Source: Eubacteriales bacterium (GTDB taxonomy: Bacteria; Bacillota; Clostridia; Oscillospirales; CAG-272). Taken from it: a DNA stretch of 64,000 nucleotides. Positions 1-64,000 of the stretch are shown here, one piece after another. The notes beneath the pieces were generated by a model. That model did no database searches. It was not told where the DNA came from and saw only the letters and a list, made by a program, of their open reading frames with translations. A program made the position numbers and the translations under genes. The first letter of the stretch is position 1. Each line of letters opens with the position of its first letter. The DNA is taken from positions 146,000 through 209,999 of the forward strand of contig JAZLLY010000016.1 in NCBI GenBank assembly GCA_045598385.1, written 5' to 3'.

Positions 1-1988
1 CACGTCGGATAATGACTGCAAGCGTAAAACGTGCCGAATTTACCGCGCCGCACGACCATATCGGCACCGCAGAGTTCGCAGGTGAAGCCGGCGAGTTCGA
101 CTTTCGCCTCTTCTTTCACGACGGGGTTTCCGTTTTTATCAATGGCTTTCGTGTTCCGGCAGGCGGGATAGTTCGGACAAGCGAGAAACTTACCGAAACG
201 CCCGTTTTTATAGATCATGCGGGAACCGCATTTTTCACAGATAACGTCACTTTCTTCGGCAGGGATCACGATCTCTTTCGGAGAATCGGCGTTATTCGCT
301 TTCTCGACGTTTTTCTCAAAATCGGCGTAAAAATCCGTGAGGACCGAGTTAAGACTGTTGGTCTTGTTTTCGATCGAGTCGAGTTTGTCTTCCATTTCCG
401 CGGTGAAATCGTAATCAATGATGTCCGGGAAATGGTCTCTCATGAATTGCGTCGTCACTTCTCCGAGCGGCGTGGCGACAAGGCATTTTCCGTCGCGTTT
501 CACATAGTTACGCGAGAGGATGATGGATATGATCTGCGCGTAGGTTGAGGGGCGTCCGATGCCGTTTTCCTCAAAGAATTTGACGAGCGACGCTTCCGTG
601 AAACGTGCGGGCGGCTCCGTGAAATGCTGTTCTCCGAGAATATCGGCAGAAGCGAGCACCTGATCTACCTCCAGCACGGGAAGACGTGCGTAGCTCTCAG
701 CATCCGTCGTGTCCTCGTCGCTGTTGTCGTAAATCGCCGTATAACCGCGGAAAACGACCGCATATCCGGCAATTCTGAATACGTAACCGGCATTTTCAAT
801 ATCCGCGGAAACGGTATCGAGCACGGCGGCAGCCATCTGACTCGCGATAAAACGCTCCCAGATGAGTTTGTAAAGTCTGTACTGTTCCCCCGAAAGGAAC
901 TTACGTACCGTTTTGGGTTCCAGCGTCAATTCCGAGGGACGGATCGCCTCATGCGCGTCCTGCGCATTGGCGTTACTCTTGTAATGCCTGATATTTTTGG
1001 GAGCACATTCCGCACCGTAGTTATCGACGATAAACTGACGCGCGGCATCCTGTGCCGAAGACGCGATACGAAGGGAATCCGTACGCATATACGTGATAAG
1101 ACCGTGAAAACCGCCGAGCTCCGCACCGAGATTGATGCCGTCATACAACTCCTGCGCGACCTTCATGGTTCTCTGGGTCTGGAATCCGAGTTTTTTTGCC
1201 GCCTCCTGCTGAAGCGTAGAGGTGGTGAACGGCGGCGCCGGTAATTTCTGACGTTGCTGATGCTTGACGGAAAGAACGGTAAACTGTCCGTTTCTTACGG
1301 CATCGCAAATCATATTTGCGGTCTTTTCGTCCGGGATCTTCATTTTCCCTTTACGGTTGCCGTAGAATTTAGCTTCCAGTTTCTCACCGGCAGGATCGTG
1401 CAATACGGCGCTGACCGTCCAGTATTCGCGCGGGACGAATGCCCGGATCTCAGCTTCTCTGTCGGCGATCAGACGCGTGGCGACGGACTGTACTCTTCCG
1501 CCGGACAAGCCGCCCTTGACGTGCTTCCAAAGCAGAGGACTGAGTTTGAAACCGACAAGGCGGTCAAGTATTCTTCTCGCCTGTTGAGAATTGACAAGGT
1601 CTTCGTTGATGGCGCGGGGATGCTTGATAGCTTCTTTGACTGCCGTTTTGGTGATCTCGTTGAACGTGACGCGGCAGGGGGTATCTTTCGGAATACCGAG
1701 TTCTTCCGCAATATGCCAGGAAATGGCTTCTCCCTCACGGTCAGGGTCGGTCGCGAGATATATTCTGGAAGCCGCTTTCGCTTCTTTTTTCAGTTCACGG
1801 ATGATATCGCCTTTTCCGCGGATATTGATATAATGCGGTGCAAAACCGTTGTCGATATCAATACCGATCGAACTTTTCGGGAGATCTCTGATGTGTCCCT
1901 GAGAAGCGATAACCTTATAACCGGATCCGAGATAACTTTTGATCGTGTTTGCTTTGGAGGGAGATTCAACGATAACTAAATTTGCCAT
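1..1988 (-). CDS. topA: DNA topoisomerase I (N-terminal approx 660 aa; the 3' end of the gene runs off the left window edge)
   Basis: Absent from the ORF track because it is open at the window edge. The reverse complement from ATG 1988..1986 reads MANLVIVESPSKANTIKSYLGSGYKVIASQGHIRDLPKSSIGIDIDNGFAPHYINIRGKGDIIRELKKEAKAASRIYLATDPDREGEAISWH, the Toprim N-terminus of bacterial TopA. The plus-strand ORFs at 12..1979 are its antisense shadows. The dprA-topA order matches Bacillus. Confidence 0.93.
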   Translation of the reverse strand, partial: MANLVIVESPSKANTIKSYLGSGYKVIASQGHIRDLPKSSIGIDIDNGFAPHYINIRGKGDIIRELKKEAKAASRIYLATDPDREGEAISWHIAEELGIPKDTPCRVTFNEITKTAVKEAIKHPRAINEDLVNSQQARRILDRLVGFKLSPLLWKHVKGGLSGGRVQSVATRLIADREAEIRAFVPREYWTVSAVLHDPAGEKLEAKFYGNRKGKMKIPDEKTANMICDAVRNGQFTVLSVKHQQRQKLPAPPFTTSTLQQEAAKKLGFQTQRTMKVAQELYDGINLGAELGGFHGLITYMRTDSLRIASSAQDAARQFIVDNYGAECAPKNIRHYKSNANAQDAHEAIRPSELTLEPKTVRKFLSGEQYRLYKLIWERFIASQMAAAVLDTVSADIENAGYVFRIAGYAVVFRGYTAIYDNSDEDTTDAESYARLPVLEVDQVLASADILGEQHFTEPPARFTEASLVKFFEENGIGRPSTYAQIISIILSRNYVKRDGKCLVATPLGEVTTQFMRDHFPDIIDYDFTAEMEDKLDSIENKTNSLNSVLTDFYADFEKNVEKANNADSPKEIVIPAEESDVICEKCGSRMIYKNGRFGKFLACPNYPACRNTKAIDKNGNPVVKEEAKVELAGFTCELCGADMVVRRGKFGTFYACSHYPT

Positions 1989-2025
1989 GGACTAAGCGGC
2001 ACTCTGCCGCACCTTTCTGTGTAGT

Positions 2026-3270
2026 CTATAAACGGGAAACCCGATCGCCGGGCAACATGACGATCAGCTTTGCGATCTCAAGCTGAAGCAAAGCTTTCAT
2101 AACCTCGCGGATACCGACGGTATCGTCTGCGAGATCTTCTATCGCTATGTCGCCCTCTTCGGGAATACCGGAAAATACGTTCTTTGCGGTTTCGGAAAGC
2201 GAAAGCGTTTCAATATCGGGTTTTTGGTCCTTTTCACTTTCCGGCTGTGTTTTCTGCTTTTCTTTTTTTCTTTGAAAAAGGGGTTTTATCCGTTCAAATA
2301 TCCGGTGAGAGCTGTCGCGTACGCCGAGTGACGAAAGCGTCCCGTTCATCGTGACGGACACTCTGTCGTTGAGCGCAAACGGATTGACGATCCCGGTATA
2401 AACGAATTCAAAATCCCTGATGATATCGTCGGCACTCATCACGGCTTTGGCGCCGTTTTTCAATAGCAGATTCGTGACCTGACTCATTTCTCGGTCGATA
2501 TTGCCGGGGAGCGCGTAAACGGTTTTTCCCTGGGAAAAAGCGTGGCGGGCGGTAATAAGCGACCCGCTCTTCTCTTTTCCCTCGATCACGAGAACGCAGG
2601 CGGAAAGTCCGCTGATCAAACGGTTTCGTGCGGGAAAATGGTAGGAAAGCGGCGGCGTTCCCGGTGCGTATTCCGTCAGGATACAACCGTTTTTCACCAG
2701 TTCTTTCGCCAAATCCCGGTGTTCCGTCGGATAGCAGATGTCAATCCCGCATCCGAGAAACGAGACCGTCGGTTTTTCAATCGCGGCGGCAGCGGCGAGA
2801 GAAACGCCGTCGATACCGAGCGCAAGCCCGGAGATCAGAGTCGCTCCGGCTTTTGCGAGATCCAAAGAAATATAGAATGCGGATTTCTTTCCATAGTCCG
2901 TCATTCGGCGCGAGCCGACGACAGCGACGGGAAAAATCGCGGAAAAATCGGGGAGAACCCCACGGTAATATAAAAGGACCGGCGGTGTGGGAATGTTTTT
3001 CAGCGCCACCGGAAAACGAGGATCGGAAAACGTCAGGATTCCGACGTCTTTTTCCCGGCAAAAAGCGAGAACGTCATCCGCCGGTGCAAGGTCTTTATCT
3101 GCCAATCTCACGACGTCTTTCGTGTCGGAGCCGATCGCGTGCCGAATCTCATCCTCCGTCAAAGCGTAAATGTCTTCGACGGAACCGTATTTTTCAAACA
3201 GTCGGATAAACGTTTTACTGTTCGGCGTACAGGCAAGCGATAACCAAACGAAATATCGTAAAGTATCCAC
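2026..3270 (-). CDS. dprA: DNA processing protein DprA (Smf)
   Basis: The ORF 2026..3378 contains VAVVGSRRMTDYGK, ISGLALGIDG, CGIDICYP, FPARNRLISGLS and GSLITARHA, the DprA Rossmann core. I trimmed the start to GTG 3270 (VDTLRYFVW), 2 nt after the upstream stop; the longer Arg-rich N-terminus overlaps the previous gene. Confidence 0.9.
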   Translation of the reverse strand: MDTLRYFVWLSLACTPNSKTFIRLFEKYGSVEDIYALTEDEIRHAIGSDTKDVVRLADKDLAPADDVLAFCREKDVGILTFSDPRFPVALKNIPTPPVLLYYRGVLPDFSAIFPVAVVGSRRMTDYGKKSAFYISLDLAKAGATLISGLALGIDGVSLAAAAAIEKPTVSFLGCGIDICYPTEHRDLAKELVKNGCILTEYAPGTPPLSYHFPARNRLISGLSACVLVIEGKEKSGSLITARHAFSQGKTVYALPGNIDREMSQVTNLLLKNGAKAVMSADDIIRDFEFVYTGIVNPFALNDRVSVTMNGTLSSLGVRDSSHRIFERIKPLFQRKKEKQKTQPESEKDQKPDIETLSLSETAKNVFSGIPEEGDIAIEDLADDTVGIREVMKALLQLEIAKLIVMLPGDRVSRL

Positions 3271-3272
3271 AA

Positions 3273-4112
3273 TTATCCCTCGATACGTTTTTGTTCCCAC
3301 ATGAATACAGCGGCGGCGACCGACGCGTTCAGAGACTCGATGCCGTCTGCGATCGGAATATAGACGCTCGCCGTACATAACGAGGAGATCGAAGGATCGA
3401 TCCCGTGGCCCTCGTTTCCGATCACGAAAATATCATCCTGCCGAAGCGAACAATCCGCCAGCGAAACGGCATCTTTCCGTAATTCGGCGGCATAGACGCG
3501 TCTTCCCGCCTCCCGAGCCGCTCTGACGAATGACCCGAAGTCCTTCACAACGGTGATCCGGACGTGAAAAAGACTCGCCATGGAAGCGCGGACACATTTC
3601 GGATGATAAACGTCAGCACAGTCGGAAGACAACACGATATGACCGACGCCGAACGCCGCGGCACTCCTGATGACCGCGCCGATATTCAACGGATCGCGCA
3701 AAGAAGAAAGCGCAAGAATCCTATTATGGAAGACAGTTTCAAAAACTTCCTTATTTATTATATCCGTTTCGCGGTAAAAGTCAAGATATTTTATCACACT
3801 TGTAACGCCTTGGGGCGCTTTTTCCGTGGATATTTTTTCAAAAACCTCTGACGTGAGCGTGATTACTTCCGTCTTTTCAAACGCGGGATCGTCACGGTAA
3901 GGCGCAAGAAGGGAAAGCACAACGTCCTTTTTGCTTTCTTCCGAAAACAGATATTGAACAGGCAAGCGCAAGCGAAGTGCTTCCTCCGTCAGTTTCACAC
4001 CCTCCGCCAAAAAAGCACGTGCTTCTGCCCTGCCTTTCGTGGCGGAAAGAGACGCCGCCCGTTTTACCGTCGGATTCTGTCTGCTCGTAATGATCTCTTC
4101 CCTTATAATCAT
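3273..4112 (-). CDS. TrmH/SpoU-family RNA 2'-O-methyltransferase
   Basis: 279 aa. The C-terminal SpoU fold motifs are present (LNIGAVIRSAAAFGV, FVIGNEGHGI, IPIADGIESLNASVAAAV). RBS is GGAGGATTT before the ATG. Confidence 0.85.
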   Translation of the reverse strand: MIIREEIITSRQNPTVKRAASLSATKGRAEARAFLAEGVKLTEEALRLRLPVQYLFSEESKKDVVLSLLAPYRDDPAFEKTEVITLTSEVFEKISTEKAPQGVTSVIKYLDFYRETDIINKEVFETVFHNRILALSSLRDPLNIGAVIRSAAAFGVGHIVLSSDCADVYHPKCVRASMASLFHVRITVVKDFGSFVRAAREAGRRVYAAELRKDAVSLADCSLRQDDIFVIGNEGHGIDPSISSLCTASVYIPIADGIESLNASVAAAVFMWEQKRIEG

Positions 4113-4129
4113 AAATCCTCCAGGAATTG

Positions 4130-4158
4130 AAAAAAACCGTTTCCGAAATCGGAAACGG
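4130..4158 (-). terminator. Rho-independent terminator after rplT
   Basis: The minus strand reads CCGTTTCCG-ATTT-CGGAAACGG (9-bp perfect stem, 4137..4158) followed by TTTTTTT (plus-strand A-run 4130..4136). It lies 9 nt after the rplT stop and only 18 nt before the next start codon. Confidence 0.7.
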
Positions 4159-4166
4159 AAATTTTC

Positions 4167-4526
4167 TTATTTGTTGAGTGCTTTGGTTGCTTTTTCGCAA
4201 AGAACGGCGAATGCCTCTTTGTCGGCAACGGCGATCTCGGCGAGCATCTTACGGTTGAGGTCAACACCGGCAACTTTCAGACCATGCATCAGCGTGGAAT
4301 AATTCAGACCGTTCACTTTGGCCTGTGCGGAGATACGCGCGATCCAAAGTTTACGGAAATCTCTTTTCTTGAGTTTACGGCCGGCAAAAGCGTAATTACC
4401 GCTCTTGAGGACGGCTTCTTTCGCCATTCTGAAATGTTTGGACTTGGCACCCCAGTATCCTTTCGCTGCTTTCAGAACGCTCTTTCTTCTTTTGCGCGTC
4501 ATCATCGCGCCCTTAATTCTTGCCAT
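4167..4526 (-). CDS. rplT: 50S ribosomal protein L20
   Basis: [65 protein letters not shown] is a full-length bL20 sequence; a GGAGG RBS is present. Confidence 0.97.
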
Positions 4527-4549
4527 TTGTCTTTACCTCCGACTCTTTC

Positions 4550-4744
4550 TTACTTCTGGATGAGAGTTCTGTAAGTAGGTGCAAAGCTTTCGCTCATGAT
4601 GGCACCCTTGCGCAGACCTCTTTTACGCTTGGAAGTTTTAATACCGAGATTGTGACGGTGGTTGTTATGGGACATTTTCACTTTTCCGCTTCCCGTAAGA
4701 GAAAATCTCTTTGCAGCGGCTTTACGCGTTTTGATTTTTCCCAT
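4550..4744 (-). CDS. rpmI: 50S ribosomal protein L35
   Basis: From the internal ATG at 4744 the protein reads MGKIKTRKAAAKRFSLTGSGKVKMSHNNHRHNLGIKTSKRKR, which is bL35. The RBS AAAGGAG lies 7 nt upstream. The track ORF extends further 5' without support. Confidence 0.93.
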   Translation of the reverse strand: MGKIKTRKAAAKRFSLTGSGKVKMSHNNHRHNLGIKTSKRKRGLRKGAIMSESFAPTYRTLIQK

Positions 4745-4819
4745 GGTGTTACTCCTTTTCTTTTTGGGTTTTCCCCATTTTATCATAAGATCCGAACGTC
4801 GGAAGATTATAATACGAGA

Positions 4820-5356
4820 TTACTTTTTATCCGGTTTGACGGGTGAAACGATGACGGACATGAATCTGCCGTCAAGCGCAGGCTTTTTATCGGCGTTTCC
4901 GACACCCGAGCAAGCTTCGAGAAACTTCTCGATGACTTCTCTGCCGAGTTCGGTATGCGTCATTTCTCTTCCGCGGAACCTGACGACGGCGCGGACCTTG
5001 TTACCCTCTGCGAGAAATTTCTTCGCCTGATTGACACGGGTATCAAAATCGTGCTGTTCGATGCGGCAGGAAAGCTGCACTTCTTTCACTTTGACAATAA
5101 CCTGTTTTTTCTTGGCTTCTTTCTCACGCTTATCCCGTTCAAAACAGAACTTACCGTAATCGATAGCGCGGCAAACGGGGGGCGTCGCCGTCGGAACGAT
5201 CAGGACAAGATCGACACCGTGATTGTAAGCGAAAGCGCGAGCGTCTGCGATCTTCATGATACCGAGCTGTTCGTTGTCGGGTCCGATAACTCTGACCTCT
5301 TCCGCTTTGATTTCCTCGTTGAGCAACAAAGCCTTGGCGTTATTGTTCGTGCTAAT
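4820..5356 (-). CDS. infC: Translation initiation factor IF-3, with ATT start codon
   Basis: ISTNNNAKALLLNEEIKAEEVRVIGPDNEQLGIMKIADARAFAYNHGVDLVLI...VKEVQLSCRIEQHDFDTRVNQAKKFLAEGNKVRAVVRFRGRE is IF-3. The minus strand reads GGAGGTG-TACGGTC-ATT AGC ACG, so the well-spaced start after the SD is ATT at 5356. The upstream ATG of the track ORF has no RBS. Confidence 0.92.
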   Translation of the reverse strand: MSTNNNAKALLLNEEIKAEEVRVIGPDNEQLGIMKIADARAFAYNHGVDLVLIVPTATPPVCRAIDYGKFCFERDKREKEAKKKQVIVKVKEVQLSCRIEQHDFDTRVNQAKKFLAEGNKVRAVVRFRGREMTHTELGREVIEKFLEACSGVGNADKKPALDGRFMSVIVSPVKPDKK

Positions 5357-5506
5357 GACCGTACACCTCCGAAAAATAAAAAATGCATACAGAATCATCC
5401 GTACGCACCCAAAAATCCCCCTTGCGGGGAAAGGTATTTACCATACGCACCTCGTGGTATGGTGAGAACGGAAATTCTGCTTGTTTTTAGAGGTCTTGCC
5501 TCTTTC
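5357..5506 (-). ncRNA. Structured 5' leader of the infC-rpmI-rplT operon (candidate L20 leader / attenuator)
   Basis: About 150 nt lie between the promoter and the infC SD. Hairpins seen: ACCATAC-N10-GTATGGT (approx 5440..5463) and TTCCCC-GCAA-GGGGGA followed by TTTTT (approx 5413..5435, terminator-like). The position matches the Firmicute L20-leader autoregulatory element. No covariance model was run. Confidence 0.45.
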
Positions 5507-5512
5507 CCGTAC

Positions 5513-5541
5513 ATCATACCACGTTTTTTTTGCATTGTCAA
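5513..5541 (-). promoter_or_regulatory. Sigma-A type promoter of the infC operon
   Basis: The minus strand reads TTGACA (5541..5536), a 17-nt spacer, then TATGAT (5518..5513), with TGG immediately upstream (extended -10). Confidence 0.6.
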
Positions 5542-5560
5542 GACTTTTTTCGGGGATTTT

Positions 5561-6244
5561 TCAGATTTTTTCCTCGATTTTGTGTTTCAGTCCTGCCATG
5601 ATCTTTTTTTCCAGGCGGGAAATGTAACTTTGAGAGATGCCCATGATATCCGCGACTTCCTTTTGCGTAAGTTCGGGATTTCCGTTCAGTCCGAAACGCA
5701 TCTCGATGATGATTTTTTCCCGTTCATTCAGTTTCTTTACCGCTTCTCTGACGATTCGCCGTTCTTCATCCTCTTCCATTTCGTGAGACACGCTGTCGAC
5801 GTCGCTTCCGAGAATATCCGAAAGCAAAAGTTCATTTCCGTCGTAATCCACACTCAGCGGCTCATCAATAGAGATCTCTTTCTTTCGCGACGCGCCTTTC
5901 CGTAAAAACATAAGGATCTCGTTTTCGATGCACCTCGAAGCGTACGTCGCGAGTTTCACGTTTTTATCCGCATTGAAAGAATCCACGGCTTTCATCAATC
6001 CGACGCTTCCGATTGATATCAGTTCCTCAATATTCGCACCGGTATTTTCAAACTTCTTGGCGACGTAAACCACAAGGCGGAGATTATGTTCGATCAGGGC
6101 GTTATGACAATGGGACTCCTCCATGTGCGTGACACAGTATTCTTCTTCGTCCGCCGTCAACGGTTCCGGCAAGACGTCGCTTCCGTTTATATAATAAACC
6201 TCGGCCTTGTTCTTTGCAAAGAAGACCTTGATCCTCCAGATCAT
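5561..6244 (-). CDS. sigE: Sporulation sigma factor sigma-E (pro-sigma-E)
   Basis: VYYINGSDVLPEPLTADEE, LIEHNLRLVVYVAKKFENTGANIEELISIGSVGLMKAVDSFN, KLATYASRCIENEILMFLR and ADIMGISQSYISRLEKK closely parallel B. subtilis SigE. It lies directly downstream of spoIIGA. I chose the ATG at 6244 (14 nt after the spoIIGA stop, preceded by GGAGGAGA); the alternative ATG at 6283 would overlap spoIIGA. Confidence 0.9.
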   Translation of the reverse strand: MIWRIKVFFAKNKAEVYYINGSDVLPEPLTADEEEYCVTHMEESHCHNALIEHNLRLVVYVAKKFENTGANIEELISIGSVGLMKAVDSFNADKNVKLATYASRCIENEILMFLRKGASRKKEISIDEPLSVDYDGNELLLSDILGSDVDSVSHEMEEDEERRIVREAVKKLNEREKIIIEMRFGLNGNPELTQKEVADIMGISQSYISRLEKKIMAGLKHKIEEKI

Positions 6245-6257
6245 TCTCCTCCATTTT

Positions 6258-7109
6258 CTACGTAACGTCCGCGATCGCGGCATACGGCAAGAGCGACTCG
6301 AATCCGCCATAATTTCCACCCTCCTTATCATAAGCGATCAATAATGATATTTCCTGTTCCCCGTGTTCATCTTTCAGCGTAACCCGGTCGGGCTTCCAGG
6401 CGTAAAGCAGATGTGCTTTTCCTTTTTGCCGGAAAGGGACGATCCTGACCTTCTTCCGTATCTCGGACGGACAATCGAAAAAAGAGTCTCCGTTTGGCGG
6501 TGTCGGGAAAACACCCCGACGCCCCGTCAGCATAACGGGCGTTCCCGACATGGGATCGCAGAGCAAATTTCCGCTATCGATCAGCGCAACCGTAGAATAG
6601 TCTTTTCCGAGGAAAGAAAAGCAAACCGTTTTTGACATGGTATCGACCGTTTTCGACATCCCCGCTTTCATCAGTTTTACGATCCCGATACCGAAGAGGA
6701 TCAGCGCCGCCGCCAGAATATAATTTCTGTTTTCCGCCGGACTGTCCTGCCGGATGGCGGACAAAAGACGGCTTTGGGCAAAAAGACTGTACAAATAATA
6801 AGTCATACCGGCGAGTAAGGTCTCGAACACGAGAAAGAAAAAACAAAAACGCAATCGCCTGGAGAAAGAACATTTTTTAACGACGACGGTTGCCATCAAC
6901 GCCATCGTCAGAAACGCAAGGGCGAATACGATCCCTATCCTCCCGGATATAAAAACGCAGAAAACCGAATAAGCCGCGGCGAGGATACCGCAAAAGACGA
7001 GACGGAAAAATCTTGTCGGGATCTTCACAACACAAAGCGAAAAATAAACGGCAAGAAGATCCACGGAAAAATTCAAGAGGAAGTAAACGTCGATGTAAAG
7101 AGTTTTCAT
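6258..7109 (-). CDS. spoIIGA: Sigma-E processing peptidase SpoIIGA
   Basis: 283 aa. The N-terminal half has five hydrophobic helices. The C-terminal half carries ALIDSGNLLCDPMSGTPVML, the DSGN aspartic-protease motif of SpoIIGA. It sits immediately upstream of sigE. Confidence 0.9.
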   Translation of the reverse strand: MKTLYIDVYFLLNFSVDLLAVYFSLCVVKIPTRFFRLVFCGILAAAYSVFCVFISGRIGIVFALAFLTMALMATVVVKKCSFSRRLRFCFFFLVFETLLAGMTYYLYSLFAQSRLLSAIRQDSPAENRNYILAAALILFGIGIVKLMKAGMSKTVDTMSKTVCFSFLGKDYSTVALIDSGNLLCDPMSGTPVMLTGRRGVFPTPPNGDSFFDCPSEIRKKVRIVPFRQKGKAHLLYAWKPDRVTLKDEHGEQEISLLIAYDKEGGNYGGFESLLPYAAIADVT

Positions 7110-7131
7110 ACGCCGTCCTCCTTTTATCGGT

Positions 7132-7165
7132 ATTGTATCACCGACGGAAAGCGAAATATGTCGAA
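7132..7165 (-). promoter_or_regulatory. spoIIG-type promoter with Spo0A box
   Basis: The minus strand reads TTCGACA (the complement of the 0A box TGTCGAA at 7159..7165), whose TCGACA serves as a -35-like hexamer. A 21-nt spacer follows, then TACAAT (7137..7132) and AAAGGAGG-N6-ATG of spoIIGA. Confidence 0.5.
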
Positions 7166-7175
7166 TTCCGTAAAA

Positions 7176-7212
7176 CGAAAAAATCCCCCGAAAAACTTTT
7201 GCTTTCCGGGAG
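7176..7212 (-). terminator. Candidate terminator after rpe
   Basis: The minus strand reads CTCCCG-N16-CGGGGG (6 bp including one G-U) followed by ATTTTTTCGTTTT. The loop is large, so confidence is only moderate. Confidence 0.4.
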
Positions 7213-7246
7213 ATTGAACTTCAATTTGAATATTGAATAAAATGGG

Positions 7247-7894
7247 TTACGAAAGACGCAAATCGTCGATGGCTTTTTTCATATCGGGTTTACCGAATAC
7301 CGCGCTGCCGGCGACGAGAATATCGGCGCCTGCGTCGATCGCCGCCTTTGCGGTTTCGCTGTTGATACCGCCGTCAACTTCGATCTTTACGGAAAGATTC
7401 CGGCGCTCGATTTCCCTCTTCAGGAGCGTAACTTTCGCGAGGGTTTCCGGGATCAGTTTCTGCCCGCCGTAACCGGGTTCCACCGTCATGACAAGAACCA
7501 TGTCGCAAAGGTCAAGATAGGGAAAAACCGCCTCCGCAGGGGTCGCCGGCTTAATGGATACTGCCGAAAGTTTTTTCTTATTTTTTATCATTTTGAGTGC
7601 ATTTTCAACGTCATCGGTTGCCTCAAGATGAAAAGTGATAAGATCGGCGCCGGCATCGGCAAAACGCTCGATATGCTTCTGTGGCTCCACGATCATGAGA
7701 TGCACGTCAAAGAAAAGATCGTTAACTTTCCGGATCGCAGAAACGATCGGCATCCCAAACGAGATATTCGGGACAAAACGTCCGTCCATGACGTCGATAT
7801 GCGCCATATCGGCGCCCGCTTTTTTCAGATTTTCCATTTCCTCTGCCATGTGGCAGAAATCGCAGGACAAAATCGACGGGGATATTTTAACCAT
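7247..7894 (-). CDS. rpe: Ribulose-phosphate 3-epimerase
   Basis: MVKISPSILSCDF...HIDVMDGRFVPNISFG...DVHLMIV...VLVMTVEPGYGGQKLIP...EVDGGIN is the full-length Rpe signature. Confidence 0.95.
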   Translation of the reverse strand: MVKISPSILSCDFCHMAEEMENLKKAGADMAHIDVMDGRFVPNISFGMPIVSAIRKVNDLFFDVHLMIVEPQKHIERFADAGADLITFHLEATDDVENALKMIKNKKKLSAVSIKPATPAEAVFPYLDLCDMVLVMTVEPGYGGQKLIPETLAKVTLLKREIERRNLSVKIEVDGGINSETAKAAIDAGADILVAGSAVFGKPDMKKAIDDLRLS

Positions 7895-8029
7895 AGCTGC
7901 CTCTTTAATTAAACAATTTTATTTTTTTGCATAAAATGCGGATAGGATGAAAGACCGAAAAACCGGGTGCCGAAATATAACGTCAAGGATGTCTCATGAT
8001 TCACCGCGGTATCGGTCATCCCATACGTG

Positions 8030-8515
8030 TCAGCCGTCCACCGAAAGCAGAACTACGGCGTGGGCGGCGGCACCCTCGCCTCTGCCTGTAAAGCCGAGGG
8101 CCTCCTCGGTCGTCGCTTTGACGTTGATGCGCTCGGCAGACGTCGAAAAAGCAAATGCGATATTGTTTATCATAGCGGGAATATACGGCGCGATCTTCGG
8201 CGCCTGCAGAATGACGGTGGCGTCCACATTTACGACAGACGCCTTTTTCTTTTCCATCATTTCGCGGACAAGCGTCAGCAAATGGAGACTCGAAACATCT
8301 TTGTACCGTTCGTCGGAATCGGGGAAATGCCGTCCGATATCCCCCTCGCCGATCGCGCCGAGACAAGCGTCCATTACGGCGTGCAGAAGCACGTCGGCGT
8401 CGGAATGTCCGAGAAGTCCTTTTTCATACGGGATCTCGACGCCGCCGATGATCAATTTTCGTCCCTTCGTGAGAGCGTGGACGTCGTACCCGTGACCGAT
8501 TCTGGATTCACTCAT
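8030..8515 (-). CDS. ispF: 2-C-methyl-D-erythritol 2,4-cyclodiphosphate synthase
   Basis: [64 protein letters not shown] is the canonical IspF sequence. It overlaps the ispD stop by 8 nt. Confidence 0.95.
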
Positions 8516-9206
8516 GCTCTTTTCTCACTTTCAAAACCGCTTCTGCGAGAATCAGATCTTCTGTTTTCGTGATTTTAGGATTGTAATCTTTGTTCTCAAC
8601 GGTAAATACGTCGCAGCCCGCCGCCTCAAGCAATGACGAGTCGTCTGTTACCGTAAGACCGCAAGCCGCCGCGTTCTCAAGTGCTTTTCCGTAAAGATCG
8701 CACCGGAAGATCTGCGGCGTTTGCGCCAGTCTTTGCCGTTCTCTGTCAGTCGTTTTGCAGATTCGTCCGTTTTCAACGGTTTTGACGGTATCGTCGATCG
8801 CGCCGACGAGAACGGCGGCACCGCACGTCAAGGCCTTTTTCAGGCACAAAGAAACAGCGTCGGGAGTCACGAGGCATCTCGCCGCATCGTGGATCGCCAC
8901 GAACGACGCGTCCTGCGGCAAAGCGGAAAACCCGATTTTTGCCGACTCCTGTCTCGTGCTTCCTCCTATCACGAAAGAAATCGGTATTCGGATGTTTCGG
9001 CACTCCTCTTGAGCGAAAGCCATATCTTCTTCCCGGCAGACAACGATGATCCCGGCAATTTCGGGAACAGCCGCAAAAGCGAGAACGCTTCGCAAGAGAA
9101 CGGATTTTCCTTCCAGGAGAAGTCTTTGTTTCTTTACGCTTGTCTGCATCCTCGAAGAAGTGCCTGCCGCCAGAATGACGGCGTAAACGACAGCTTGATT
9201 CTCCAT
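8508..9206 (-). CDS. ispD: 2-C-methyl-D-erythritol 4-phosphate cytidylyltransferase
   Basis: [25 protein letters not shown] and [10 protein letters not shown] are IspD motifs. It is coupled to ispF. Confidence 0.92.
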
Positions 9207-9211
9207 ATTTC

Positions 9212-9544
9212 CTACTTTCTGTGATAAACGAAATGGACGGTATAACTTCTGTATTTTCCGTTTTCCAACGTATTCGGTCCCGAGATAATAACGCCGTCGC
9301 CGCTCATGAGCATCGCGGTCTTCACGTCATCAAGGGAACAACGAAAAAGCGTGTCCTTCTCCGAATCGACGATAAACTCGCCGTCCGCCACCGCGAGGTG
9401 ACCTCCGTGACTGACGACGTCATCGTTTCCGTCAACGCGCTCGGTCACGTAACGAACAGGAAGACCGTGCAGGGATTCTGCCCTTTTACGCGCTTCTTTT
9501 TCTTCGCGGCCGGCACCGAACCATGATAATCCCCTCAAGCCCAT
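9212..9544 (-). CDS. Hypothetical protein (110 aa), first gene of the ispDF transcription unit
   Basis: The ATG at 9544 is preceded by AAAGGAGACCGTT. The protein reads MGLRGLSWFGAGREEKEARKRAESLHGLPVRYVTERVDGNDDVVSHGGHLAVADGEFIVDSEKDTLF.... I do not recognise the family. Codon usage and RBS support coding. Confidence 0.55.
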   Translation of the reverse strand: MGLRGLSWFGAGREEKEARKRAESLHGLPVRYVTERVDGNDDVVSHGGHLAVADGEFIVDSEKDTLFRCSLDDVKTAMLMSGDGVIISGPNTLENGKYRSYTVHFVYHRK

Positions 9545-9651
9545 AACGGTCTCCTTTTTTTCTTCATTGTAACACAAAACCCCGCAAAAAGAAAGACTCT
9601 TTTGAAAAAACGGAAATTTTTACGGAAATATATTTTTATCCGTCAAAACTG

Positions 9652-9680
9652 TGGACTTTTCACCTTTTATATGATATAAT
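9652..9680 (+). promoter_or_regulatory. Candidate sigma-A promoter of lon
   Basis: TGGACT (9652..9657), a 17-nt spacer, then TATAAT (9675..9680), preceded by TGA (extended -10). Confidence 0.5.
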
Positions 9681-9711
9681 ACTTTGAATATTATTCGATA
9701 GGTTGGGCCTT

Positions 9712-12057
9712 ATGTCAGAACAAGATCAAGTAATCGTAACGCTGCCGATGCTCCCCTTGCGGGGCATGATCGCGTTTCCACACGTACAATTGAACGTTGA
9801 GATCATCCGCAACGTATCGCTCAAAGCGTTTACTGCGGCTTCCTCCGAATTCGGCGGAAAAATGCTCCTCGTCGCTCAAAAGGATATATCCGTCGAAAAT
9901 CCGAAGCCGTCTGACTTTTTCGGATTCGGCGTTCTTGCGAACGTCGTTCACGTCGTTAAGAATGCACATAACAATTTATCCGTTGTATTCGAGGGGATCC
10001 GCAGGGTCAGAATCGACAGCATCCGTCAGACCGACTCCGGCTATTTTATGGCATCGGGAACGGAAAAAACCGATCCCCACGTCTCAAGCACGACGCCGGC
10101 GATCGAGGCGCTGATGCAGGAAGTCAAAAACGCGCTTGAAAATCTCGAGACCGTTCATCCGACGTTCACCGAACAGATGAAATGCGGTGCGCTCTCCATT
10201 CCCGATCCTTACACTTTCGCGGATTTTGTCGCCGCCGCCGCGCTGATAGATTATAACAACAAACAGAGCGTACTCGAATCCCTGACGGCAAAATCCCGTC
10301 TTGAGCATCTGCTCGTCGCACTCGGCGAAGAACGTATGCTGCTCGACTGCGAGCACGAAATACAGCTTCGCGTGAGAAAGAAAATCGACGACTCGCAGAA
10401 AAATTATTTTCTTCACGAACAGATGAAAGCGATCCAGAACGAACTCGGTGAAGAAGATGAAGACGACGAGATCAGCGAATACGCCGACAAGATCGACGCG
10501 GCAAAACTGCCCGCCGACGTAGAGGACAAGCTTTACAAGGAATTGTCGAAACTCGCGAAAGCCCCCTACGGATCCGCGGAGGGGACGGTTCTTCGCACGT
10601 ATCTCGACACCGTCCTCGAATTTCCGTTCGGAAAGATCACAAGCGAAGTACCGACCGTCAAAGAAGCCGGCATCATGCTTGACGAAGATCATGACGGACT
10701 AAAGAAAGTCAAGGAGCGTATTCTCGAATTCGTTGCCGTCAAGCAATTCTCGCCCGACGTCAAGAACCAGATCCTCTGTCTGATCGGCCCTCCCGGCACC
10801 GGAAAAACCTCCGTGGCGGCGTCGATCGCCCGTGCTCTCAAAAGAAAATACGCCCGCGTCTCTCTCGGCGGTATGCACGATGAAGCCGAGATACGCGGAC
10901 ACAGAAAAACCTACGTCGGAGCCATGCCCGGCAGGATTGTGACGGCGCTTATCTCCGCAAAAGTCCAGAATCCCGTCATCGTCCTCGATGAGATCGACAA
11001 AATGGCAAACGATTTCAAAGGAGATCCGACCTCTGCGCTCCTCGAGGTTCTCGATCCGGAGCAGAACCGCTATTTCCGCGATAATTTCATGGAGATTCCG
11101 ATCGACCTCTCCGACTGTATGTTCATCGCCACGGCGAACAGCTACGACGGCATTCCCCTGCCCCTGCTCGACCGTATGGAGATCATTGAGCTTTCTACCT
11201 ACACCGACACCGAAAAAGTCAGTATCGTCAAAAATCATATTTTGCCGAAACAGTTGAAGCGGCACGGTATGAGTAAGCGCAAGTTCACGATCACCGACGA
11301 CGGCATCCGCGCATTGATCAAAGGATATACGAGAGAGGCAGGCGTCAGAAACCTGGAACGGGAGATCGCTTCCCTGATCCGCAAAGCCGCGAAAAAGATT
11401 GCCGACGGCGACGCAAAAAGCGTAAAGATCACCGAAGCGAATCTGTCCGATTATCTCGGAAAGATCAAAGTCATTCCCGAAAAACCGGAAGATACCGATC
11501 CTATCGGCGTCGTCAACGGGCTCGCTTATACGCAGTCCGGCGGCGATCTTCTGAAAGTCGAAGCCGCCGTGATGGACGGAACGGGAAAGATCGAACTGAC
11601 GGGTTCTCTCGGCGACGTCATGAAAGAATCCGCGCAGATCGCCCATTCTTACGTACGCACCGTCGCTTCCGATTACGGAATCGAAAAAGAGTTTTACAAA
11701 AACAAAGATCTGCATATCCACTTTCCCGAGGGTGCGGTTCCGAAAGACGGACCGTCGGCAGGCGTGACGGTCGTCACCGCCATCGTCAGTGCCCTCGCCG
11801 GTATCCCCGTCCGTCGCGATATTGCCATGACGGGCGAAGTGACGCTCCGAGGAAAAGTCCTCCCCATCGGCGGTCTCAAAGAAAAAACCCTCGCAGCGTA
11901 CCGCAGCGGGATCCGCTCGGTCATTCTTCCCGCGGATAACGTAAAAGACCTCGACGAAATCGACATAGAGGCGGCGAGCCATCTGCAATTCATTCCCTGC
12001 AAAACCGTCAAGGAAGTGCTGCAATGTGCTCTTTCGACAAACGCTTCCGGCGATTGA
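9712..12057 (+). CDS. lon: ATP-dependent Lon protease (LonA)
   Basis: N-terminal LPLRGMIAFPHV (Lon substrate-binding domain), Walker A GPPGTGKTS, the Lon proteolytic domain DGPSAGVTVVTAIVSAL with catalytic Ser, and MTGEVTLRGKVLPIGGLKEK. I prefer the ATG at 9712 over the TTG at 9703. Confidence 0.96.
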   Translation: MSEQDQVIVTLPMLPLRGMIAFPHVQLNVEIIRNVSLKAFTAASSEFGGKMLLVAQKDISVENPKPSDFFGFGVLANVVHVVKNAHNNLSVVFEGIRRVRIDSIRQTDSGYFMASGTEKTDPHVSSTTPAIEALMQEVKNALENLETVHPTFTEQMKCGALSIPDPYTFADFVAAAALIDYNNKQSVLESLTAKSRLEHLLVALGEERMLLDCEHEIQLRVRKKIDDSQKNYFLHEQMKAIQNELGEEDEDDEISEYADKIDAAKLPADVEDKLYKELSKLAKAPYGSAEGTVLRTYLDTVLEFPFGKITSEVPTVKEAGIMLDEDHDGLKKVKERILEFVAVKQFSPDVKNQILCLIGPPGTGKTSVAASIARALKRKYARVSLGGMHDEAEIRGHRKTYVGAMPGRIVTALISAKVQNPVIVLDEIDKMANDFKGDPTSALLEVLDPEQNRYFRDNFMEIPIDLSDCMFIATANSYDGIPLPLLDRMEIIELSTYTDTEKVSIVKNHILPKQLKRHGMSKRKFTITDDGIRALIKGYTREAGVRNLEREIASLIRKAAKKIADGDAKSVKITEANLSDYLGKIKVIPEKPEDTDPIGVVNGLAYTQSGGDLLKVEAAVMDGTGKIELTGSLGDVMKESAQIAHSYVRTVASDYGIEKEFYKNKDLHIHFPEGAVPKDGPSAGVTVVTAIVSALAGIPVRRDIAMTGEVTLRGKVLPIGGLKEKTLAAYRSGIRSVILPADNVKDLDEIDIEAASHLQFIPCKTVKEVLQCALSTNASGD

Positions 12058-12080
12058 AAAATCCAAATTAAGGAAATACT

Positions 12081-12671
12081 ATGACTATCAACTACCACAA
12101 CGCCGATATTTCCATCAGCGTCGGCAGATCCTCGCAGTTTCCGAAAGAAAAAAGACCGCAGATCGCGCTTTCCGGACGCTCCAACGTCGGGAAAAGTTCG
12201 CTTATCAACACACTTCTTGAAAGAAAATCGTTGGCGCGCGTCTCCTCCTCCCCCGGAAAGACCGTAACCATCAACTATTATCTCATCGACGGCAAGATCT
12301 ATTTCGTTGACCTGCCCGGCTACGGATTCGCCAGACGCTCGGGAGAGACAAAGCGCAGTTTTTCCGCGCTGACGGAAGATTATTTTCTGAAAAACCCTTC
12401 GGCTGACGCCCTCGCGCTTGTCATTCAGCTGATCGACTGCCGCGTCGGTCCCACCGAAGACGACGAACTGATGATCCGTTTCTTACAGGATAACGGGATT
12501 CCCTTTACCGTCGTTCTCACAAAAACCGACAAGCTGTCAAAATCCGCGAAGGAAGCCGCCGTTTCCGAATGGAAGACCAAACTGTCCCTCGACAGAGATC
12601 CGATCCCCTTTTCCTCCGTCACCAAGGAGGGAAAAGAAACGCTTTGGCGCACGATTTTCAACGTTCTGTAA
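12081..12671 (+). CDS. ysxC: Ribosome biogenesis GTP-binding protein YsxC/EngB
   Basis: [19 protein letters not shown] (G1) and FVDLPGYGFA (G3), with LTKTDKL (G4). The lon-ysxC adjacency matches Bacillus. Confidence 0.92.
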   Translation: MTINYHNADISISVGRSSQFPKEKRPQIALSGRSNVGKSSLINTLLERKSLARVSSSPGKTVTINYYLIDGKIYFVDLPGYGFARRSGETKRSFSALTEDYFLKNPSADALALVIQLIDCRVGPTEDDELMIRFLQDNGIPFTVVLTKTDKLSKSAKEAAVSEWKTKLSLDRDPIPFSSVTKEGKETLWRTIFNVL

Positions 12672-12681
12672 GGAGTTTTTC

Positions 12682-13401
12682 ATGATCGATACCGTACTCA
12701 CCGTTCTGGCGGCGCTCGTCGTCCTCACCATACACGAATACGCCCACGCGATAACGGCGTACCGGCTCGGAGATCCGACGGCAAAAAGCATCGGACGGCT
12801 CTCGCTCAATCCCTTGCGGCATCTCGATCCGATCGGTGCGCTCTGCATGGTGTTTTTCCACTTTGGGTGGGCAAAGCCCGTGCCGATCAACGCGCGATAT
12901 TTCAAGAAACCGAAGCGGGATTTTGCACTTACGGCACTCGCGGGACCGCTCTCCAACCTGATTTCCGCTTTCGTCGCCGCCTGCATTTGCCTGCTTTTTG
13001 AAAAAGCCCTCCCGCTCATTGACCCCCAAAACGGTTTTCTTTATACGTTCGTCCTTACGGCAGAATTCTTTTTCCTTTTGTTTCACCATATGTCGATCGG
13101 TATCGCCGTCTTTAACCTGATCCCGATCCCGCCTCTCGACGGCTCCCGGCTTCTGAACGCGCTTTTGCCCGACAAAACCTACTTCAAACTGATGAAGTAT
13201 GAAAAATATTTCTATTACGGTATCCTCGCGTGGTTGTTCCTCGGCAGTTTTCTTTCCGATTTATTGCTCCGCCTGACAAGCGGTATCGAATCCGCTTTGA
13301 TCAACTTCATCGCGTCCGTTTTATCCCTGGATTATCTGTTGTCTTGCGTGATCAATTTTTTGTCGGACGTTATGTTCCGTGTATTTTCTTTTATCTCTTA
13401 A
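12682..13401 (+). CDS. Site-2 protease family (peptidase M50) membrane metalloprotease
   Basis: HEYAHAITAYRLGDPTAK (HExxH) and VFNLIPIPPLDGSRLL (NxxPxxxLDG) are present, and the protein is polytopic and hydrophobic. Confidence 0.85.
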   Translation: MIDTVLTVLAALVVLTIHEYAHAITAYRLGDPTAKSIGRLSLNPLRHLDPIGALCMVFFHFGWAKPVPINARYFKKPKRDFALTALAGPLSNLISAFVAACICLLFEKALPLIDPQNGFLYTFVLTAEFFFLLFHHMSIGIAVFNLIPIPPLDGSRLLNALLPDKTYFKLMKYEKYFYYGILAWLFLGSFLSDLLLRLTSGIESALINFIASVLSLDYLLSCVINFLSDVMFRVFSFIS

Positions 13402-13416
13402 TCAAACGAGGTATTT

Positions 13417-14262
13417 ATGACAGAGTCCATCACATACCGACTCGATCAGTTTGAAGGTCCCCTCGACCTTCTTTTGACGCTGATCAACAAAAACAAAGTG
13501 AGTATCACCGATATTCCGATATCGCTCATATTCGATCAGTATATGGAATATATCGCCGAGGCAGAGCGAATGGATCTTGAGATCGCCAGCGAATTTATCG
13601 TGATGGCGAGCGAACTTATGCTTATCAAGAGCAAGATGATTCTGCCCCACGAAGAGGGAACGGGGAACGACCCGAGACGCGAGATCGCCGACGCCCTGCT
13701 CCTCTATCAGCAGGCAAAGAAAGGCGCCGAAGAACTCGGTCCGATGTATCAGGTTTATTCCGGACGTTTCGTCAAAGAGACCGACGAAGTCCCGCCGGAG
13801 CGCGGTCTTCCCCTCAACCTCAATCCCGATCTGATGATCAAGGCGCTTTCGGGCGTTCTTCGCCGTATCAAGATCGCGGAAGAGGCGAAAAAACCGTCTG
13901 AACTCGTGGATCCTCTGATCAAGCATCACGTCGTTTCGGTCGAAGACAAGATCGAGGAAATGGCGACGCTTCTCGATGAAAAAAGCGAGGTCACCCTTTA
14001 TGAACTGCTGAAGAACAGCGCCTCCCGCGCCGAACTCGTAGCAAGATTCATGGGTATCCTCGAAATGATCAAGATCCAGCGCATACACATCACCTCCGTC
14101 ACGTATCTCGAAGACGGCATCGCGGAATACGGACCGAACAACCTCGAAATGACATTTGCCCTGAATCCCCATTACGTTCCCGGCGATATTTCAAAAAGCG
14201 AGTTTGATTCCGAAACCCCCGGTGAAGAAAATATGACTGAAGACAGCGAAGAAAGAGAATAA
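13417..14262 (+). CDS. scpA: Segregation and condensation protein A
   Basis: YRLDQFEGPLDLLLTLINKNKVSITDIPISLIFDQYMEYI is the ScpA N-terminal signature. Confidence 0.93.
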   Translation: MTESITYRLDQFEGPLDLLLTLINKNKVSITDIPISLIFDQYMEYIAEAERMDLEIASEFIVMASELMLIKSKMILPHEEGTGNDPRREIADALLLYQQAKKGAEELGPMYQVYSGRFVKETDEVPPERGLPLNLNPDLMIKALSGVLRRIKIAEEAKKPSELVDPLIKHHVVSVEDKIEEMATLLDEKSEVTLYELLKNSASRAELVARFMGILEMIKIQRIHITSVTYLEDGIAEYGPNNLEMTFALNPHYVPGDISKSEFDSETPGEENMTEDSEERE

Positions 14263-14265
14263 TAC

Positions 14266-15057
14266 ATGAAAAAGCAGCTTGAAAATGTGACAGAAGAAAA
14301 CACGACCGCGAAACCCGCGGAAGAAAACGGAGCGCAGGCATCCGACGTCGCCGAAGATCTCCCGAAGCACGACATCGTTCCGGAAGAAGCCCTTGAAGCG
14401 GTGCTTTTCGCCGCCGGCCATCCCGTTTCCTACGCTACGCTCGCCAGGACTTTCAATATGACGCCGGGAGAAATCAAAAATATCGCCCACCGTTACGCGC
14501 TCGAATATAACAACACCGAGATTCCGAGAGGCGTCATTCTTCTCACTTACCCCGATTCCTGCCAGCTTTGCACGAAAGAATATTATCTCTCGGAGATCCG
14601 CGAAGCGCTCGGCATCCGGAAAAGCGGTTCTCTCTCCAATTCCTCGCTTGAGACCCTCGCGATCGTCGCGTACAATCAGCCGGTCACGAGAGTATTCGTC
14701 GATACCTTGAGACGCAGCGATTCTTCCTACGCCATGAACAACCTTCTCGACCGCGGACTGATCGAAAGCGTCGGCCGTCTCGACGTTCCCGGCCGTCCCA
14801 TGCTCTACGCCACGACGAACGACTTTTTACGTTGCTTCGGTCTGAAAGACATCGACGAACTCCCGAAAACGACAGAGGAAATCGTCGAAATGTTTGAAAA
14901 GAGCAAACACACCCGCGAAACGGAAGCCGAGCAACTCGAACTTTCGATGGAAGACGCCGTGCCTGAAACCGAAAAGAACGAAACCGAAAACGCCGTGTCC
15001 GATACCGACGCTTTTGACGAAAATGAAGCACTCGCGGAGGACGGACAGGAAATCTGA
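14266..15057 (+). CDS. scpB: SMC-Scp complex subunit ScpB (with acidic N- and C-terminal extensions)
   Basis: EALEAVLFAAGHPVSYATLA, LETLAIVAYNQPVTR, LLDRGLIESVGR and GRPMLYATTNDFLRCFGL are ScpB winged-helix motifs. About 40 aa at the N-terminus and 60 aa at the C-terminus are low-complexity acidic tails. Confidence 0.92.
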   Translation: MKKQLENVTEENTTAKPAEENGAQASDVAEDLPKHDIVPEEALEAVLFAAGHPVSYATLARTFNMTPGEIKNIAHRYALEYNNTEIPRGVILLTYPDSCQLCTKEYYLSEIREALGIRKSGSLSNSSLETLAIVAYNQPVTRVFVDTLRRSDSSYAMNNLLDRGLIESVGRLDVPGRPMLYATTNDFLRCFGLKDIDELPKTTEEIVEMFEKSKHTRETEAEQLELSMEDAVPETEKNETENAVSDTDAFDENEALAEDGQEI

Positions 15058-15068
15058 AAGGAGGACTC

Positions 15069-15617
15069 ATGCTCCCGCTGATCGCGATTCCCCTCTTTCT
15101 CATCATTCTGCTGGTCTTATCCACACCGCTGAAGCTGACGCTGAAAAAAGACGAAAACGTGATCGTTACGGTCGAAACCGTTCTCTTTTCCCTGACGATA
15201 CTCCCGCAAAAAATGCAAAAAGCCGAGAGTTCCCCGAAAGCCGCGATACAAAACGGCAAAAACGGGCATAAGCAAAACTACTTTTCTGTTTTACGTGAAA
15301 GCGGACGCGCACTTTCCGTTCTTCTCCGCAAAATTCGTTATCTCAACGTGGGATGCGACGTTTCTTTTTCCTACGAGTATCCCCTCCTCACCGGAGGCAT
15401 CTTTGCGATTCTCTGCCCTGCGCTCGTTCTTGTGCGAAACGAGATTCAAAACTTTCACGTCTTTTCTTTGCCTGTGGGAAAAGAAAAAGGCGCACTTTAT
15501 GTCTCACTTGAAATATCACTTTTCGCCGTGATTTTTGCAGCCGTGTCATTTCTTTTTCATTCTATCGCAAATTCAAAAAAGAAAGGAAAGACAAATGCCG
15601 CAGGATCCTATCAGTGA
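15069..15617 (+). CDS. Membrane protein, YtfI-like (DUF2953-type) sporulation protein candidate
   Basis: It has an N-terminal TM helix (MLPLIAIPLFLIILLVL) and a second hydrophobic region near the C-terminus. It sits directly upstream of, and overlaps, a YtfJ/GerW gene as in Bacillus ytfI-ytfJ. The family assignment rests on context and memory. Confidence 0.5.
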   Translation: MLPLIAIPLFLIILLVLSTPLKLTLKKDENVIVTVETVLFSLTILPQKMQKAESSPKAAIQNGKNGHKQNYFSVLRESGRALSVLLRKIRYLNVGCDVSFSYEYPLLTGGIFAILCPALVLVRNEIQNFHVFSLPVGKEKGALYVSLEISLFAVIFAAVSFLFHSIANSKKKGKTNAAGSYQ

Positions 15618-15978
15618 TTACGTGAGGACTTCCCTCGAAAGTGTCGGCGCTTTTACGGAGGACAACGGTCTTCTCGGCCGTCCTATTGAAACGCCGTCAG
15701 GTGTTTGCGTGATTCCCGTCTCGCAGGTGAAGATCGCTTTTGCCACCGGGAATCTCGATTTTTCTGCCAAGCGGAATATGCAGGAGAAAAACAACGGAGG
15801 GGGCGGCGGTACTATGGTAACCGTTTCTCCCATCGCTTATCTCACCGTCTCCAGGACCGGACAAACCACGTTTATCCCCGTCAACGGCGAACCTGCCGCC
15901 CGATCGGTGGATAAGATCACAGACGTGATCGAAAACGCCCCGGATATCCTCCGACGTATCAAAGAGGTTCTGTTCTGA
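15595..15978 (+). CDS. ytfJ: GerW/YtfJ family sporulation protein
   Basis: From the ATG at 15595 (RBS AAAGGAAAG) the protein reads PIETPSGVCVIPVSQVKIAFATGNLDF...GGGGGTMVTVSPIAYLTVS, typical of GerW/YtfJ. Confidence 0.8.
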   Translation: MPQDPISDYVRTSLESVGAFTEDNGLLGRPIETPSGVCVIPVSQVKIAFATGNLDFSAKRNMQEKNNGGGGGTMVTVSPIAYLTVSRTGQTTFIPVNGEPAARSVDKITDVIENAPDILRRIKEVLF

Positions 15979-16051
15979 CCTCCGATGACAGGAATTAACA
16001 GTTTTTCCTGTTGATAAATGCACATACTAACGGTAAAGGAAGGTAACTTTC

Positions 16052-16888
16052 ATGAAGCCGAACGTACGTTTGCATTTTATATTTTTACTCTTGTTTTTTC
16101 TTTTCTTCAGTTTCACTTATATCAATCTTTACGCTGAAGGAACGCCCTCGGTAAGCGCGTCCTCTGCGGCACTCTACTCAAAGGACAGAGGCACGTTTTT
16201 GTATGAAAAAGCAGCCGGGCAAAAACTCGGTATGGCAAGTACGACCAAAATGATGACCGCCGTCGTCGCGCTTGAAAACGCCGAACCCGACGAGATCGTG
16301 GAGGTGGATCCCCGCGCCGTTGGCGTCGAGGGAACCTCGCTGTATCTGAAAGCGGGAGAACGCTTTACCGTACGGGAACTGCTCTACGGATTGCTTCTGC
16401 GCAGTGCCAATGACGCCGCTCTCGCGATCGCTTACGCCGTTTGTCAGAGTGAAGACGCTTTCGTGGATCTGATGAATCGGAAAGCCGAAGCACTATCGCT
16501 CTCGGATACGCATTTTGACAATCCTCACGGTCTCGACGGAGAGACGCATTACACAACCGCGAACGATCTCGCAAAACTCGCGGCTTACGCGATTGACATT
16601 CCGGCTTTCTGCGAGATTATTTCCACAAAAAAGGCCGTGATAGGTAACGGCGACTCCACAAGAATACTGCAAAATCACAATAAACTTTTGTCACTCTACG
16701 ACGGTTGTTTCGGTGTCAAGACCGGATTTACGAAAAAATGCGGAAGATGCCTTGTCAGCGCTGCGGAAAAAGACGGGCAGACACTGATCTGCGTCACTCT
16801 CGACGCGCCAAACGACTGGAGCGATCATAAAAAATTACTGGACTACGGTTTTTCACTCGTATCCGCGCAGAGCGGTTATTCCGAGTAA
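16052..16888 (+). CDS. D-alanyl-D-alanine carboxypeptidase (peptidase S11, DacB/DacF-like)
   Basis: It has a signal peptide, SxxK (MASTTKMMT), SAND (the SxN motif) and KTGFT (the KTG motif). Confidence 0.9.
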   Translation: MKPNVRLHFIFLLLFFLFFSFTYINLYAEGTPSVSASSAALYSKDRGTFLYEKAAGQKLGMASTTKMMTAVVALENAEPDEIVEVDPRAVGVEGTSLYLKAGERFTVRELLYGLLLRSANDAALAIAYAVCQSEDAFVDLMNRKAEALSLSDTHFDNPHGLDGETHYTTANDLAKLAAYAIDIPAFCEIISTKKAVIGNGDSTRILQNHNKLLSLYDGCFGVKTGFTKKCGRCLVSAAEKDGQTLICVTLDAPNDWSDHKKLLDYGFSLVSAQSGYSE

Positions 16889-16909
16889 GACTTTGATGAC
16901 GGAGCACAT

Positions 16910-17638
16910 ATGACGATCAGATTACAAAAATGGATGGCAGACGCGGGACTCATGTCCAGACGCGCCGCGGAAGAAGAAATCAAAAACGGATTCGTGACCG
17001 TAAACGGCAGGACTGCCTCGATCGGAGACAAAGCCGATCCCGCTTGTGACACCGTCGCATACAAGGGACGCGAGGTTACGCTGAAAAAGAAAAACGATCA
17101 CGTTTATATCATGCTCAACAAACCGCGCGGCTATCTCTGTTCCACGACGGACGACAGAGGCAGAAAATGCGTCACGGAGCTGATTGAAGGCGTAAACGCG
17201 AGAATATACCCCGTCGGACGCCTTGACCTTATTTCCGAGGGTATGCTCCTGCTCACCGACGACGGTGAACTCAAGAACCGTCTGACGCATCCCGGACATC
17301 ATATTGCGAAAGTATATCGTGTCAAGGTCGCGGGCGACGTATCCGAAGAACAACTGACGGCTCTGTCATCCCCGCTCGTGATAGACGGCTATCAGATACG
17401 CCCCGTGGAAGTCTCGAAAGGACAAACCGATGAGACGGGCACCGTTCTGAAAATGACGCTTTACGAGGGACGGAACAGACAGATCCGTAAAATGTGCGAA
17501 GCCGTTCATCTGACGGTCAGGCGCCTTTCCCGTATTTCAATCGGAAATCTGAAGCTCGACGGACTTCCCGTCGGGAAATGGCGCTACCTCACGGAAAGCG
17601 AAGTCGAATATCTGAAGAAAGCGACGAATATGCGATAA
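16910..17638 (+). CDS. rluB: 23S rRNA pseudouridine synthase RluB
   Basis: An S4 domain (IRLQKWMADAGLMSRRAAEEEIKNGFVTVNG) is followed by the RsuA-family core VGRLDLISEGMLLLTDDGEL. Confidence 0.9.
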   Translation: MTIRLQKWMADAGLMSRRAAEEEIKNGFVTVNGRTASIGDKADPACDTVAYKGREVTLKKKNDHVYIMLNKPRGYLCSTTDDRGRKCVTELIEGVNARIYPVGRLDLISEGMLLLTDDGELKNRLTHPGHHIAKVYRVKVAGDVSEEQLTALSSPLVIDGYQIRPVEVSKGQTDETGTVLKMTLYEGRNRQIRKMCEAVHLTVRRLSRISIGNLKLDGLPVGKWRYLTESEVEYLKKATNMR

Positions 17639-18042
17639 TGTTCAAGATAACACCCATAAACGATCCGGTACGCCAGAACGAAGTTGCGAAGATTTGCGGT
17701 ACATACGGAAAAGAAAATGCTTTTGCGTACGAAATGATCGACGTTGAAAACGGTTCGCTTCTCGGAATGTCGCAGTTCGAGATCGGAAAAGGCGAAAGCG
17801 TTCTTTACGATCTGCGGGAAGCGCCGGGCGTCACGGATTTTGAAGCCATGTTCATCTTGGGACGTCAGACGCTCAATTTCATTGATCTTTGCGGCGTTCA
17901 CGAATGTAAAGCAAACACAGACGCGGGGAGCGAGCGTCTTTTGAAAAGCGTCGGATTCAAAAAAAGCGAGGACGGCTCCTTCATTTGCCGCACGGCGGGA
18001 ATGTTCGACGGTCATTGCGACGGAAAAACGAAAGAAATATAA
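17638..18042 (+). CDS. Hypothetical protein (134 aa), possibly GNAT-like fold
   Basis: The ATG at 17638 overlaps the rluB stop (TAATG). The protein reads MFKITPINDPVRQNEVAKICGTYGKENAFAYEMIDVENGSLLGMSQFEI.... The family was not recognised. Confidence 0.5.
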   Translation: MFKITPINDPVRQNEVAKICGTYGKENAFAYEMIDVENGSLLGMSQFEIGKGESVLYDLREAPGVTDFEAMFILGRQTLNFIDLCGVHECKANTDAGSERLLKSVGFKKSEDGSFICRTAGMFDGHCDGKTKEI

Positions 18043-18083
18043 AAAAATGCCGAAAACCCGAGAGTTTTCGGCATTTTTTCTTT
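18041..18083. terminator. Bidirectional rho-independent terminator between convergent genes
   Basis: AAAAAAA-TGCCGAAAAC-CCGAGA-GTTTTCGGCA-TTTTTT forms a 10-bp stem flanked by an A-run and a T-run. It serves the 17638..18042 gene (+) and tgt (-). Confidence 0.85.
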
Positions 18084-18139
18084 GAAGATGACAAAAAGCA
18101 AACCGTAAAGCATGACCTTTTTGCTTCTGACGGAAAATA

Positions 18140-19282
18140 TCAGTCTTCGATCCTTTCCGCGAGAGTAAGATGATACCGGCGGTAAAAGGATTCGTAATCC
18201 CCGGCGTCAAGCGCGTCACGGATCTTTTGCATAAGGTCGTTATAGAAATACAAATTGTGAAGAACGCAAAGGCGCATACCCAGCATTTCTTTCGCCTTGA
18301 GCAAATGACGGATATAGGATCTTGAATACGAACGGCAGGCGGGACAGTCGCATTTTTCGGAGATTGGTCTTCCATCCTCCGCGTATTTTTCGTTGAGAAT
18401 ATTCATCTTCCCGTCCCACGTAAAAAGATTGCCGTGTCGAGCGTTTCGGCTCGGCATGACGCAATCGAAGAAATCGACGCCGCGGTAAACGCCTTCCACG
18501 ATGTTCTGCGGCGTACCGACTCCCATGAGGTAACGCGGCTTGTCTTTCGGCATATACGGTTCGACGGTTTCTATGATATGATACATGGTCTCTGCATCCT
18601 CGCCGACGGCAAGTCCGCCGATCGCGTAACCGTCGCAGGGGATCTTTGCGGTCTGTATCATATTTTCAATTCTCAAATCCTCGTAAGTACCGCCCTGATT
18701 GATGCCGAAAAGCATCTGATTCGGATTGACGGTCCCCGGCTCTGCGTTGAGTCTGTCAAGTTCGGCACGGCAACGGCGCAGCCAACGGATCGTCCTTTCC
18801 TGAGAGGCCTTCACATAGGGATAAGGGGACGGATTTTCCACGCACTCATCAAACGCCATCGCGATCGTCGATCCGAGGTGCGATTGGATACGCATGGATT
18901 CTTCGGGACCCATAAAAATACGTTTTCCGTCAAAATGAGAGTTGAAAGCAACGCCCTCTTCCGTGATCTTACGGAGTTTGGCGAGAGAAAAGACCTGGAA
19001 CCCGCCGGAATCGGTCAGGATCGGTCTGTCCCACTTTATAAACTTATGGAGCCCACCCATCTTATAAATAAGTTCATCGCCCGGGCGAATATGCAAATGA
19101 TAAGTATTTGACAACTCAACTTGACATTTTACATCTTTTAAGTCATCTGTCGAGATGCCGCCTTTGATCGCTCCGGACGTTCCGACGTTCATAAAAACAG
19201 GGGTTTCTATGGTTCCGTGTACCGTTTCAAAACGACCGCGTCTTGCTTTTCCTTCGGTTTTTAATAGCGTAAAATTACTCAT
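18140..19282 (-). CDS. tgt: Queuine tRNA-ribosyltransferase (tRNA-guanine transglycosylase)
   Basis: TPVFMNVGTSGAIKG, ILTDSGGFQV, LFGINQGG and the zinc site CDCPACRSYSRSYIRHL are present. Confidence 0.96.
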   Translation of the reverse strand: MSNFTLLKTEGKARRGRFETVHGTIETPVFMNVGTSGAIKGGISTDDLKDVKCQVELSNTYHLHIRPGDELIYKMGGLHKFIKWDRPILTDSGGFQVFSLAKLRKITEEGVAFNSHFDGKRIFMGPEESMRIQSHLGSTIAMAFDECVENPSPYPYVKASQERTIRWLRRCRAELDRLNAEPGTVNPNQMLFGINQGGTYEDLRIENMIQTAKIPCDGYAIGGLAVGEDAETMYHIIETVEPYMPKDKPRYLMGVGTPQNIVEGVYRGVDFFDCVMPSRNARHGNLFTWDGKMNILNEKYAEDGRPISEKCDCPACRSYSRSYIRHLLKAKEMLGMRLCVLHNLYFYNDLMQKIRDALDAGDYESFYRRYHLTLAERIED

Positions 19283-21180
19283 TATTTTATCCTGTCAAAC
19301 TGTTTATCAAGATCTCTTTTTGTGAGGCGATATGCCACCGGTCTGCCGTGCGGACACACCGTAATATCGGGAATGGAAAGCAATTTTTCCACAAGCCAGC
19401 GAATCACCGCGGCGTCGTAAACGCGCCCGCCTTTGATAGCGGCTTTGCAGGCGATCTGATAAAGCGCCCTTTCCCTGCGTATCGCGTCCGTTAAAGCCGG
19501 ATCGCCGATGGCACTTACAGCAGAACTTGTCATATCCATAAACAGACTTTCTGCGTCCGTCACGGCAATACAGTCGGGAACGGCGGATACCGTCGCACCC
19601 TTTTCCGATACGTCAAAGGTAAATCCGACAGACTCAAAACTATCTTTCCACGCAAGAACGGCACCGACTTCGTCGGGTGTCAAAAGGACGGTGAAAGGCA
19701 AAAGCAGCATCTGCGACGCCACTCTGCCGTCTTTTTCTCTGCTCTTTTTCAGATCTTCGAAAATCACTCTTTCGTGCGCGGCGTGTTTGTCGATCAGATA
19801 CAGTTCGTCTGCCGTTTCGACGATCACGTAACAGTTGAATGCTTCTCCGACGATACGGTAATCCGGCAGATTTTTCGTTTCCGTTTCCGTAACGGTATTT
19901 TCGCGTACGGGGACTTCCGGCTTCGCCTCATGATACCGCTGTAAAACCGAAAGCGATTCTCTCGCCGTCATAGAGGATTTGTCGTCGCGGTAAGCCGGGG
20001 CGCTCGCGACACGCAAGGATCCGTTCGTCACGGATGCGCGTTCTCTTTGCGTATCGTATAAACGCTCTTTCGGAAATCCGACGTTTCTCTCTTTTATGAG
20101 GATCTGTTCGCCTGCCGTTTTTTCTCCGATCGGTACGAATGTCTGCAAAGGGTTCTGCGGTCTTCTCTCTATCTGAAAATCGGGGCGGTAACCACCCTTG
20201 ATCAGCGCCTCTCTGACGGTATAATACACGATTTCAAAAACAGGGCGTTCATCGGTGAATTTCACTTCCAGCTTGGCTGGATGTACGTTGACGTCAACGA
20301 CGGCGGGATTGATCTCGACAAAAAGCACACATGTCGGGAAACACTCGGGGGCTATATACGAAACGTATGCTTTTTCGACCGCCGCGCCGATCGTCAGACT
20401 TTTGACAAAACGTCCGTTGATGAAAATGTTTTCCATATTTCTGTTTTTTCTGGCGTTATCGGACCTGCCGATAAATCCGTGGACGCGGATACCGTTTGCG
20501 GTTCCGTCAACGGGGATCGTTTTGGATGCGAAATCTCTGCCGAGAACGGCATAGACCGTGTCCGAAAGATCGCCGTTTCCCGGTGTCCTGAACTTTTCTT
20601 CTCCGTCAACAAGCAATTGAATCGAAACGGACGGGGAGGAAAGCGCCACTTTTTCGACGAGCGCGGTGACGTTCATCGCCTCTGTCACGTCTTTCTTCAG
20701 AAATTTACGGCGCGCAGGCACGTTATAAAACAGATCCTCAACGACGACGGTGGTACCGTCCGCCGCTCCGACCTCTTCCACGTCGGCAACGATACCTGCT
20801 TCCGACGTCAGCATGGAACCGGTTTCGTCTTCTTTTCTTTTGGTAATGATCGTCATTTTGGAAACGGAAGAAATGGCGGCAAGCGCCTCTCCGCGGAATC
20901 CGAGCGTCATGATATGAGAAAGATCGTCAGCGTCCGTGATCTTACTGGTGGCGTGGCGTTTGAGTGCGACAGGAAGATCTTCCCTGCCGATACCGCATCC
21001 GTTATCCGAAACGCGGATGAGCGAAACGCCGCCGCGCTTGATCTCCGCGACGATATTCGTCGCTTTGGCGTCGATGGCATTCTCCAGAAGTTCTTTCAGA
21101 ACCGAGGACGGACGTTCGACCACCTCGCCGGCGGCGATCAGATTGGCAATCTCAAAACTGAGAACGTGAATGTTTCCCAT
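19282..21180 (-). CDS. mutL: DNA mismatch repair protein MutL
   Basis: NLIAAGEVVERPSSVLKELLENAIDA, VSDNGCGI and GFRGEALAAI form the GHKL ATPase N-terminus. The C-terminal dimerisation domain carries CPHGRP. Confidence 0.96.
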   Translation of the reverse strand: MGNIHVLSFEIANLIAAGEVVERPSSVLKELLENAIDAKATNIVAEIKRGGVSLIRVSDNGCGIGREDLPVALKRHATSKITDADDLSHIMTLGFRGEALAAISSVSKMTIITKRKEDETGSMLTSEAGIVADVEEVGAADGTTVVVEDLFYNVPARRKFLKKDVTEAMNVTALVEKVALSSPSVSIQLLVDGEEKFRTPGNGDLSDTVYAVLGRDFASKTIPVDGTANGIRVHGFIGRSDNARKNRNMENIFINGRFVKSLTIGAAVEKAYVSYIAPECFPTCVLFVEINPAVVDVNVHPAKLEVKFTDERPVFEIVYYTVREALIKGGYRPDFQIERRPQNPLQTFVPIGEKTAGEQILIKERNVGFPKERLYDTQRERASVTNGSLRVASAPAYRDDKSSMTARESLSVLQRYHEAKPEVPVRENTVTETETKNLPDYRIVGEAFNCYVIVETADELYLIDKHAAHERVIFEDLKKSREKDGRVASQMLLLPFTVLLTPDEVGAVLAWKDSFESVGFTFDVSEKGATVSAVPDCIAVTDAESLFMDMTSSAVSAIGDPALTDAIRRERALYQIACKAAIKGGRVYDAAVIRWLVEKLLSIPDITVCPHGRPVAYRLTKRDLDKQFDRIK

Positions 21181-21189
21181 GGTTTCTCC

Positions 21190-23814
21190 TTAATCGGAAA
21201 TGCTTTTTTTCAGTTCAAACAGAAAATTCATGGCTTCGATAGGCGTCATGGTATTGAAATCCGCTTTCCGGATCTTGTCCACGATCTCGGAATCCCTCGA
21301 CGCGAGCATCTCGGTAAAGAGATCCACGGTTTCCCCCTTTGAAGCCGTGCCGTTTTTCGCGGTTGTGTGAACGCCTGCCTCGATCTCCGTTAAAATCTCC
21401 TTGGCGCGTTTTGTGACCTCACCCGGAACTCCCGCCAGTTTGGCAACTTCAATTCCATAAGAATCGTCGGTGCCGCCTCTGACGATTTTCCGAAGAAAAA
21501 CAATGCCGTCTCCGCGTTTTTTCGCGGCGATATTGTAATTGACGATACCGGGACAGTCATCCTCCATAGCCGTCAGCTCGTGGTAATGGGTGGCAAAGAG
21601 CGTCTTTGCTCCGATCTTTTTGGAAAGCGTGTATTCGACGACGGCTTTCGCGATCGCCATACCGTCGTAAGTGCTGGTGCCTCTTCCCACTTCATCGTAA
21701 ACGATGAGGGAACGGCGCGTGGCGTTTTTGAGAATATTGGCGACTTCGTTCATTTCCAGCATGAAAGTGGATTGTCCGGACGCCAGATCGTCGGAAGCGC
21801 CGATCCTTGTAAACACCTTGTCCACGATGCCGATCTTCGCTTCTCTCGCCGGAACGAAAGAGCCGATCTGTGCCATGATCGTGATGAGCGCGACCTGCCG
21901 CATATAGGTGGATTTTCCCGCCATGTTCGGGCCGGTTATGATCATCAGTCTGTTACTATCCGTGTCAAGGGACGTATCGTTGGGAACGAAATAACTGTCC
22001 GTGACGAATTTTTCAACGACGGGATGACGTCCGTCGCGGATGGTCAGTTCTGTCGAAAGATCGACTTCGGGACGCACGTAATTGTTTTTTCCCGCGACTT
22101 CTGCGAAAGACCGGTAAACGTCGAGCTCGGCGACCAGAGCCGCGGCTTTTCGTATTCTCGTACTGTTTTTCGCGACTTCTTCACGCAGTTCGGTAAAAAG
22201 ATCAAACTCAAGAGCAACGATCTTTTCTTCGGCACCGAAGATGGTGTTTTCCATCTCCTTCAGTTCATCGGTAATATATCTTTCGCAGTTGGTAAGGGTC
22301 TGTTTTCTGACGTAACGCGGCGGCACGTCGTTGATAAACGATTTCGATACTTCAATATAGTAGCCGAACACTTTGTTATAATCGACTCTGAGGGTTCGTA
22401 TCCCGGTTTCGTCTTTTTCCCTCTCTTCGATTCCCGCCATAATCTCGGCACCGTTGTTTTTGATATCCCGGTAATAGTCAAGATCTTTACTGAACCCTTC
22501 GCGGATCATGCTTCCCTCCCTCACGGTATAAGGAGGTGTATCGACAATGGCGCGCGAAAGAAGATCCGCGATATCGTCCACGGTATCGAATTTTTCATAA
22601 ATATCCTTGATATAAGACGCCGGCAGATCGGAAATCGTCTCCCGGATCGCGGGAAGACAGGATAAACTCTGTGCTATGGCGCGCAGATCCTTGGCGTTAG
22701 CAGTTCCGTAAACCGCTTTGGCGGTCAGGCGCTCAAGATCGAGCATGGAAGACAACAGTTCCGACAGATCCTCACTCTTGCGGCGATTGCGGTAAAAGTC
22801 CGAAACGGCATCCTGCCGTTTGGCGATCGCAACGGGATTCAGAAGCGGTTTCTGGATAAAGGACCGGAGCATTCTCGCGCCCATCGCCGTCTTGGTCTTA
22901 TCCAGTACCCAAAGGAGCGATCCCGTCTTCTCTTTCGTATGCATGGATTCCGTCAGTTCGAGATTGCGTTTGGTATTAAGGTCGATCTCCAGGAACTGAC
23001 CGTCTCCGTACACTTTCAACTCTTTTACAAAGGTGATCTCGGTTTTCTGCGTTTCCCGGATATAGAAGACGAGCGCACCCACGGCGAGGACAAGTTCCGC
23101 CTCGGCAAGTTTTCCCGCCTCTTCGCCAAAAACGTTTTCTACCGCGTTTTTGGAACCGTTATAATCGAAAAGCCGCGACGCACCGTAGGTCAGAAGCGCG
23201 GTGGAACGCTCACGCAGAAATGCGTCGAGTTCGCCGCATTCTCCCTCTTTCGCGTTTGTCACGATCTCTGCGGGCAGAAATGTTCCGATCTCGTTTTCCA
23301 GTCTTTTCCTGTCTTCTCCGGCGATAAATGTAGCGGAGACCTCACCGGTCGAAACGTCAACGAATCCGAGACCTATCCCGGCTTTTCCGAAAAACACGGA
23401 ACAGAGATAATTGTTTTTTGTTTCGTTCAGAAGCGAAGCATCGGTGATGGTTCCGGGTGTGACGACGCGGATCACGTCGCGTTTGACGAGTCCGACAGCG
23501 CTCTTCGGATCTTCGACCTGTTCACAGATCGCGACCTTATAGCCCTTTTCCACCAATTTTCCGACGTAAACGTCGGCTTTATGGAACGGCACGCCGCACA
23601 TGGCGGCACGTTTTCCGTCTCCGCAGTCGCGTCCCGTCAAAGTCAATTCCAGTTCCCGCGATGACGTTACGGCGTCCTCGAAAAAGCATTCGTAAAAATC
23701 GCCGAGGCGGTACATAAGGATATATTCCGCGTACTGCTCTTTGATTTCAAGATACTGCCCCATCATCGGGGTAACGGTCTCAAGATCGCTTCTTTTCTCA
23801 ATGGTATCAGACAT
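21190..23814 (-). CDS. mutS: DNA mismatch repair protein MutS
   Basis: TPMMGQYLEIKEQY, FYECFFEDA, Walker A GPNMAGKSTYMRQ, STFMLEM and DEVGRGTSTYDG are present. Confidence 0.97.
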   Translation of the reverse strand: MSDTIEKRSDLETVTPMMGQYLEIKEQYAEYILMYRLGDFYECFFEDAVTSSRELELTLTGRDCGDGKRAAMCGVPFHKADVYVGKLVEKGYKVAICEQVEDPKSAVGLVKRDVIRVVTPGTITDASLLNETKNNYLCSVFFGKAGIGLGFVDVSTGEVSATFIAGEDRKRLENEIGTFLPAEIVTNAKEGECGELDAFLRERSTALLTYGASRLFDYNGSKNAVENVFGEEAGKLAEAELVLAVGALVFYIRETQKTEITFVKELKVYGDGQFLEIDLNTKRNLELTESMHTKEKTGSLLWVLDKTKTAMGARMLRSFIQKPLLNPVAIAKRQDAVSDFYRNRRKSEDLSELLSSMLDLERLTAKAVYGTANAKDLRAIAQSLSCLPAIRETISDLPASYIKDIYEKFDTVDDIADLLSRAIVDTPPYTVREGSMIREGFSKDLDYYRDIKNNGAEIMAGIEEREKDETGIRTLRVDYNKVFGYYIEVSKSFINDVPPRYVRKQTLTNCERYITDELKEMENTIFGAEEKIVALEFDLFTELREEVAKNSTRIRKAAALVAELDVYRSFAEVAGKNNYVRPEVDLSTELTIRDGRHPVVEKFVTDSYFVPNDTSLDTDSNRLMIITGPNMAGKSTYMRQVALITIMAQIGSFVPAREAKIGIVDKVFTRIGASDDLASGQSTFMLEMNEVANILKNATRRSLIVYDEVGRGTSTYDGMAIAKAVVEYTLSKKIGAKTLFATHYHELTAMEDDCPGIVNYNIAAKKRGDGIVFLRKIVRGGTDDSYGIEVAKLAGVPGEVTKRAKEILTEIEAGVHTTAKNGTASKGETVDLFTEMLASRDSEIVDKIRKADFNTMTPIEAMNFLFELKKSISD

Positions 23815-23838
23815 AGTCGGCTCCTAATTATCAAAAAA

Positions 23839-24234
23839 TCAATGACAGCCCCCGCAGGTCGAACAGTCGTGCGTGCAATGTTCCGGGCGTTCTCCCGTGA
23901 TGCAGAATTTGATTTCGTCGTTCACGTTCGTCATCAGATCGTTCATCGCTTTTTGGGCATCGTTGAAAGCGGCATACAGGGGATTCGCAAGAATATCCCG
24001 TCCGAGTTCATCGAGACGCTTTTTCACGTTTTCGATGACGGAGATATCCTGTTCTTCTTCCGGCTTATTGAATTCTTCGCCCAAAAGTCTTCTTTCCGTC
24101 TCGTATTCCGAGAGCTTTGCCTGAAGCGCCGCGTCTTTTTCATAGGCGTTTTTCGTTTCTTCGAGATCTTTTATCTCTTTGCTTTTCGCGATCTCCACAC
24201 CGAGATTGTGCGCGAGTTCAATGATTTTTTCCAT
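23839..24234 (-). CDS. YlbF/YmcA-family regulator with C-terminal Cys cluster
   Basis: The 131-aa helical protein begins MEKIIELAHNLGVEIAKSKEIKDLEETKNAYEKDAALQAKLSEYE, typical of UPF0342/YmcA. Its position between miaB and mutS matches Bacillus ymcB-ymcA. It ends CTHDCSTCGGCH. Confidence 0.7.
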   Translation of the reverse strand: MEKIIELAHNLGVEIAKSKEIKDLEETKNAYEKDAALQAKLSEYETERRLLGEEFNKPEEEQDISVIENVKKRLDELGRDILANPLYAAFNDAQKAMNDLMTNVNDEIKFCITGERPEHCTHDCSTCGGCH

Positions 24235-24252
24235 TTCATTTCTCCTTTGGAT

Positions 24253-25647
24253 TTATATTGCCGTTCCCGTCAGGTCGAACGGGGACGCTTTTTCTATTCT
24301 CACGGTGACGAATTCACCGATACGGTTTTCTTCGGACTGAAAACGGACGAGTTTATTGTCCCTCGTCCTGCCGAGGTAATAACCTTCTCCCTCTCTGGCG
24401 TCGGAATCCACGAGAACGCGGACGTCCCTTCCGACGAAAGCCGCGTATTTCGCGTAGGTCTGCTCGTGCGAGAGTTCGAGAAGTCTTGCCATTCTCTCGT
24501 TTTTGATCTTTTCTTCCGTTTTATCTTCCATGTGGGCGGCTCGCGTCCCCTCGCGCGGAGAAAAGATAAAGGAAAAGATCCCGTCGAATCCGACGTCTTT
24601 CACGATTTGCAGCGTTTGTTCAAAATCCTCGTCCGTTTCGCTCGGGAAGCCGACGATGATATCCGTGGTCAAGGCAATATCCGGAACGGCGCGTCTCAGT
24701 TTTTCCACCGTTTCCAGGTATTTTTCACGGGTATAAGTCCTGTTCATCGCTTTCAGCACGGCGTTACTGCCGGACTGGAGCGGCAGATGGAAGCACGGCG
24801 CGATTTTCGGATAGTATTTTTTCATCGCGGCGATCAGCTCGTCCGACACGTCTTTCGGATGGCTCGTCATAAAACGGATGATAAAATCACCCGGTATCTC
24901 TGCCACCTCGGATATCAATTCGGCAAAAGAAACGTCGGCGCGGTAGGAATTGACGTTCTGCCCGAGCAGGGTGATCTCCTTATATCCCGAGGCAACGAGC
25001 TCTCGGCATTCTTTGAGAACGGCGGCGGAATCGCGGCTTCTCTCCCGTCCCCTTACGTAAGGAACGATACAATAGGAGCAGAAATTATTACAGCCGTACA
25101 TGACGGAAACCCACGCGCGGTGTTTTTGCGTTCTGACGGCTTCGATCCCCTCCGTCGCGATCTCTCCGTTATCCTCTCCGAAGATGAAGACACGGCGTTT
25201 TTCGAGCAAAGCGGAAAACAAAAGCTTCGGGAACAGGTGAAGCATATTCGGTTCAAGTGAAAATGAGACGTAAGGAAAACTCTTCTTGAGTTGCTCCGCA
25301 ATGTGCGGCTCCGCCGCCATACATCCGCAGACGGCGATGACGGTATCGGGATTTTTATCCTTGATCTTCTTATAGGATCCGATGAGGGAAAGCGCGCGGA
25401 GTTCCGCATGACGGCGGATGGCGCAGGTGTTGACGACGATGAGGTCGGCGTCCTCCGCACGGGCTGCCGGTCGGTAACCGCACGCCTCTGCCATGGCGCG
25501 TATTTTTTCGCTGTCCGCTTCGTTTTGCTGACAGCCGAGCGTTTCTACGTAATAGCCGACTTCACTCCGGGCAAGATAATTTTTCACGCCCGAAACGTAG
25601 CGTTCGTAAATGATTGTTGATTCATCCATAGTCTGATTCCGTTTCAA
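24253..25647 (-). CDS. miaB: tRNA-2-methylthio-N6-dimethylallyladenosine synthase MiaB
   Basis: LGCQQNEADSE (UPF0004 cluster), the radical-SAM CNNFCSYCIVPYVRGRERS, and a C-terminal TRAM domain. The start is either TTG 25647 (a TTGA overlap with the dxs stop) or ATG 25629. Confidence 0.95.
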   Translation of the reverse strand: MKRNQTMDESTIIYERYVSGVKNYLARSEVGYYVETLGCQQNEADSEKIRAMAEACGYRPAARAEDADLIVVNTCAIRRHAELRALSLIGSYKKIKDKNPDTVIAVCGCMAAEPHIAEQLKKSFPYVSFSLEPNMLHLFPKLLFSALLEKRRVFIFGEDNGEIATEGIEAVRTQKHRAWVSVMYGCNNFCSYCIVPYVRGRERSRDSAAVLKECRELVASGYKEITLLGQNVNSYRADVSFAELISEVAEIPGDFIIRFMTSHPKDVSDELIAAMKKYYPKIAPCFHLPLQSGSNAVLKAMNRTYTREKYLETVEKLRRAVPDIALTTDIIVGFPSETDEDFEQTLQIVKDVGFDGIFSFIFSPREGTRAAHMEDKTEEKIKNERMARLLELSHEQTYAKYAAFVGRDVRVLVDSDAREGEGYYLGRTRDNKLVRFQSEENRIGEFVTVRIEKASPFDLTGTAI

Positions 25648-27482
25648 GATTCAAAGTGCGATGCCAGTTTTTCGGCAGACAGTCCGACATGATCGTAAAG
25701 GTCGCAAAGCTCGGCAGGGACGGCAAAATCACCGATCGCCGCCGTTTCCGTTCTCGCGCCGTCCGCAAAAGCGTTCCGGTCGGAAAGAAGCGTCCGCAGG
25801 ATCATGGAGGCGCCTCCGTTTTCGATTCCCTCCTCGGCGAAGAGAATGTGACGGGCGTCCTTCAGATAGGGGATAAGCCGCTCTGCCGTCTTCTCATAAG
25901 GCGCAAGGGATTCGAGGAGAACGACGCCGGCGCCGATTCCCCGGCTTTCGAGAATCGCCTCTGCGTCGAGAGCGCGGCTGACCATAGTGCCGTAAGTCAC
26001 GATGACGTTTTCCGGCTTGGCAGACAGGTCGAAATCTGCGGAAATCCCGAAAGAATCACCGTGAAACCGGGCAAAAACGCGGGGATCTTCCGTCGCGTCC
26101 GGATAGCGGATGGCGACCGGGGTATCCATAGAGAGTGACGCGAGAATGGCGCGTTTGAGACTGTCAAAGGTGGCGGGCGCATAGATCGTCATCCCGGGAA
26201 TGCCGGAGAGAAACGCCACGTCAAAAATGCCGTGATGCGTCGCGCCGTCTCCGAGCGAGAGTCCCGTCCTGTCAATGATGAGTCTGACAGGCAGATTCTG
26301 CAGAGCGACGTCGTGAACGATATTGTCGTAACCTCTCTGAAGAAAAGTGGAATAGATAACGGCATACGGCTTCATCCCGGCGGCGGCAAGCCCCGCAGAA
26401 AAAGTCAGAGCGTGTTCCTCGGCGATACCGACGTCAAAATAGCGGTCGGGATAAGCCGTCTCAAAGGATTTCATCCCCGTTCCTATCCCCATGGCGGCGG
26501 TAACGACGGCAATTCTCGAATCGAGCGCGGCGGCGGCGTGAAGTTCTTTCGCAAAAACGCTGTGGAACGTCTCGACGGGCGCGTCGGTCTTGATACTGTG
26601 AAAGGTTTCCGGGGAGAGTTCCGCCGGAGGGTACCCGTACCCTTTTTTCGTCCTCACGTGGACGACGACGCAGCTGCCGAGGGCTTTTGCATTGGCGAGC
26701 GCGCGCTCTACGGCATGATAATCGTTTCCGTCTACCGGTCCGATATAATACATCCCGAGTTGTTCAAAATAGTTCATCGGATAGATCGCTTTTCGGATCG
26801 CGTCTCTCGTTTTTGAAAGCACACGGACAAGTCCTTTTCCGACGCGCGGGATCTTCAAAAGCGCCGCCTTGACGTTTCCTTTGAATCTGTGATACGGCGC
26901 GTAAACCCGCAGTTTCGCAAAAAGTTTGGCGAATGCCCCTTTATTCGGGGAAATGCACATCCCGTTCTCATTGAGGATGATGACAAGTTTCAGATTTTTT
27001 TTACAGTTGTTGAGCGCTTCGTGTATCATCCCGCCCGTATAAGCGCCGTCGCCTATGACGCAGACGGTATAATCGTCGCGCCCGAGAAGTTTGTCTGCCT
27101 CGGCAAAGCCGAGCGCCGCGGAAAGCGACGTGGAACTGTGACCGGCGCCGAAAGCGTCCGCTTCCCCCTCCCTTCGCGTCGTGAAGCCGGAAAGACCGCC
27201 GGGCTTTCTGAGGGTAAAAAACCGTTCGCGCCGTCCCGTCAGGATCTTATGAACGTACGCCTGGTGTCCGACGTCGAATATGAAGTGGTCGGAGGGACAG
27301 TCAAAAACGCGGTGCATCGCAACGGTAAGTTCTACCGCGCCGAGATTCGACGCGAGATGACCGCCGGTCTTCGGGATCTCACGGACGAGAAATCCCCGCA
27401 GCTCGGAGCAAAGCGTGACCGCTTCTTTCTCGGTCAGTTTTTTTACGTTTTCGGAACAACGAACGTCATTTAACAGACCCAT
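25644..27482 (-). CDS. dxs: 1-deoxy-D-xylulose-5-phosphate synthase
   Basis: GGHLASNLGAVELTVAMH, FDVGHQAYVHKILTGR and GDGAYTGGMIHEALNN (ThDP motif) are present. Confidence 0.96.
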   Translation of the reverse strand: MGLLNDVRCSENVKKLTEKEAVTLCSELRGFLVREIPKTGGHLASNLGAVELTVAMHRVFDCPSDHFIFDVGHQAYVHKILTGRRERFFTLRKPGGLSGFTTRREGEADAFGAGHSSTSLSAALGFAEADKLLGRDDYTVCVIGDGAYTGGMIHEALNNCKKNLKLVIILNENGMCISPNKGAFAKLFAKLRVYAPYHRFKGNVKAALLKIPRVGKGLVRVLSKTRDAIRKAIYPMNYFEQLGMYYIGPVDGNDYHAVERALANAKALGSCVVVHVRTKKGYGYPPAELSPETFHSIKTDAPVETFHSVFAKELHAAAALDSRIAVVTAAMGIGTGMKSFETAYPDRYFDVGIAEEHALTFSAGLAAAGMKPYAVIYSTFLQRGYDNIVHDVALQNLPVRLIIDRTGLSLGDGATHHGIFDVAFLSGIPGMTIYAPATFDSLKRAILASLSMDTPVAIRYPDATEDPRVFARFHGDSFGISADFDLSAKPENVIVTYGTMVSRALDAEAILESRGIGAGVVLLESLAPYEKTAERLIPYLKDARHILFAEEGIENGGASMILRTLLSDRNAFADGARTETAAIGDFAVPAELCDLYDHVGLSAEKLASHFES

Positions 27483-28311
27483 GACTTTTTCCTTTCTTGC
27501 GAACGGAAGAGACGGGCGACGTACCCGTTACCTTGACGAACGCGCGGTAAAACGCGGAGTAATCGGAAAACCCGACGCGGTAAGCGGCGGCAGCGGCAGT
27601 CTCCCCGGATTCCATCAGTTTTTTCGCGAGAAGAACGCGCTTATGCAGAAGATATTCGTGTATGGAGATGCCGTTATACGCCTTGAACGTTCGGCAAAGA
27701 TAGTATTTGCTGACAAAAAAATGCTTGGCGATCTCGTCAAGGGAAAGATTCTGCCCCGGTCTCTCGTTAAGAAAATCCAGAATACGGACGGCGAGTTCAC
27801 CGGAATCGGCTGACCGTCTGTCCGGCACCGCGGAAGAAAGCAAAACGATGATCTCCGACAGAACCGTCTTCGCGTACAGTTCCCTCTTTTCCGCCGGGAG
27901 TATATCGGCGTCGGCAAAACGTGAAAACGCACCGATCAGAGGTTCGATCACGTGCAGAGACGGAGAAAGGCGGCTGCCCCGCTCCCCGTCCGAAGCGCAA
28001 AGACTGCGAAGAAGATCCCGCATCTCGGAAGAGATCAGATTGTCGCGGAAACGAAGCGTAAAGCGATCGAAACAAGGAACTTTATCCGGCATCAGAGAAT
28101 GATACTCGTCCGGCAGGACCAACATGACGGTACCGGGCGAAAAGGAATACGTACAGCCCTCGACGAAAAAGCGTCCTTTACCCTCGACGACGAAAAAAAT
28201 CTCGTAACCGTCGTGAAAGCGAGAACCGCCGCATCCGTCTGTCACGAACGCATCCGTCTCGTGACGACATTCAAGATCTTCGGTCTTGATAAGAGTTACA
28301 GATCCCGGCAT
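27466..28311 (-). CDS. AraC family transcriptional regulator
   Basis: An N-terminal cupin-like region is followed by the C-terminal HTH LDEIAKHFFVSKYYLCRTFK...AAAAYRVGFSDYSAFYRAF. The ATG at 28311 is preceded by AAAGGAGACTGCTGAT. The gene's 3' end overlaps the dxs start by 17 nt. Confidence 0.85.
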   Translation of the reverse strand: MPGSVTLIKTEDLECRHETDAFVTDGCGGSRFHDGYEIFFVVEGKGRFFVEGCTYSFSPGTVMLVLPDEYHSLMPDKVPCFDRFTLRFRDNLISSEMRDLLRSLCASDGERGSRLSPSLHVIEPLIGAFSRFADADILPAEKRELYAKTVLSEIIVLLSSAVPDRRSADSGELAVRILDFLNERPGQNLSLDEIAKHFFVSKYYLCRTFKAYNGISIHEYLLHKRVLLAKKLMESGETAAAAAYRVGFSDYSAFYRAFVKVTGTSPVSSVRKKGKSHGSVK

Positions 28312-28422
28312 ATCAGCAGTCTCCTTTCGCACGCATATTATTTCAAAATAAAGTATAACACACGCGGGCAATTTTTGCAATAGTCAAAATGAAGAATATT
28401 TGTTCGTTTTTTTCATAAATCC

Positions 28423-28451
28423 TTGCTATTTATTGCGTTTTGTGCTATAAT
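28423..28451 (+). promoter_or_regulatory. Candidate sigma-A promoter of uxuA-uxuB
   Basis: TTGCTA (28423..28428), a 17-nt spacer, then TATAAT (28446..28451), preceded by TGC (extended -10). Confidence 0.55.
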
Positions 28452-28483
28452 GATGCCGCATTCAAAAGAGGAAGGACACCATC

Positions 28484-29530
28484 ATGAAAATGACATTCCG
28501 ATGGTACGGAGAAACCGATACCATCCCGCTCTCCTACATACGGCAGATCCCCGGCATGAGCGGCGTCGTCAGCGCCGTTTACGACATTCCCGTCGGTGAA
28601 GTCTGGCCGCTTGCGAAAATCGAAAAACTGGTTAAGACCGCCAACGAAAACGGTCTCGCTCTCGAGGTTATCGAAAGTGTCGGCGTCCACGAGGATATCA
28701 AACTCGGACGTCCCTCCCGCGACCGCTATATCGCCAACTACGCGGAAACGATCCGCAATCTCGGAAAATGCGGCATCCGTTGCGTTTGCTACAATTTTAT
28801 GCCGGTATTCGACTGGCTGAGAACCACGCTGCACAAAGAAGCTGAGGACGGCTCGAACTCCCTTTCCTACGTTCACGACGAACTCATGAAACTCGATCCG
28901 AACGATCTGCATCTGCCCGGTTGGGACGAGAGTTACCGCCCCGAGGAACTGCGGGGTCTGCTCGATGCTTACCGCGGCATGACGCACGAAACGCTCTTCA
29001 ATAATCTCGTTTATTTTCTCAACGGTATTATGCCCGCGTGTAACGACGCGGAGATTGATATGGCGATCCACCCGGACGATCCACCCTGGGATATGTTCGG
29101 TCTGCCCCGTATCATCACCGGCCCCGACAGTTACAGTAAACTGTTTTCCGCGGTACCCGACAAGCATAACGGCATTACCTTCTGCACGGGATCTCTCGGT
29201 GCCGGCAGAAACAACGACCTCGTGAAAATGGCACAAGAACTTGCCCCGAGAATCTATTTTGCGCACATCCGTCAGTTGAAGTTTGACAATGAGTGCGATT
29301 TCACCGAAGCCGGACACAGAACGGCGGGGGGCGATCTCGACATCTACGGTGTCGTCAAAGCCCTCGTGAAAGCCGGATTCGACGGATACGTCCGTCCCGA
29401 TCACGGCCGCAATATCTGGGGTGAAGACGGAAAGCCGGGTTACGGACTTTACGATCGGGCACTCGGTGCCTGCTATCTCAACGGACTTTTCGAAGCCGTC
29501 GAAAAAGAAAACGGAGGACTCTCAAAATGA
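28484..29530 (+). CDS. uxuA: Mannonate dehydratase
   Basis: MKMTFRWYGETDTIPLSYIRQIPGMSGVVSAVYDIPVGEVW is the UxuA N-terminus, and the length (348 aa) fits. Confidence 0.92.
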   Translation: MKMTFRWYGETDTIPLSYIRQIPGMSGVVSAVYDIPVGEVWPLAKIEKLVKTANENGLALEVIESVGVHEDIKLGRPSRDRYIANYAETIRNLGKCGIRCVCYNFMPVFDWLRTTLHKEAEDGSNSLSYVHDELMKLDPNDLHLPGWDESYRPEELRGLLDAYRGMTHETLFNNLVYFLNGIMPACNDAEIDMAIHPDDPPWDMFGLPRIITGPDSYSKLFSAVPDKHNGITFCTGSLGAGRNNDLVKMAQELAPRIYFAHIRQLKFDNECDFTEAGHRTAGGDLDIYGVVKALVKAGFDGYVRPDHGRNIWGEDGKPGYGLYDRALGACYLNGLFEAVEKENGGLSK

Positions 29531-30378
29531 AACTGCCTTTTGCCTTGGATCTGAAAGGAAAAGTTGCCGTCGTCACCGGCGCGGCAGGCGTACTCTGCTC
29601 TGATTTTTCTGCCGCTTTGGCGAAATGCGGTGCCAAAGTCGCTCTTCTTGACATCAACGTGGACGGCGCGGAAAAAGTCGCCGCAGCCATCCGCGAACAG
29701 GGCGGCGAGGCGATCGCCATCAAAGCCAACTGCCTCGAAAAAGAGAGTCTCAAAGAGGCAAAAGCCGCCGTCGATGCGGCTTTCGGTCCCTGCGATATTC
29801 TCATCAACGGTGCAGGCGGCAACAATCCGAGAGCAACCACGGACAACGAATATTTTGATCTCGAATCTCTCAACGACGCCGACAAAAAGAGCTTTTTCGA
29901 CATTGCCCCCGAGGGCATTCGCTTCGTCTTTGATCTGAACGTAACGGCGGCATTTCTGACCACGCAGGTCTTCGCCGAGGATATGGCGAAAAAAGGAAGC
30001 GGCAATATCATCAATATCTCCTCGATGAACGCTTTCCGCCCTCTGACGAAGATCCCCGCATACAGCGCCGCAAAAGCCGCGGTCTCCAATTTCACGCAAT
30101 GGCTCGCCGTGCATTTCGCACCCGCCGGTATCCGTGTCAACGCTATTGCCCCCGGCTTCTTCGTCACCAATCAGAACCGTGCGCTTCTCTTCCGTGAAGA
30201 CGGCACGCCGACGCCGAGAACCGATAAGATCCTTTCGGGAACCCCAATGCGCCGTTTCGGCGAATCCGAAGAACTCCTCGGCGGTCTTTTCTTCTTCCTT
30301 TCGGATGAGGCGTCTGCTTTCGTAACCGGCGTTATCCTGCCGATCGACGGCGGTTTTTCCGCTTATTCCGGCGTTTGA
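29527..30378 (+). CDS. SDR-family oxidoreductase (short-chain D-mannonate / fructuronate oxidoreductase type)
   Basis: TGAAGVLCSDF (TGxxxG), NGAGGN and YSAAKAAV (YxxxK) are present. It is coupled to uxuA by an ATGA overlap. Confidence 0.8.
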   Translation: MKLPFALDLKGKVAVVTGAAGVLCSDFSAALAKCGAKVALLDINVDGAEKVAAAIREQGGEAIAIKANCLEKESLKEAKAAVDAAFGPCDILINGAGGNNPRATTDNEYFDLESLNDADKKSFFDIAPEGIRFVFDLNVTAAFLTTQVFAEDMAKKGSGNIINISSMNAFRPLTKIPAYSAAKAAVSNFTQWLAVHFAPAGIRVNAIAPGFFVTNQNRALLFREDGTPTPRTDKILSGTPMRRFGESEELLGGLFFFLSDEASAFVTGVILPIDGGFSAYSGV

Positions 30379-30400
30379 TAACACTCTTGTCCTGCTTTTC

Positions 30401-30431
30401 AACTGCCCGACCCCGGGCAGTTTTCTTTTTT
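30401..30431 (+). terminator. Rho-independent terminator after uxuB
   Basis: AACTGCCCG-ACCC-CGGGCAGTT followed by TTCTTTTTT. Confidence 0.8.
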
Positions 30432-30442
30432 ACCGCGTATCC

Positions 30443-30471
30443 TTGTAATTCACTGAAAATTGTGTTATACT
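30443..30471 (+). promoter_or_regulatory. Candidate sigma-A promoter of lepB-rbgA-rnhB-yraN
   Basis: TTGTAA (30443..30448), a 17-nt spacer, then TATACT (30466..30471), preceded by TGT (extended -10). Confidence 0.55.
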
Positions 30472-30502
30472 ATGATGAATTATTATGTCAGGGGAGATCT
30501 CT

Positions 30503-31063
30503 ATGACTTCCGAAAATTGCAAAAGAAAGAAATACGATCCCGAAAGACCGCGTCGGATCGACGGTTTTTTCGATTTTGCCGAACTGATCGTTCTGACACT
30601 TTTTGCCGTCGTTTTCATCACGACCTGTCTGTTCCGTCACTCTGTCGTGGACGGCGGTTCTATGGAAAGAACGCTGTTTGACGGCGAACATCTGCTGGTC
30701 TCTTCGGCGTTTTATCAGCCGAAACAGGGCGACATCGTCGTTTTTTACTCGGAATCGCTGAAAAAGCCGCTTGTCAAACGCGTTATCGCAACCGAAGGTC
30801 AATGCGTCAAGGTGGTATCCGATACGGAAATATACGTGGACGGCGTACCTCTTAACGAACCCTATGTTTTTACAGATGCGGTGAGAGGTACCTATTCCGA
30901 ACCGATCACGCTCACCGTCTCGGAGGGATGCGTCTTTGTCCTCGGAGATCACCGCAACAACTCCACGGATTCCCGGGCTTTCGGAGAGATCCGGACAGAT
31001 TATATTTACGGAAAAGTCTTACTCAGAATCGCACCGACAAGCCGCTTCGGCACCGTCGATTGA
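30503..31063 (+). CDS. lepB: Signal peptidase I
   Basis: A TM anchor is followed by DGGSMERTL (catalytic Ser), KRVIATEGQ (catalytic Lys box) and VLGDHRNNSTDSR. The ATG at 30503 has GGGGAG 7 nt upstream. Confidence 0.92.
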   Translation: MTSENCKRKKYDPERPRRIDGFFDFAELIVLTLFAVVFITTCLFRHSVVDGGSMERTLFDGEHLLVSSAFYQPKQGDIVVFYSESLKKPLVKRVIATEGQCVKVVSDTEIYVDGVPLNEPYVFTDAVRGTYSEPITLTVSEGCVFVLGDHRNNSTDSRAFGEIRTDYIYGKVLLRIAPTSRFGTVD

Positions 31064-31072
31064 GAGGTCAAA

Positions 31073-31960
31073 ATGTCTAATAACAACAATCCGATCCAAT
31101 GGTTCCCGGGGCACATGGCAAAAACCCGGCGTATGATGACGGAATGTCTGCCGAGTGTTGACGTCATCCTCGAAGTCCTCGACGCGAGGATACCGAAAAG
31201 TTCCAAGAATCCCGATCTCGACGCCATCATCGGTAACAAACCGAAAATCGTCGTCCTGACAAAGTCTTCCCTCGCCGATCCCGAACTGACGAAGCGATGG
31301 ATCGAAAAATATCGCAAAAACGGAGTGACGGCGGTCGCCGTCGATTCCTTCTCCGATTACGGCATCCGCACGCTCGCCGAAACCGTCAAAAGCGTTCTCG
31401 GTGAAAAACTCGAACGATACGCGGAAAAAGGGATGAAAGGACGCGCCCTCAAAGCCATGATCGTCGGTATCCCCAACGTGGGAAAATCCTCCCTCATCAA
31501 CCGTCTTGCCAAAAGCAAAAAAGCCAAAGTGGAAAACCGCCCCGGCGTTACCATGACAAAACAATGGGTGACGACGGATATCGGCATGGATCTTTTGGAT
31601 ATGCCGGGTGTTCTCTGGCATAAATTTGATGACAGAAAAGTCGGCGAAAATCTCGCCTTGACGGGCGCGATCAAGGACGCGATCCTCGATACCGAGGAGA
31701 TCGCCGTGATTCTCTGCGACCGTTTGTACCGTACCGCAAGAAAACCGTTTCTGAACCGTTACAAACTCACGGAAGAAGAAACGGCAGATCTCGACGCTTA
31801 CGATCTTTTCCTGAAGATCGGAAAAAAACGCGGAATCGTGATGTCGGGCGGAGAGATCGACGAAACCCGGCTTTCCAACCTGCTTCTCGAAGAATTCAGA
31901 AGCGGAAAGATCGGAAGCATCACACTCGAAACGCCGGAGGATCGTTATGCCGAATTATGA
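31073..31960 (+). CDS. rbgA: Ribosome biogenesis GTPase A (RbgA/YlqF)
   Basis: [13 protein letters not shown], a circularly permuted GTPase (LTKSSLA then [14 protein letters not shown] then LLDMPGVLW). Confidence 0.93.
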
Positions 31961-32555
31961 TTACGAAAAAGAAGCTTATGCGATGGGTTATACCGCCGTC
32001 TGCGGCTGTGACGAAGCCGGACGGGGACCGCTCTGCGGTCCGGTGGTCGCCGCCGCAGTCATTCTCCCGCCCGACCTTGAGATCAAAGGTCTCGACGACT
32101 CCAAGAAACTGACCGAAAAAAAACGGGAAGCCCTCTTCCCCGTCATTCTTGAAAAAGCGATCGCTTACGGGATCGCCGAAGCCACGCCGCAGGAGATCGA
32201 CGAAATCAACATACTGAACGCCTCCATGCTCGCGATGAACCGCGCTGTGGAAAAACTCGGTGTCAAGGCGGATTTTGCGCTCATCGACGGCAATACCAGC
32301 CGCGGATTTACGATCCCGACGAAGACGGTGGTAAAAGGGGATGCCAAAGTCGCTTCCATCGCCGCCGCTTCCGTTCTTGCCAAAGTGACAAGAGACAGAA
32401 TGTGCGAAGAACTCGACCGTCTCTATCCCGGCTACGGTATCGCAAAGCACAAAGGATATCCCACAAAAGACCATATGGACGCCGTAAGAACTTTAGGTCC
32501 CTCCCCCATTCACCGCAAAACTTTCCTGAAATTTCTGAACAACGATGAAAAATAA
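31947..32555 (+). CDS. rnhB: Ribonuclease HII
   Basis: [26 protein letters not shown] and [14 protein letters not shown] are present. Confidence 0.94.
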
Positions 32556-33018
32556 GGTCTTCCTTTTCGGAAAAGGCAAAAGAAAGATCCGCCGCAGCAT
32601 TTTGCCCATCCTCGGCGTGGATTCCGAAAATCGTTTCACGGGTACTTACGGAGAGGATCTGGCGGCGGCGTTTCTGCAAAAGCGCGGTTACAGGATCAAA
32701 GAACGCAACTTCGTCGCGGCAGGCGCTGAGATCGATATCATCGCCGAAAACCGCGACACCGTCGTTTTTACGGAAGTCAAAACGCGGCACTACCTGCCGG
32801 AAAATCGCCCGGCGGCAGTCAAAGAAACGAGACCTGCCGCTTCTGTCACACCGGAAAAGCAAAAAAAGATTTTTGCGGCGTCCCGCTTCTATTCCGTCCC
32901 CGAGGGTAAACATCTGCGCTTCGATATCGTGGAAGTGTATCTCGGAAAAACGAAAAAAGACACCGAAATCTGCCATCTGAAAAACGCTTTCACCCTGGAT
33001 ACGGCTTACCGCAAGTAG
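32545..33018 (+). CDS. yraN: YraN family endonuclease (UPF0102)
   Basis: [46 protein letters not shown]...FDIVEV. The start is uncertain, since the N-terminus is longer than typical. Confidence 0.8.
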
Positions 33019-33063
33019 AAAAACCCGTGCCGGAAGCGGCACGGGAAAAGATGCTTTTTTTAA
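33019..33063. terminator. Bidirectional terminator between yraN (+) and the DUF1540 gene (-)
   Basis: AGAAAAA-CCCGTGCCG-GAA-GCGGCACGGG. The minus-strand reading ends in TTTTTC. On the plus strand a T-run (GCTTTTTTTT) follows after 8 nt. Confidence 0.7.
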
Positions 33064-33121
33064 GGAGCAGGGACTTGTCTTTTTCCCTCTTGTCAGAAGA
33101 ACGGACAGTATCCCATATTCG

Positions 33122-33319
33122 TCAATACGTTTTGGGTTTGAACGTCGCACATACGGTGTCACTCGAACATCCGGCATCGCAAGGACCGACGCACACATTC
33201 TCTGCCGTGCATCTGCATTCGCCATCGTTATAGGCGCACTTCTTTGCGTCGCAATTGATGCCGCGAATCGTCTTTTTTCCATGACAGGTGCAATCGGTTT
33301 CATACTCTCTGTTCTGCAT
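33122..33319 (-). CDS. DUF1540-type small cysteine-rich protein
   Basis: The 65-aa protein has 11 Cys: CTCHGKKTIRGINCDAKKCAYNDGECRCTAENVCVGPCDAGCSSDTVCATF. The C-x2-C-AYN...C-A pattern is what I remember for the Firmicute DUF1540 repeat. RBS is GGAGATATC before the ATG. Confidence 0.65.
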   Translation of the reverse strand: MQNREYETDCTCHGKKTIRGINCDAKKCAYNDGECRCTAENVCVGPCDAGCSSDTVCATFKPKTY

Positions 33320-33446
33320 GATATCTCCATTCTTGCTTGTGAGAATTAACGGACAAAAATCCGTTTTTCAAGAGCAGGATTCATTCCTGCAATAACATTA
33401 TGCCCCGTTTTATCTTCCGATATTCATAGAAAGGAGTTGGTTTTTC

Positions 33447-34184
33447 TTGGCATTATACGTTATTTCCGATCTGCATCTTTCCACCGCGCAAGAGACCGAC
33501 AAATCTATGGAAGTCTTCGGAGGACGCTGGGACGGTTACGTCGATCGTCTCCGTGCGAACTGGGAAAAACTCATCGGGAAAAACGATACCGTCGTCATCC
33601 CGGGGGACGTCTCGTGGGGACTGACCGCGGACGAAGCCCTGTCGGATCTTTTGTTTCTCGATTCTCTCCCCGGGCATAAGATCCTGCTGAAGGGGAATCA
33701 CGACCTCTGGTGGGCGACGATGAAAAAGAACCGTGCTTTCTGCGAAGCGCACGACATTCATACCCTCGAATTCATCTACAATAACGCCGCGGAAACCGAC
33801 GATTTCATCATCGCGGGAACACGGGGATGGTTTGCCGACGAGGACATGGGAAAAACACAGGGCGCTGATTTTGAGAAAGTCCGCCTGCGTGAGATCGGAA
33901 GACTCCGCGCGAGTCTCACCGACGCCGTGCAAAGAAAACGTCTGTCGCCGCAGAAAGAGATCCTTGTCTTCACGCACTTTCCCGTCGTTTCGGAAACGGA
34001 TTTTGAAGACGGTCTTGCCTCTCTGATCGAGGAATCGGGCGTCCGCCGGGTGTATTACGGACACGTACACGGGAACTATCAGATTCCCGCGGTTCTCTCC
34101 CGTAACGGCGTCGAATATCATCTCACCTCTGCCGATTATCTGAACTTTTTACCAAAATATATAAATGTGTGTTCCCCTACTTGA
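33447..34184 (+). CDS. Metallophosphoesterase (calcineurin-like)
   Basis: YVISDLHL (DxH), VVIPGDVSWG (GD) and LLKGNHDLWW (GNHD/E), with THFP and GHVHGN. TTG start at 33447, with GGAG upstream. Confidence 0.85.
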   Translation: MALYVISDLHLSTAQETDKSMEVFGGRWDGYVDRLRANWEKLIGKNDTVVIPGDVSWGLTADEALSDLLFLDSLPGHKILLKGNHDLWWATMKKNRAFCEAHDIHTLEFIYNNAAETDDFIIAGTRGWFADEDMGKTQGADFEKVRLREIGRLRASLTDAVQRKRLSPQKEILVFTHFPVVSETDFEDGLASLIEESGVRRVYYGHVHGNYQIPAVLSRNGVEYHLTSADYLNFLPKYINVCSPT

Positions 34185-34209
34185 CAAATCGCGTTTGTTG
34201 GGTTAAAAT
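34181..34209 (+). promoter_or_regulatory. Sigma-A promoter of tig
   Basis: TTGACA (34181..34186), a 17-nt spacer, then TAAAAT (34204..34209). The -35 overlaps the stop codon of the preceding gene. Confidence 0.6.
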
Positions 34210-34251
34210 GTTAAGGTTGAAATTATATATACGCCCCGAAGGAGATTACTC

Positions 34252-35526
34252 ATGAGTCTGGTCAAATTTGAACTCACCGAAAAATCCGGTTTTACCATGG
34301 AGTTTTCCGTCAAAAAGGAAGTCTATGATAAAGCGGAAATGGCTGCTTACAAAAAGGAAGTCGCAAAACTCAACGTTCCCGGCTTCCGCAAAGGAAAAGC
34401 ACCCAAACACGTCATTGAGAATATGTACGGAAAAGGCATTTTCTTTGAAGACGCCATCAACGCCTGCCTCCCCGAAGCTTTTGAGGAAGCCGTGAAGGAA
34501 GCAAAACTCGAGATCGTCGGCACCCCCGACTTCGATATCGTGTCCCGTGACGGTGATATCGTACTGAAAGCCGTCGGTTTTGTGAAACCCGAAGTCAAGA
34601 TCGAGGGCTACAAGGGACTTCCCGTCAAGAAAGCCGCCGTCAGAGTCACGAAAGCGGACGTTGACGCCGAACTTGAAAAAGTCCGTAAAAGAAACGCGAG
34701 AAACGTGGAAATCAAAGACCGCGCCGTTGAAAAAGACGATATCGTCAACATTGATTACGAGGGCTTTGTGGACGGCGTAGCGTTCGAGGGCGGAAAAGAC
34801 GAAGGTCACGACCTCACGATCGGCTCCGGCGCCTTCATCCCCGGCTTTGAAGATCAGATCATCGGAAAGAAGATCGGCGAAGCGTTTGACGTCGAAGTCA
34901 CTTTCCCCGAGGATTACCACGCAAAGGACCTCGCAGGCAAGAAAGCTGTCTTCAAAACGAAACTCAACGGGATTAAAGTCGAAGAACTGCCGAAACTTGA
35001 CGACGAATTTGCCAAGGATGTCTCCGAATTTGACACTTTGGATGAATACAAGGCAGATCTGAAGTCTAAAATAGCAAAGAGCAAGGAAAACGAAGCCGAC
35101 GCGAAATTCGATTCCGAAATTGCCGACGCGCTTTGCGAAAAACTCGTGGCCGATATTCCCGAACCCATGTTCGTCCAGGAAACCGAAAACTACGTCCGCG
35201 ACTACGACAGCCGCCTGCGCATGAACGGTCTGGATATGAACACTTACTTCAAATACACCGGCATGACCCTCGACGGTCTCCGTGCCGAACTTCGTCCTCA
35301 GGCAGAAAAACAGGTCAAAGTCAGACTTTCTCTTGAAAAAATCGCCGCTCTCGAAAATCTCGCGGTCACCGACGCCGATATTGACGCGGAATACAAGAGA
35401 ATTGCCGATGCCTACAACGTGAAAGAAGATGAAGTCCGTTCCATGGTTGCAAAAGACGATATCCGCGCTGACCTTTTGGTCGCGGCAGCCATGAAACTCG
35501 TCAAAGAGAACGTAAAAGGCAAATAA
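34252..35526 (+). CDS. tig: Trigger factor
   Basis: [19 protein letters not shown] (the ribosome-binding GFRxGxxP motif), followed by an FKBP domain and a C-terminal arm domain. Confidence 0.96.
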
Positions 35527-35539
35527 CCGACGAAATCCT

Positions 35540-35574
35540 GCCGACAGCCGAAGAATTCCGCTGTCGGCTTTTTC
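35540..35574 (+). terminator. Rho-independent terminator (probably leaky) between tig and clpP
   Basis: GCCGACAGC-N11-GCTGTCGGC followed by TTTTTC. The clpP RBS follows 15 nt later. Confidence 0.7.
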
Positions 35575-35597
35575 AAAAAATAAAAAGGAGATTCTTT

Positions 35598-36188
35598 ATG
35601 GCACTCGTACCAATGGTCATTGAACAAACCGCACACGGCGAAAGATCCTACGATATTTTTTCGAGACTTCTGAACGACCGTATCATCATACTGGCAGACG
35701 AAGTCAACGATACGACGGCTTCTCTCGTCGTCGCACAGATGCTCTATCTTGAAGCGCAGGACCCCGATAAGGACGTCTATTTCTACATCAACAGCCCCGG
35801 AGGATCCATTTCCGCGGGCATGGCGATCTATGACACGATGAACTATATCAAATGCAACGTTTCCACCATCTGCGTCGGCATGGCGGCTTCCATGGCCGCT
35901 TTCCTGCTCAGCAGCGGTGCGAAAGGCAAGCGTTTTGCCCTTCCGAACGCGGAAGTGATGATTCATCAGCCGCTCGGCGGAATGCAGGGACAGGCGAGCG
36001 ATATCAAGATCCACGCCGATCATATTCTGAAGATCCGCAAAAAGATGAACGCGCTCCTCGCCGAACAAACGGGAAAGCCCGTCGAAATGATCGAAAAAGA
36101 CACCGACAGGGACAATTTCCTGACGGCGGAAGAGGCGTGCGCTTACGGCCTCGTCGATAAAGTCATTACGAAAAAGGAATTGGTATAA
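35598..36188 (+). CDS. clpP: ATP-dependent Clp protease proteolytic subunit
   Basis: [47 protein letters not shown] (catalytic Ser) and MIHQPLGG (catalytic His). Confidence 0.98.
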
Positions 36189-36189
36189 C

Positions 36190-37500
36190 ATGGCTGAAAA
36201 CAAGTCCGACTTCCGTTGTTGTTCATTCTGCGGAAGAAAAGAAACGGAAGTGTCTCTTCTGATCCCCGGTCAGGACGGAAAAAGTTATATCTGTGAAAAC
36301 TGTATCGACGTCTGCGCCGGTTTTCTCGACGAGCATTTTCATCTTCCCGACCCGGATGCCGAAGAACTCACTTTTGAAAATCTTCCGAAGCCGGCGGATA
36401 TCAAGCAAATGCTCGACGATTACGTGATCGGACAGGATCAGGCAAAATTGGCGCTCAGCGTCGCCGTTTACAATCATTATAAGCGGATTCTTCATCTCGG
36501 CGACGGCGAAAAGAACAAAAAAAGACGCGGCAAAAAGCCGCAGAACGACACGGGGGCTCCGGAAGTCGAACTCCAGAAATCGAACGTTCTTCTTCTCGGT
36601 CCGACCGGCGTCGGAAAAACGTATCTCGCGCAGACGCTCGCAAAGAGTTTCAAAGTCCCCTTCGCGATCGCAGACGCGACCACCCTGACGGAGGCCGGTT
36701 ACGTCGGTGAAGACGTCGAAAATATTCTTCTGCGTCTGATCCAGGCAGCCGATTACGACGTTTCCCGCGCGGAAAAAGGTATCATCTATATCGACGAGAT
36801 CGACAAGATCTCAAGAAAAGGCGAAAACCGATCCATTACGCGTGACGTCTCCGGCGAAGGCGTTCAGCAGGCACTCCTGAAGATCCTTGAGGGCACCGTG
36901 GCGAACGTTCCCCCGCAAGGCGGAAGAAAGCATCCGAACCAGGAATTCATCCAGATCAACACGAAAAACATCCTGTTTATCTGCGGCGGCGCCTTTGACG
37001 GCATCGAATCCGTGATCGAACAGAGAAAAGGCAATCAGCTGATCGGATTCGGCACCGAAAAAGTCACGAAGAGCGAAAAAGCCGCGCAAGGCGTCTATAA
37101 AGATGTCATCGCGCACGACGTCGTGAAATACGGTCTGATCCCGGAACTCGTCGGGCGTCTCCCCGTCATCGTGACGATGGAAGCCCTGGACGAAGACGCT
37201 CTCGTCCGCATCATTAAGGAACCGAAAAACGCGCTCTCCAAACAATATGAAAAACTCTTTGAGCTGGACGGCATCCGCCTCGAATTCGAGGACGCGGCGT
37301 TTTCCGCCATTGCCCGCATGGCGACGGAAAGACAAACCGGCGCGCGCGGTCTTCGCGCAATCATGGAGACGCTGATGATGAAGCCGATGTACGACTCACC
37401 CTCCGATCCCTCGATTGAAAAAATCATCGTAACGGAAGATTTCGTGCTCGGAAAAGGCGACCTTACGATCGTCAGAAAAACCGAAACTCAAAGCGCGTAA
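36190..37500 (+). CDS. clpX: ATP-dependent Clp protease ATP-binding subunit ClpX
   Basis: A zinc-binding N-terminus (CSFCGR...CENC), Walker [22 protein letters not shown] and [10 protein letters not shown]. Confidence 0.98.
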
Positions 37501-37523
37501 AATCCATTTTTGATTAACACTTA

Positions 37524-37583
37524 ACAGAAAAAAACGCTGACGTTCCGTTTCATACGGAGACGCCAGCGTTATTTTATTCTTTT
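37524..37583. terminator. Bidirectional terminator between clpX (+) and the AraC gene (-)
   Basis: A long imperfect hairpin (AACGCTG..TCCGT-TTCAT-ACGGA..CAGCGTT) is flanked by AAAAAAA upstream and ATTTTATTCTTTT downstream. Confidence 0.7.
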
Positions 37584-38422
37584 GTCATTTTTCGGTAGGC
37601 GATGGGGCTCATACCGGTGTCAGCTTTGAATATCTTATGAAAATGATTGGGACCCGAAAATCCGAGAGACTCCGAAATGTCCGCGACGCTCTGCGTGTCA
37701 TAGGACAAAAGAATCATTGCGCGGTTGACGCGGAGGGTATTGATGTAATCAATCGGCGTTGTTCCTATGCTGTCCTTGAACAGTTTTGTAAAGTGATCGG
37801 CGGAGATCATCATCATTTCCGCTAAATCTTCAACATAGATTTTTTGCAAAAAATGTAAAGAGATATAGTCAAGAACCGGCTTAAATCGCAAAACATTGTG
37901 ATAAACGGTCTCGTCATTCTTGCCGCGCGTCGTGAAATACGAACGCAAAACAGCCCCCGCCATACGGAATACCGCCGAAAAAACATTGATACGATAGCAC
38001 ACGTCTTTTCCCCAATACTCATCGGTTGCGAGCATCATATTCTCGAGCAGAAGAGGATAGACGGGGTCGTCTTCACGATAGAAAAAAATACGGTTTTTCG
38101 ACTGTACATCGAACATATAGCAGAGATCGGAATCGACGCTTTCGAGTTTTTCCTCGATCAGCGCGTGGGAATACAAAAGACTCACGAGCGAAGCGGAATC
38201 GGAGAGCGCCTCCGCTCTTCTGACCATTCCTTTCGGAATGAAGAATATCGTCCCTTTTTGTCCGACGGTCGAATAAGTGCCGATAAATACTCTGACCGTG
38301 CCGGACTCCACGTACAGAAATTCGTCCGCGTCCTCAAAAAAAGTGGGTTTATACAGTATCCCGTTTCCGCTTTTCCTGCCGACGGAGAATGGAAACACCG
38401 AAGCATCCAGAGCAGACATCAT
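37574..38422 (-). CDS. AraC family transcriptional regulator (third gene of the CobW operon)
   Basis: A cupin-like N-terminal half (LYVESGTVRVFIGTYSTVGQKGTIFFIPKGM) is followed by the C-terminal HTH pair (VEDLAEMMMISADHFTKLFK...VADISESLGFSGPNHFHKIFK). I prefer the ATG at 38422, 43 nt after the upstream stop. Confidence 0.85.
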   Translation of the reverse strand: MMSALDASVFPFSVGRKSGNGILYKPTFFEDADEFLYVESGTVRVFIGTYSTVGQKGTIFFIPKGMVRRAEALSDSASLVSLLYSHALIEEKLESVDSDLCYMFDVQSKNRIFFYREDDPVYPLLLENMMLATDEYWGKDVCYRINVFSAVFRMAGAVLRSYFTTRGKNDETVYHNVLRFKPVLDYISLHFLQKIYVEDLAEMMMISADHFTKLFKDSIGTTPIDYINTLRVNRAMILLSYDTQSVADISESLGFSGPNHFHKIFKADTGMSPIAYRKMTKE

Positions 38423-38465
38423 TTTTCGTCCTTTCGTCAGTTTATCCGTTTCAATACCTTGAAAA

Positions 38466-39425
38466 TCAATAAAACGTGGCAACTTCCACCTGCGGTTTTT
38501 CCGCGGGCAGAAGAGACGATACCTTCAGTATCGGTCCCTCACCCTGATAAAGGGGAGAATATCCGAACGAGAGTTTTCCCGTTACGGCGACCCAGTCACG
38601 GGTCTTGAGCGAATGCCCCATCATCCCGGACGCGACGACACCGCGATAAGCGATATCCGCCTCGCAGCACGTCATGATATGGCGCCCGATGGCGAAATCG
38701 CCTTTCGGCAATACGCGGTCAAGGGCAACGATTCCTTTGAAAGAGACGGTTTTCCCGTCGTATTTTCCGAAATCCTCCGACATATCCCGATAAAAAATAG
38801 CAAAATCCTCATCTTTTATCGTGATAACAGGTGCCAGAACGTCGAACGGCAGCGGGTCCTCGAACGTATCGAATTCGATCTCGCCCTTTACGTCCTCATA
38901 ACAGATATTGGCTTTCCGGCTGACCCCTCTGACAAGTTTGTGTAAACTTTCCTTGTCAGTATTTTCCCCTACGCGGTTGAACACCGTCATTTCACAGCTG
39001 GAAAGTTTATCGACGGTCAACTGACGCATATTGGCGTTATAAGAGAGGATCGTCTGACTGTCGGCGATAAATATCTCCTGATAAACCATCCAGTTTTCCG
39101 GCAAAGCGTTATAAAACCGGTCGAGCGTCCACATACCGTTGTATTCCACAACGACGACGTCGGCTTTTGCCCTTTTCTGCATCGCGGAAAGGCGATCAAC
39201 GGTCAAGGACTGTTCGTCATCAATCGTCGTCATCGTGACGTTCGGAGAAAACGCGGTGGGATCGTATTCTTCCTCGCCGTCTTCACAACGGATGATGAGA
39301 TACTCCCGTTTCGCATCGTTGAAATTGGGATCCGCCATCGTTTCAATGATAAACTTTGTTTTTCCCGCCTCAAGAAAGCCGGTAAAAAGATAGACGGGTA
39401 TTTCCACGGGTTTCGACATACGCAT
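38466..39425 (-). CDS. Fusion protein: degenerate CobW/G3E-like P-loop domain plus C-terminal CCxxD (DUF1980/TIGR03943-like) domain
   Basis: The N-terminus YLFTGFLEAGKTKFI keeps the Walker A motif, but the CxCC metal motif is replaced (IIRCEDGEE). The C-terminal approx 110 aa contains GRHIMTCCEADIAYRG, which I remember as the hallmark of the YcgQ/DUF1980 C-terminal domain. The start ATG shares 1 nt with the stop of the upstream CobW gene. Confidence 0.6.
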   Translation of the reverse strand: MRMSKPVEIPVYLFTGFLEAGKTKFIIETMADPNFNDAKREYLIIRCEDGEEEYDPTAFSPNVTMTTIDDEQSLTVDRLSAMQKRAKADVVVVEYNGMWTLDRFYNALPENWMVYQEIFIADSQTILSYNANMRQLTVDKLSSCEMTVFNRVGENTDKESLHKLVRGVSRKANICYEDVKGEIEFDTFEDPLPFDVLAPVITIKDEDFAIFYRDMSEDFGKYDGKTVSFKGIVALDRVLPKGDFAIGRHIMTCCEADIAYRGVVASGMMGHSLKTRDWVAVTGKLSFGYSPLYQGEGPILKVSSLLPAEKPQVEVATFY

Positions 39426-40579
39426 TATACTCCAAACAGTTCGCGAATTTTTTCTTCGTTGATTTTTGAACCGATGACGCAGAGTCTGCCTATGATACCG
39501 GCAGATCCGTAACGGACGTCGGGCTCACCGGGAACATAGTCGAAATGGATCCACTGTCCGTCGGATCCCTCAACGATTCCCTTCGCGCGAAGGATCATGC
39601 CGTAATCCGGATCCTCGACAAACGCTTCGAGCGCCGCTTTGATCTGCTCGGCGGTGAATTTATGCGTCGTTTCTGTTCCCCAACTGGTAAAGACCTCGTC
39701 TGCATGATGATGGTGATGATGCCCGCAATGGCACTCTTCTCCGTCTTCGTGGTGATGATGGTGCTCATGCTCATCGTCATCGTCGTCATCATCGTCGTCG
39801 TGATGATGCCCGCAATGGCATTCTTCCCCGTCTTCGTGGTGATGATGATGCTCATGCTCATCGTCATCGTCGTCGTCATCGTTGTCGTGATGATGCCCGC
39901 AATGGCATTCTTCCCCGTCTTCGTGGTGATGGTGATGTTCGTGTTTTTCTTCCTCGGCAAGTTTGTCGAGAATGTCAAGCAGGGTATCTTTCCGCTCCAT
40001 CGCCTTGAGGATCTCGGCGCCGGAAAGAAGCGCCCAATCGGTCGTTACGACGGTCGCGGTCGGGTTGTGTTCACGCAGGAGGGCAACTGCCTCTTCGATC
40101 TTTGCGTCGCTCGCCTTTGCCGTGTGGGAAAAAACGACGGCAGACGCGTGCTCGATCTGATCATTGAAGAACTCGCCGAAGTTCTTCATATACATTTTGC
40201 ATTTGTTGATATCGACGACTGTCGTGAAACAGTTGAGTTTCGCCTCTTCCGAATCCACAGACGACGCGGCGTTAATGACGTCGGAGAGTTTTCCGACGCC
40301 GGACGGCTCGATGATGATGCGGTCGGGATGATACTCGTCCACGACACTTTTGAGTGCTTTTCTGAAATCACCGACCAGCGAACAGCAAATACAGCCGGAA
40401 TTCATTTCCGTGATGTTGATGCCGGCGTCCTGCAAAAAGCCGCCGTCAATGCCGATCTCGCCGAATTCGTTTTCGATGAGAACGACTTTTTCCCCCTGAT
40501 ACGCTTCCGCGATCAGTTTTTTGATCAGTGTCGTTTTTCCGGCACCGAGGAACCCCGAAAAAATGTCGATTTTTGTCAT
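39425..40579 (-). CDS. CobW/G3E-family metallochaperone GTPase with triplicated His/Asp/Cys-rich insert
   Basis: Walker A SGFLGAGKTTLIKKL, the CxCC motif NSGCICCSL, IIEPSGVGK, and a CobW C-terminal domain (ILRAKGIVEGSDGQWIHFDYV). Between the domains lie three copies of HEHHHHHEDGEECHCGHHHD(N/D)DDDDDDDE. The start is ambiguous: ATG 40579 gives MTKIDIFSGFLG, while ATG 40603 abuts AAGGAG with no spacer. Confidence 0.88.
   Translation of the reverse strand: MTKIDIFSGFLGAGKTTLIKKLIAEAYQGEKVVLIENEFGEIGIDGGFLQDAGINITEMNSGCICCSLVGDFRKALKSVVDEYHPDRIIIEPSGVGKLSDVINAASSVDSEEAKLNCFTTVVDINKCKMYMKNFGEFFNDQIEHASAVVFSHTAKASDAKIEEAVALLREHNPTATVVTTDWALLSGAEILKAMERKDTLLDILDKLAEEEKHEHHHHHEDGEECHCGHHHDNDDDDDDDEHEHHHHHEDGEECHCGHHHDDDDDDDDDEHEHHHHHEDGEECHCGHHHHHHADEVFTSWGTETTHKFTAEQIKAALEAFVEDPDYGMILRAKGIVEGSDGQWIHFDYVPGEPDVRYGSAGIIGRLCVIGSKINEEKIRELFGV
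39713..39950 (-). repeat. Tandem 87-bp coding repeat, about 2.7 copies
   Basis: The plus-strand unit is GTGATGATGCCCGCAATGGCATTCTTCCCCGTCTTCGTGGTGATGATGATGCTCATGCTCATCGTCATCGTCGTCGTCATCGTTGTC. Copies start at approx 39713, 39800 and 39887 and differ by only a few nt. The repeat is in frame (29 codons). Confidence 0.9.
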
Positions 40580-40625
40580 GATACTTTGCCGCTCTTGCGG
40601 CATCTCCTTATACTTTTACGCAATA

Positions 40626-40654
40626 ATTATATATCAGAAAAACGGCAATGTCAA
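40626..40654 (-). promoter_or_regulatory. Consensus sigma-A promoter of the CobW operon
   Basis: The minus strand reads TTGACA (40654..40649), a 17-nt spacer, then TATAAT (40631..40626). Both hexamers are perfect matches. Confidence 0.7.
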
Positions 40655-40661
40655 CATCTCT

Positions 40662-40692
40662 AAAAAAACGGGGTATCAAACCCCGATTTTTT
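40662..40692. terminator. Terminator after the PAP2 gene (bidirectional architecture)
   Basis: AAAAAAA-CGGGGT-ATCA-AACCCCG-ATTTTTT. The minus-strand reading gives a stem followed by TTTTTTTA directly after the PAP2 stop. Confidence 0.75.
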
Positions 40693-41350
40693 ATGGCATT
40701 CTCTCATCCGTCAGTTTCAGAAGACCGGAATAGAAAAACAGAAGAGAGACCGACAAAAACAGTCCGCCGATCAGATCCGTCAACCAATGCACGCCGGACA
40801 AAAACCGTCCTATGACCGTCAGAAACATCATTGACACAAGGACGGATACGATCAGAGTATAAACGATCGTGCCCGTCCGTTTTTTGAAGAGCGGGACGCT
40901 CCCTGCGAAAACGGTCACGGAAAGTACGGTATGCGAGGAGGGGTAAGAGTTCTCCGCTTCCCCATTGAGAAGAACGGGACGGACGTTGATTCCTATGACC
41001 TCAAAAAGAATATAAAAACCTACCGTAAAGGCAAACAGCACGCCGAGGCAAAGAATATCGGGATCGACGAGAAACAACTTTTTTCTTAAAATCCATTGAT
41101 ACGCTCCGAGCAAGGCAAATCCCGACGCCAGAGCGACGGCAAAAAATCCGAGCATCTTTGTCAACCGGTAAAAAAACGGATGAAAAGAAAACCGTAAAGC
41201 AACAGGACGGTTGATAAAAGCAAACCCGACGGTACTGCCGTCGGGTGCTAAACTGTCCTTATCAACAAAACGAAGAAGAACCGTGAAAATGACGAAGATC
41301 GCAAGAAATACCGATGCGGTCAGAAAGTCCTTTTTGGTTCTTTTATTCAT
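40691..41350 (-). CDS. PAP2-family (type 2 phosphatidic acid / undecaprenyl-PP) phosphatase
   Basis: A polytopic membrane protein with YPSSHT (the PSGH-like motif) and SGVHWLTDLIGG (the SRxxxxxHxxxD-type motif). Confidence 0.8.
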   Translation of the reverse strand: MNKRTKKDFLTASVFLAIFVIFTVLLRFVDKDSLAPDGSTVGFAFINRPVALRFSFHPFFYRLTKMLGFFAVALASGFALLGAYQWILRKKLFLVDPDILCLGVLFAFTVGFYILFEVIGINVRPVLLNGEAENSYPSSHTVLSVTVFAGSVPLFKKRTGTIVYTLIVSVLVSMMFLTVIGRFLSGVHWLTDLIGGLFLSVSLLFFYSGLLKLTDERMP

Positions 41351-41353
41351 CTT

Positions 41354-42598
41354 TTAACCTCTGCCGGGGAATACTTCTTTTTCGTAATTTTCGGCTTCAA
41401 AATACCAGTCTTCGACCTGTCCCTCGCGTCTGAGGTATTCACACCAGACGTCGCCGAAAGGCATGGTTTTCATGACTTCGAGAAGATGCTGAAGTTTTCC
41501 GAAAGCCGCCGCATCCTGCAACTGCCGCAAGGTATCGTTCGGCTGAAGAAGCGCAAAAAGCAATCCCTTTTCCACCGAACGCTCGCCGGTCACCCAGGCA
41601 CCGATACGGTTGATGGACGCGTCGAAATAATCCAGCGCGATCTTGACCTTTTCGGTCGCGTCGTTTCTGACGATCTCTTTGCAGAGTTCTTTGAGTTCAT
41701 CCTCAAAAATAACGACGTGATCGCTGTCCCAGCGGACGGGGCGGGAGATATGGAGGGCGACTTTGTCGTAAAAGGCGAGAAGCGAGGGGATCTTGTCGGA
41801 AACGACCTCGGTCGGATGATAATGGCCGGTGTCGAGAAGACAGCAGATCCCGCGCGTCGCTGCGTAATTCTGATAAAATTCGTTATTTCCGACGGTGTAA
41901 CTTTCCAGTCCGATTCCGAACACCTTGCTCTCCACGGCGACCGTCACCCACTCCTTGTCGTAATCGGCAAGAATGCGATCGAGAGAATCTTTCAGGCGCA
42001 GACGGGGAGACAGACGGTCAGCGGGGATATCCTTGTATCCGTCGGGGATCCAGATATTGACAAGACAGGGCGAACCCATAGCGCGCCCGAGTTCCGCGGC
42101 GATCTTCAGGCAACAGATGCCGTGACGGATCCAGAAGGATCTCGTCTCTTCATCCGGGGAGGAAAGGGAAAGACCGTCCTTCATCATGGGATGACCGAAG
42201 AAAGTCGGATTGAAATCGATTCCCTTAATGCCGTTTTCCTTGGCGAACTTCACCCACGGCTCAAAATGACGGAACGTATAGGCGTCTCTGTCAACCTTTC
42301 CCTTATCGTCTCCGAGGATCGCGTAGCAGGCGTGAAGATTGAGACGTTTTTTACCGGGCATAAGAGAAAACGCTTTTTTGATATCCGCCATCAGCTGGTC
42401 GGGACCGGTCGCACGCCCGGGGTAATTTCCGGTGGTCTGGATACCGCCGCTGAGCGAATCGGAACCGTCGAAGCCGAGAACGTCGTCGCCCTGCCAGCAA
42501 TGAACGCTGACGGGAATGTTTTGAAGAACGGAGATCGCTGCCTCGGTATCAATACCGTAAGCGGCGTACATGGCTTTTGCTTCATCGTATCTTGACAT
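41354..42598 (-). CDS. rhaA: L-rhamnose isomerase
   Basis: IPVSVHCWQGDDVLGFD parallels E. coli RhaA LPVSMHCWQGDDVSGFE, and the length (414 aa) fits. No rhaB or rhaD is nearby. Confidence 0.88.
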   Translation of the reverse strand: MSRYDEAKAMYAAYGIDTEAAISVLQNIPVSVHCWQGDDVLGFDGSDSLSGGIQTTGNYPGRATGPDQLMADIKKAFSLMPGKKRLNLHACYAILGDDKGKVDRDAYTFRHFEPWVKFAKENGIKGIDFNPTFFGHPMMKDGLSLSSPDEETRSFWIRHGICCLKIAAELGRAMGSPCLVNIWIPDGYKDIPADRLSPRLRLKDSLDRILADYDKEWVTVAVESKVFGIGLESYTVGNNEFYQNYAATRGICCLLDTGHYHPTEVVSDKIPSLLAFYDKVALHISRPVRWDSDHVVIFEDELKELCKEIVRNDATEKVKIALDYFDASINRIGAWVTGERSVEKGLLFALLQPNDTLRQLQDAAAFGKLQHLLEVMKTMPFGDVWCEYLRREGQVEDWYFEAENYEKEVFPGRG

Positions 42599-42628
42599 AA
42601 CTGACTCCCTTTATTTTATTACGGAAAC

Positions 42629-42657
42629 AGTCTATCACAAAACGTCAGTCTTGTCAA
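42629..42657 (-). promoter_or_regulatory. Candidate sigma-A promoter of rhaA
   Basis: The minus strand reads TTGACA (42657..42652, overlapping the upstream stop codon), a 17-nt spacer, then TAGACT (42634..42629). Confidence 0.5.
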
Positions 42658-44090
42658 GAATAAAAGGCGGAAAAAAGGGCTTCGGTTTCGGAGTACGGGA
42701 TCTCTTTTCCGTATTCGTTCTGCGACGTTTCCCGACCTTTCCCGAGAAGCAGAACGACGTCGCCGCTTCCGGCAAGCGAAACGGCGTATTTCACCGCTTC
42801 TCTTCTGTCTTTCACCGTCTTTGCCCGCGTTTTGTCGGAAAACGCTTCGTACATATCGCCGAGAATACGGTAAGGATTTTCAAAGCCCGGATTATCGGAA
42901 GTGAGAATACAGAGGTCGCACATTCTTTCTCCCATTTTGGCGAGATCGTACCGTCTTTTCTGTCCTCTCTCTCCGACGGAACCGAATACGGCGTACAATT
43001 TTCCGGGATACATTTTCCGGCAAAGAGAACAGACGGCGTAAAGACTCGTCGCATTATGCGCGTAGTCAATGATGACGTCTTTGCCGTCGTGGGAATAACG
43101 CTCAAATCTCCCGCTCACGCTGACGTCCGAAAGAAGCGGCAATACTTTCTCCATAGGTACGGAGAAAAGCCGGCTGACGGCGGCGGCGGAAAGCATCGCG
43201 TTGACAAGTTGATGTTCTCCCGGCATTGGCAAAAAATACTCTTGTCCCCGATAACGGTAGTTCATCCCGTCGGGAGAAAGCCGCGTTACCGTCGCGAAGT
43301 AATCGGCAGGATGCGTTTTCGAGACCGTATATCGCAAAACGCCGGTATCCGTTACGGTATCGGAATAAATATCGTCATCGTTGACCACGGCAAAAGAAAG
43401 CGGAAAATCCGAAAACAGTTTCCGCTTCGCGGAGTAATAAGCACGGAAATCCGCGTGCTCAAAAACACCGATGTGATCCATCCCGATACAGGTAAAAATG
43501 CCGACGCGGATCGGAAGAGCGAAAAGCCGACCGTCGGAAAGACTCTGACTCGACATCTCGATCGTCACGACTTTCACTTCTTCATCCCGCCATTTTGCGA
43601 AAAGCGGAAAGAGAGTGAAAAAATCCGGCGTGGTGTTTTTTGTCTTTTCGTATTTTCCGTTGACGCCAACGCCGAGAGTTCCGACGGCGGCGTTTTTGAT
43701 ACCGAGTTTCGTAAGGATAGACGAGATGAACGATACGACGGTTGTTTTTCCCTTTGTTCCCGTTACACCGATAAAAATCATCTGATTTTGCGGGTAATTG
43801 TAAAGTTTTGATAGCAATTCCCAGGATGTTCGTTTCACGTTATCGGTTTTCAGAACGATAGCGTCAGGCGGCATTTCCGTTTTTTTATCACAAATAAAAA
43901 ACCGACAGCCGCGTTCGTATGCCTCACGAAGATACAGATGACCGTCGGTATGATGCCCCGCCACGCAGGCAAAAACGGATTCACCGTCCGCCTCTCCGGA
44001 GGTGGCCGTCAGCGTTCTGATCTCCCGGTCATTTTCGGTTTCGGCTACATTTTCATACGGTGTATTTCCGAGCAATTTCGATAATTTCAA
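42654..44090 (-). CDS. Mur ligase family protein, MurE-like (UDP-MurNAc-tripeptide synthetase paralogue; amino-acid specificity unclear)
   Basis: Domain 1 (DGESVFACVAGHHTDGHLYLREAYERG), P-loop GVTGTKGKTT, GMDHIG, DYAHN, and SDNPGFENP where DAP-adding MurE has DNPR. I trimmed the start to TTG 44090 (MKLSKLLGN), which overlaps the upstream stop as TTGA. The longer track ORF has an Arg-rich N-terminus inside the upstream gene. Confidence 0.8.
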   Translation of the reverse strand: MKLSKLLGNTPYENVAETENDREIRTLTATSGEADGESVFACVAGHHTDGHLYLREAYERGCRFFICDKKTEMPPDAIVLKTDNVKRTSWELLSKLYNYPQNQMIFIGVTGTKGKTTVVSFISSILTKLGIKNAAVGTLGVGVNGKYEKTKNTTPDFFTLFPLFAKWRDEEVKVVTIEMSSQSLSDGRLFALPIRVGIFTCIGMDHIGVFEHADFRAYYSAKRKLFSDFPLSFAVVNDDDIYSDTVTDTGVLRYTVSKTHPADYFATVTRLSPDGMNYRYRGQEYFLPMPGEHQLVNAMLSAAAVSRLFSVPMEKVLPLLSDVSVSGRFERYSHDGKDVIIDYAHNATSLYAVCSLCRKMYPGKLYAVFGSVGERGQKRRYDLAKMGERMCDLCILTSDNPGFENPYRILGDMYEAFSDKTRAKTVKDRREAVKYAVSLAGSGDVVLLLGKGRETSQNEYGKEIPYSETEALFSAFYS

Positions 44091-45307
44091 AGCGCGTCTT
44101 TTGCCATCCTTTCTTTCGTAAACGCTTTCCCTCTTCTCTTTTCGTGGATCATGACGTAGATCGCTCTGACCGGACGAAAACGCACGTCCGCATTCCCGTG
44201 GAAAGGAGAAAAGGCGAACCCGTTTTTCGCGTACTCTTCGGCGAGAGAAAGAAGTTGTGCATTCTCGGCGTGCTCTCTCACGGTCCTGTCGTTGACACAT
44301 CGCCAGTATATCCCGGGATACGTCAGTTTCTTCGGATAGTTATCTCCCGCCGCCTCGGTTCTCAGAAACTCCGCGACGCTGACCCCGCATCCTCTCAGAT
44401 AATCTGAACTTCTTCCCTGCCTCGGATTCATTTCGAGAACGTAAACTTTTCCGTCTTTCCCGTACAGGATATCGAAATTCCCGATGCCCTCATAGCCGAT
44501 CTCCTGGCAATAGGCAAGAAGACGATGCGAGATCTCATCCATCGGCGCCGTAACGATCGCGGCGTAATTTCCTCTCGCGGTCGGCGCCCGCTCTTCGAGA
44601 AGAATATGCCCGAGAACACCGCGCCGCACTCTGCCGTCCTTTCCGATCATAACGGTGAAAGTTGCCATAGACCGCGCATCAACGTATTTCTGGAGCAAAA
44701 GTGTTTTGTCGTATCCCGCGGCAAAAATCCCGGTGGCGATCTTTTCGGCTTCTTCCCGGTTTTTTGGGAAATACACTTTCTTCATACCCGGAAAAGGATG
44801 GCTGTAATACGCCGTACTGTCGGACGGTTTCAGTACCGCCGGGAAAGGAATATCGCTCGCGGTCAATACCTTTTCCACTTCAAATACCGAGCCGATGACT
44901 TCGGTTTTCGGGTATGCTATCTCATGCCGGTCGAGCGACTCGTAAAACGATTTCTTATCCGACACCATGAAAAATATATCTTTCGGCGGAATGAAAAAAG
45001 TGTATTTTTCCCGCAGTATTTCCCGCGTTTTCTCGAGGAAAGACAGGTACCAGTCGGAGCAAGGCACCAGAAACAGTTCCTCTTCTCTGTGTTTTTCCGC
45101 AAAAGACAAAAGTGCGGCAACGCCGCATTCTTCTTTGTCCATGTCTTTCACGACGTGTGTCCTGACAAAGCGTGAATGTTCGGTGATGCCGCACTTGTAG
45201 CGTCCGAACGCGTGAGATTTCAGACCGTAAGTTTCAAAAAACGAGAGCGCCACGGAATAAGCGTTCAGATCCAATCCGAGCAAAACGGGAACGAATGAGC
45301 GTCGCAT
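44087..45307 (-). CDS. ATP-grasp carboxylate-amine ligase (D-aspartate-ligase-like family)
   Basis: From the ATG at 45307 (RBS AAGGAGGATT) the protein reads MRRSFVPVLLGLDLNAYS. It continues with PAVLKPSDS, LLLQKYV and GNFDILYGKDGKVYVLEMNPRQGRSS, the ATP-grasp E-x-N-x-R Mg/ATP motif. Confidence 0.75.
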   Translation of the reverse strand: MRRSFVPVLLGLDLNAYSVALSFFETYGLKSHAFGRYKCGITEHSRFVRTHVVKDMDKEECGVAALLSFAEKHREEELFLVPCSDWYLSFLEKTREILREKYTFFIPPKDIFFMVSDKKSFYESLDRHEIAYPKTEVIGSVFEVEKVLTASDIPFPAVLKPSDSTAYYSHPFPGMKKVYFPKNREEAEKIATGIFAAGYDKTLLLQKYVDARSMATFTVMIGKDGRVRRGVLGHILLEERAPTARGNYAAIVTAPMDEISHRLLAYCQEIGYEGIGNFDILYGKDGKVYVLEMNPRQGRSSDYLRGCGVSVAEFLRTEAAGDNYPKKLTYPGIYWRCVNDRTVREHAENAQLLSLAEEYAKNGFAFSPFHGNADVRFRPVRAIYVMIHEKRRGKAFTKERMAKDAL

Positions 45308-45315
45308 AATCCTCC

Positions 45316-45810
45316 TTATGCTTTTTCTCCGAGTTTTCCCACGGTCTTCATGCCGTCGAATCCCCATTGCCGCAAGACTTCGTAAGCCGCGACGGCGACC
45401 GCGTTTGAAAGATTCAGACAGCGGCGATCCTTTAGCATCGGAATGCGGACGGTCTTTTCCTTTTCTCTTTCGAGAAGATCGTCGGGAAGACCTACCGATT
45501 CTCTGCCGAAACAAAGAAATACGTTTTCGGGATAGGAAATATCGGTATAATTTCCGACGCCTTTGGCGGAAAAATAATAGATGTCCGCCGACGGATTTTT
45601 TGCCTTGAAATCTTCATAATCGTCGTAATAGGTGACATCGAGCGTATCCCAATAATCCAGTCCGGCGCGTTTGAGCGTTCTGTCGGTTATCTCAAATCCG
45701 ATCGGGCGGATGATGTGGAGCGCCGCGCCCGTCACGGAACAGGTCCTCGAAATATTGCCGGTATTCTGCGGGATCTCCGGAGCGTAAAGCACGATATTCA
45801 GTTTTTTCAT
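45316..45810 (-). CDS. trmL: tRNA (cytidine/uridine-34 2'-O)-methyltransferase TrmL
   Basis: From the ATG at 45810 the protein reads [39 protein letters not shown]...RAGLDYW...[11 protein letters not shown]...[15 protein letters not shown], the SpoU/TrmL signature. Confidence 0.9.
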
Positions 45811-45855
45811 CTTTACTATGCCCTCTTTTTCGGAAAATATCAACGTACTCCCCTT

Positions 45856-45883
45856 ATTTTACCGTTTTGCCGGAAAAAGTCAA
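45856..45883 (-). promoter_or_regulatory. Candidate sigma-A promoter of trmL / ATP-grasp / MurE-like operon
   Basis: The minus strand reads TTGACT (45883..45878), a 16-nt spacer, then TAAAAT (45861..45856). Confidence 0.5.
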
Positions 45884-45945
45884 GGGCAAAACCTTTTCAT
45901 TCCGTCCTTAATTTACAATTTTTTCTTTTCTTTTACGAAATTATA

Positions 45946-45954
45946 TGTTATAAT
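45946..45954 (+). promoter_or_regulatory. Extended -10 element upstream of secA
   Basis: TGTTATAAT lies 28 nt upstream of the secA ATG. No good -35 is present at 16-18 nt. Confidence 0.35.
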
Positions 45955-45981
45955 GGGTATAACGTTATTTGCGGAGGCATT

Positions 45982-48723
45982 ATGAAACTCTTCAGAACAT
46001 ACAGCGAAAAACAGGTCGGAAAACTGATGCCGACCGTCCGTGCGATCGAAGCGCTCGCCGAAAAGTTCCGTGTGATGACGGACGCCGAGCTGCGGCAATA
46101 TACCGACAAGCTCAAAGCGGATCTTGCCGCCGGAAAAACGACCGACGAGATTCTTCCCGAAGCGTTTGCGCTCGTGCGAGAAGCCGACGAAAGAGTGCTC
46201 GGAAAACGGCCTTTCACCGTTCAGCTGATCGGCGGTATCCTTCTCCATCAGGGGCGGATCGCCGAAATGAAGACGGGTGAAGGAAAGACCCTCGTCGCCA
46301 CCCTGCCCGCTTATCTGAACGCGTTGACCGGTGAGGGCGTCCATATCGTCACCGTCAACGATTATCTCGCCAAGCGCGACAGCGAAGAAATGGGAAAAGT
46401 GTACGCTTTTCTCGGTCTTTCGACCGGTCTCATCGTTCACGGCGGCTCACAGTCCGAAAAGAAGACGGCATACGCCGCCGATATCACGTACGGAACGAAC
46501 AACGAGTTCGGCTTCGATTATCTGCGTGACAACATGGTCGTTTATAAGGAACGAATGGTACAGAGAGGACACGCCTTTGCCATCGTGGACGAGGTGGACT
46601 CCATCCTCATCGACGAAGCAAGAACGCCTCTCATCATCTCCGGTATGGGACAGGCATCGACCGAGCTTTACGACCTGGCAGACCGTTTCATCCGTTCGCT
46701 CTCCTGCCACGTCATCAAGGAATTCGACGTCAAGCAGGACAACGACAGTTATGACGAAGATTATATCGTGGACGAAAAAGCCAGAACCGCCATGCTGACG
46801 GGACACGGTATCGAAAAAGCCGAACGGTTTTTCCGCATCGACAACCTTTCCGATCCCGAAAACAATACGATATACCATCATATCAATATTGCCATCCGGG
46901 CGCACGGCGTCATGAAACGCGACGTCGATTATATCGTCAAGGACGACGCCGTCATCATCGTGGACAGTTTCACAGGCCGTCTCATGCCGGGACGACGCTA
47001 CAACGAAGGACTCCATCAGGCGATCGAAGCCAAAGAAAAAGTCAAGATCCAGAAAGAATCGAGGACGCTCGCCACCGTCACGTTCCAGAATTATTTCCGT
47101 ATGTATAAGAAACTCTCGGGTATGACGGGAACGGCGATGACCGAAGACGACGAGTTCCGCGAGATCTACAACCTCGACGTCGTGGAAGTCCCGACGAACC
47201 GACCGATGATCCGTCTGGATCACAACGACCGCGTCTATTGTACGAGAAAAGCCAAAATCTCGGCGATCATCGAGCAGATCAAAGAATGTCACGAAAAAGG
47301 ACAGCCCGTCCTCGTCGGCACGGTCTCGATCGATAAATCCGAAGAACTGTCCGCTCTCTTGAAACGCGCGGGGATTTCTCACACCGTCCTGAACGCAAAG
47401 CAACACGAAAAAGAAGCGGAAATCGTTGCACAGGCAGGTCATTTCGGCGCCGTCACCATCTCGACCAATATGGCGGGACGCGGAACGGATATCATGCTCG
47501 GCGGAAACCCCGAATACATGGCAAAAGCCGATATGAGAAAAGCCGGCTACGACGACACCGTGATCGCCGCGGCGACAGGATGTGCCGATACTTCCGACGA
47601 GACGATTCTCGAAGCCCGTCGGTTCTTCCGTGAAAAATACGATCTTCATAAAGAAGAGATCGCGCCCGAGGCGGATAAAGTCAGATCCGTCGGCGGTCTT
47701 TTCATCCTCGGAACGGAGCGCCACGAGAGCCGCCGTATCGACAACCAGCTTCGCGGACGAAGCGGCAGACAGGGAGATCCCGGTGAATCCCGTTTTTATC
47801 TCTCTCTTGAAGACGATCTTCTACGTCTTTTCGGTTCCGACCGTCTTTCCCTGCTTGCCTCGAGACTCCGTCTCGATGAAAACACCCCGATCGATGCCAA
47901 ACTGCTCTCCAACTCTATCGAATCCGCTCAACGCCGCATCGAATCCATGAACTTCGCCCGCAGAAAAAGCGTCCTTTCCTACGACGACGTCATGAATATG
48001 CAAAGAAGTATCATCTACTCGCAAAGGCAGGATATCCTGCGTCTGCCGGATATCAGCGATAAGATCGAAAACATGATCTCGGACGCGGTGCTCGCCGCCT
48101 TTGACGAATGTTTTCCGGACGGGGATCGCTCCTCCTGGAACTTTGACGAATTCAAAAATCACTTTTTCGGTTGTATTCCCGACGAATCGGGGCATCATGA
48201 TACCGAGGAAGAACTCCGCGCGATCGACAGAGAGACGTTTTATAAGGATACTCTGGCGGCGGCGCTCGCCGTCTATCACGGGAAAGACGAACTTTTCGCA
48301 AAAGTGCCGGGGATGCAGCCCGACGCCATGCGCGAGATCGAAAAAGTCATCCTCCTGCAAAACATTGATGAAAAATGGATGGAACACCTCGACGATATGG
48401 ACGACCTGCGCGAATATATCGGTCTGAACTCTTATGCCCAGCGCGATCCCATGGCGATGTACCGCATTGAGGGCGGTGAAATGTTCGACGCCATGATCGA
48501 CGAGATCCGCAGCGAAACGGTCAGAAAGATCCTCACCGTCGTTCCGAAAGTTCAGCCCGTCGAACGCGTACAGGTCGCAAAACCCCTTTCGACCGCCGCG
48601 CCGGACGGCAACGTGCCGAAGAGAAAACCCGCGGCTGTCAAAAAAGTCGGCAGAAACGATCCCTGCCCATGCGGAAGCGGAAAAAAATACAAAAAGTGTT
48701 GCGGTGCGAACGCGCAGGAATAA
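45982..48723 (+). CDS. secA: Preprotein translocase ATPase SecA
   Basis: From the ATG at 45982 (RBS GGAGG) the protein reads [15 protein letters not shown]. It continues with [14 protein letters not shown] (Walker A), [28 protein letters not shown] and the C-terminal zinc motif [14 protein letters not shown]. The track ORF start at 45715 lies inside the divergent trmL gene. Confidence 0.97.
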
Positions 48724-48752
48724 AGCACCTATAACCAAAAGAAGGTGAAAAC

Positions 48753-50153
48753 GTGACGGATGCCAAAAAACAAAAGATCGGCTTTTCTTCGGGACTTCTC
48801 GTCCTGTGTCTTTTCATTCTTTGTCAGCCGAACGTCAATATTCTCGATATTTTCCCGGACTTCATCGCGTATTTCATTCTCGCGGGGATGATGGGAAGTG
48901 CCGCCGCTTTCGTCCCTTATATGGACGAAGCGAGATCGACTTTTTATAAGCTCGCTCTTTTCGATATTTTCCGGTTCTTCTGTCAGTTTCTCATTTTCGC
49001 TTCGGCGAACAACGATACGCGGAACGACACGATGGCGCTTTTCTCCCTTTCCTTTTCCGTCGTGGGGTATATCTTGCTCTTCAAAGCCATCCGCGACACG
49101 TTCTCCGCACTTTTTTATCTCGGTGAGCGTTCCGCCTGTGCCTCCCTCATCCGTCCTTTCCGGGTGCTCGGCGCGGAGGTGAGACCGGAGCATTTAGAGT
49201 TTTGTCTTCTCGGATTTTTCGGACTGAAAGCGCTTCTCTCGATGCTCCCCGATTTTATCCGTCTGTTCAGCAAAAACAGCACGTTTCTTCTCTATCGCAA
49301 CAGCGTTTTTGCCTGCGTGATCCTCGGCTTTATCTCTGCCGCGATCATTCTCGTTCTCGCCTGCTGTTATATTCACAGCGTCCGCTCGGAGGCCCGCTTC
49401 CGTGAAAGTCTCTCGACTTTGTCCCTGGCAAACGCCGCGCCGGCGCAGGAACACAATCAAAGACAGATCCTCTCCACCGCTTTTCTCTTTATGTTCGCAT
49501 CTACGATCTTTACGTTTTTTCTGCCGATGGACACTTTCGGCTACGCGGATCTCTTCCCGGGATTTCTTTTTCCCGTATTTTTCCTGATAGGGCTTGGGCG
49601 TCTGCGGTCGCTTTATCCGATCCGGAAATCGTTGTTCCGCGTCGGTCTTTCCCTCTCCGTTGTCTCTTTCGCCTCCTTCGTTCTGCGGCCGGTGTTTTTC
49701 TATGATTACGATCTGTCGGATATCACAAAGATCGGCACGGCAAAATCCCTTTACGCGGTTTACGAAGGTGTTGCGATCGCGGAATGTATCCTGACGGCGG
49801 CTTTCCTGCTTTTGCTCCGCAGGTTTTTCGATAACCTGATTGAAAACCGCACCGGTGTCCCCGTGACCGCGAAGGATTATCGGGAAACCGACCGCGATTA
49901 TCACCGAAGTATCAAAAAACTCAACCGTGCCGCTACCGTCTTCGGTATCATAACGCTCCTCGCCCGTACGGCGAAGATCCTCACGGACAGTCACTCGCAA
50001 ACGTCTGCAATCCTCCGTGATTCCGTCATCGTAGGTTCCGTCACGATGAGTGCGTTCCCCTGGCTCGGTATGGTCGTGAACGTGACCGCCGTCCTCTATG
50101 CCGTCCTTTTTTACTACTTCTCGTCCACACTCAAAGACGAATGGAACGTGTAA
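48753..50153 (+). CDS. Hypothetical polytopic membrane protein (466 aa)
   Basis: GTG start 30 nt after secA, preceded by AAGAAGGTGAAAAC. At least 10 hydrophobic segments are visible by eye. I found no recognisable catalytic or transport motif. Confidence 0.6.
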   Translation: MTDAKKQKIGFSSGLLVLCLFILCQPNVNILDIFPDFIAYFILAGMMGSAAAFVPYMDEARSTFYKLALFDIFRFFCQFLIFASANNDTRNDTMALFSLSFSVVGYILLFKAIRDTFSALFYLGERSACASLIRPFRVLGAEVRPEHLEFCLLGFFGLKALLSMLPDFIRLFSKNSTFLLYRNSVFACVILGFISAAIILVLACCYIHSVRSEARFRESLSTLSLANAAPAQEHNQRQILSTAFLFMFASTIFTFFLPMDTFGYADLFPGFLFPVFFLIGLGRLRSLYPIRKSLFRVGLSLSVVSFASFVLRPVFFYDYDLSDITKIGTAKSLYAVYEGVAIAECILTAAFLLLLRRFFDNLIENRTGVPVTAKDYRETDRDYHRSIKKLNRAATVFGIITLLARTAKILTDSHSQTSAILRDSVIVGSVTMSAFPWLGMVVNVTAVLYAVLFYYFSSTLKDEWNV

Positions 50154-50182
50154 GCAGTAAATAAAACCGATTTTATCATGAA

Positions 50183-50221
50183 AGCACCCCGAAAGCGTTT
50201 GGCTTTTGGGGTGCTTCTTTT
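50183..50221. terminator. Terminator between convergent genes (membrane protein + / rlmI -)
   Basis: AGCACCCC-N17-GGGGTGCT (8-bp stem) followed by TCTTTT. Confidence 0.6.
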
Positions 50222-51441
50222 CACACGATCTGGAAAATATAGAATTTGAGATAAAAAGTCTCGGGGACGTTCCAGAGGATCGGATGATCCGGCGCCTGCG
50301 TACGGACTTCGATCTGCCGCAGAGAAACGCCTGCGTCCTCTGCCGCGGCGTGAAGCATCTGCTTGAAATACGTATCCTGCATGAAATGCGAGCAGGAACA
50401 GGTGGCAAGATAGCCGCCGCGCGGGAGTATCTGCATGGCTTTCAGATTGATCTCTTTATAACCTCGGATGGCGTTTTTGAGAGTATCCCGGCTTTTGGTA
50501 AAGGCGGGAGGATCGAGGATAATGAGATCAAACGGCTGCGTTTTGCTTTCTTTGAGCGCCGTCAGATAATCGAAAACGTCAGCCCTCAGATATTCAATCT
50601 TACCGCCAAGGCCGTTTTCTTCCGCGTTTTTTCTCGCCATCGCGAGGGCATCCTCCGAAATATCGAGAGAAAGGACCGACGAAGCCCCGCCGCGCGCGGC
50701 GTTGAGTCCGAATGAACCCGTGTGCGTGAAGCAATCAAGCACGCGCTTCCCTTTCGCGATCTTCGCGACCGCCGCCCTGTTGTATTTCTGGTCAAGGAAA
50801 AAGCCGGTTTTCTGACCGTTTATATAGTCCACGGTGTATATGACACCGTTTTCCTCGATTTTTGTCAAGCCGTCGAGATCCGTCGAAAGTCCGTCAAGAG
50901 GGTAAAATCCCTTATAGACTTCCATCCCTTCAAGTTTTCGGATCTCGCTTTCGTTGCGCTCGTAGATCGCCTTTACAATCACACCGACCTCCGCCAAAGC
51001 GGAGACGAGCAGGCGGTAAAGCATATCCTTTCGCTTTTCAATGCCGAGGGAGAGGACTTCCGTCACGAGAATATCGCCGAACTTATCGACGGTAAAGCCC
51101 GGAAAATAATCCGCCTCCCCGAATATCAGACGACAGGCGCAAAAATCGTCTCCCATGACAGTCAGACGATAACGGACGGCGTGACTGATCCGTCGGGCGA
51201 AAAACGCTTCATCGAACAGATCGTTGGCGTTTTTCGAGATCACACGGACACGGATTTTGGAGCAGCCGTTGACGAATCCCGTGCCGAGATATTTGTCTTT
51301 TTCCGAATAAACGTGGACAAGATCGCCGTTTTCATAAGGACGGTCCGCCGCGAGGACTTCCTCGCCGAACACCCACGGATGGCCGCCGCGCAAGGATTTT
51401 TCGGCTTTTTGTGTAACGCGGAGTTTAGGAAAATCTTTCAT
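50221..51441 (-). CDS. Class I SAM-dependent 23S rRNA m5C methyltransferase (RlmI family, PUA domain)
   Basis: N-terminal LRGGHPWVFGEEV (PUA-like), RVLDCFTHTGSFGLNAA (SAM motif I) and IILDPPAF (motif IV). Confidence 0.85.
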   Translation of the reverse strand: MKDFPKLRVTQKAEKSLRGGHPWVFGEEVLAADRPYENGDLVHVYSEKDKYLGTGFVNGCSKIRVRVISKNANDLFDEAFFARRISHAVRYRLTVMGDDFCACRLIFGEADYFPGFTVDKFGDILVTEVLSLGIEKRKDMLYRLLVSALAEVGVIVKAIYERNESEIRKLEGMEVYKGFYPLDGLSTDLDGLTKIEENGVIYTVDYINGQKTGFFLDQKYNRAAVAKIAKGKRVLDCFTHTGSFGLNAARGGASSVLSLDISEDALAMARKNAEENGLGGKIEYLRADVFDYLTALKESKTQPFDLIILDPPAFTKSRDTLKNAIRGYKEINLKAMQILPRGGYLATCSCSHFMQDTYFKQMLHAAAEDAGVSLRQIEVRTQAPDHPILWNVPETFYLKFYIFQIV

Positions 51442-52094
51442 TTTTGATACGACTCCATTGTGAATAACGAGAAAGGCAAAGCGGAAAGATCGGGATAAGA
51501 AAAAACGCGGATCGTCTCTTTGTGATAATCAAAAGAAAGAGAGCAAGCGTAAAGGCCGAGCGGCAGATGCGATCTTCGGCTGCCGTATTTTCCATCCCCC
51601 AAAAGCGCCATGCCGCGAGAAGCGAGCTGACAGCGGATCTGATGAAATCTGCCGGTCTTGAGTGATACGGAAAGCAAAAAGACGGGAATCCCGTCATAAT
51701 CTGCCGTGTCAAGCCGGCGATACGAAAGTTCCGCGTATTTGGCGTCTTTTTCTTCACTTCCGCAGACAGAAGAACGGTTTTTCTCTTTTTTCAGATAGTC
51801 AACGAGGGTTTCTTCCTCTTTCGGCGAACCCTCGGCAACGGCATAATAGCGCTTTTCGATTTTGCCGCTTCCCGCCATGGCGGAAAGGATCGCCGCCGCC
51901 TTTTTGTTTTTGGCAAAAAGCAAAAGACCGCCGACCGGGAGATCGAGCCGATGGATGAGAAAAAGATCATACCCGGTCTGTGCCGAAAGAAGCGACAGCA
52001 TATCGTGCTTTTCCGTCCGATCCTTTTCGACCGACACAAACGGCGGTTTTTCGGCGATCAGAAGATCGCGGTTCTCCCATACGATTCTGATCAT
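51438..52094 (-). CDS. RluA-family pseudouridine synthase (no S4 domain)
   Basis: LLIAEKPPFVSV, IHRLDLPVGGLLLFAKNK (catalytic Asp motif) and TGRFHQIRCQLA (the HQIR motif). It has ATGA overlaps with both neighbours. Confidence 0.85.
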   Translation of the reverse strand: MIRIVWENRDLLIAEKPPFVSVEKDRTEKHDMLSLLSAQTGYDLFLIHRLDLPVGGLLLFAKNKKAAAILSAMAGSGKIEKRYYAVAEGSPKEEETLVDYLKKEKNRSSVCGSEEKDAKYAELSYRRLDTADYDGIPVFLLSVSLKTGRFHQIRCQLASRGMALLGDGKYGSRRSHLPLGLYACSLSFDYHKETIRVFSYPDLSALPFSLFTMESYQK

Positions 52095-52687
52095 CTCGTT
52101 CTTCTCTTCATGGTCAGAAGTTTATAGACGACAGGGGAAAGAACGATGGAAACCAAAAGTTCAAAAAGGAAATTGCCCCCCACGAGAACGAGGACGATAT
52201 ATTTTCCGACGGGCGTGCCCTGCGCCCATTCGTTGATCTGCCCCATGAAAAATGCAAAGCATCCGAGAAGAAAGATACCGGTATTGACGATCGGAAAAAC
52301 GAGAGAGGCGCAAACCGAGGCAAAATAACTGTTTTTGTTACGGAGCGCACGGAATACGACGCCCGAAAGGTATCCGGCGACGGCACCCTTGAGAAGTACC
52401 GTGACGATCGTACCGAGAATATGGATCTGGAGAAAAGCGGCGGCGTCCCCGGTCACAAAAACCGCGACGCCGAAGACCGTGCCGAGGATCATCCCGGCGG
52501 CGGGTCCGAGAAGACAAGCGCCGAGCACAACGGGAACGGAAACCAGACTGACGGAAAAAGGTCCGAATTTGATAAAAGCACCGAGCATCTGGAATACAAA
52601 AACCAGACTGCACAGAACGGCAAGGTACGTCAGATGCCGGATCGCCTGTTTTTGCGACGTTTTTTCTTTGGTCAAGACCTGCTTCAT
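52091..52687 (-). CDS. ECF transporter S (substrate-capture) component, substrate unknown
   Basis: 198 aa with 6 hydrophobic helices. The pattern VPVVLGACLLGPAAGMILG is typical of ECF S components. No ECF A/T genes are in the window. Confidence 0.65.
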   Translation of the reverse strand: MKQVLTKEKTSQKQAIRHLTYLAVLCSLVFVFQMLGAFIKFGPFSVSLVSVPVVLGACLLGPAAGMILGTVFGVAVFVTGDAAAFLQIHILGTIVTVLLKGAVAGYLSGVVFRALRNKNSYFASVCASLVFPIVNTGIFLLGCFAFFMGQINEWAQGTPVGKYIVLVLVGGNFLFELLVSIVLSPVVYKLLTMKRRTR

Positions 52688-52772
52688 ATCCCGATCTCCC
52701 CCGATCTCCTCATTTTATTTTATTATTTTACCATAAAGGAGAGGAAATTTCAAGATTCGGTTTTATTTTCTC

Positions 52773-55700
52773 TTATTGTGCGGAAAACTTTTTGGAAACG
52801 GTCGTGACGCGGACCGCGATCCCGCCGGTCAGGGCGATCATTTTTACCGCCTGGAGACTGAAATCGTCGGCATAGACGTAAAGCTGTTTTCCGATGGTAC
52901 CGCGCGCCAATATTTTAACGTAGCCGCAGTCGTAAGGCAAAAGCCCTTTTGCTTTCAGAACGTTGATATCCACGCGGCTTCCGTTCTCGAAATGCGCGTT
53001 GACGGTATCGAGATTCAGAATACATTTTCTCTTGCCGAACGTGACGATTTTTTCTTTTTTGCGATTCAGAAGATGGCGGGCAAAACCGTCGCTGATCAGT
53101 TCGTCGGCGTGTTCTTTATCGACGCTCGCCAGGATCTCTTTCACGATCTCTTCGAGGCGGAGAGACGGCAATCTCACAGTGCCCGGCACAACGGCGGCAG
53201 AATACCGTTTACCCGTCACTTTTTGACTATTCCCGAAAGTGGCGGGGAGTTCTGCGGGAAAACCGTCCGGCGTCGGAGTGACGGCGTTATTTCCGTTCTT
53301 TTTCCGGTATAATATGCAAACCGCGGAAAGGACACTCAAGATCCCGAAAACGGTCAGAAGTGCCGTGCGCTTTCTCTTTCCGGCGGCGGAAAGCGCGGAA
53401 GTTTCTATGATCCTGCCGTCTATCACCTCAATTTCATAATCGGGATTATGCCCAATCGCCGTGACGGTTTCGCCGTACACGAAAGCAAGAGAAAGCGTAT
53501 CGCCGTCGGCGAGCGTCCCCGAGACGAGCTCAAAGTCCGTTTCGCCGTAAACGCCGTCCCGATACAGAAAAACGTCGGCGATCTTCACGGTGAGTTTGCG
53601 CGGCGTCACGCGGAATGTCGCCGTCACCGTCGGGTCGTCGGTGCCCTCAAAAGCGTAATTATCCGCGTCTTTGAGGCGCAATGTCAAAGCGTACTCACCC
53701 GCAGGAACCGCAAAAATCTCTCCGACGATCTCGTAAGGTTCGTCTCCTGCGACTTCTGCGCTTTTGGTTTCTCCGGAATATTCAGCGCTGAATTCCGGCA
53801 GGGCGATCACCGTTTTTTTCACCGCGATCGGCGCTTCGCAGGAAAGCCCTCCGAACGTAAACCCGACGGTACGATCGAACACGGTGAGATATTCGGCGTT
53901 TTCATAGTTTACCGATACTTCGGAAAGCGAAAGAATGCGGTCTTTTCCGCTGTTGAAAAGCAATGTCAGGATAACGTCTTCATCAAAAAGCGTTTCCCCG
54001 CCGAAATAATCCTCTTTCGTCAACGTCGCGGACAGCGAGACGGCAACCACCGAAAAGACGGAAAACGGCACGGCTTCGCTTTCGAGGGCTTCATAATTAC
54101 GCAATTCCGCCACCGCCGCTTTTGCGTAATACTGCCCCGCCGTCAGTTCCGTGACCGCAGAGAGGCAGGCGGCGTCGGTGTAATAGGTGACGGTCATTTC
54201 CCCTTTTTTCGGGATTCCCCCGATCACAGGTTCGGAGTCTGCGTAAAAATCGCCGACGGAAAAGGGAACAAGCCAACCGTTTTCCGCTTTCTTTACGGAA
54301 AAACCGATGCGGTCGTTTTCAACGGCGTAATCGGGATCCGCCGACGTCGCGGTCGCGGTATATTCTCCGGCGTAGATCGCGCCCTCGGAAACGACGATCG
54401 GTACGATTCCCGTTGCGCCCGGAACATGACGCTCCCCGTCATAAACGAAAACCGTCTCCCCCCAATCGACCGTGATCGGCAGCGGCAGAACCGTAAAGAA
54501 AACGACCGTCGGTTCGGGAGTTTTATAATTTAAGGATTCGGTATGGAAATATACCGTCAGAGGAACGTTTTCGGCGGCGTGGGTGACGCTGTCTTCAAAG
54601 GCAAGCGAAAGAACGGAACCGTCTGCCCCCGTCGGTAACGTTCCGAGGATCGCGGGAACGTGCGCCTCCCCGTCAAAAACGACCGGTGTCAGATCAAAAG
54701 AAAACGTTGACAGGTCGTAATCGGCAGGGAGGATCTCCCAATTCCACGAAAAAGTGCCGACGGATTCGTAATTTTTTGTATCGAAAGTGAAAGAAGCGGA
54801 AGCGTGATAAACGCCGGCGTCCGTGCCGACGGCGTTTACGTAACCCGCAACGGAAAGACCCGCCGGGACACCTGTAAGAACCGACGATTTCTCCCCGCCG
54901 TCATACGGCACGGCAACACAGGACGGGCAAAGACGCGAAAGGTCGAACGCGGCTTTCAAAACGCTGTAAGTAAACCGCGGATTCGTGAGGACGTAATCTC
55001 CCGTCAAAAGCGTCAGAGTTGCCTCGTATTCTCCGGCGTCGATCCCGCCGCCCGAAAGCCGATACGGCAGTTCTTCCCCGAGCAAGCCGATGCAACGCAC
55101 TTTCGGCAGGTTCACTTCTCCGGAATAGCAAAGCCCGGTCGCGTCCCAATCCGCCTCGACGGGAAGCGGTAAGATCGTCAGAACGGCAGAAAGCGGTTTC
55201 GGCACTTCATAGTTCGGGTCTTCCGTGGAAAAGACCGCGGATATTTCATATGTTCCGGCGTGAATGCCGCCCCCGACGTAGCTGACGCAAAACGGGCAGG
55301 ATTCCGTTCCGATCCCTAAAGATCCGTCGATCGAAAGGGTCTGCCATTCCCCGTTGAATACTGTTTCGGTGTCCGAAAAAGAGATTTCTGCCATATTATA
55401 AACTGCTTTTCTTACAGTAACGGGTATGGCAACAAAGACGGAATCCAGCGTTGCCGTTACGAACGTATCTCCGAAAGCAAAGGCGTCTTTCGTCCGGTAA
55501 CGGAAAGAAAGATCACCGTTATCCACGGGTTTCATACTTCCGTCCGCATAGGTCGCCACGACGGAAAGGCCATCGGGATCGAAGATATCGAAAGCCGCGT
55601 ATTCGGTGCGAAACGGAAGTTCACAGACGCGAAGTCCGACGACGGTGACGGGTGCCAGAACGAACGAAAGCGCCTCACTTTCAAGTCCGTAATAATTGCC

Positions 55701-57443
55701 GTTCTCCGCAACCGCCGCCTTAACGAGATAAACTCCCGCCTCGGTCGGAAACGAATAGCGAAAATCAAAAGAACCCTCCGCGGCAAAAAAGAACCGCACT
55801 TCCCCGTAAGCCGCTTTTGCCTCGATTTCAGGTTCGTTCCCGAGATAGCAAACGCCCGCTTTCAGGGCAACGAGCCATCGGTTTTCCGCTTTTTTGATCT
55901 CATAGTAAAGCGTCGTTTCTTTACTCGTCCCGTCCTCCCATACCGTATTATCCGGATCCGTCAGAGCCAACGTATAAGGGTAAAAACCTGCGTTTATCCC
56001 CGCCATGTTCGAAACGAGGATATAATCCGCCGATGCGGGAAACGACGCTTTGTGTTCCTCTTGGTCGTAAACGTAAGACACCGACGTCGGAAACGCCACG
56101 GTTTTCGGCAATACCGTGACCTCGACCGGCGGGGTCGTTACCGTGACGCTCTCCGCGCCGTAAGTGAACGTTACTTCACAGGTATAGCTGCCGCTGTCCA
56201 TTACGTCCCGGATCCTGATGACGCCCGAAGACGCGGGGATCGTTTCACTGTCTTTTTTCCATACGAACGAAAAAAAGCCATATTCCGAAAGAGGATGCGT
56301 AAGCGATGAAAACGTGAAATCGTGCGTCAGTCCGTCGTATATGAAAGGCGAAGAAAAAATGGAAAAAGTCGGCGCGTCAAGACGATATTTGGCTTCCACG
56401 TCGAGACTCCGCTCTTCGGTCCCGAGAAACGGAACGTTCGTGCCTTTTTGATACCACCCCAAAAAAGTATAACCGGGCTTTTCGGTGTTCGTGCTTATAT
56501 CCGACGGCGAAAAAGAAAAATCAATGAGCATTTCCTTCAGTTCTCCGTCCGCAAAAACACGGAGCGTGTAAGGCAGACAGACGGCAAGAACGTCCGTCTC
56601 GTCCGTATAATCGGATTTTTCAAAATATGACAGAGAAACGGCGACACCACCGGCGTCATAGTAAGAGATTCTCTCCTCCGCTCCCTTTTCGGCGCGGTAT
56701 GCGGCGACGGCAAAATCGCCGACGGCGTAGGTCTTCATACTGAGGATCGAGATCACGCCCGCAAACGGAACGCCGTCTGCACTGAGCAATGGGGGCTCCG
56801 AAAGTTTGATCCCCACGAAAGCGGACGAAACGACGGGCTCGCCCGAGAGGATCACGGTGCCGTAAGAAACGACCGCCGCTTCCGCATCCGAGGTGATCAC
56901 TCCGCCCGTGACCTTTACCGTTCCCTGCGTCGCCACGACGGAAAAATCGGAAGAAGACAGAGAACCCGAAAGGAAGATAAAGGATGACGACGCGGAGAAA
57001 TCCTGTCTCACCGCCGTTTTATCCGCCGTTATCACGCTGTCAAAAACCGTAAGACTCCCGCCTTTAACATGAAAATAACCGTCGGACTGTAAATAAACAT
57101 TTGCATTGTTTAAGGTTAATTCCGTCTCCTCCGCAATATGAAGCGGCGCGGCAAGCGTCCACGATCCAGCGATGGAATACGCCCCGTCCGGAAGAGTCAG
57201 GGCAGAACTCACGCTTACGTCTTCCCCTACGATATGGGAAAAGGGCTTGTCCGAGCAAAAAGAAAACGCTTCCTCAATATCTCCGAAAAAGACTTCTTCC
57301 CCGTTCTGCGTCACGGTGACTGCCGTTTCGCTTCCTTTTATTACATAAACCGCGGACTCGTCCGCTTCGACCGCCGACGCCGTGATCAACAGTACACCGA
57401 TCGCCATCGACAGGGAAAGTCCGATCTTTTTCAGCAGATACAT
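52773..57443 (-). CDS. Giant cell-surface repeat protein (MBG / Ig-like repeats) with C-terminal TM anchor and cytoplasmic uL15-like domain
   Basis: It has a signal peptide (MYLLKKIGLSLSMAIGVLLITASAVEA) followed by approx 1300 aa of repeated beta-type modules. These include YTFLGWY and recurring ..Y(E/K)(V/T)P.P....T(I/V)LPLP(V/I)..DW.....Y(S/D)GE segments. A TM helix (LLTVFGILSVLSAVCILY, nt approx 53312..53375) precedes a 190-aa tail that ends in an L15-like sequence. Confidence 0.85.
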   Translation of the reverse strand: MYLLKKIGLSLSMAIGVLLITASAVEADESAVYVIKGSETAVTVTQNGEEVFFGDIEEAFSFCSDKPFSHIVGEDVSVSSALTLPDGAYSIAGSWTLAAPLHIAEETELTLNNANVYLQSDGYFHVKGGSLTVFDSVITADKTAVRQDFSASSSFIFLSGSLSSSDFSVVATQGTVKVTGGVITSDAEAAVVSYGTVILSGEPVVSSAFVGIKLSEPPLLSADGVPFAGVISILSMKTYAVGDFAVAAYRAEKGAEERISYYDAGGVAVSLSYFEKSDYTDETDVLAVCLPYTLRVFADGELKEMLIDFSFSPSDISTNTEKPGYTFLGWYQKGTNVPFLGTEERSLDVEAKYRLDAPTFSIFSSPFIYDGLTHDFTFSSLTHPLSEYGFFSFVWKKDSETIPASSGVIRIRDVMDSGSYTCEVTFTYGAESVTVTTPPVEVTVLPKTVAFPTSVSYVYDQEEHKASFPASADYILVSNMAGINAGFYPYTLALTDPDNTVWEDGTSKETTLYYEIKKAENRWLVALKAGVCYLGNEPEIEAKAAYGEVRFFFAAEGSFDFRYSFPTEAGVYLVKAAVAENGNYYGLESEALSFVLAPVTVVGLRVCELPFRTEYAAFDIFDPDGLSVVATYADGSMKPVDNGDLSFRYRTKDAFAFGDTFVTATLDSVFVAIPVTVRKAVYNMAEISFSDTETVFNGEWQTLSIDGSLGIGTESCPFCVSYVGGGIHAGTYEISAVFSTEDPNYEVPKPLSAVLTILPLPVEADWDATGLCYSGEVNLPKVRCIGLLGEELPYRLSGGGIDAGEYEATLTLLTGDYVLTNPRFTYSVLKAAFDLSRLCPSCVAVPYDGGEKSSVLTGVPAGLSVAGYVNAVGTDAGVYHASASFTFDTKNYESVGTFSWNWEILPADYDLSTFSFDLTPVVFDGEAHVPAILGTLPTGADGSVLSLAFEDSVTHAAENVPLTVYFHTESLNYKTPEPTVVFFTVLPLPITVDWGETVFVYDGERHVPGATGIVPIVVSEGAIYAGEYTATATSADPDYAVENDRIGFSVKKAENGWLVPFSVGDFYADSEPVIGGIPKKGEMTVTYYTDAACLSAVTELTAGQYYAKAAVAELRNYEALESEAVPFSVFSVVAVSLSATLTKEDYFGGETLFDEDVILTLLFNSGKDRILSLSEVSVNYENAEYLTVFDRTVGFTFGGLSCEAPIAVKKTVIALPEFSAEYSGETKSAEVAGDEPYEIVGEIFAVPAGEYALTLRLKDADNYAFEGTDDPTVTATFRVTPRKLTVKIADVFLYRDGVYGETDFELVSGTLADGDTLSLAFVYGETVTAIGHNPDYEIEVIDGRIIETSALSAAGKRKRTALLTVFGILSVLSAVCILYRKKNGNNAVTPTPDGFPAELPATFGNSQKVTGKRYSAAVVPGTVRLPSLRLEEIVKEILASVDKEHADELISDGFARHLLNRKKEKIVTFGKRKCILNLDTVNAHFENGSRVDINVLKAKGLLPYDCGYVKILARGTIGKQLYVYADDFSLQAVKMIALTGGIAVRVTTVSKKFSAQ

Positions 57444-57472
57444 GGCTCTATCTCCCGCTATGTTTTTGGTAA

Positions 57473-57500
57473 ATTATACCATATTTTAACGGTATTTCAA
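57473..57500 (-). promoter_or_regulatory. Candidate sigma-A promoter of the giant surface-protein gene
   Basis: The minus strand reads TTGAAA (57500..57495), a 16-nt spacer, then TATAAT (57478..57473), preceded by TGG (extended -10). RBS is GGGAG, 8 nt before the ATG. Confidence 0.55.
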
Positions 57501-57534
57501 TCGGTTTTCCATGTCAACATTTCGGAGCAAAGCG

Positions 57535-57571
57535 ACAAAAAAGCGGAGAAAACCCGACGGGTTTTCTCCGC
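57535..57571 (-). terminator. Rho-independent terminator after the trx / FTR-like operon
   Basis: The minus strand reads GCGGAGAAAACC-CGTCG-GGTTTTCTCCGC (12-bp stem) followed by TTTTTTGTC. Confidence 0.85.
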
Positions 57572-57611
57572 TGTACAGAAAATGACAATTCCTTTTCTTC
57601 GCAACAGAAAA

Positions 57612-57809
57612 TTACTTTTCTTTATAGTAAAGCATACAATGACAGTATCCCTCAAAGAGAGGATCGTTTATTTGCTCTCTGAACTCTTTACACATACATT
57701 TCGTGTCTTCCGTCATTTCCCGGCGACAGGGACAGTATCCGCCCCTCTCCTTCAGCCCTTCTTTGACGATCCTGACGATCTCTTCATTTTCGTTCAGACG
57801 GATCTTCAT
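57612..57809 (-). CDS. Ferredoxin:thioredoxin reductase catalytic-subunit-like protein (65 aa)
   Basis: GGYCPCRREMTEDTKCMCKEFREQINDPLFEGYCHCMLY carries a CPC...CxC...CHC cysteine pattern like the FTR catalytic chain (4Fe-4S plus redox disulfide). An ATGA overlap links it to the thioredoxin gene. Confidence 0.7.
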   Translation of the reverse strand: MKIRLNENEEIVRIVKEGLKERGGYCPCRREMTEDTKCMCKEFREQINDPLFEGYCHCMLYYKEK

Positions 57810-58117
57810 ACGTTTTCCTTAATCATGCTTTCGAGTTTTTCTTTCGGAACGTAGCCGACCGAAAAATCCGCGAACGTCCCGTTCTTCACAAACGCGATCA
57901 TAGGGATACTGTCAACGTGGAACATCTCGGCGATCTCCCTTTCGTTGTCCACGTTCACTTTGCAGAACTTCACCTGCGGATTCTCTTTCTCAAGCGCCTC
58001 TATCGTCGGGGCGAGCATCCGGCAAGGTCCGCACCAATCGGCGTAAAGATCAATGACGGCGAGCCCCTCGTATTCTTCGATCTCGGCGTTAAAATTATCT
58101 TTGGTCAAAACGGTCAT
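57806..58117 (-). CDS. trxA: Thioredoxin
   Basis: VIDLYADWCGPCRMLAP contains the WCGPC active site. The protein is 103 aa. Confidence 0.95.
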   Translation of the reverse strand: MTVLTKDNFNAEIEEYEGLAVIDLYADWCGPCRMLAPTIEALEKENPQVKFCKVNVDNEREIAEMFHVDSIPMIAFVKNGTFADFSVGYVPKEKLESMIKENV

Positions 58118-58136
58118 TTTCTTATCCTCCGCGTAC

Positions 58137-58165
58137 AGTATACCATAATATCGTTTTTTTGTAAA
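58137..58165 (-). promoter_or_regulatory. Candidate sigma-A promoter of trx / FTR-like operon
   Basis: The minus strand reads TTTACA (58165..58160), a 17-nt spacer, then TATACT (58142..58137), preceded by TGG. GGAGG lies 8 nt before the ATG. Confidence 0.55.
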
Positions 58166-58475
58166 GAATTATCCCGGATATTTATATTCTTATATTCTTT
58201 TCATTGTTTTTCTTGCACTTTTCCTTGCAAAATATCATAAAATACGAATTATACGAATTATTTTGTCATAAAATGCAAGTCTATCTATTTTTCTTGCAGA
58301 AATAATTCTTTATTCTGACCTGTTTTTTGGAATGATCCGAGAATTAATATCAATATTTGCAATTATTTCAAAAACCGAAAAAAGTAAAGGCGGTTTTCTT
58401 GACGACATTTTCCGGTCCGCTATGTTACAATGGATATCACCACTTTGTAATACCCCAAAAGGAGACACCGTAGCC

Positions 58476-58754
58476 ATGCGCGAGCAAACGTACGTGACCG
58501 TCTTTTCCGAAGAACGCAGAAAAGACGGGTGCTTTTATCAATACCGCCTTTTATCCAGAAAAGACGATAATGAAGAAATATATTCCCTCTTTGCCATTAT
58601 GAAAACCTCAAGCGGTGAAGAAACTTCCGCGATGGCGTACGACGTTTTTCGCTCGCTTGAGCAGGCGCGGGCGTTTTTCCTTCGGATCGTCTCTTTCCTG
58701 GCGACACCGATCAATCTTCCCTACGTCGTGGAGGACGAGATTTCGTCCTTCTGA
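58476..58754 (+). CDS. Hypothetical small protein (92 aa)
   Basis: The ATG at 58476 is preceded by AAAAGGAGACACCGTAGCC. The protein reads MREQTYVTVFSEERRKDGCFYQYRLLSRKDDNEEIYSLFAIMKTSSGEETSAMAYDVFRSLEQARAFFLRIV.... The family was not recognised. The 5' 48 codons of the track ORF have no support. Confidence 0.55.
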   Translation: MREQTYVTVFSEERRKDGCFYQYRLLSRKDDNEEIYSLFAIMKTSSGEETSAMAYDVFRSLEQARAFFLRIVSFLATPINLPYVVEDEISSF

Positions 58755-58766
58755 ACTTTTCTTGCG

Positions 58767-58795
58767 GGCGGTGAATGCCATCGCCTTTTTCTTTT
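58767..58795 (+). terminator. Rho-independent terminator
   Basis: GGCGGTG-AATGC-CATCGCC (7 bp including one G-U) followed by TTTTTCTTTT. Confidence 0.6.
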
Positions 58796-58898
58796 ATCGT
58801 TTCCCGTTTTCAAAAATAATTTCAAAAAATCTCCATTTTCCGAATAAATACCGAAGCCCGGGGCAATCCTTTCTTATCAAACCGAAAGGATAAACCCA

Positions 58899-59495
58899 AT
58901 GAAAAACATAGTAATCGGCGCGTTCTCGCTCCTGTTTTCCGCGTTTCTTTTTCTTTTTCTCCCGACGGAGGCGGACGCCGCCATCTACGACGACACCTTA
59001 CGCCTGCACGTACTCGCAAACTCCGATTCCGACTTCGATCAGTCTCTGAAACTCTCGGTGCGTGACTATCTTCTCCTAACATTTGCCGATGCGCTCTGCG
59101 CCGAAGACCTCGAAACGGCGAAAACAAAAGCGCAGGCGCTGATCCCCGAAATGGAAACGGCAGTCGACGAGAAGCTCGCCGAGGCGGGCGTCGATTATCG
59201 CTGCCGTATCACGCTGACGGAAGAAACGTACGACACGCGCACTTATGACGATTTCTCGATGCCGGGCGGGCGTTATCTCTCCTTGCGCGTCATCCTCGGC
59301 GAGGGAGACGGCAAAAACTGGTGGTGCGTCATGTATCCGCCGATGTGTCTCGACCTTTGCTGTGCGGAACCCCTCGAAGAGATCGCCTATACGGAAGAAG
59401 AGATGCGTCTGATCTCGGACGACGACTATGTGATCCGCTTCAAACTTCTCGAGGTCGCCTCCGAGATCGGAGAGAAAATGCGTAAAAAGAATTGA
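58899..59495 (+). CDS. spoIIR: Stage II sporulation protein R
   Basis: A signal/TM segment is followed by LRLHVLANSDSDFDQSLKLSVRDYLL and GDGKNWWCVMYPPMCL, both SpoIIR hallmarks. Confidence 0.92.
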   Translation: MKNIVIGAFSLLFSAFLFLFLPTEADAAIYDDTLRLHVLANSDSDFDQSLKLSVRDYLLLTFADALCAEDLETAKTKAQALIPEMETAVDEKLAEAGVDYRCRITLTEETYDTRTYDDFSMPGGRYLSLRVILGEGDGKNWWCVMYPPMCLDLCCAEPLEEIAYTEEEMRLISDDDYVIRFKLLEVASEIGEKMRKKN

Positions 59496-59520
59496 CTTCC
59501 CGCGCTTTTCATGCTACAAT
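59492..59520 (+). promoter_or_regulatory. Sigma-A promoter of smpB
   Basis: TTGACT (59492..59497), a 17-nt spacer, then TACAAT (59515..59520), preceded by TGC. The -35 overlaps the spoIIR stop codon. Confidence 0.6.
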
Positions 59521-59550
59521 GTCCCTACCGAAAAAGAAAGGTAGCGCGTT

Positions 59551-60033
59551 ATGTCGGAAGAAAAGCACGCGGGAAAAATCATCGCCGAAAACAGAAAAGC
59601 GCGGCACGATTACTTCGTCGAAGAAGTATTCGAGACCGGGATCGCGCTTTACGGGACGGAAGTCAAATCCGTCAGAGCCGGGAACGTCAATCTCAAGGAT
59701 TCGTACTGTTCAATAGTGAACGGCGAGATTTTCGCCCTTAATATTCATATTTCCCCTTACGAGCAGGGAAACATTTTCAACAAAGAACCGCTCCGTGACA
59801 AAAAACTGCTGATGCACAAAAAAGAGATCGTCAAGCTGATCGGTCTGACGACGCGCGAGGGTTATACACTCATCCCGCTTTCCCTCTATTTCAAAGGGAA
59901 GCACGTCAAAGTCGCTCTCGGTCTCTGCCGCGGTAAGAAAGCGTACGATAAGCGCGACAGCATCGCCAAGCGTGACGCCGAAAGACTCATCGACCGTCAC
60001 ATGAAAGAAAGTTCCCACGACAGGTACGACTGA
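59551..60033 (+). CDS. smpB: SsrA-binding protein SmpB
   Basis: [42 protein letters not shown]...LLMHKKEI is the SmpB signature. Confidence 0.96.
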
Positions 60034-60045
60034 TTTCCCGGAAAT

Positions 60046-60084
60046 ATAAAAACAGCGAATGGCTTCATTCGCTGTTTTTGTTTT
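60046..60084. terminator. Bidirectional terminator between smpB (+) and the pseudouridine synthase gene (-)
   Basis: AAAAA-CAGCGAATG-GCTT-CATTCGCTG-TTTTTGTTTT. The 9-bp stem is perfect, with a T-run in both readings. Confidence 0.85.
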
Positions 60085-60098
60085 GCCGTTTTTGGTTT

Positions 60099-60713
60099 TC
60101 AAGACTCGTTTTTGGTTTGCAAAAGAGATAATTCATCCTCCGTTAGAGGACGGTAAGTACCCGGAAGAAGATCGGGATCGAGAGTGACGCCGCCGACGGC
60201 GACGCGCTTGAGATACACGATATAACAACCGACGCAGCGGATCATCCGCTTGACCTGGTGCTTCTTTCCCTCGCTGATCGTAAGCGTCGCCGAAAAAACG
60301 GGCGTATGCGGGTGTTTTTTCGCTCTTTTGGCTTCGTCCTCGGTGAGATATTCCGCAACTTCAAAGAGAGTGCAGACCGAAAGTGGCGAAAACTTCGCCG
60401 GTTTCGTCAAAGAACGTCCCATGTCGATCGAAATACCCTCTTCGAGTTTTCGGATCTTTTCATCCGTCATTTCACCGATCGCATAGAAAAAATAGGTTTT
60501 TTCCACGTGATGTTTCGGATGCATCAACGCATCGCACCACTTGCCGTCGTCGGTGAAAAACAAAAGCCCCTCGGTATCCTTATCCAGTCTTCCGACGGGA
60601 AAAAGATCCGCTTTGTCCTCTTCTTTGACATAATCAAAAACGGTTTTGTGCCGCGCGTCGGCTGTCGCGGTGATACAGCCGCGCGGTTTGTGGAACATAA
60701 AATATCTTGCCAT
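60099..60713 (-). CDS. RsuA/RluF-family pseudouridine synthase lacking the S4 domain
   Basis: MFHKPRGCI, VGRLDKDTEGLLFFTDDG (catalytic Asp) and GKKHQVKRM. It starts 3 nt after the cadA stop. Confidence 0.85.
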   Translation of the reverse strand: MARYFMFHKPRGCITATADARHKTVFDYVKEEDKADLFPVGRLDKDTEGLLFFTDDGKWCDALMHPKHHVEKTYFFYAIGEMTDEKIRKLEEGISIDMGRSLTKPAKFSPLSVCTLFEVAEYLTEDEAKRAKKHPHTPVFSATLTISEGKKHQVKRMIRCVGCYIVYLKRVAVGGVTLDPDLLPGTYRPLTEDELSLLQTKNES

Positions 60714-60716
60714 ACG

Positions 60717-62576
60717 TCACGCTTTCAGCGCCCGGCAGGCGTTCAGAACGTCAAGGACACAAACGCCGACGTCGGCAAAGACCGCCAGCCACATTCCGCC
60801 GAAAGCGTCGAGAAGACCGGTGGCGGCGAGCGCCAGGATCCCGAGTTTGACGGTGAGGGCAAAGGCGATATTCTCTCTGGCGATCCGGAGCGTTTTCCGC
60901 GCGACGCGGATGGCGACCGGCAATTTGTCGAGACGGTCTGACATCATCACGACGTCGGATGCCTCGATCGCGCTGTCCTGCCCGATCTTTCCCATGGAAA
61001 CGCCGACGTCCGCGAGCGCCAGAGCGGGCGCGTCGTTGATGCCGTCACCGACGTACATCAGAGTGCCGTCCGCGCCTTTTTGCATCTCTTCGAGTTTTTT
61101 GTATTTATCCTCGGGCGTCAGTTCGAATCCGATTTCGTCCATCCCGAGTTCTTTTCCAACGGCGAGCGCCATCTCCTTTCGGTCTCCCGAAAGCAAAGCG
61201 GTCTTTTTCACCCCGAGTTTTTTGAGTTCTCCGATCGTTTCGGCGGCTTCCGGCTTCAGCGTATCGGAAACGGCGATATAACCCTCGTAACTGCCGTCAA
61301 CGGCGATGAGGACGCGGCTCTCGGAAAAGGTACCGTTTTCCGGCACGGATACGGAATACCGCTTGAAAAGTTTTTCATTACCGGCAAGCACGACCTGTCC
61401 TTTCACCTCCGCGCGGATGCCCGCTCCGGGGATCTCGGTGACCGTCGCCGGTACTTCGGGATCCTTTACGGCGCCGCGAAGACAAACGGCGATCGGATGC
61501 CCCGAATAGTATTCTGCCGAAGCGGCAACGGCAAGCAGCCGCTCCGCTGTCAGACGCCGGGGCTTCACTTCACTGATCCGGAAGGACCCTGCCGTCAGCG
61601 TCCCCGTCTTGTCGAAAGCGACGGCAAAAACGCGGGAAACGGCGGAAAACGTATTCCCACCCTTGAATAAAACGCCGAGACGAGCCGCACCGCCGATCCC
61701 GCAGAAAAACGTCAGAGGAACCGAAATAAGAAGCGCGCAGGGACAGGATATAACCAGAAACATCAAAGCGCGGTAAACCGAAGTTTTGACGTTCAGAATC
61801 CCGAAAAGCGGCGGAATGAGCGCGATCAGCAGCGCCGCCGCCACGACGGCAGGGGTATAGATCCGCGAAAACTTCGTAATGAACCTTTCTTCTTTCGATT
61901 TTCTCTCCGAAGCGTCTTCAACAAGCTCGAGCACCCGCGCCGCCGCGGAATTGTCCGCCGTGTGTAAAACGGTACAGGTGAGAACGCCCGACAAAACGAG
62001 ATACCCGCTTTCGACGGTATCGCCGACGCCGAGATTTCTCGGGAGCGATTCGCCCGTCAGCGCCGAAGTGTCGATCCCGGCATCACCCCGGACGATCCTG
62101 CCGTCGAGGGGTATTCTCTCCCCCGTTCTGACGATAAATGTCTCTCCGATCCCGACGTCGTCGGCATCGACTTCTTCCGTTTTTCCGTCGCGGAGAACGC
62201 GCGCCGTATCGGGGCGTATATCCATAAGCGCCTTGATGGACGCCCGCGATCCCGCCACCGCGCGTTTTTCCAGCCATTCGCCGAAACGGTAAAAGATCAT
62301 GACCGCCGCGCCCTCGGAAAACTCACCGATGAAAAACGCGCCGATGGCGGCTATACTCATCAAAAACTTTTCGTCAAGAAAATCGCGTCGGCACAACCCG
62401 AGCACCGCGTCGCGGAAAACGGGAATACCGCAAATCAGAACCGAAAATCCGAAAAGAACGGCGGAAACGAGAGGAGCCCCCGTCCGTCCGAAGATGAATC
62501 CGCCGATCAGAAGGATCAACGAAATCGCGGGCGCGAAAAGGGGCTTTTTGACGATTTTTAAGATCTTGTCAACCAT
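60717..62576 (-). CDS. cadA: Heavy-metal (Cd/Zn/Co-type) translocating P1B-ATPase without an N-terminal metal-binding domain
   Basis: TGESLP, the transmembrane CPC motif (VISCPCALLIS), the phosphorylation site DKTGTLT and the hinge VGDGINDAP. Confidence 0.92.
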   Translation of the reverse strand: MVDKILKIVKKPLFAPAISLILLIGGFIFGRTGAPLVSAVLFGFSVLICGIPVFRDAVLGLCRRDFLDEKFLMSIAAIGAFFIGEFSEGAAVMIFYRFGEWLEKRAVAGSRASIKALMDIRPDTARVLRDGKTEEVDADDVGIGETFIVRTGERIPLDGRIVRGDAGIDTSALTGESLPRNLGVGDTVESGYLVLSGVLTCTVLHTADNSAAARVLELVEDASERKSKEERFITKFSRIYTPAVVAAALLIALIPPLFGILNVKTSVYRALMFLVISCPCALLISVPLTFFCGIGGAARLGVLFKGGNTFSAVSRVFAVAFDKTGTLTAGSFRISEVKPRRLTAERLLAVAASAEYYSGHPIAVCLRGAVKDPEVPATVTEIPGAGIRAEVKGQVVLAGNEKLFKRYSVSVPENGTFSESRVLIAVDGSYEGYIAVSDTLKPEAAETIGELKKLGVKKTALLSGDRKEMALAVGKELGMDEIGFELTPEDKYKKLEEMQKGADGTLMYVGDGINDAPALALADVGVSMGKIGQDSAIEASDVVMMSDRLDKLPVAIRVARKTLRIARENIAFALTVKLGILALAATGLLDAFGGMWLAVFADVGVCVLDVLNACRALKA

Positions 62577-62579
62577 AAA

Positions 62580-62795
62580 TCACGCCGTGATCTTCACGCT
62601 TTTGGAAAACGCGAGACCGCATTTTCTGACGAGTGCCAACGTCTCTTCTTCACCGAGCGAGGTTTCCACCGTCAGTTTTTCGGTGAGAAAGTTGATCTTC
62701 GCGCTCTCGATGCCGTCCTCTTTTTCGATCATGGCGGAAAGTTTCGCCGCGCAGTTCGGGCAATCAAGCCCGGTGATGTCATATTTGAGTTTCAT
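62580..62795 (-). CDS. Stand-alone heavy-metal-associated (HMA) domain protein
   Basis: YDITGLDCPNCAAKLSAMIEKEDGIESAKINFLTEKLTV has an HMA fold with a CxxC site (GLDCPNC variant). It ends 3 nt before the ATPase start. Confidence 0.85.
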   Translation of the reverse strand: MKLKYDITGLDCPNCAAKLSAMIEKEDGIESAKINFLTEKLTVETSLGEEETLALVRKCGLAFSKSVKITA

Positions 62796-62806
62796 ACCGT
62801 TTCTCC

Positions 62807-63169
62807 TTATTTTTCTTCTTTGATGTGAGCGAGCGCCGTTTCGATGATAGAGCCCACGTGCTCGTCGGAAAGCGAATAAAAGACGTTCTTTCCGCTCTTT
62901 TTGTAAACGACGAGGTCATTCTGCCGCAGGATCTTCAGCTGATGCGAGACCGCCGATTTCGTCATGGACAAAAGTTCGGCAAGATCGCAGACGCACATGG
63001 CCGTTCCGTCCAACGCAAAAAGAATGCGCATTCTCGTACTGTCACCGAGAACTTTGAAAAAGTCGGAAAGATCCGTCAGGACGTTTTCGTCCGGCATCTT
63101 TCCCCTCTTCTCCCGCACCGCTTCCCCGTGGACTTCAAACGACGTGCAGACCGGGATTTCACGTTTCAT
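62807..63169 (-). CDS. ArsR/SmtB-family metal-sensing repressor (CadC-like)
   Basis: LGDSTRMRILFAL...MCVCDLAELLSMTKSAVSHQLKILRQNDLV has a winged HTH with the alpha-3 CVC metal site. Confidence 0.9.
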   Translation of the reverse strand: MKREIPVCTSFEVHGEAVREKRGKMPDENVLTDLSDFFKVLGDSTRMRILFALDGTAMCVCDLAELLSMTKSAVSHQLKILRQNDLVVYKKSGKNVFYSLSDEHVGSIIETALAHIKEEK

Positions 63170-63184
63170 AAAGACTCCTTTACG

Positions 63185-63202
63185 GTTGAACGGTTGTTCA
63201 AC
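63185..63202. promoter_or_regulatory. Candidate ArsR/SmtB operator (inverted repeat)
   Basis: GTTGAAC-GGTT-GTTCAAC is a perfect 7-4-7 palindrome located between the -10 box and the RBS of the arsR gene. Confidence 0.6.
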
Positions 63203-63209
63203 TGTTTAT

Positions 63210-63238
63210 AGTATAACCCGTATTCCGGCTTTTGTCAA
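63210..63238 (-). promoter_or_regulatory. Sigma-A promoter of the arsR-HMA-cadA operon
   Basis: The minus strand reads TTGACA (63238..63233), a 17-nt spacer, then TATACT (63215..63210). Confidence 0.65.
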
Positions 63239-63290
63239 GTGTCGCCCCCGACTTTTTTTCATAGACTGGAAAAAGCAAAGGAGATTCACG

Positions 63291-64000
63291 ATGATCTATC
63301 ACGTTCAAAAGGGTGACACCCTCTATTCCATTGCCAAAGAATACGGCGTCAGCGCCGCCAAAATTGCCACAGACAACGCGCTGACTTACCCCGACCGGCT
63401 GATCCCCGGACAGGAACTTTTGATCCTCAAGCCGAGCCGCACCTACACGGTCAGGCGTGGCGATACCGTAAAGGATATTGCCGAGCGATTCGGTATCCCC
63501 GAAAAAACGCTTTACCGATACAATCCGTCCCTCTCGGAGGACGAAAGACTGTACCCGGGCAGAATCCTGACGATATCCTATTCTGCCGGCACACACGGCG
63601 CACTTACCGTCAACGGGTACGTGTATCCGGGATGCGACGGGGCGCATTTCCGAAACACGCTGAACCGTGTCCAGTATTACACGTTTTCCTGTTGTCATAC
63701 CGACGGACACTCCCTGCGTTTTACCGACCGTTTTGAAACATACAGAAAAGAAGCCGCCGCGAAAAACGTGCTTTGCCTTTGCCGCGTCTGTCTGTCCGAC
63801 GATTTTGATTTTTCGGTTTTTGACAATCCGAAATCCGCAAACGCTCTTGCGGAAACGGTCGCGGACGCGGCACAGAAAGAAAACTTTGACGGTGTGACGG
63901 CGGCGTTTTACGGGATAGGCGCGCACGACGGATTTTCCGTCCTGAAGGCACTCAAAGACAGTCTCTCCCGGCGCAAAATGCTCTTTTTCAACGAAACCAA
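63291..64000 (+). CDS. LysM-LysM-GH18-like protein (YaaH/SleL-type spore cortex hydrolase family), 5' part; continues past the window end
   Basis: Absent from the ORF track because it is open at the right edge. The ATG at 63291 follows AAAGGAGATTCACG. Two LysM repeats are present: YHVQKGDTLYSIAKEYGVSAAKIATDNALTYPDRLIPGQELLI and YTVRRGDTVKDIAERFGIPEKTLYRYNPSLSEDERLYPGRILTI. The sequence after them aligns by eye with the Bacillus YaaH GH18 domain. The minus-strand ORF 63198..63926 is its antisense shadow. Confidence 0.75.
   Translation, partial: MIYHVQKGDTLYSIAKEYGVSAAKIATDNALTYPDRLIPGQELLILKPSRTYTVRRGDTVKDIAERFGIPEKTLYRYNPSLSEDERLYPGRILTISYSAGTHGALTVNGYVYPGCDGAHFRNTLNRVQYYTFSCCHTDGHSLRFTDRFETYRKEAAAKNVLCLCRVCLSDDFDFSVFDNPKSANALAETVADAAQKENFDGVTAAFYGIGAHDGFSVLKALKDSLSRRKMLFFNET

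Follow-up and report, generated by a model that had tools for sequence, protein, structure and literature searches.

The locus analysed here is best read as an obligate two-protein, nucleotide-driven metal-handling module of the G3E (COG0523-type) NTPases, a reading that we hold with about even confidence. Its members are g1, a CobW protein, and g2, in which a related G domain is joined to DUF1980_C, a domain seen elsewhere solely in subunits of membrane permeases. Within the 64-kb window (the whole stretch of DNA that was analysed) both lie on the minus strand ahead of g3, an AraC-family gene (Table 1). The first-pass annotation had proposed a soluble, nucleotide-driven metal-handling module of three genes. 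As a two-protein system this survives; as a three-gene system it does not, as AraC is restricted to the window's clade and g1-g2 alone is conserved across branches. Judged from gene neighbourhoods, then, the conserved functional unit is g1 plus g2.

Domain anatomy of g1 and g2

g1 is a complete CobW protein, as first proposed, by both Pfam scores and motifs. It shares with the COG0523 GTPases (YjiA, ZigA, ZagA/YciC, CobW, ZNG1) every hallmark but G4: the P-loop (Walker A GFLGAGKT), ENEFGE, CxCC (as GCICC), ExSG (as EPSG), a His-rich linker, and a C-terminal domain with RxKG (LRAKG in CobW_C); these five motifs are invariant among g1 orthologs. In COG0523 proteins RxKG is an arginine finger, and the C-terminal domain is able to act in trans (PMC13001444). 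Unlike these proteins, g1 has SHTA in place of the G4 motif (T/N)KxD (TKTD in the aligned YjiA), and it falls under all curated equivalog cutoffs (76.5 against 600 for ZigA; 80.6 against 361 for YjiA). The ORF finder put the start of g1 at 40603; because all orthologs begin MTK(I/V)DI, the true start is most likely the ATG at 40579. The linker, whose repeat unit here is HEHHHHHEDGEECHCGHHHDxDDDDDDDE, varies in length and sequence between orthologs; ExCxCG(C)H motifs occur in four of five aligned.

Table 1. Features of the g1-g2-g3 operon (positions in the window)
Feature	Position	Strand	Evidence
Sigma-70-type promoter: -35 TTGACA (40654..40649), 17-nt spacer, -10 TATAAT (40631..40626)	40626..40654	-	sequence match, 12/12
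SD AAGGAG (40609..40604), then 6-bp hairpin (40602..40587), then conserved start codon	40587..40609	-	-11.5 kcal/mol, z -2.2
g1, COG0523/CobW NTPase, 384 aa from conserved MTKIDI start	39425..40579	-	cobW 127 bits; CobW_C 26.4 bits (cutoff 22)
87-nt tandem repeat, 2.6 copies, 95% identity; His/Cys/Asp-rich linker of g1	39713..39937	-	repeat detection
g2, CxCC-less COG0523-type G domain fused to DUF1980_C OB fold, 319 aa	38466..39425	-	Pfam, AlphaFold2, Foldseek
g2 G domain, aa 8-185: Walker A GFLEAGKT, CEDGEEE, Walker-B-like VEYNGMW, FNR	38871..39404	-	hhalign
g2 DUF1980_C domain, OB fold, aa 200-312	38490..38828	-	PF21537, 71.6 bits (cutoff 25.9)
Signature RHIMTCCEAD (R248, M251, C253, C254, D257)	38655..38684	-	conservation in 64 members
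g3, AraC/XylS-family regulator, weak cupin-like N-terminal domain, ATG start	37574..38422	-	Pfam
Intrinsic terminator 3' of g3, hairpin + U7, opposite convergent clpX	37527..37570	-	-23.9 kcal/mol, z -5.7

The g2 ATG does overlap the last base of the g1 stop (TAATG), and a second ATG follows 6 nt downstream. The claim that g2 keeps a Walker A motif and lacks CxCC is confirmed by Pfam (cobW 26.0 bits, cutoff 20.7, aa 10-171) and by profile-profile alignment, where the GCICC loop of g1 falls opposite a 7-column gap in g2. Homology with the COG0523 G domain is clear (hhalign against the g1 family: probability 99.2%, E 8e-20, 172 columns), and the AlphaFold2 model (pLDDT 95.6, pTM 0.82) finds YjiA, with HypB, as its best Foldseek matches. 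Unlike COG0523 proteins, g2 has lost CobW_C, and with that domain RxKG; it carries an OB fold instead. The word ‘degenerate’, applied to g2 at first, does not fit: across 64 diverse members G16, G21, K22, E48, G50, E94 and N96 are invariant and N150-R151 is retained in 62. Walker A, Walker B and the N-R motif are all invariant or nearly so, and on this conservation the protein is divergent.

The proposed similarity of the C-terminal domain to DUF1980 holds well above the PF21537 cutoff. The TIGR03943 signature claimed with it holds in part: the match is confined to the C-terminal half of the model, and the score (75.8 bits) lies below the cutoff of 88.8. By its AlphaFold2 model (pLDDT 94.6) the domain is an OB fold. 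R248 is invariant in g2, and M251, C253, C254 and D257 are each kept in at least 61 of the 64 members; R248, C254 and D257 are common to g2 and the membrane DUF1980 proteins. From its chemistry alone, the Cys-Cys-Asp cluster is assumed to be a putative metal site.

The g1-g2 pair and the ArsP_1 permease

In the window's clade g1 is directly upstream of g2 at 80 of 80 loci, two seeming exceptions having been inspected by eye; the median distance from g1 stop to g2 start is 3 nt (73 loci). A branch about 33% identical in g2 has g1 upstream in 68 of 80 loci, some of its contigs being too short upstream of g2, and wherever there is enough flank the genes are adjacent, in all of about 170 related loci. 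The pair also occurs in isolated distant members (relatives down to 32% identity) and in the cultured Vescimonas fastidiosa; Subdoligranulum gave a candidate match. At two loci (L082 and L084) g1 is 55-60% identical as against 32-41% for g2; such unequal rates would fit a conserved enzyme with a faster-evolving adaptor.

The neighbours of the pair are housekeeping genes (clpX, pth-mfd, ribosomal operons), and the loci examined hold no conserved metal-responsive regulator, transporter or obvious client beside it. Members are annotated publicly as ‘GTPase’, ‘GTP-binding protein’, ‘TIGR03943 family protein’ or, at JGI, ‘uncharacterized membrane protein YcgQ’. A literature search found no paper on a CobW-DUF1980_C fusion or on the g1-g2 pair, in keeping with the first description of the module as one of undescribed function; nor was a paper found that describes an obligate pairing of this kind for the studied COG0523 proteins. 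HypB-HypA/SlyD and UreG-UreE offer a parallel, with an NTPase bearing a Cys-based metal site and His-rich storage and a second metal-binding protein in the same operon; they differ in that the partner here is a paralogous P-loop NTPase, and no hydrogenase or urease genes are linked to g1-g2.

Canonical DUF1980 proteins (TIGR03943, YcgQ, ScfB) are paired with an ArsP_1 permease (YcgR, ScfA), as seen in each of three loci inspected. They share with g2 the C-terminal OB fold and an R...(C/H)CxxD signature; unlike them, g2 has neither the DUF1980_N transmembrane part nor an adjacent permease, both rightly reported missing from the window, and its domain is joined to a cytoplasmic P-loop NTPase. 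The Priestia pBM400 pair, two of three aligned membrane DUF1980 proteins, has a His/Cys loop (HDHNCDCGCGHSH; LTCECSHDH), and the Priestia DUF1980 genes adjoin YcnI/CopC copper genes. The asserted link of DUF1980 to metal homeostasis was not established in the literature search, ScfAB/YcgQR having no assigned function; it is a matter of context only. In group A Streptococcus the canonical family has been identified as a fitness factor (PMC5584981). A simple by-eye positive-inside count, with three transmembrane helices assumed, would place canonical DUF1980_C outside the cell, in which case its job may differ from that of the cytoplasmic g2 domain.

One way to account for the fusion is to suppose that g2, together with g1, serves from the cytoplasm as a nucleotide-driven accessory to a permease of the ArsP_1/YcgR type whose gene lies elsewhere in the genome. 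DUF1980_C would then be a docking or gating domain for the permease, and the G domain would energise or gate transport. The canonical pairing suits this split transporter, as does Clostridium butyricum WP_071981825.1, where a g2-type G domain without CxCC (cobW 52 bits; GLLESGKT, IETNGM) is joined to an ArsP_1 permease (200 bits), with a TIGR03943/DUF1980 gene (WP_071981824.1) directly after. That G domain is closer to the g2 profile (hhalign 138.8, E 3e-21) than to the g1 profile (85.7, E 2e-12), the two profiles differing greatly in depth (64 against 6 sequences); NTPase, permease and DUF1980_C thus recur in a different combination. There, however, the G domain sits on the permease and DUF1980 is membrane-anchored, whereas in g2 the G domain sits on DUF1980_C; and no g1-like CobW gene is adjacent. 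The arrangement is also rare: a search gave 8 matches, essentially all from C. butyricum relatives and all 130-238-aa proteins with the cobW domain only, and the fusion itself was seen in one RefSeq record only. No ArsP_1 permease was found in the 5-10 kb around g1-g2 at some 170 loci, in the 64-kb window or in about 1.7 Mb of related loci. The split transporter is accordingly judged unlikely, if the strongest of the alternatives.

The transcription unit and the AraC gene

The perfect promoter reported at first is borne out, and is the single 12/12 match across 37300..41000. The PAP2 gene upstream has its terminator (40685..40669) 14 nt before this promoter. Of 36 orthologous upstream regions, the window's among them, 34 have a near-consensus promoter (at least 10/12) at the corresponding position, with a 17-nt spacer in all but one; the SD-hairpin-ATG arrangement recurs in about 10 of the 36 leaders. 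Because the 43-nt gap between g2 and g3 has no stable structure (z +0.7) and a hairpin with U7, a strong terminator (37570..37533), comes only after g3, a single transcription unit is supported in the window, as the first-pass annotation had it.

Co-transcription invites the view that AraC is a dedicated metal- or ligand-sensing regulator of g1-g2 in a three-component system. At most of the 80 related loci a g3 ortholog (39-45% identity) comes after g2; the gap, measured in 66, has a median of 33.5 nt and is below 50 nt in 43, and AraC was kept after loss of an ABC exporter pair in most of the clade. However, AraC is absent from every inspected g1-g2 locus outside the window's clade; about 16 loci have a separate promoter for AraC and a separate terminator for g1-g2; and AraC is less conserved than g2, which is 65-77% identical in the same relatives. 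The promoter, moreover, is already consensus, and the 14 nt upstream of the -35 box are too few for an activator site of class I/II. g3 was first described as an AraC protein with a cupin sensor. The AraC domains are there (HTH_18 72.6 bits, HTH_AraC 61.3 bits), but Cupin_2 (21.9 bits) is below its cutoff of 27.2, and the window's protein does not keep the candidate metal ligands of a relative (HRHE in L002). A dedicated regulator is thus quite improbable.

The ABC exporter pair lies between g2 and AraC in 10 of 80 relatives. The 10 are spread across the g2 tree, the window's nearest relatives among them, and the exporter module is thus the most likely source of AraC. The phyletic pattern suggests that it is probably a clade-specific passenger, a remnant of a module lost in the window's lineage.

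Nucleic acid, zinc and the proposed module

A further perspective supposes that the OB fold of g2 binds nucleic acid or a ribosome or tRNA target, making g1-g2 a translation- or RNA-linked GTPase pair. The domain most resembles solved OB folds that bind nucleic acid or protein, led by those for ssDNA and tRNA (Ten1, RPA14/32, the AsnRS/AspRS anticodon-binding domains, SSB), and no metal-binding OB domain is among the Foldseek top 50. One canonical DUF1980 protein has a weak tRNA_anti-like match (E 0.003); the conserved Y222, K225, R248 and W278 of g2 would suit nucleic-acid binding; and the pair's neighbours are pth-mfd at 26 of 80 loci and, in further lineages, rpsF-ssb-rpsR or rplQ. Yet the matches (Ten1, RPA14, the AsnRS N-domain) are at TM ~0.58 and 13-18% identity, a generic OB-fold level. 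Membrane permease subunits carry this domain, R/C/D signature included, as their soluble part, and binding of nucleic acid is implausible there; near-invariant vicinal cysteines with Asp and Met are typical metal-site residues; and g1, the obligate partner of g2, is a classic metallochaperone. We regard this perspective as very improbable.

Least probable of all is repression by Zur, which would make this a metallochaperone operon for zinc starvation like those of ZagA/ZigA: g1 has the hallmarks and His-rich linker of Zur-regulated subfamily-1 proteins, and TAATTATTGCG overlaps the -10 box, but g1 is far under the ZigA and YjiA cutoffs, the neighbours are housekeeping genes, no znuABC, zur or zinc-independent paralog genes stand beside the pair in any locus examined, and over 36 orthologous upstream regions the best matches to Zur, Fur and PerR boxes are on a par with shuffled sequence. 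The window's best match to the 7-1-7 Zur box is 9/14, and the mean best match over the 36 regions is 8.19/14, against 8.39/14 after shuffling; the half-site at the -10 box was not confirmed, and the weak Zur control first suggested is not supported. In this, too, g1-g2 differs from the COG0523 systems. A strong promoter with no recognisable Fur-family operator is easier to reconcile with a housekeeping function than with one in zinc starvation. An AT-rich element, ATATTTGT(T)AAAATAT-like, recurs 3' of the -10 box in the orthologous upstream regions; it could be an operator, which would speak against constitutive expression.

For the two-protein metal-handling module, the following scheme may be drawn. 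The pair would be expressed, perhaps constitutively, from its strong promoter, with g1 and g2 made in fixed proportion from the coupled message and predicted to form a complex. g1 would act as the full metallochaperone: its CxCC metal site lies by the nucleotide, CobW_C supplies the RxKG arginine-finger motif, and the expandable His/Cys/Asp-rich linker could hold metal. g2 would be an old paralog that kept the P-loop machinery, lost the CxCC loop and CobW_C, and gained in their place an OB-fold DUF1980_C with its Arg...Met-x-Cys-Cys-x-x-Asp cluster; AraC would be the passenger that arrived with the exporter pair since lost. Driven by the binding and hydrolysis of nucleotide, a thiophilic divalent metal (Zn, Ni and Co are candidates) would pass between the CxCC and His-rich sites of g1 and the Cys-Cys-Asp site of g2, and would then be handed to a client or transporter. 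The g2 family is not rare: each of the two protein searches gave at least 8000 candidates passing the E-value threshold, with at least 258 clusters at 50% identity and E <= 1e-30, and the pair is carried by thousands of gut bacteria.

Domain make-up of the two proteins

The first gene of the cluster, g1, encodes a complete COG0523/CobW protein: cobW (PF02492) reaches 127 bits (cutoff 20.7) and CobW_C 26.4 bits (cutoff 22), and the GFLGAGKT and EPSG motifs align to YjiA. The metal-binding CxCC motif, which follows switch I and precedes Walker B, reads GCICC as in YjiA and is invariant in six orthologs; g1 and five orthologs also share GFLGAGKT, ENEFGE, EPSGVGK, the terminal HHHADEVF and, in the C-terminal domain, LRAKG. 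The last of these fits the RxKG motif, which a 2026 preprint (PMC13001444) shows to serve COG0523 proteins as their arginine finger, with action in trans possible. The G4 motif (N/T)KxD is missing: SHTA lies opposite the TKTD of YjiA (SHT, SHV or SRT in orthologs); therefore, the guanine-specifying Asp is absent in this subfamily. The protein falls far below the NCBIfam equivalog cutoffs for CobW (81.5 versus 332), ZigA (76.5 versus 600) and PRK11537/YjiA (80.6 versus 361). A His/Cys/Asp-rich linker, which contains a tandem repeat in the window (Table), differs in length among orthologs; the repeat has an antisense mirror, a plus-strand ORF that is not a gene.

The true start of g1 is most likely ATG 40579, not 40603, as all orthologs begin MTK(I/V)DI. 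The upstream ATG directly abuts the AAGGAG Shine-Dalgarno sequence, from which ATG 40579 is separated by a 6-bp hairpin. About 10 of 36 orthologous leaders share this layout, with hairpins that differ in sequence; the hairpin may be a structured spacer that draws the Shine-Dalgarno sequence near the AUG, or a translational control element.

The second gene, g2, joins a G domain (cobW, 26.0 bits against 20.7, aa 10-171) to DUF1980_C (PF21537, 71.6 bits against 25.9, aa 200-312), which carries the R...CCxxD signature. TIGR03943 reaches 75.8 bits against its cutoff of 88.8, with only the C-terminal half of the model (positions 106-218) matching, and the N-terminal transmembrane domain PF09323 finds no match. 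CobW_C (PF07683) is likewise without a match in g2; the C-terminal domain is an OB fold instead, and lacks RxKG. The HMM searches thus agree with the first-pass annotation on the identities of both proteins, on the DUF1980 signature that it had named, and on the missing transmembrane part.

The two families align in hhalign with a probability of 99.2% (E 8e-20, 172 columns, 64-member g2 profile), and the CxCC loop is deleted from g2: the GCICC of g1 sits opposite a 7-column gap. The same annotation had called g2 a degenerate CobW protein. Loss of CxCC stands; degeneracy does not, as the remaining motifs are invariant or nearly so. All 64 diverse members share the Walker A residues G16, G21 and K22, then E48 and G50 of CEEGEEE where switch I is expected, E94 and N96 of the Walker-B-like VEYNGMW, and R248. 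N150-R151 occupies the G4 position in 62 of 64, with Asp at +2 in 17, and M251, C253, C254, D257 and W278 are retained in at least 61.

A confident AlphaFold2 model of g2 has two domains (pLDDT 95.6, pTM 0.82), of which the first matches YjiA, HypB, UreG, MeaB and SRP GTPases in Foldseek. Modelled alone (pLDDT 94.6), the C-domain is a generic OB fold; its neighbours include Ten1, RPA14/32 and the N-domains of AsnRS and AspRS (TM about 0.58), and its top 50 include no CusF-like or Mop-like metal-binding OB fold. No close solved relative of this domain emerged from a PDB sequence search with g2 or from structural search. That the OB fold binds nucleic acid is a less likely reading.

Features of the g1-g2 locus in the window and of related loci (L-numbers denote collected relatives)
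Feature	Locus	Position	Strand	Remarks
g1, complete COG0523/CobW protein	window	39425..40603	-	
g2, G domain + DUF1980_C	window	38466..39425	-	
g3, AraC regulator	window	37574..38422	-	
Tandem repeat in g1 linker	window	39713..39937		87-nt unit, 2.6 copies, 95% identity; encodes a 29-aa His/Cys/Asp unit
Antisense ORF	window	39545..40663	+	372 aa
Sigma-70 promoter	window	TTGACA 40654..40649; TATAAT 40631..40626	-	17-nt spacer; single 12/12 match in a scan of 37300..41000
Terminator-like hairpin of upstream PAP2 gene	window	40685..40669		
AT-rich element 3' of -10 box	window	40604..40625		TATTGCGTAAAAGTAT; also in L015, L023, L025, L027, L028, L038, L045, L049, L052, L055
Shine-Dalgarno + hairpin	window	40587..40609	-	AAGGAG 24 nt upstream of conserved ATG 40579; UGCCGC-AAGA-GCGGCA between
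Terminator after g3	window	37570..37527	-	hairpin -23.9 kcal/mol, z -5.7, then U7
Mur-ligase gene	window	42654..44300	-	
Mur-ligase gene	L036	1734..3296		
Mur-ligase gene	L039	3179..4522		
ABC exporter pair	L002	7077..10578		also in L007, L008, L012, L016, L021, L042, L058, L061, L071
Metallopeptidase genes	L084-L086	3022..4404		also L081, L090; downstream of g2 in L144, L145, L159, L161, L163, L170, L174
Permease + TIGR03943 pairs, Priestia megaterium pBM400	L093	2156..8775		tandem; adjoin YcnI and CopC copper genes
Fusion + TIGR03943/DUF1980 gene, Clostridium butyricum pNPD4_2	L094	3904..6384		fusion annotated 'permease'

Distribution of the pair and its membrane relatives

Relatives of g2 are numerous: each of two protein searches returned at least 8000 candidates past the E-value threshold, and a library of 50%-identity representatives holds 258 clusters with E <= 1e-30. 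Full-length members (about 315 aa) reach down to 32% identity. Narrow peptide patterns find relatives in 573 stretches of a species-representative genome collection, and the matches listed belong to gut Clostridia, Eubacteriales, Oscillospiraceae and uncultured Ruminococcus MAGs, with one Coriobacteriaceae-labelled bin as the exception (L007); the profile-based metagenome scan for g2 relatives used eight closer members. The cultured Vescimonas fastidiosa has the pair, as a 'CobW family GTP-binding protein' and a 'GTP-binding protein', and Subdoligranulum variabile has a match to the g2 C-domain (44% identity). The names under which the family is deposited say little or mislead: 'GTPase', 'TIGR03943 family protein' or, at JGI, 'uncharacterized membrane protein YcgQ'.

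In the 80 loci of the window's clade, the order g1-g2-AraC is retained with synteny to clpX-clpP-tig; g1 is present in all 80, two seeming gaps being BLAST artefacts, and a median of 3 nt separates it from g2. A branch about 33% identical in g2 has the pair in 68 of 80 loci, some contigs being too short upstream of g2, and the pair is found in every isolated distant locus with upstream flank. What follows g2 outside the clade varies: 26 and 18 loci have pth-mfd, 7 have a DUF885-like peptidase, others an M18 aminopeptidase or rpsF-ssb-rpsR, and in one lineage a convergent rplQ-rpoA operon comes next. AraC was never found beside g1-g2 in the loci examined outside the clade. The conserved functional unit is therefore the g1-g2 pair.

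Many relatives have a Mur-ligase gene upstream of g1, directly adjacent in some. In Acinetobacter, according to a recent report (PMC12208494), the COG0523 protein MigC acts on the Mur ligase MurD; the neighbourhood here may be mere conserved synteny. In distant lineages metallopeptidase genes recur beside the pair: an M18 aminopeptidase and a DUF885-like protein carrying HEGFPGH come right after it in the same orientation, and M20 peptidases are found nearby. These, like the Mur ligase, are possible client enzymes.

The canonical DUF1980 proteins are membrane proteins paired with permeases, and three such permease+TIGR03943 pairs were compared, of which Priestia megaterium pBM400 carries two and Clostridium butyricum one. 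R248, C254 and D257 of g2 are common to the C-domains of all three proteins; one has His for the first Cys. In both Priestia proteins the membrane part has a His/Cys loop (HDHNCDCGCGHSH; LTCECSHDH) between hydrophobic segments, which recalls the ECHCGHHH repeats of g1. By a positive-inside count made by eye, and if three TM helices are assumed, DUF1980_C lies outside the cell in these three proteins; the published two-TM prediction for ScfB would place it inside. This topology matters, as the reach of any analogy between g2 and the membrane proteins would depend on it.

In Clostridium butyricum the 'permease' is a 537-aa fusion protein that joins a cobW G domain (52 bits) to ArsP_1 (200 bits). 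The G domain has GLLESGKT and IETNGM, lacks CxCC, and is nearer to the g2 profile (hhalign score 138.8) than to the g1 profile (85.7). Eight database matches to it, essentially from Clostridium butyricum, are all of 130-238 aa with the cobW domain only, one of them labelled 'partial'; the G-domain-permease arrangement is rare. As the same three modules are recombined here, classic domain-fusion evidence suggests that the g2-type NTPase, the ArsP_1 permease and DUF1980_C are functionally linked.

One way to read this link is that the g1-g2 pair serves an ArsP_1 permease encoded elsewhere. This is the main rival to the reading as a two-protein metal-handling module, and Clostridium butyricum, where a g2-type G domain is joined to ArsP_1 with a DUF1980 gene next to it, speaks in its favour. 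However, tblastn with three permease queries hit no ArsP_1 (PF03773) permease part anywhere in the window, nor near the pair in about 170 related loci (about 1.7 Mb), in accord with the earlier remark that the permease is missing here, and we regard the idea as rather improbable. ZevAB, the Haemophilus zinc system, was considered as a homolog of the permease+DUF1980 pairs and dropped: the papers annotate an ABC-transporter periplasmic component and a permease.

Transcription unit and candidate regulators

Three minus-strand ORFs fill 37574..40603. The promoter begins 14 nt past the terminator-like hairpin that closes the upstream PAP2 gene; the g1 stop and g2 ATG overlap by one base (TAATG); the 43-nt gap between g2 and g3 has no stable structure (z +0.7); and the terminator after g3 faces convergent clpX. 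The three genes are therefore one transcription unit in the window, as first read from the sequence. The further suggestion of a three-gene functional system is less likely; beyond the clade only g1-g2 is kept. Of 36 upstream regions, that of the window among them, 34 have an equivalent promoter (at least 10 of 12 positions) before g1, with a 17-nt spacer in all but one.

Zur-type zinc-starvation control, raised in the first-pass annotation, is less likely: across the 36 orthologous upstream regions the 7-1-7 boxes of Bacillus Zur, Fur and PerR show no enrichment over shuffled controls, mean best matches to the Zur box being 8.19 in the real regions versus 8.39 in shuffles (window, 9 of 14). 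An Rfam scan of 36500..42000 gave one chance sub-threshold miRNA match, and no riboswitch in the leader. Directly 3' of the -10 box, about a third of the orthologous promoters have an imperfect 6-4-6 inverted repeat that is rich in A and T and resembles ATATTTGT(T)AAAATAT. This element differs from Zur, Fur and PerR boxes, and was set aside as a candidate de novo operator because it is AT-rich, tracks phylogeny and is not universal.

The AraC/XylS identity of g3 is secure from its double HTH (PF12833, HTH_18, 72.6 bits; PF00165, HTH_AraC, 61.3 bits; both above cutoff). The cupin sensor domain once assigned to it is less so: Cupin_2 scores 21.9 bits against 27.2, and the HxH-type ligands of one relative (L002) are missing in the window's protein. 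Of 66 loci, 43 have less than 50 nt between g2 and AraC; in about 16 a terminator and a separate AraC promoter stand there instead. Where g2 reaches 65-77% identity, AraC stays at 39-45%. Activation of the g1 promoter by AraC is unlikely because the promoter is already consensus and leaves only 14 nt of room upstream; a dedicated sensor role is less likely for the same reasons and for the absence of AraC outside the clade.

Ten of the 80 loci in the clade have, between g2 and AraC and in the same orientation, the two genes of a heterodimeric ABC exporter (about 570 and 597 aa); the pair is generic MsbA-like/MDR-like and matched no specific equivalog. These loci occupy at least six separate places on a neighbour-joining g2 tree, including the window's nearest relatives (L008, L002, L007). 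The simplest reading of this scatter suggests an ancestral g1-g2-abcA-abcB-araC operon from which the exporter was lost repeatedly, also in the window's lineage.

The pair as a candidate split machine

The initial observation is confirmed in nearly every detail, and its interpretation is partly right. The g1-g2 pair is a widespread, unstudied variant of the COG0523 metallochaperone theme, and domain fusion links it to an uncharacterised permease family. The reading with most support, which we hold to be about as likely as not, is an obligate two-protein G3E NTPase module handling a thiophilic divalent metal in the cytoplasm. In such a module g1 would contribute the CxCC site, a His-rich store and the sole RxKG domain, and g2 would add a second P-loop and the Cys-Cys-Asp site of its OB fold; what we infer here is that the two form a complex and that g2 binds metal, together with trans-activation, if any. 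A more ambitious and distinctly tentative proposal makes the pair a naturally split COG0523 machine, in which g2 would be activated in trans by the C-terminal domain of g1 and the Cys-Cys-Asp site would be a nucleotide-gated metal station; DUF1980-ArsP_1 pairs would then be metal transporters whose DUF1980_C passes metal to or from G3E NTPases.

COG0523 chaperones have been studied as single proteins serving zinc-starved cells. The gut Clostridia in question, a large and uncharacterised lineage that includes the human commensal genus Vescimonas, always encode theirs as a pair, in which the partner is a paralog with a candidate metal site shifted onto an OB fold and no RxKG of its own. This makes the pair a natural test case for the recently proposed trans-acting arginine finger. 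A systematic error of annotation is also corrected: several soluble NTPases carry the JGI label 'membrane protein YcgQ'.

The pair ties DUF1980_C to G3E NTPases, and with that comes a testable idea, that the membrane proteins ScfB and YcgQ handle metal. These membrane forms matter for streptococcal virulence. A literature search found group A Streptococcus with a fitness phenotype and S. mutans with one of acid tolerance, and neither a function for DUF1980/ScfB/YcgQ nor a description of a g2-type fusion. If the split machine is real, g2 and the Clostridium butyricum fusion would provide the first functional handle on the DUF1980/ScfB/YcgQ-ArsP_1 pairs, which are fitness factors of Streptococcus pyogenes.

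Follow-up and report, generated by a model that had tools for sequence, protein, structure and literature searches.

One gene in the 64,000-nucleotide stretch of DNA analyzed here (hereafter, the window), at 52773..57443 of the reverse strand, raises an unusual question: why does a giant surface protein appear to end, on the inner side of the membrane, in a domain resembling the ribosomal protein uL15? Ribosomal-protein domains are rare in other proteins, and we know of no case in which such a domain serves as the cytoplasmic tail of a surface protein. Full-text literature searches likewise yielded no publication that describes a uL15-like domain in a membrane or surface protein. A first-pass annotation had read the gene product as a signal peptide, approximately 1300 aa of extracellular repeats, one transmembrane (TM) helix, and a cytoplasmic tail, the last ~75 residues of which are similar to the C-terminal half of uL15.

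Gene structure and expression signals

In the ORF listing of the window, 52773..57443 (stop codon included) is a single uninterrupted frame with an ATG start, encoding 1,556 aa; all of the features described below lie on the same, reverse strand. From the N- to the C-terminus, the protein is composed of a signal peptide, an all-β repeat ectodomain of ~1,330 aa, one TM helix, and a tail of ~178 aa. A ribosome-binding site, GGGAGA (57451..57456), can be read off the sequence 7 nt 5′ of the ATG. It is preceded by a sigma-70-type promoter-like site (57473..57500; TTGAAA-16 nt-TGgTATAAT, with an extended TG), which has 11 of 12 matches and is a consensus match only. These signals agree with the earlier claim that the gene has its own promoter and ribosome-binding site.

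The exact sequence of the window protein has no database record, as judged from an exact look-up; protein P0006 is 99% identical to it. Orthologues are colinear with it over the whole length at ~31% identity, and the same colinear architecture was found in ~100 independent assemblies. Throughout the clade, the gene is present in one copy and in conserved synteny, and intact ORFs of ~1,100–1,830 aa with the same order of parts occur in ~60 of 80 independent genome loci. These data bear directly on the possibility of an artefact, namely a frameshift, a mis-assembly, or the accidental joining of an adhesin gene with a small uL15-like ORF. One observation could be taken in its favor: in the related metagenome contig L001, an in-frame TAG splits the gene into 1433-aa and 265-aa pieces. 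However, this stop lies upstream of the TM helix, so that the helix and the tail stay joined, and the tail is the most conserved region of the protein. Moreover, in the window gene, as in most of the 80 related loci, one ORF contains the tail in frame. The artefact explanation is thus refuted, and the gene of this spore-forming gut Clostridium encodes a real and conserved membrane protein of type I, with a single pass.

Signal peptide and ectodomain

Residues 1–27 (57363..57443), ending in SAVEA before DES, were called as a Sec-type signal peptide by a rule-based procedure. The N-terminus, MYLLKKIGLSLSMAIGVLLITASAVEA|DES, is signal-peptide-like in its KK, its hydrophobic core, and its V-E-A cleavage motif, and a hydrophobic N-terminus of this kind is present in 99 of 112 relatives. 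This agrees with the signal peptide of the first-pass annotation.

The next part, aa 28–460 (56064..57362), comprises an N-terminal all-β head and the first Ig-like domains. Its AF2 model (pLDDT 89.1) contains β strands only. Foldseek gave no PDB match below E 1e-3 for this model, the best partial matches being the SraP adhesin and generic Ig domains, so that the head has no assigned fold family, and Pfam gave a weak Flg_new match at aa 317–334. The rest of the ectodomain, aa 461–1356 (53376..56063), is an array of divergent Ig-like/MBG-type repeats including one Big_3 domain (aa 614–677; 25.2 bits versus the Pfam cut-off of 21.2). MBG_3, Flg_new, and Ig_2 remain sub-threshold in the window protein; Flg_new and MBG_3 were found in orthologues, as precomputed hits (PF09479 and PF18887). 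When segments were searched against the masked rest of the protein, those in aa ~445–1140 matched one another with 28–40% identity and E-values down to 5.6e-19. Self-BLAST of the whole protein showed no off-diagonal matches, presumably since matches inside the full-length self-match are removed, and a PDB sequence search with the whole ectodomain gave no match at E ≤ 0.1. The internal repeats, the Big_3 domain, and the all-β model together uphold the repeat region noticed at first, now as an ectodomain of ~1,330 aa; within the family, the ectodomain length varies from ~680 to 1,830 aa.

A signal peptide followed by a long all-β Ig-like array is also found in the repeat-rich surface proteins of Firmicutes, such as SLH- and LPXTG-anchored proteins and SraP, the binding region of which provides the best partial fold match to the head. 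The anchor is, however, different. The window protein has no LPXTG motif before its TM helix (PF00746 reaches 12.5 bits versus a cut-off of 20), has 178 aa after the helix, and contains no SLH domain. In this family, the anchor is a TM helix with a cytoplasmic tail of 140–380 aa that includes a highly conserved folded domain. Other C-termini follow weakly related ectodomains: SLH domains in P0288, and a TM helix with a tail of 3 residues in P0286.

Membrane topology

The core of the single TM helix was located by a hydropathy scan at aa 1360–1378 (~53310..53366), in agreement with the helix previously placed at 53312..53375. Among the 112 relatives, the number of K+R in the 15 residues after the helix is 4.7 on average, versus 2.7 before it. 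This positive-inside bias, combined with the cleavable signal peptide and the single TM helix, places the tail inside the cell. Thus, the cytoplasmic side assigned in the first-pass annotation is retained, whereas the length of 190 aa is not: the tail has 178 aa (aa 1379–1556). Its first part, aa 1379–1437 (53133..53309), is a poorly conserved and probably disordered juxtamembrane linker. The conservation of the TM helix and the linker is 0.22–0.30, the linker values being the lowest in the protein, and the pLDDT is 59–71 at the start of the tail model.

The uL15-like domain of the tail

PF00828 (Ribosomal_L27A; the L15/L18e/L27A family) matches aa 1476–1542 (52818..53018) with 36.5 bits versus a gathering cut-off of 21.5 (E 6.6e-9), spanning profile positions 2–70 of 72, and relatives score 43.7–56.4 bits. 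A phmmer search against the PDB matched the tail to residues 72–142 of E. faecalis uL15 (E 5.9e-7 for the single sequence), and the family profile matched uL15 with E 7e-14. The homology covers residues ~72–143 of uL15 (RplO) at 30–38% identity, with the motifs N-x-D, KVL-x-x-G, FS-x-x-A, and GG in common. The fold is also the same. The AF2 model has a pLDDT of 90.7, and the 50 best Foldseek matches in the PDB are all ribosomal uL15, L18e, or eukaryotic uL15 (L27a) chains, with rmsd values of 1.6–3.0 Å over ~75–80 columns (e.g., 7nhn_O: 1.7 Å, 75 columns, 36% identity). The similarity of the last ~75 aa to the C-terminal half of uL15 is thus real in sequence and specific in structure. The tail was seen by these profile methods, unlike by tblastn with a B. 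subtilis uL15 query, which found neither the tail nor a true rplO in the window; rplO therefore lies elsewhere in the genome.

uL15 itself is a small soluble protein, and its gene is located in the spc operon between rpmD and secY. The names given in databases suggest that the tail might be an alternative or spare uL15 that is built into ribosomes: PF00828 is over its threshold, and NCBI and JGI name gene fragments 'uL15 family ribosomal protein', 'ribosomal protein L15', or 'L18E'. Nevertheless, against TIGR01071 (rplO_bact), the full-length protein scores only 25.6 bits and the isolated tail 30.3 bits, versus an equivalog cut-off of 77.95, and the match is restricted to profile positions 69–141 of 144. 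No match covers uL15 residues 1–68, as expected from the earlier remark that the Gly/Arg-rich N-terminal half is missing. The whole rRNA-threading extension (residues 1–70) is absent, and the sequence preceding the uL15-like domain is instead an unrelated linker with three helices and a hairpin. In addition, the domain shares one covalent polypeptide chain with a TM helix and an exported domain of 1,330 aa, the gene lies outside any ribosomal-protein operon, and the 212-aa 'uL15 family ribosomal protein' named by NCBI (P0186) is a partial call, at a contig edge, of a continuous longer ORF. A stoichiometric place of the tail domain in the 50S subunit is implausible because of the covalent membrane tethering, and the idea of a spare uL15 is effectively refuted. 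Since the N-terminal half is absent and the TIGR01071 score is far under the cut-off, the tail domain is, as judged from these matches, a paralogue of the C-terminal globular domain of uL15, not the ribosomal protein. The best-matching uL15 proteins are from Firmicutes, suggesting that the duplication took place in this group.

A conserved module larger than the uL15-like domain

The alignment (A1), the conservation profile, and the AF2 model delimit a conserved cytoplasmic module at aa ~1438–1547 (52803..53132), which is made up of three short helices, a β-hairpin, and then the homologue of the uL15 C-terminal domain. Thus, although the uL15-like ~75 aa of the first-pass annotation were correctly recognized, the conserved unit is larger: a module of ~115 aa with three extra N-terminal helices. 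These helices belong to the same high-confidence AF2 model as the uL15-like domain, and the module is a well-defined, foldable object (pLDDT ~91). Its conservation, 0.64–0.74, is the highest in the protein, versus 0.36–0.62 for the ectodomain. Across the family, it is the module that is constant and most conserved, and not the ectodomain.

The module has invariants of its own. The family-invariant AVKMIxLTGG replaces the A.EAIEAAGG of uL15, and the last helix is more hydrophobic. These hydrophobic invariants, together with the three new helices, may reflect a reshaping of the surface, away from the interface of uL15. The mean charge of the module is +1.6, and that of the uL15 C-domain is 0, so that charge, used as a stand-in for RNA binding, did not discriminate between the two.

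Distribution and other architectures

At least 211 species genomes, all from uncultured gut Clostridia (human and animal), carry the module, and its relatives form 891 clusters at 50% identity (E ≤ 1e-10). It always occupies the C-terminus, preceded by a flexible spacer that is acidic or charged, and is mostly tethered to the membrane. The TM helix remains with the module even in proteins with a reduced or missing ectodomain: mini-proteins with an N-terminal TM helix also end in it, and the gene in the syntenic slot of locus L078 encodes just 221 aa, with a TM helix at the N-terminus and then the module. Two unrelated giant proteins, P0285 and P0287, end in the module as well; their extra cytoplasmic domain of ~150 aa had no Pfam, NCBIfam, PHROG, or PDB match. 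Other relatives have neither a TM helix nor a signal peptide and are therefore cytoplasmic copies, in line with an intracellular tail in the window protein, and their existence as free soluble proteins implies that the module can act untethered. The genes of these soluble relatives are located directly upstream of rpsL-rpsG-fusA-tuf. The distance to the preceding M32 peptidase gene is 12–22 nt and that to rpsL is >200 nt, so that they are probably not part of the rpsL transcript.

A recurrently split or separately expressed tail was also considered and was rejected, as P0186 is the partial call mentioned above; genuine mini-proteins such as that of L078 are the exception. A phage origin of the module was likewise rejected: a PHROGs scan of the tail and one mini-protein gave nothing below E 0.2, and no relatives of the module were found among the IMG/VR viral contigs.

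Gene neighbourhood

Upstream of the gene, an intrinsic-terminator-like hairpin (57542..57572; a 14 bp stem and a T-run) closes a thioredoxin/FTR-B-like operon. Downstream, an ECF-transporter S component (ECF_S; 52091..52687) begins 86 nt after the stop codon, with no terminator-like site between them. It is followed by an RluA-family pseudouridine synthase (51438..52094), the start of which overlaps the ECF_S stop, and by an RlmI-like 23S rRNA m5C methyltransferase (PUA and SAM methyltransferase; 50221..51441), which overlaps the RluA stop. The RluA-type synthase is the most constant neighbour of the family: in 75 of 80 loci, it lies on the same strand after the gene (median identity 38.7%), and the interval between it and the gene is without a terminator-like hairpin in 51 of 77 loci and has one in the other 26. 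ECF_S is downstream in 41 of the 84 loci scanned (40 of these are among the 80 genome loci), and the linkage to the RlmI-like methyltransferase was seen in 5 loci, those of close relatives only. The gene had at first been placed between unrelated operons. This is doubtful for the downstream side, considering the constancy of RluA and the 51 loci without a hairpin. Besides RluA and ECF_S, no candidate partner genes are conserved near the gene, nor does the neighbourhood contain any conserved protease, kinase, or regulator. The flanks of the window gene, consisting of the thioredoxin/FTR-B-like genes and ECF_S/RluA/RlmI, contain no other ribosomal-protein genes.

Possible functions of the module

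The explanation that we tentatively favor is that the module is a membrane-tethered docking domain, which would keep an affinity inherited from uL15 and bring a component of the translation machinery to the inner membrane face under a surface fibre. The ectodomain would be an adhesin-like fibre long enough to cross the wall, and the tail would have as its candidate partner a 50S or pre-50S particle, 23S rRNA, or the neighbouring RluA-type pseudouridine synthase, which would act on rRNA or tRNA. The points that link the module to translation are circumstantial: the descent from Firmicutes uL15, the presence of RluA in 75 of 80 loci at an identity of only ~39% and with no hairpin in 51 of 77 loci, the RlmI-like gene, and the soluble relatives beside rpsL. 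The high conservation of the module, its persistence in different architectures, its cytoplasmic side, and its wide spread also speak for this explanation. Against it, the missing rRNA-threading N-terminal half is the one bearing most of the positive charge of uL15 (+13 in B. subtilis), while the module is nearly neutral and has its hydrophobic invariants and new helices. The RluA synteny could also be an inherited gene order in one clade, 26 of 77 loci have a hairpin, and the soluble relatives are probably not transcribed with rpsL. The narrower proposal that the tail still recognizes the large ribosomal subunit, either as a pre-50S particle without uL15 or at a site of the mature 50S, seems rather unlikely to us.

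Nearly as likely as docking is that the uL15 C-domain was reused after duplication as a stable scaffold, with no link to the ribosome. The exapted module, with its new helices, would self-associate or bind another protein, and the surface fibre would in this way be clustered, positioned, or held; the partners might be cytoskeletal, divisome, secretion, or wall-synthesis proteins. The loss of the basic rRNA-binding half, the near-neutrality, the invariant hydrophobic substitutions, and the added helical sub-domain without a uL15 counterpart are all consistent with this, as is the constant C-terminal position behind a flexible acidic or charged spacer, usually with a membrane tether. However, exaptation leaves the conserved RluA neighbour and the soluble relatives beside the rpsL operon unexplained, and RluA and ECF_S are the only conserved candidate partner genes nearby. 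The type I receptor-like layout, the long flexible stretch that joins the TM helix to the module, and the free soluble forms would also fit signalling across the envelope, in which the ectodomain senses attachment or mechanical load, and proteolysis or a conformational change frees or exposes the module to act on a cytoplasmic target, e.g., translation or RNA modification. Such signalling appears improbable, considering that the neighbourhood holds no conserved protease, kinase, or regulator, that no cleavage motif was identified, and that the module is kept in mini-proteins without a sensing ectodomain.

If docking is the correct explanation, the role of the module would be functionally comparable to that of YqjD, ElaB, and YgaM of proteobacteria (the DUF883 family). 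These are membrane-anchored, 50S-binding ribosome-hibernation proteins, and the YqjD-type proteins provide a precedent for 50S subunits tethered to the membrane (bioRxiv 10.1101/2024.08.16.608256). The likeness is in concept only, that of a single-TM protein with a cytoplasmic domain that could tether large subunits. There is no sequence relationship: a Pfam scan of the tail gave PF00828 and a weak PF00746 only. YqjD is small, C-tail-anchored, and without an ectodomain, whereas the TM helix of the window protein comes after a 1,330-aa exported domain and before the cytoplasmic domain; and ribosome binding has been shown for YqjD, whereas it would be a prediction for the module. Another parallel is found in Mrt4 (uL10), Rlp24 (eL24), and Rlp7 (uL30), the ribosomal-protein-like assembly placeholders of eukaryotes. 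They are also paralogues of ribosomal-protein domains, and they act on ribosomal particles although they are absent from the mature ribosome. In contrast to the membrane-tethered module, they are soluble nucleolar proteins with demonstrated pre-ribosome binding. We know of no bacterial or membrane-tethered placeholder of this type.

Binding of the module to ribosomes, to their precursors, or to an enzyme that modifies rRNA would constitute a new link between the cell surface and translation in Gram-positive bacteria and would make the module a bacterial counterpart to the eukaryotic ribosomal-like assembly factors. If, in particular, it recognizes the large subunit, a wall-spanning fibre would be physically coupled to ribosomes or rRNA-modifying enzymes at the membrane. 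Such a system would amount to a Firmicutes form of membrane ribosome tether, of hibernation device, or of device for local translation, derived from a ribosomal-protein paralogue, and the soluble and mini versions would be free or ectodomain-less forms of the same factor. To our knowledge, it would also be the first known bacterial 'ribosomal-like protein' with an extraribosomal, ribosome-directed role of such a kind. If there is no such binding, the module would be a clear case of a ribosomal fold taken over as an interaction domain close to the membrane. The database labels 'ribosomal protein L15/L18E' on fragments of genes of this family are misleading for annotation and marker-gene work.

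Architecture and topology of the giant surface protein

The giant gene (52773..57443, minus strand) is a single ORF that starts with ATG and encodes 1556 aa. The N-terminus of its product (MYLLKKIGLSLSMAIGVLLITASAVEA, followed by DES) shows the n-, h- and c-regions of a Sec signal peptide, and beyond this region the hydropathy scan found one strong hydrophobic segment only (aa 1360–1378), with 178 residues after it. Because a cleavable signal peptide is combined with a single later TM helix, the orientation of the protein is N-out, C-in. Among 112 family members, the mean number of K and R in the 15 residues flanking the TM helix was 4.7 after the helix versus 2.7 before it, and a signal-peptide-like N-terminus was found in 99; the remaining 13 are assumed to be truncated gene calls. 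Some relatives of the C-terminal module are proteins without any signal peptide or TM helix, and those copies must therefore be cytoplasmic. The topology call, which is rule-based, agrees with the cytoplasmic tail predicted in the first-pass annotation.

The ectodomain was also described there as composed of repeats, and this was confirmed: segments within aa ~445–1140 match each other with 28–40% identity (E down to 5.6e-19), and a Big_3 domain was detected above the threshold. Flg_new and MBG_3 are sub-threshold in the window protein, and both are on record for orthologues. The model of aa 27–460 is all-beta (pLDDT 89). The ectodomain falls into a broad class, the repeat-rich surface proteins of Firmicutes; its relatives in that class are anchored by SLH domains or by a TM helix that only three residues follow. 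Assignment of the window protein as an LPXTG protein was rejected. These analyses show a type I membrane protein whose ectodomain is all-beta and adhesin-like and whose cytoplasmic module is folded and strongly constrained.

The tail carries a paralogue of the uL15 C-terminal domain

The end of the tail (aa 1476–1542) matches PF00828 (Ribosomal_L27A, the L15/L18e/L27A family) over 69 of the 72 profile positions, and the score of 36.5 bits (E 6.6e-9) passes the Pfam curated threshold of 21.5 bits; in terms of its domain, the tail belongs to this family. The match to the NCBIfam uL15 equivalog model is confined to positions 69–141 of 144 and scores 25.6–30.3 bits against a cut-off of 77.95. When PDB sequences were searched, the tail alone matched residues 72–142 of E. 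faecalis uL15 (E 5.9e-7), and a profile built from 31 family tails reached E 7e-14. The 41 PDB matches of this profile are uL15 or L18e/eL18 chains, save one entry labelled 'Uncharacterized protein', and none covers uL15 upstream of residue ~69. AlphaFold2 modelling of the last 142 residues with a 52-sequence alignment gave pLDDT 90.7 and pTM 0.78, and a Foldseek search of the PDB with this model gave, among its best 50 matches, nothing but ribosomal chains of uL15, L18e or eukaryotic uL15 (L27a), as exemplified by 7nhn_O (rmsd 1.7 Å over 75 columns, 36% identity). Thus, the alignment to B. subtilis RplO (uL15) given in the first-pass annotation is right in substance, and the annotation was also correct that the Gly/Arg-rich N-terminal half of uL15 is lacking. 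The tail module is derived from a Firmicutes uL15, specifically from its C-terminal domain.

When 46 full-length sequences were aligned, the mean column conservation was 0.36–0.62 for the ectodomain, 0.22–0.30 for the TM helix and linker, and 0.64–0.74 for the last ~115 residues. The conserved unit exceeds the uL15-like part alone: the model shows, alongside the uL15-like domain and with high confidence, three short helices and a hairpin formed by the first third of the module. The consensus is VD.E.AD.LISD.LAK.L...T.G..K.IINVDTLS..F..G.RVDVN.LK.K.L.PYDT.Y.KVLARG.IDKPL.VYANDFSLSAVKMIALTGGEA.KV, and at the position of A.EAIEAAGG in uL15 the family has a nearly invariant AVKMIxLTGG. We infer that the core under selection is the cytoplasmic module next to the membrane, and that the ectodomain is the variable part.

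Family spread and architectures

An exhaustive phmmer search over cluster representatives with the last 132 residues yielded 1,493 matches at E ≤ 1e-3, of which 891 have E ≤ 1e-10. Among the best 150, the majority are 1,500–1,800 aa long and match at the extreme C-terminus. Nearly all full-length members consist of a signal peptide, a ~1,440-aa ectodomain, a TM helix and a 140–380-aa tail, and are colinear with the window protein end to end at ~31% identity; across the loci, the ectodomain ranges from ~680 to 1,830 aa. When each GTDB species was represented by one genome, a scan detected the module in 211 genomes. All are uncultured MAGs; their labels are Clostridia, Eubacteriales, Oscillospiraceae or 'Ruminococcus', save for one Coriobacteriaceae; gut sources were human, deer, goat, sheep and yak. 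Relatives were not found in viral contigs. In one Logan metagenome contig (L001), an in-frame TAG (6775–6777) located before the TM helix splits the orthologue into 1433-aa and 265-aa pieces; a pseudogene in that strain, a sequencing error and read-through are all possible explanations.

The module also forms the C-terminal end of mini-proteins with an N-terminal TM helix. At one locus of a single species (L078, 7686–8363), the syntenic slot (FTR-B-like gene, X, ECF_S, RluA) is filled only by a 221-aa protein consisting of an N-terminal TM helix and the module, which suggests that the whole ectodomain was secondarily lost; similar mini-proteins (P0212, P0213 and P0219) have in common the juxtamembrane motif ER(D/E)RFLRLA. 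Two much larger giant type I proteins encoded outside the window, P0285 and P0287, have unrelated ectodomains and longer tails ending in the module, and their likeness to the window protein is limited to the uL15-like tail. Between their TM helix and module lies an extra conserved cytoplasmic domain of ~150 aa (aa ~2020–2170 and ~1720–1870, respectively; RYKFSFRAKLIQ...LPYQTTEELINEGLVKV), for which no match was found in Pfam, NCBIfam, PHROG or the PDB.

Soluble proteins of 200–237 aa, from sources including NCBI's 'Firmicutes bacterium CAG:313', end in the module as well, after a basic N-terminus (MAKIVLKRKKS..TY) and a variable E/K-rich repeat spacer. In seven loci (L085–L090 and L093; gene at 6001–66xx in each), their genes lie 12–22 nt after an M32 peptidase gene and ~215–260 nt before rpsL-rpsG-fusA-tuf. 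These loci carry three protein variants (P0244, P0270 and P0239) and are taken to be related lineages. The slot is roughly where B. subtilis has the L7Ae-like ybxF.

Gene neighbourhood

The giant gene is preceded by a near-consensus extended −10 promoter-like site and a GGGAGA RBS (consensus matches only). Upstream on the same strand, a thioredoxin gene and a 65-aa Cys-rich gene (57612–58117) form a pair closed by a strong terminator-like hairpin; the latter shows a weak likeness to PF02943, the ferredoxin-thioredoxin reductase catalytic subunit (21.1 bits versus a cut-off of 22). Directly downstream on the minus strand (50221–52687), after an 86-nt gap containing no terminator-like site, are genes for an ECF-transporter S component (ECF_S), an RluA-family pseudouridine synthase and an RlmI-like 23S rRNA m5C methyltransferase, with overlapping start and stop codons. 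Among 80 genome loci (L005–L084), a same-strand RluA-type gene is found downstream in 75 (31–45% identity to the window's copy, median 38.7%), ECF_S in 40, and upstream thioredoxin and the 65-aa gene in 46 and 39 (64–74% identity); the RlmI-like gene comes next in 5 related loci only. In 77 loci, the giant gene is followed by the next gene after a median gap of 91 nt; a crude hairpin-plus-T-run scan detected no terminator in this gap in 51 of them.

A divergent 140-aa ORF upstream (58332–58754, plus strand), with a sub-threshold DUF6514 match, recurs in 45 of the 80 loci. A second RluA-family gene (60099–60713, minus strand; PF00849, 83.9 bits) lies ~8 kb from the first, and a 466-aa multi-pass membrane protein without a Pfam match (48753–50153, plus strand) is encoded convergently to the RlmI-like gene. 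In the stretches 58899–60033 and 45715–48723 (both plus strand), SpoIIR (136 bits) and an SmpB-like ORF (called from the ORF translation alone) adjoin the locus and SecA is ~4 kb off. This marks the organism as a spore-forming Firmicute, and the region as core chromosome and not a mobile element. The window, which also encodes MutS/MutL and a Mur ligase, has neither tRNA genes nor a base composition anomaly.

Possible function of the module

The ectodomain, a head with an Ig-like repeat array, would be long enough to cross the Gram-positive wall and display the head, and the module may act as a docking domain held at the membrane. We tentatively place first the reading that it keeps affinity for a component of the translation apparatus, namely 50S or pre-50S particles, 23S rRNA or the co-encoded RluA-type enzyme. 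Such action would resemble that of YqjD, ElaB and YgaM, membrane-anchored 50S binders (bioRxiv 10.1101/2024.08.16.608256), although these are unrelated, YqjD included. Suggestive genomic links tie the module to rRNA modification and to a ribosomal operon; they could also be inherited gene order. However, the basic rRNA-threading half of uL15 is gone, the module is near-neutral in charge, and new helices and hydrophobic substitutions have changed the surface it presents. Our second choice, likewise possible but short of probable, is that the uL15 fold is merely re-used for protein-protein contact or self-association, positioning or clustering the fibre.

A signalling device is unlikely, considering that no regulator or protease is linked to the gene and that the mini-proteins lack any sensor domain. 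It is very improbable that the giant protein is an alternative ribosomal protein: as a uL15, it failed on equivalog score, N-terminal extension, operon context and the small-soluble-protein test. The chance that the fusion is an artefact is practically negligible, since it recurs in ~100 independent assemblies; together with the single 1556-aa ORF, this dispels the concern, raised at first, that the tail is a frameshifted or separate ORF.

Novelty and annotation

We rate the window protein as a combination of known kinds, a surface repeat protein and a ribosomal-protein paralogue. The full-text literature search found no paper describing a surface protein with a uL15-like tail; the architecture is real, reproducible over hundreds of species and undescribed. 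It would surprise specialists. Fragments of these genes go by 'uL15 family ribosomal protein', 'ribosomal protein L15' or 'L18E' at NCBI and JGI, and such names can mislead when marker genes are counted in MAGs; in one case, the entry so named at NCBI covers just the 3′ part of an ORF that is longer and sits at the edge of its contig.
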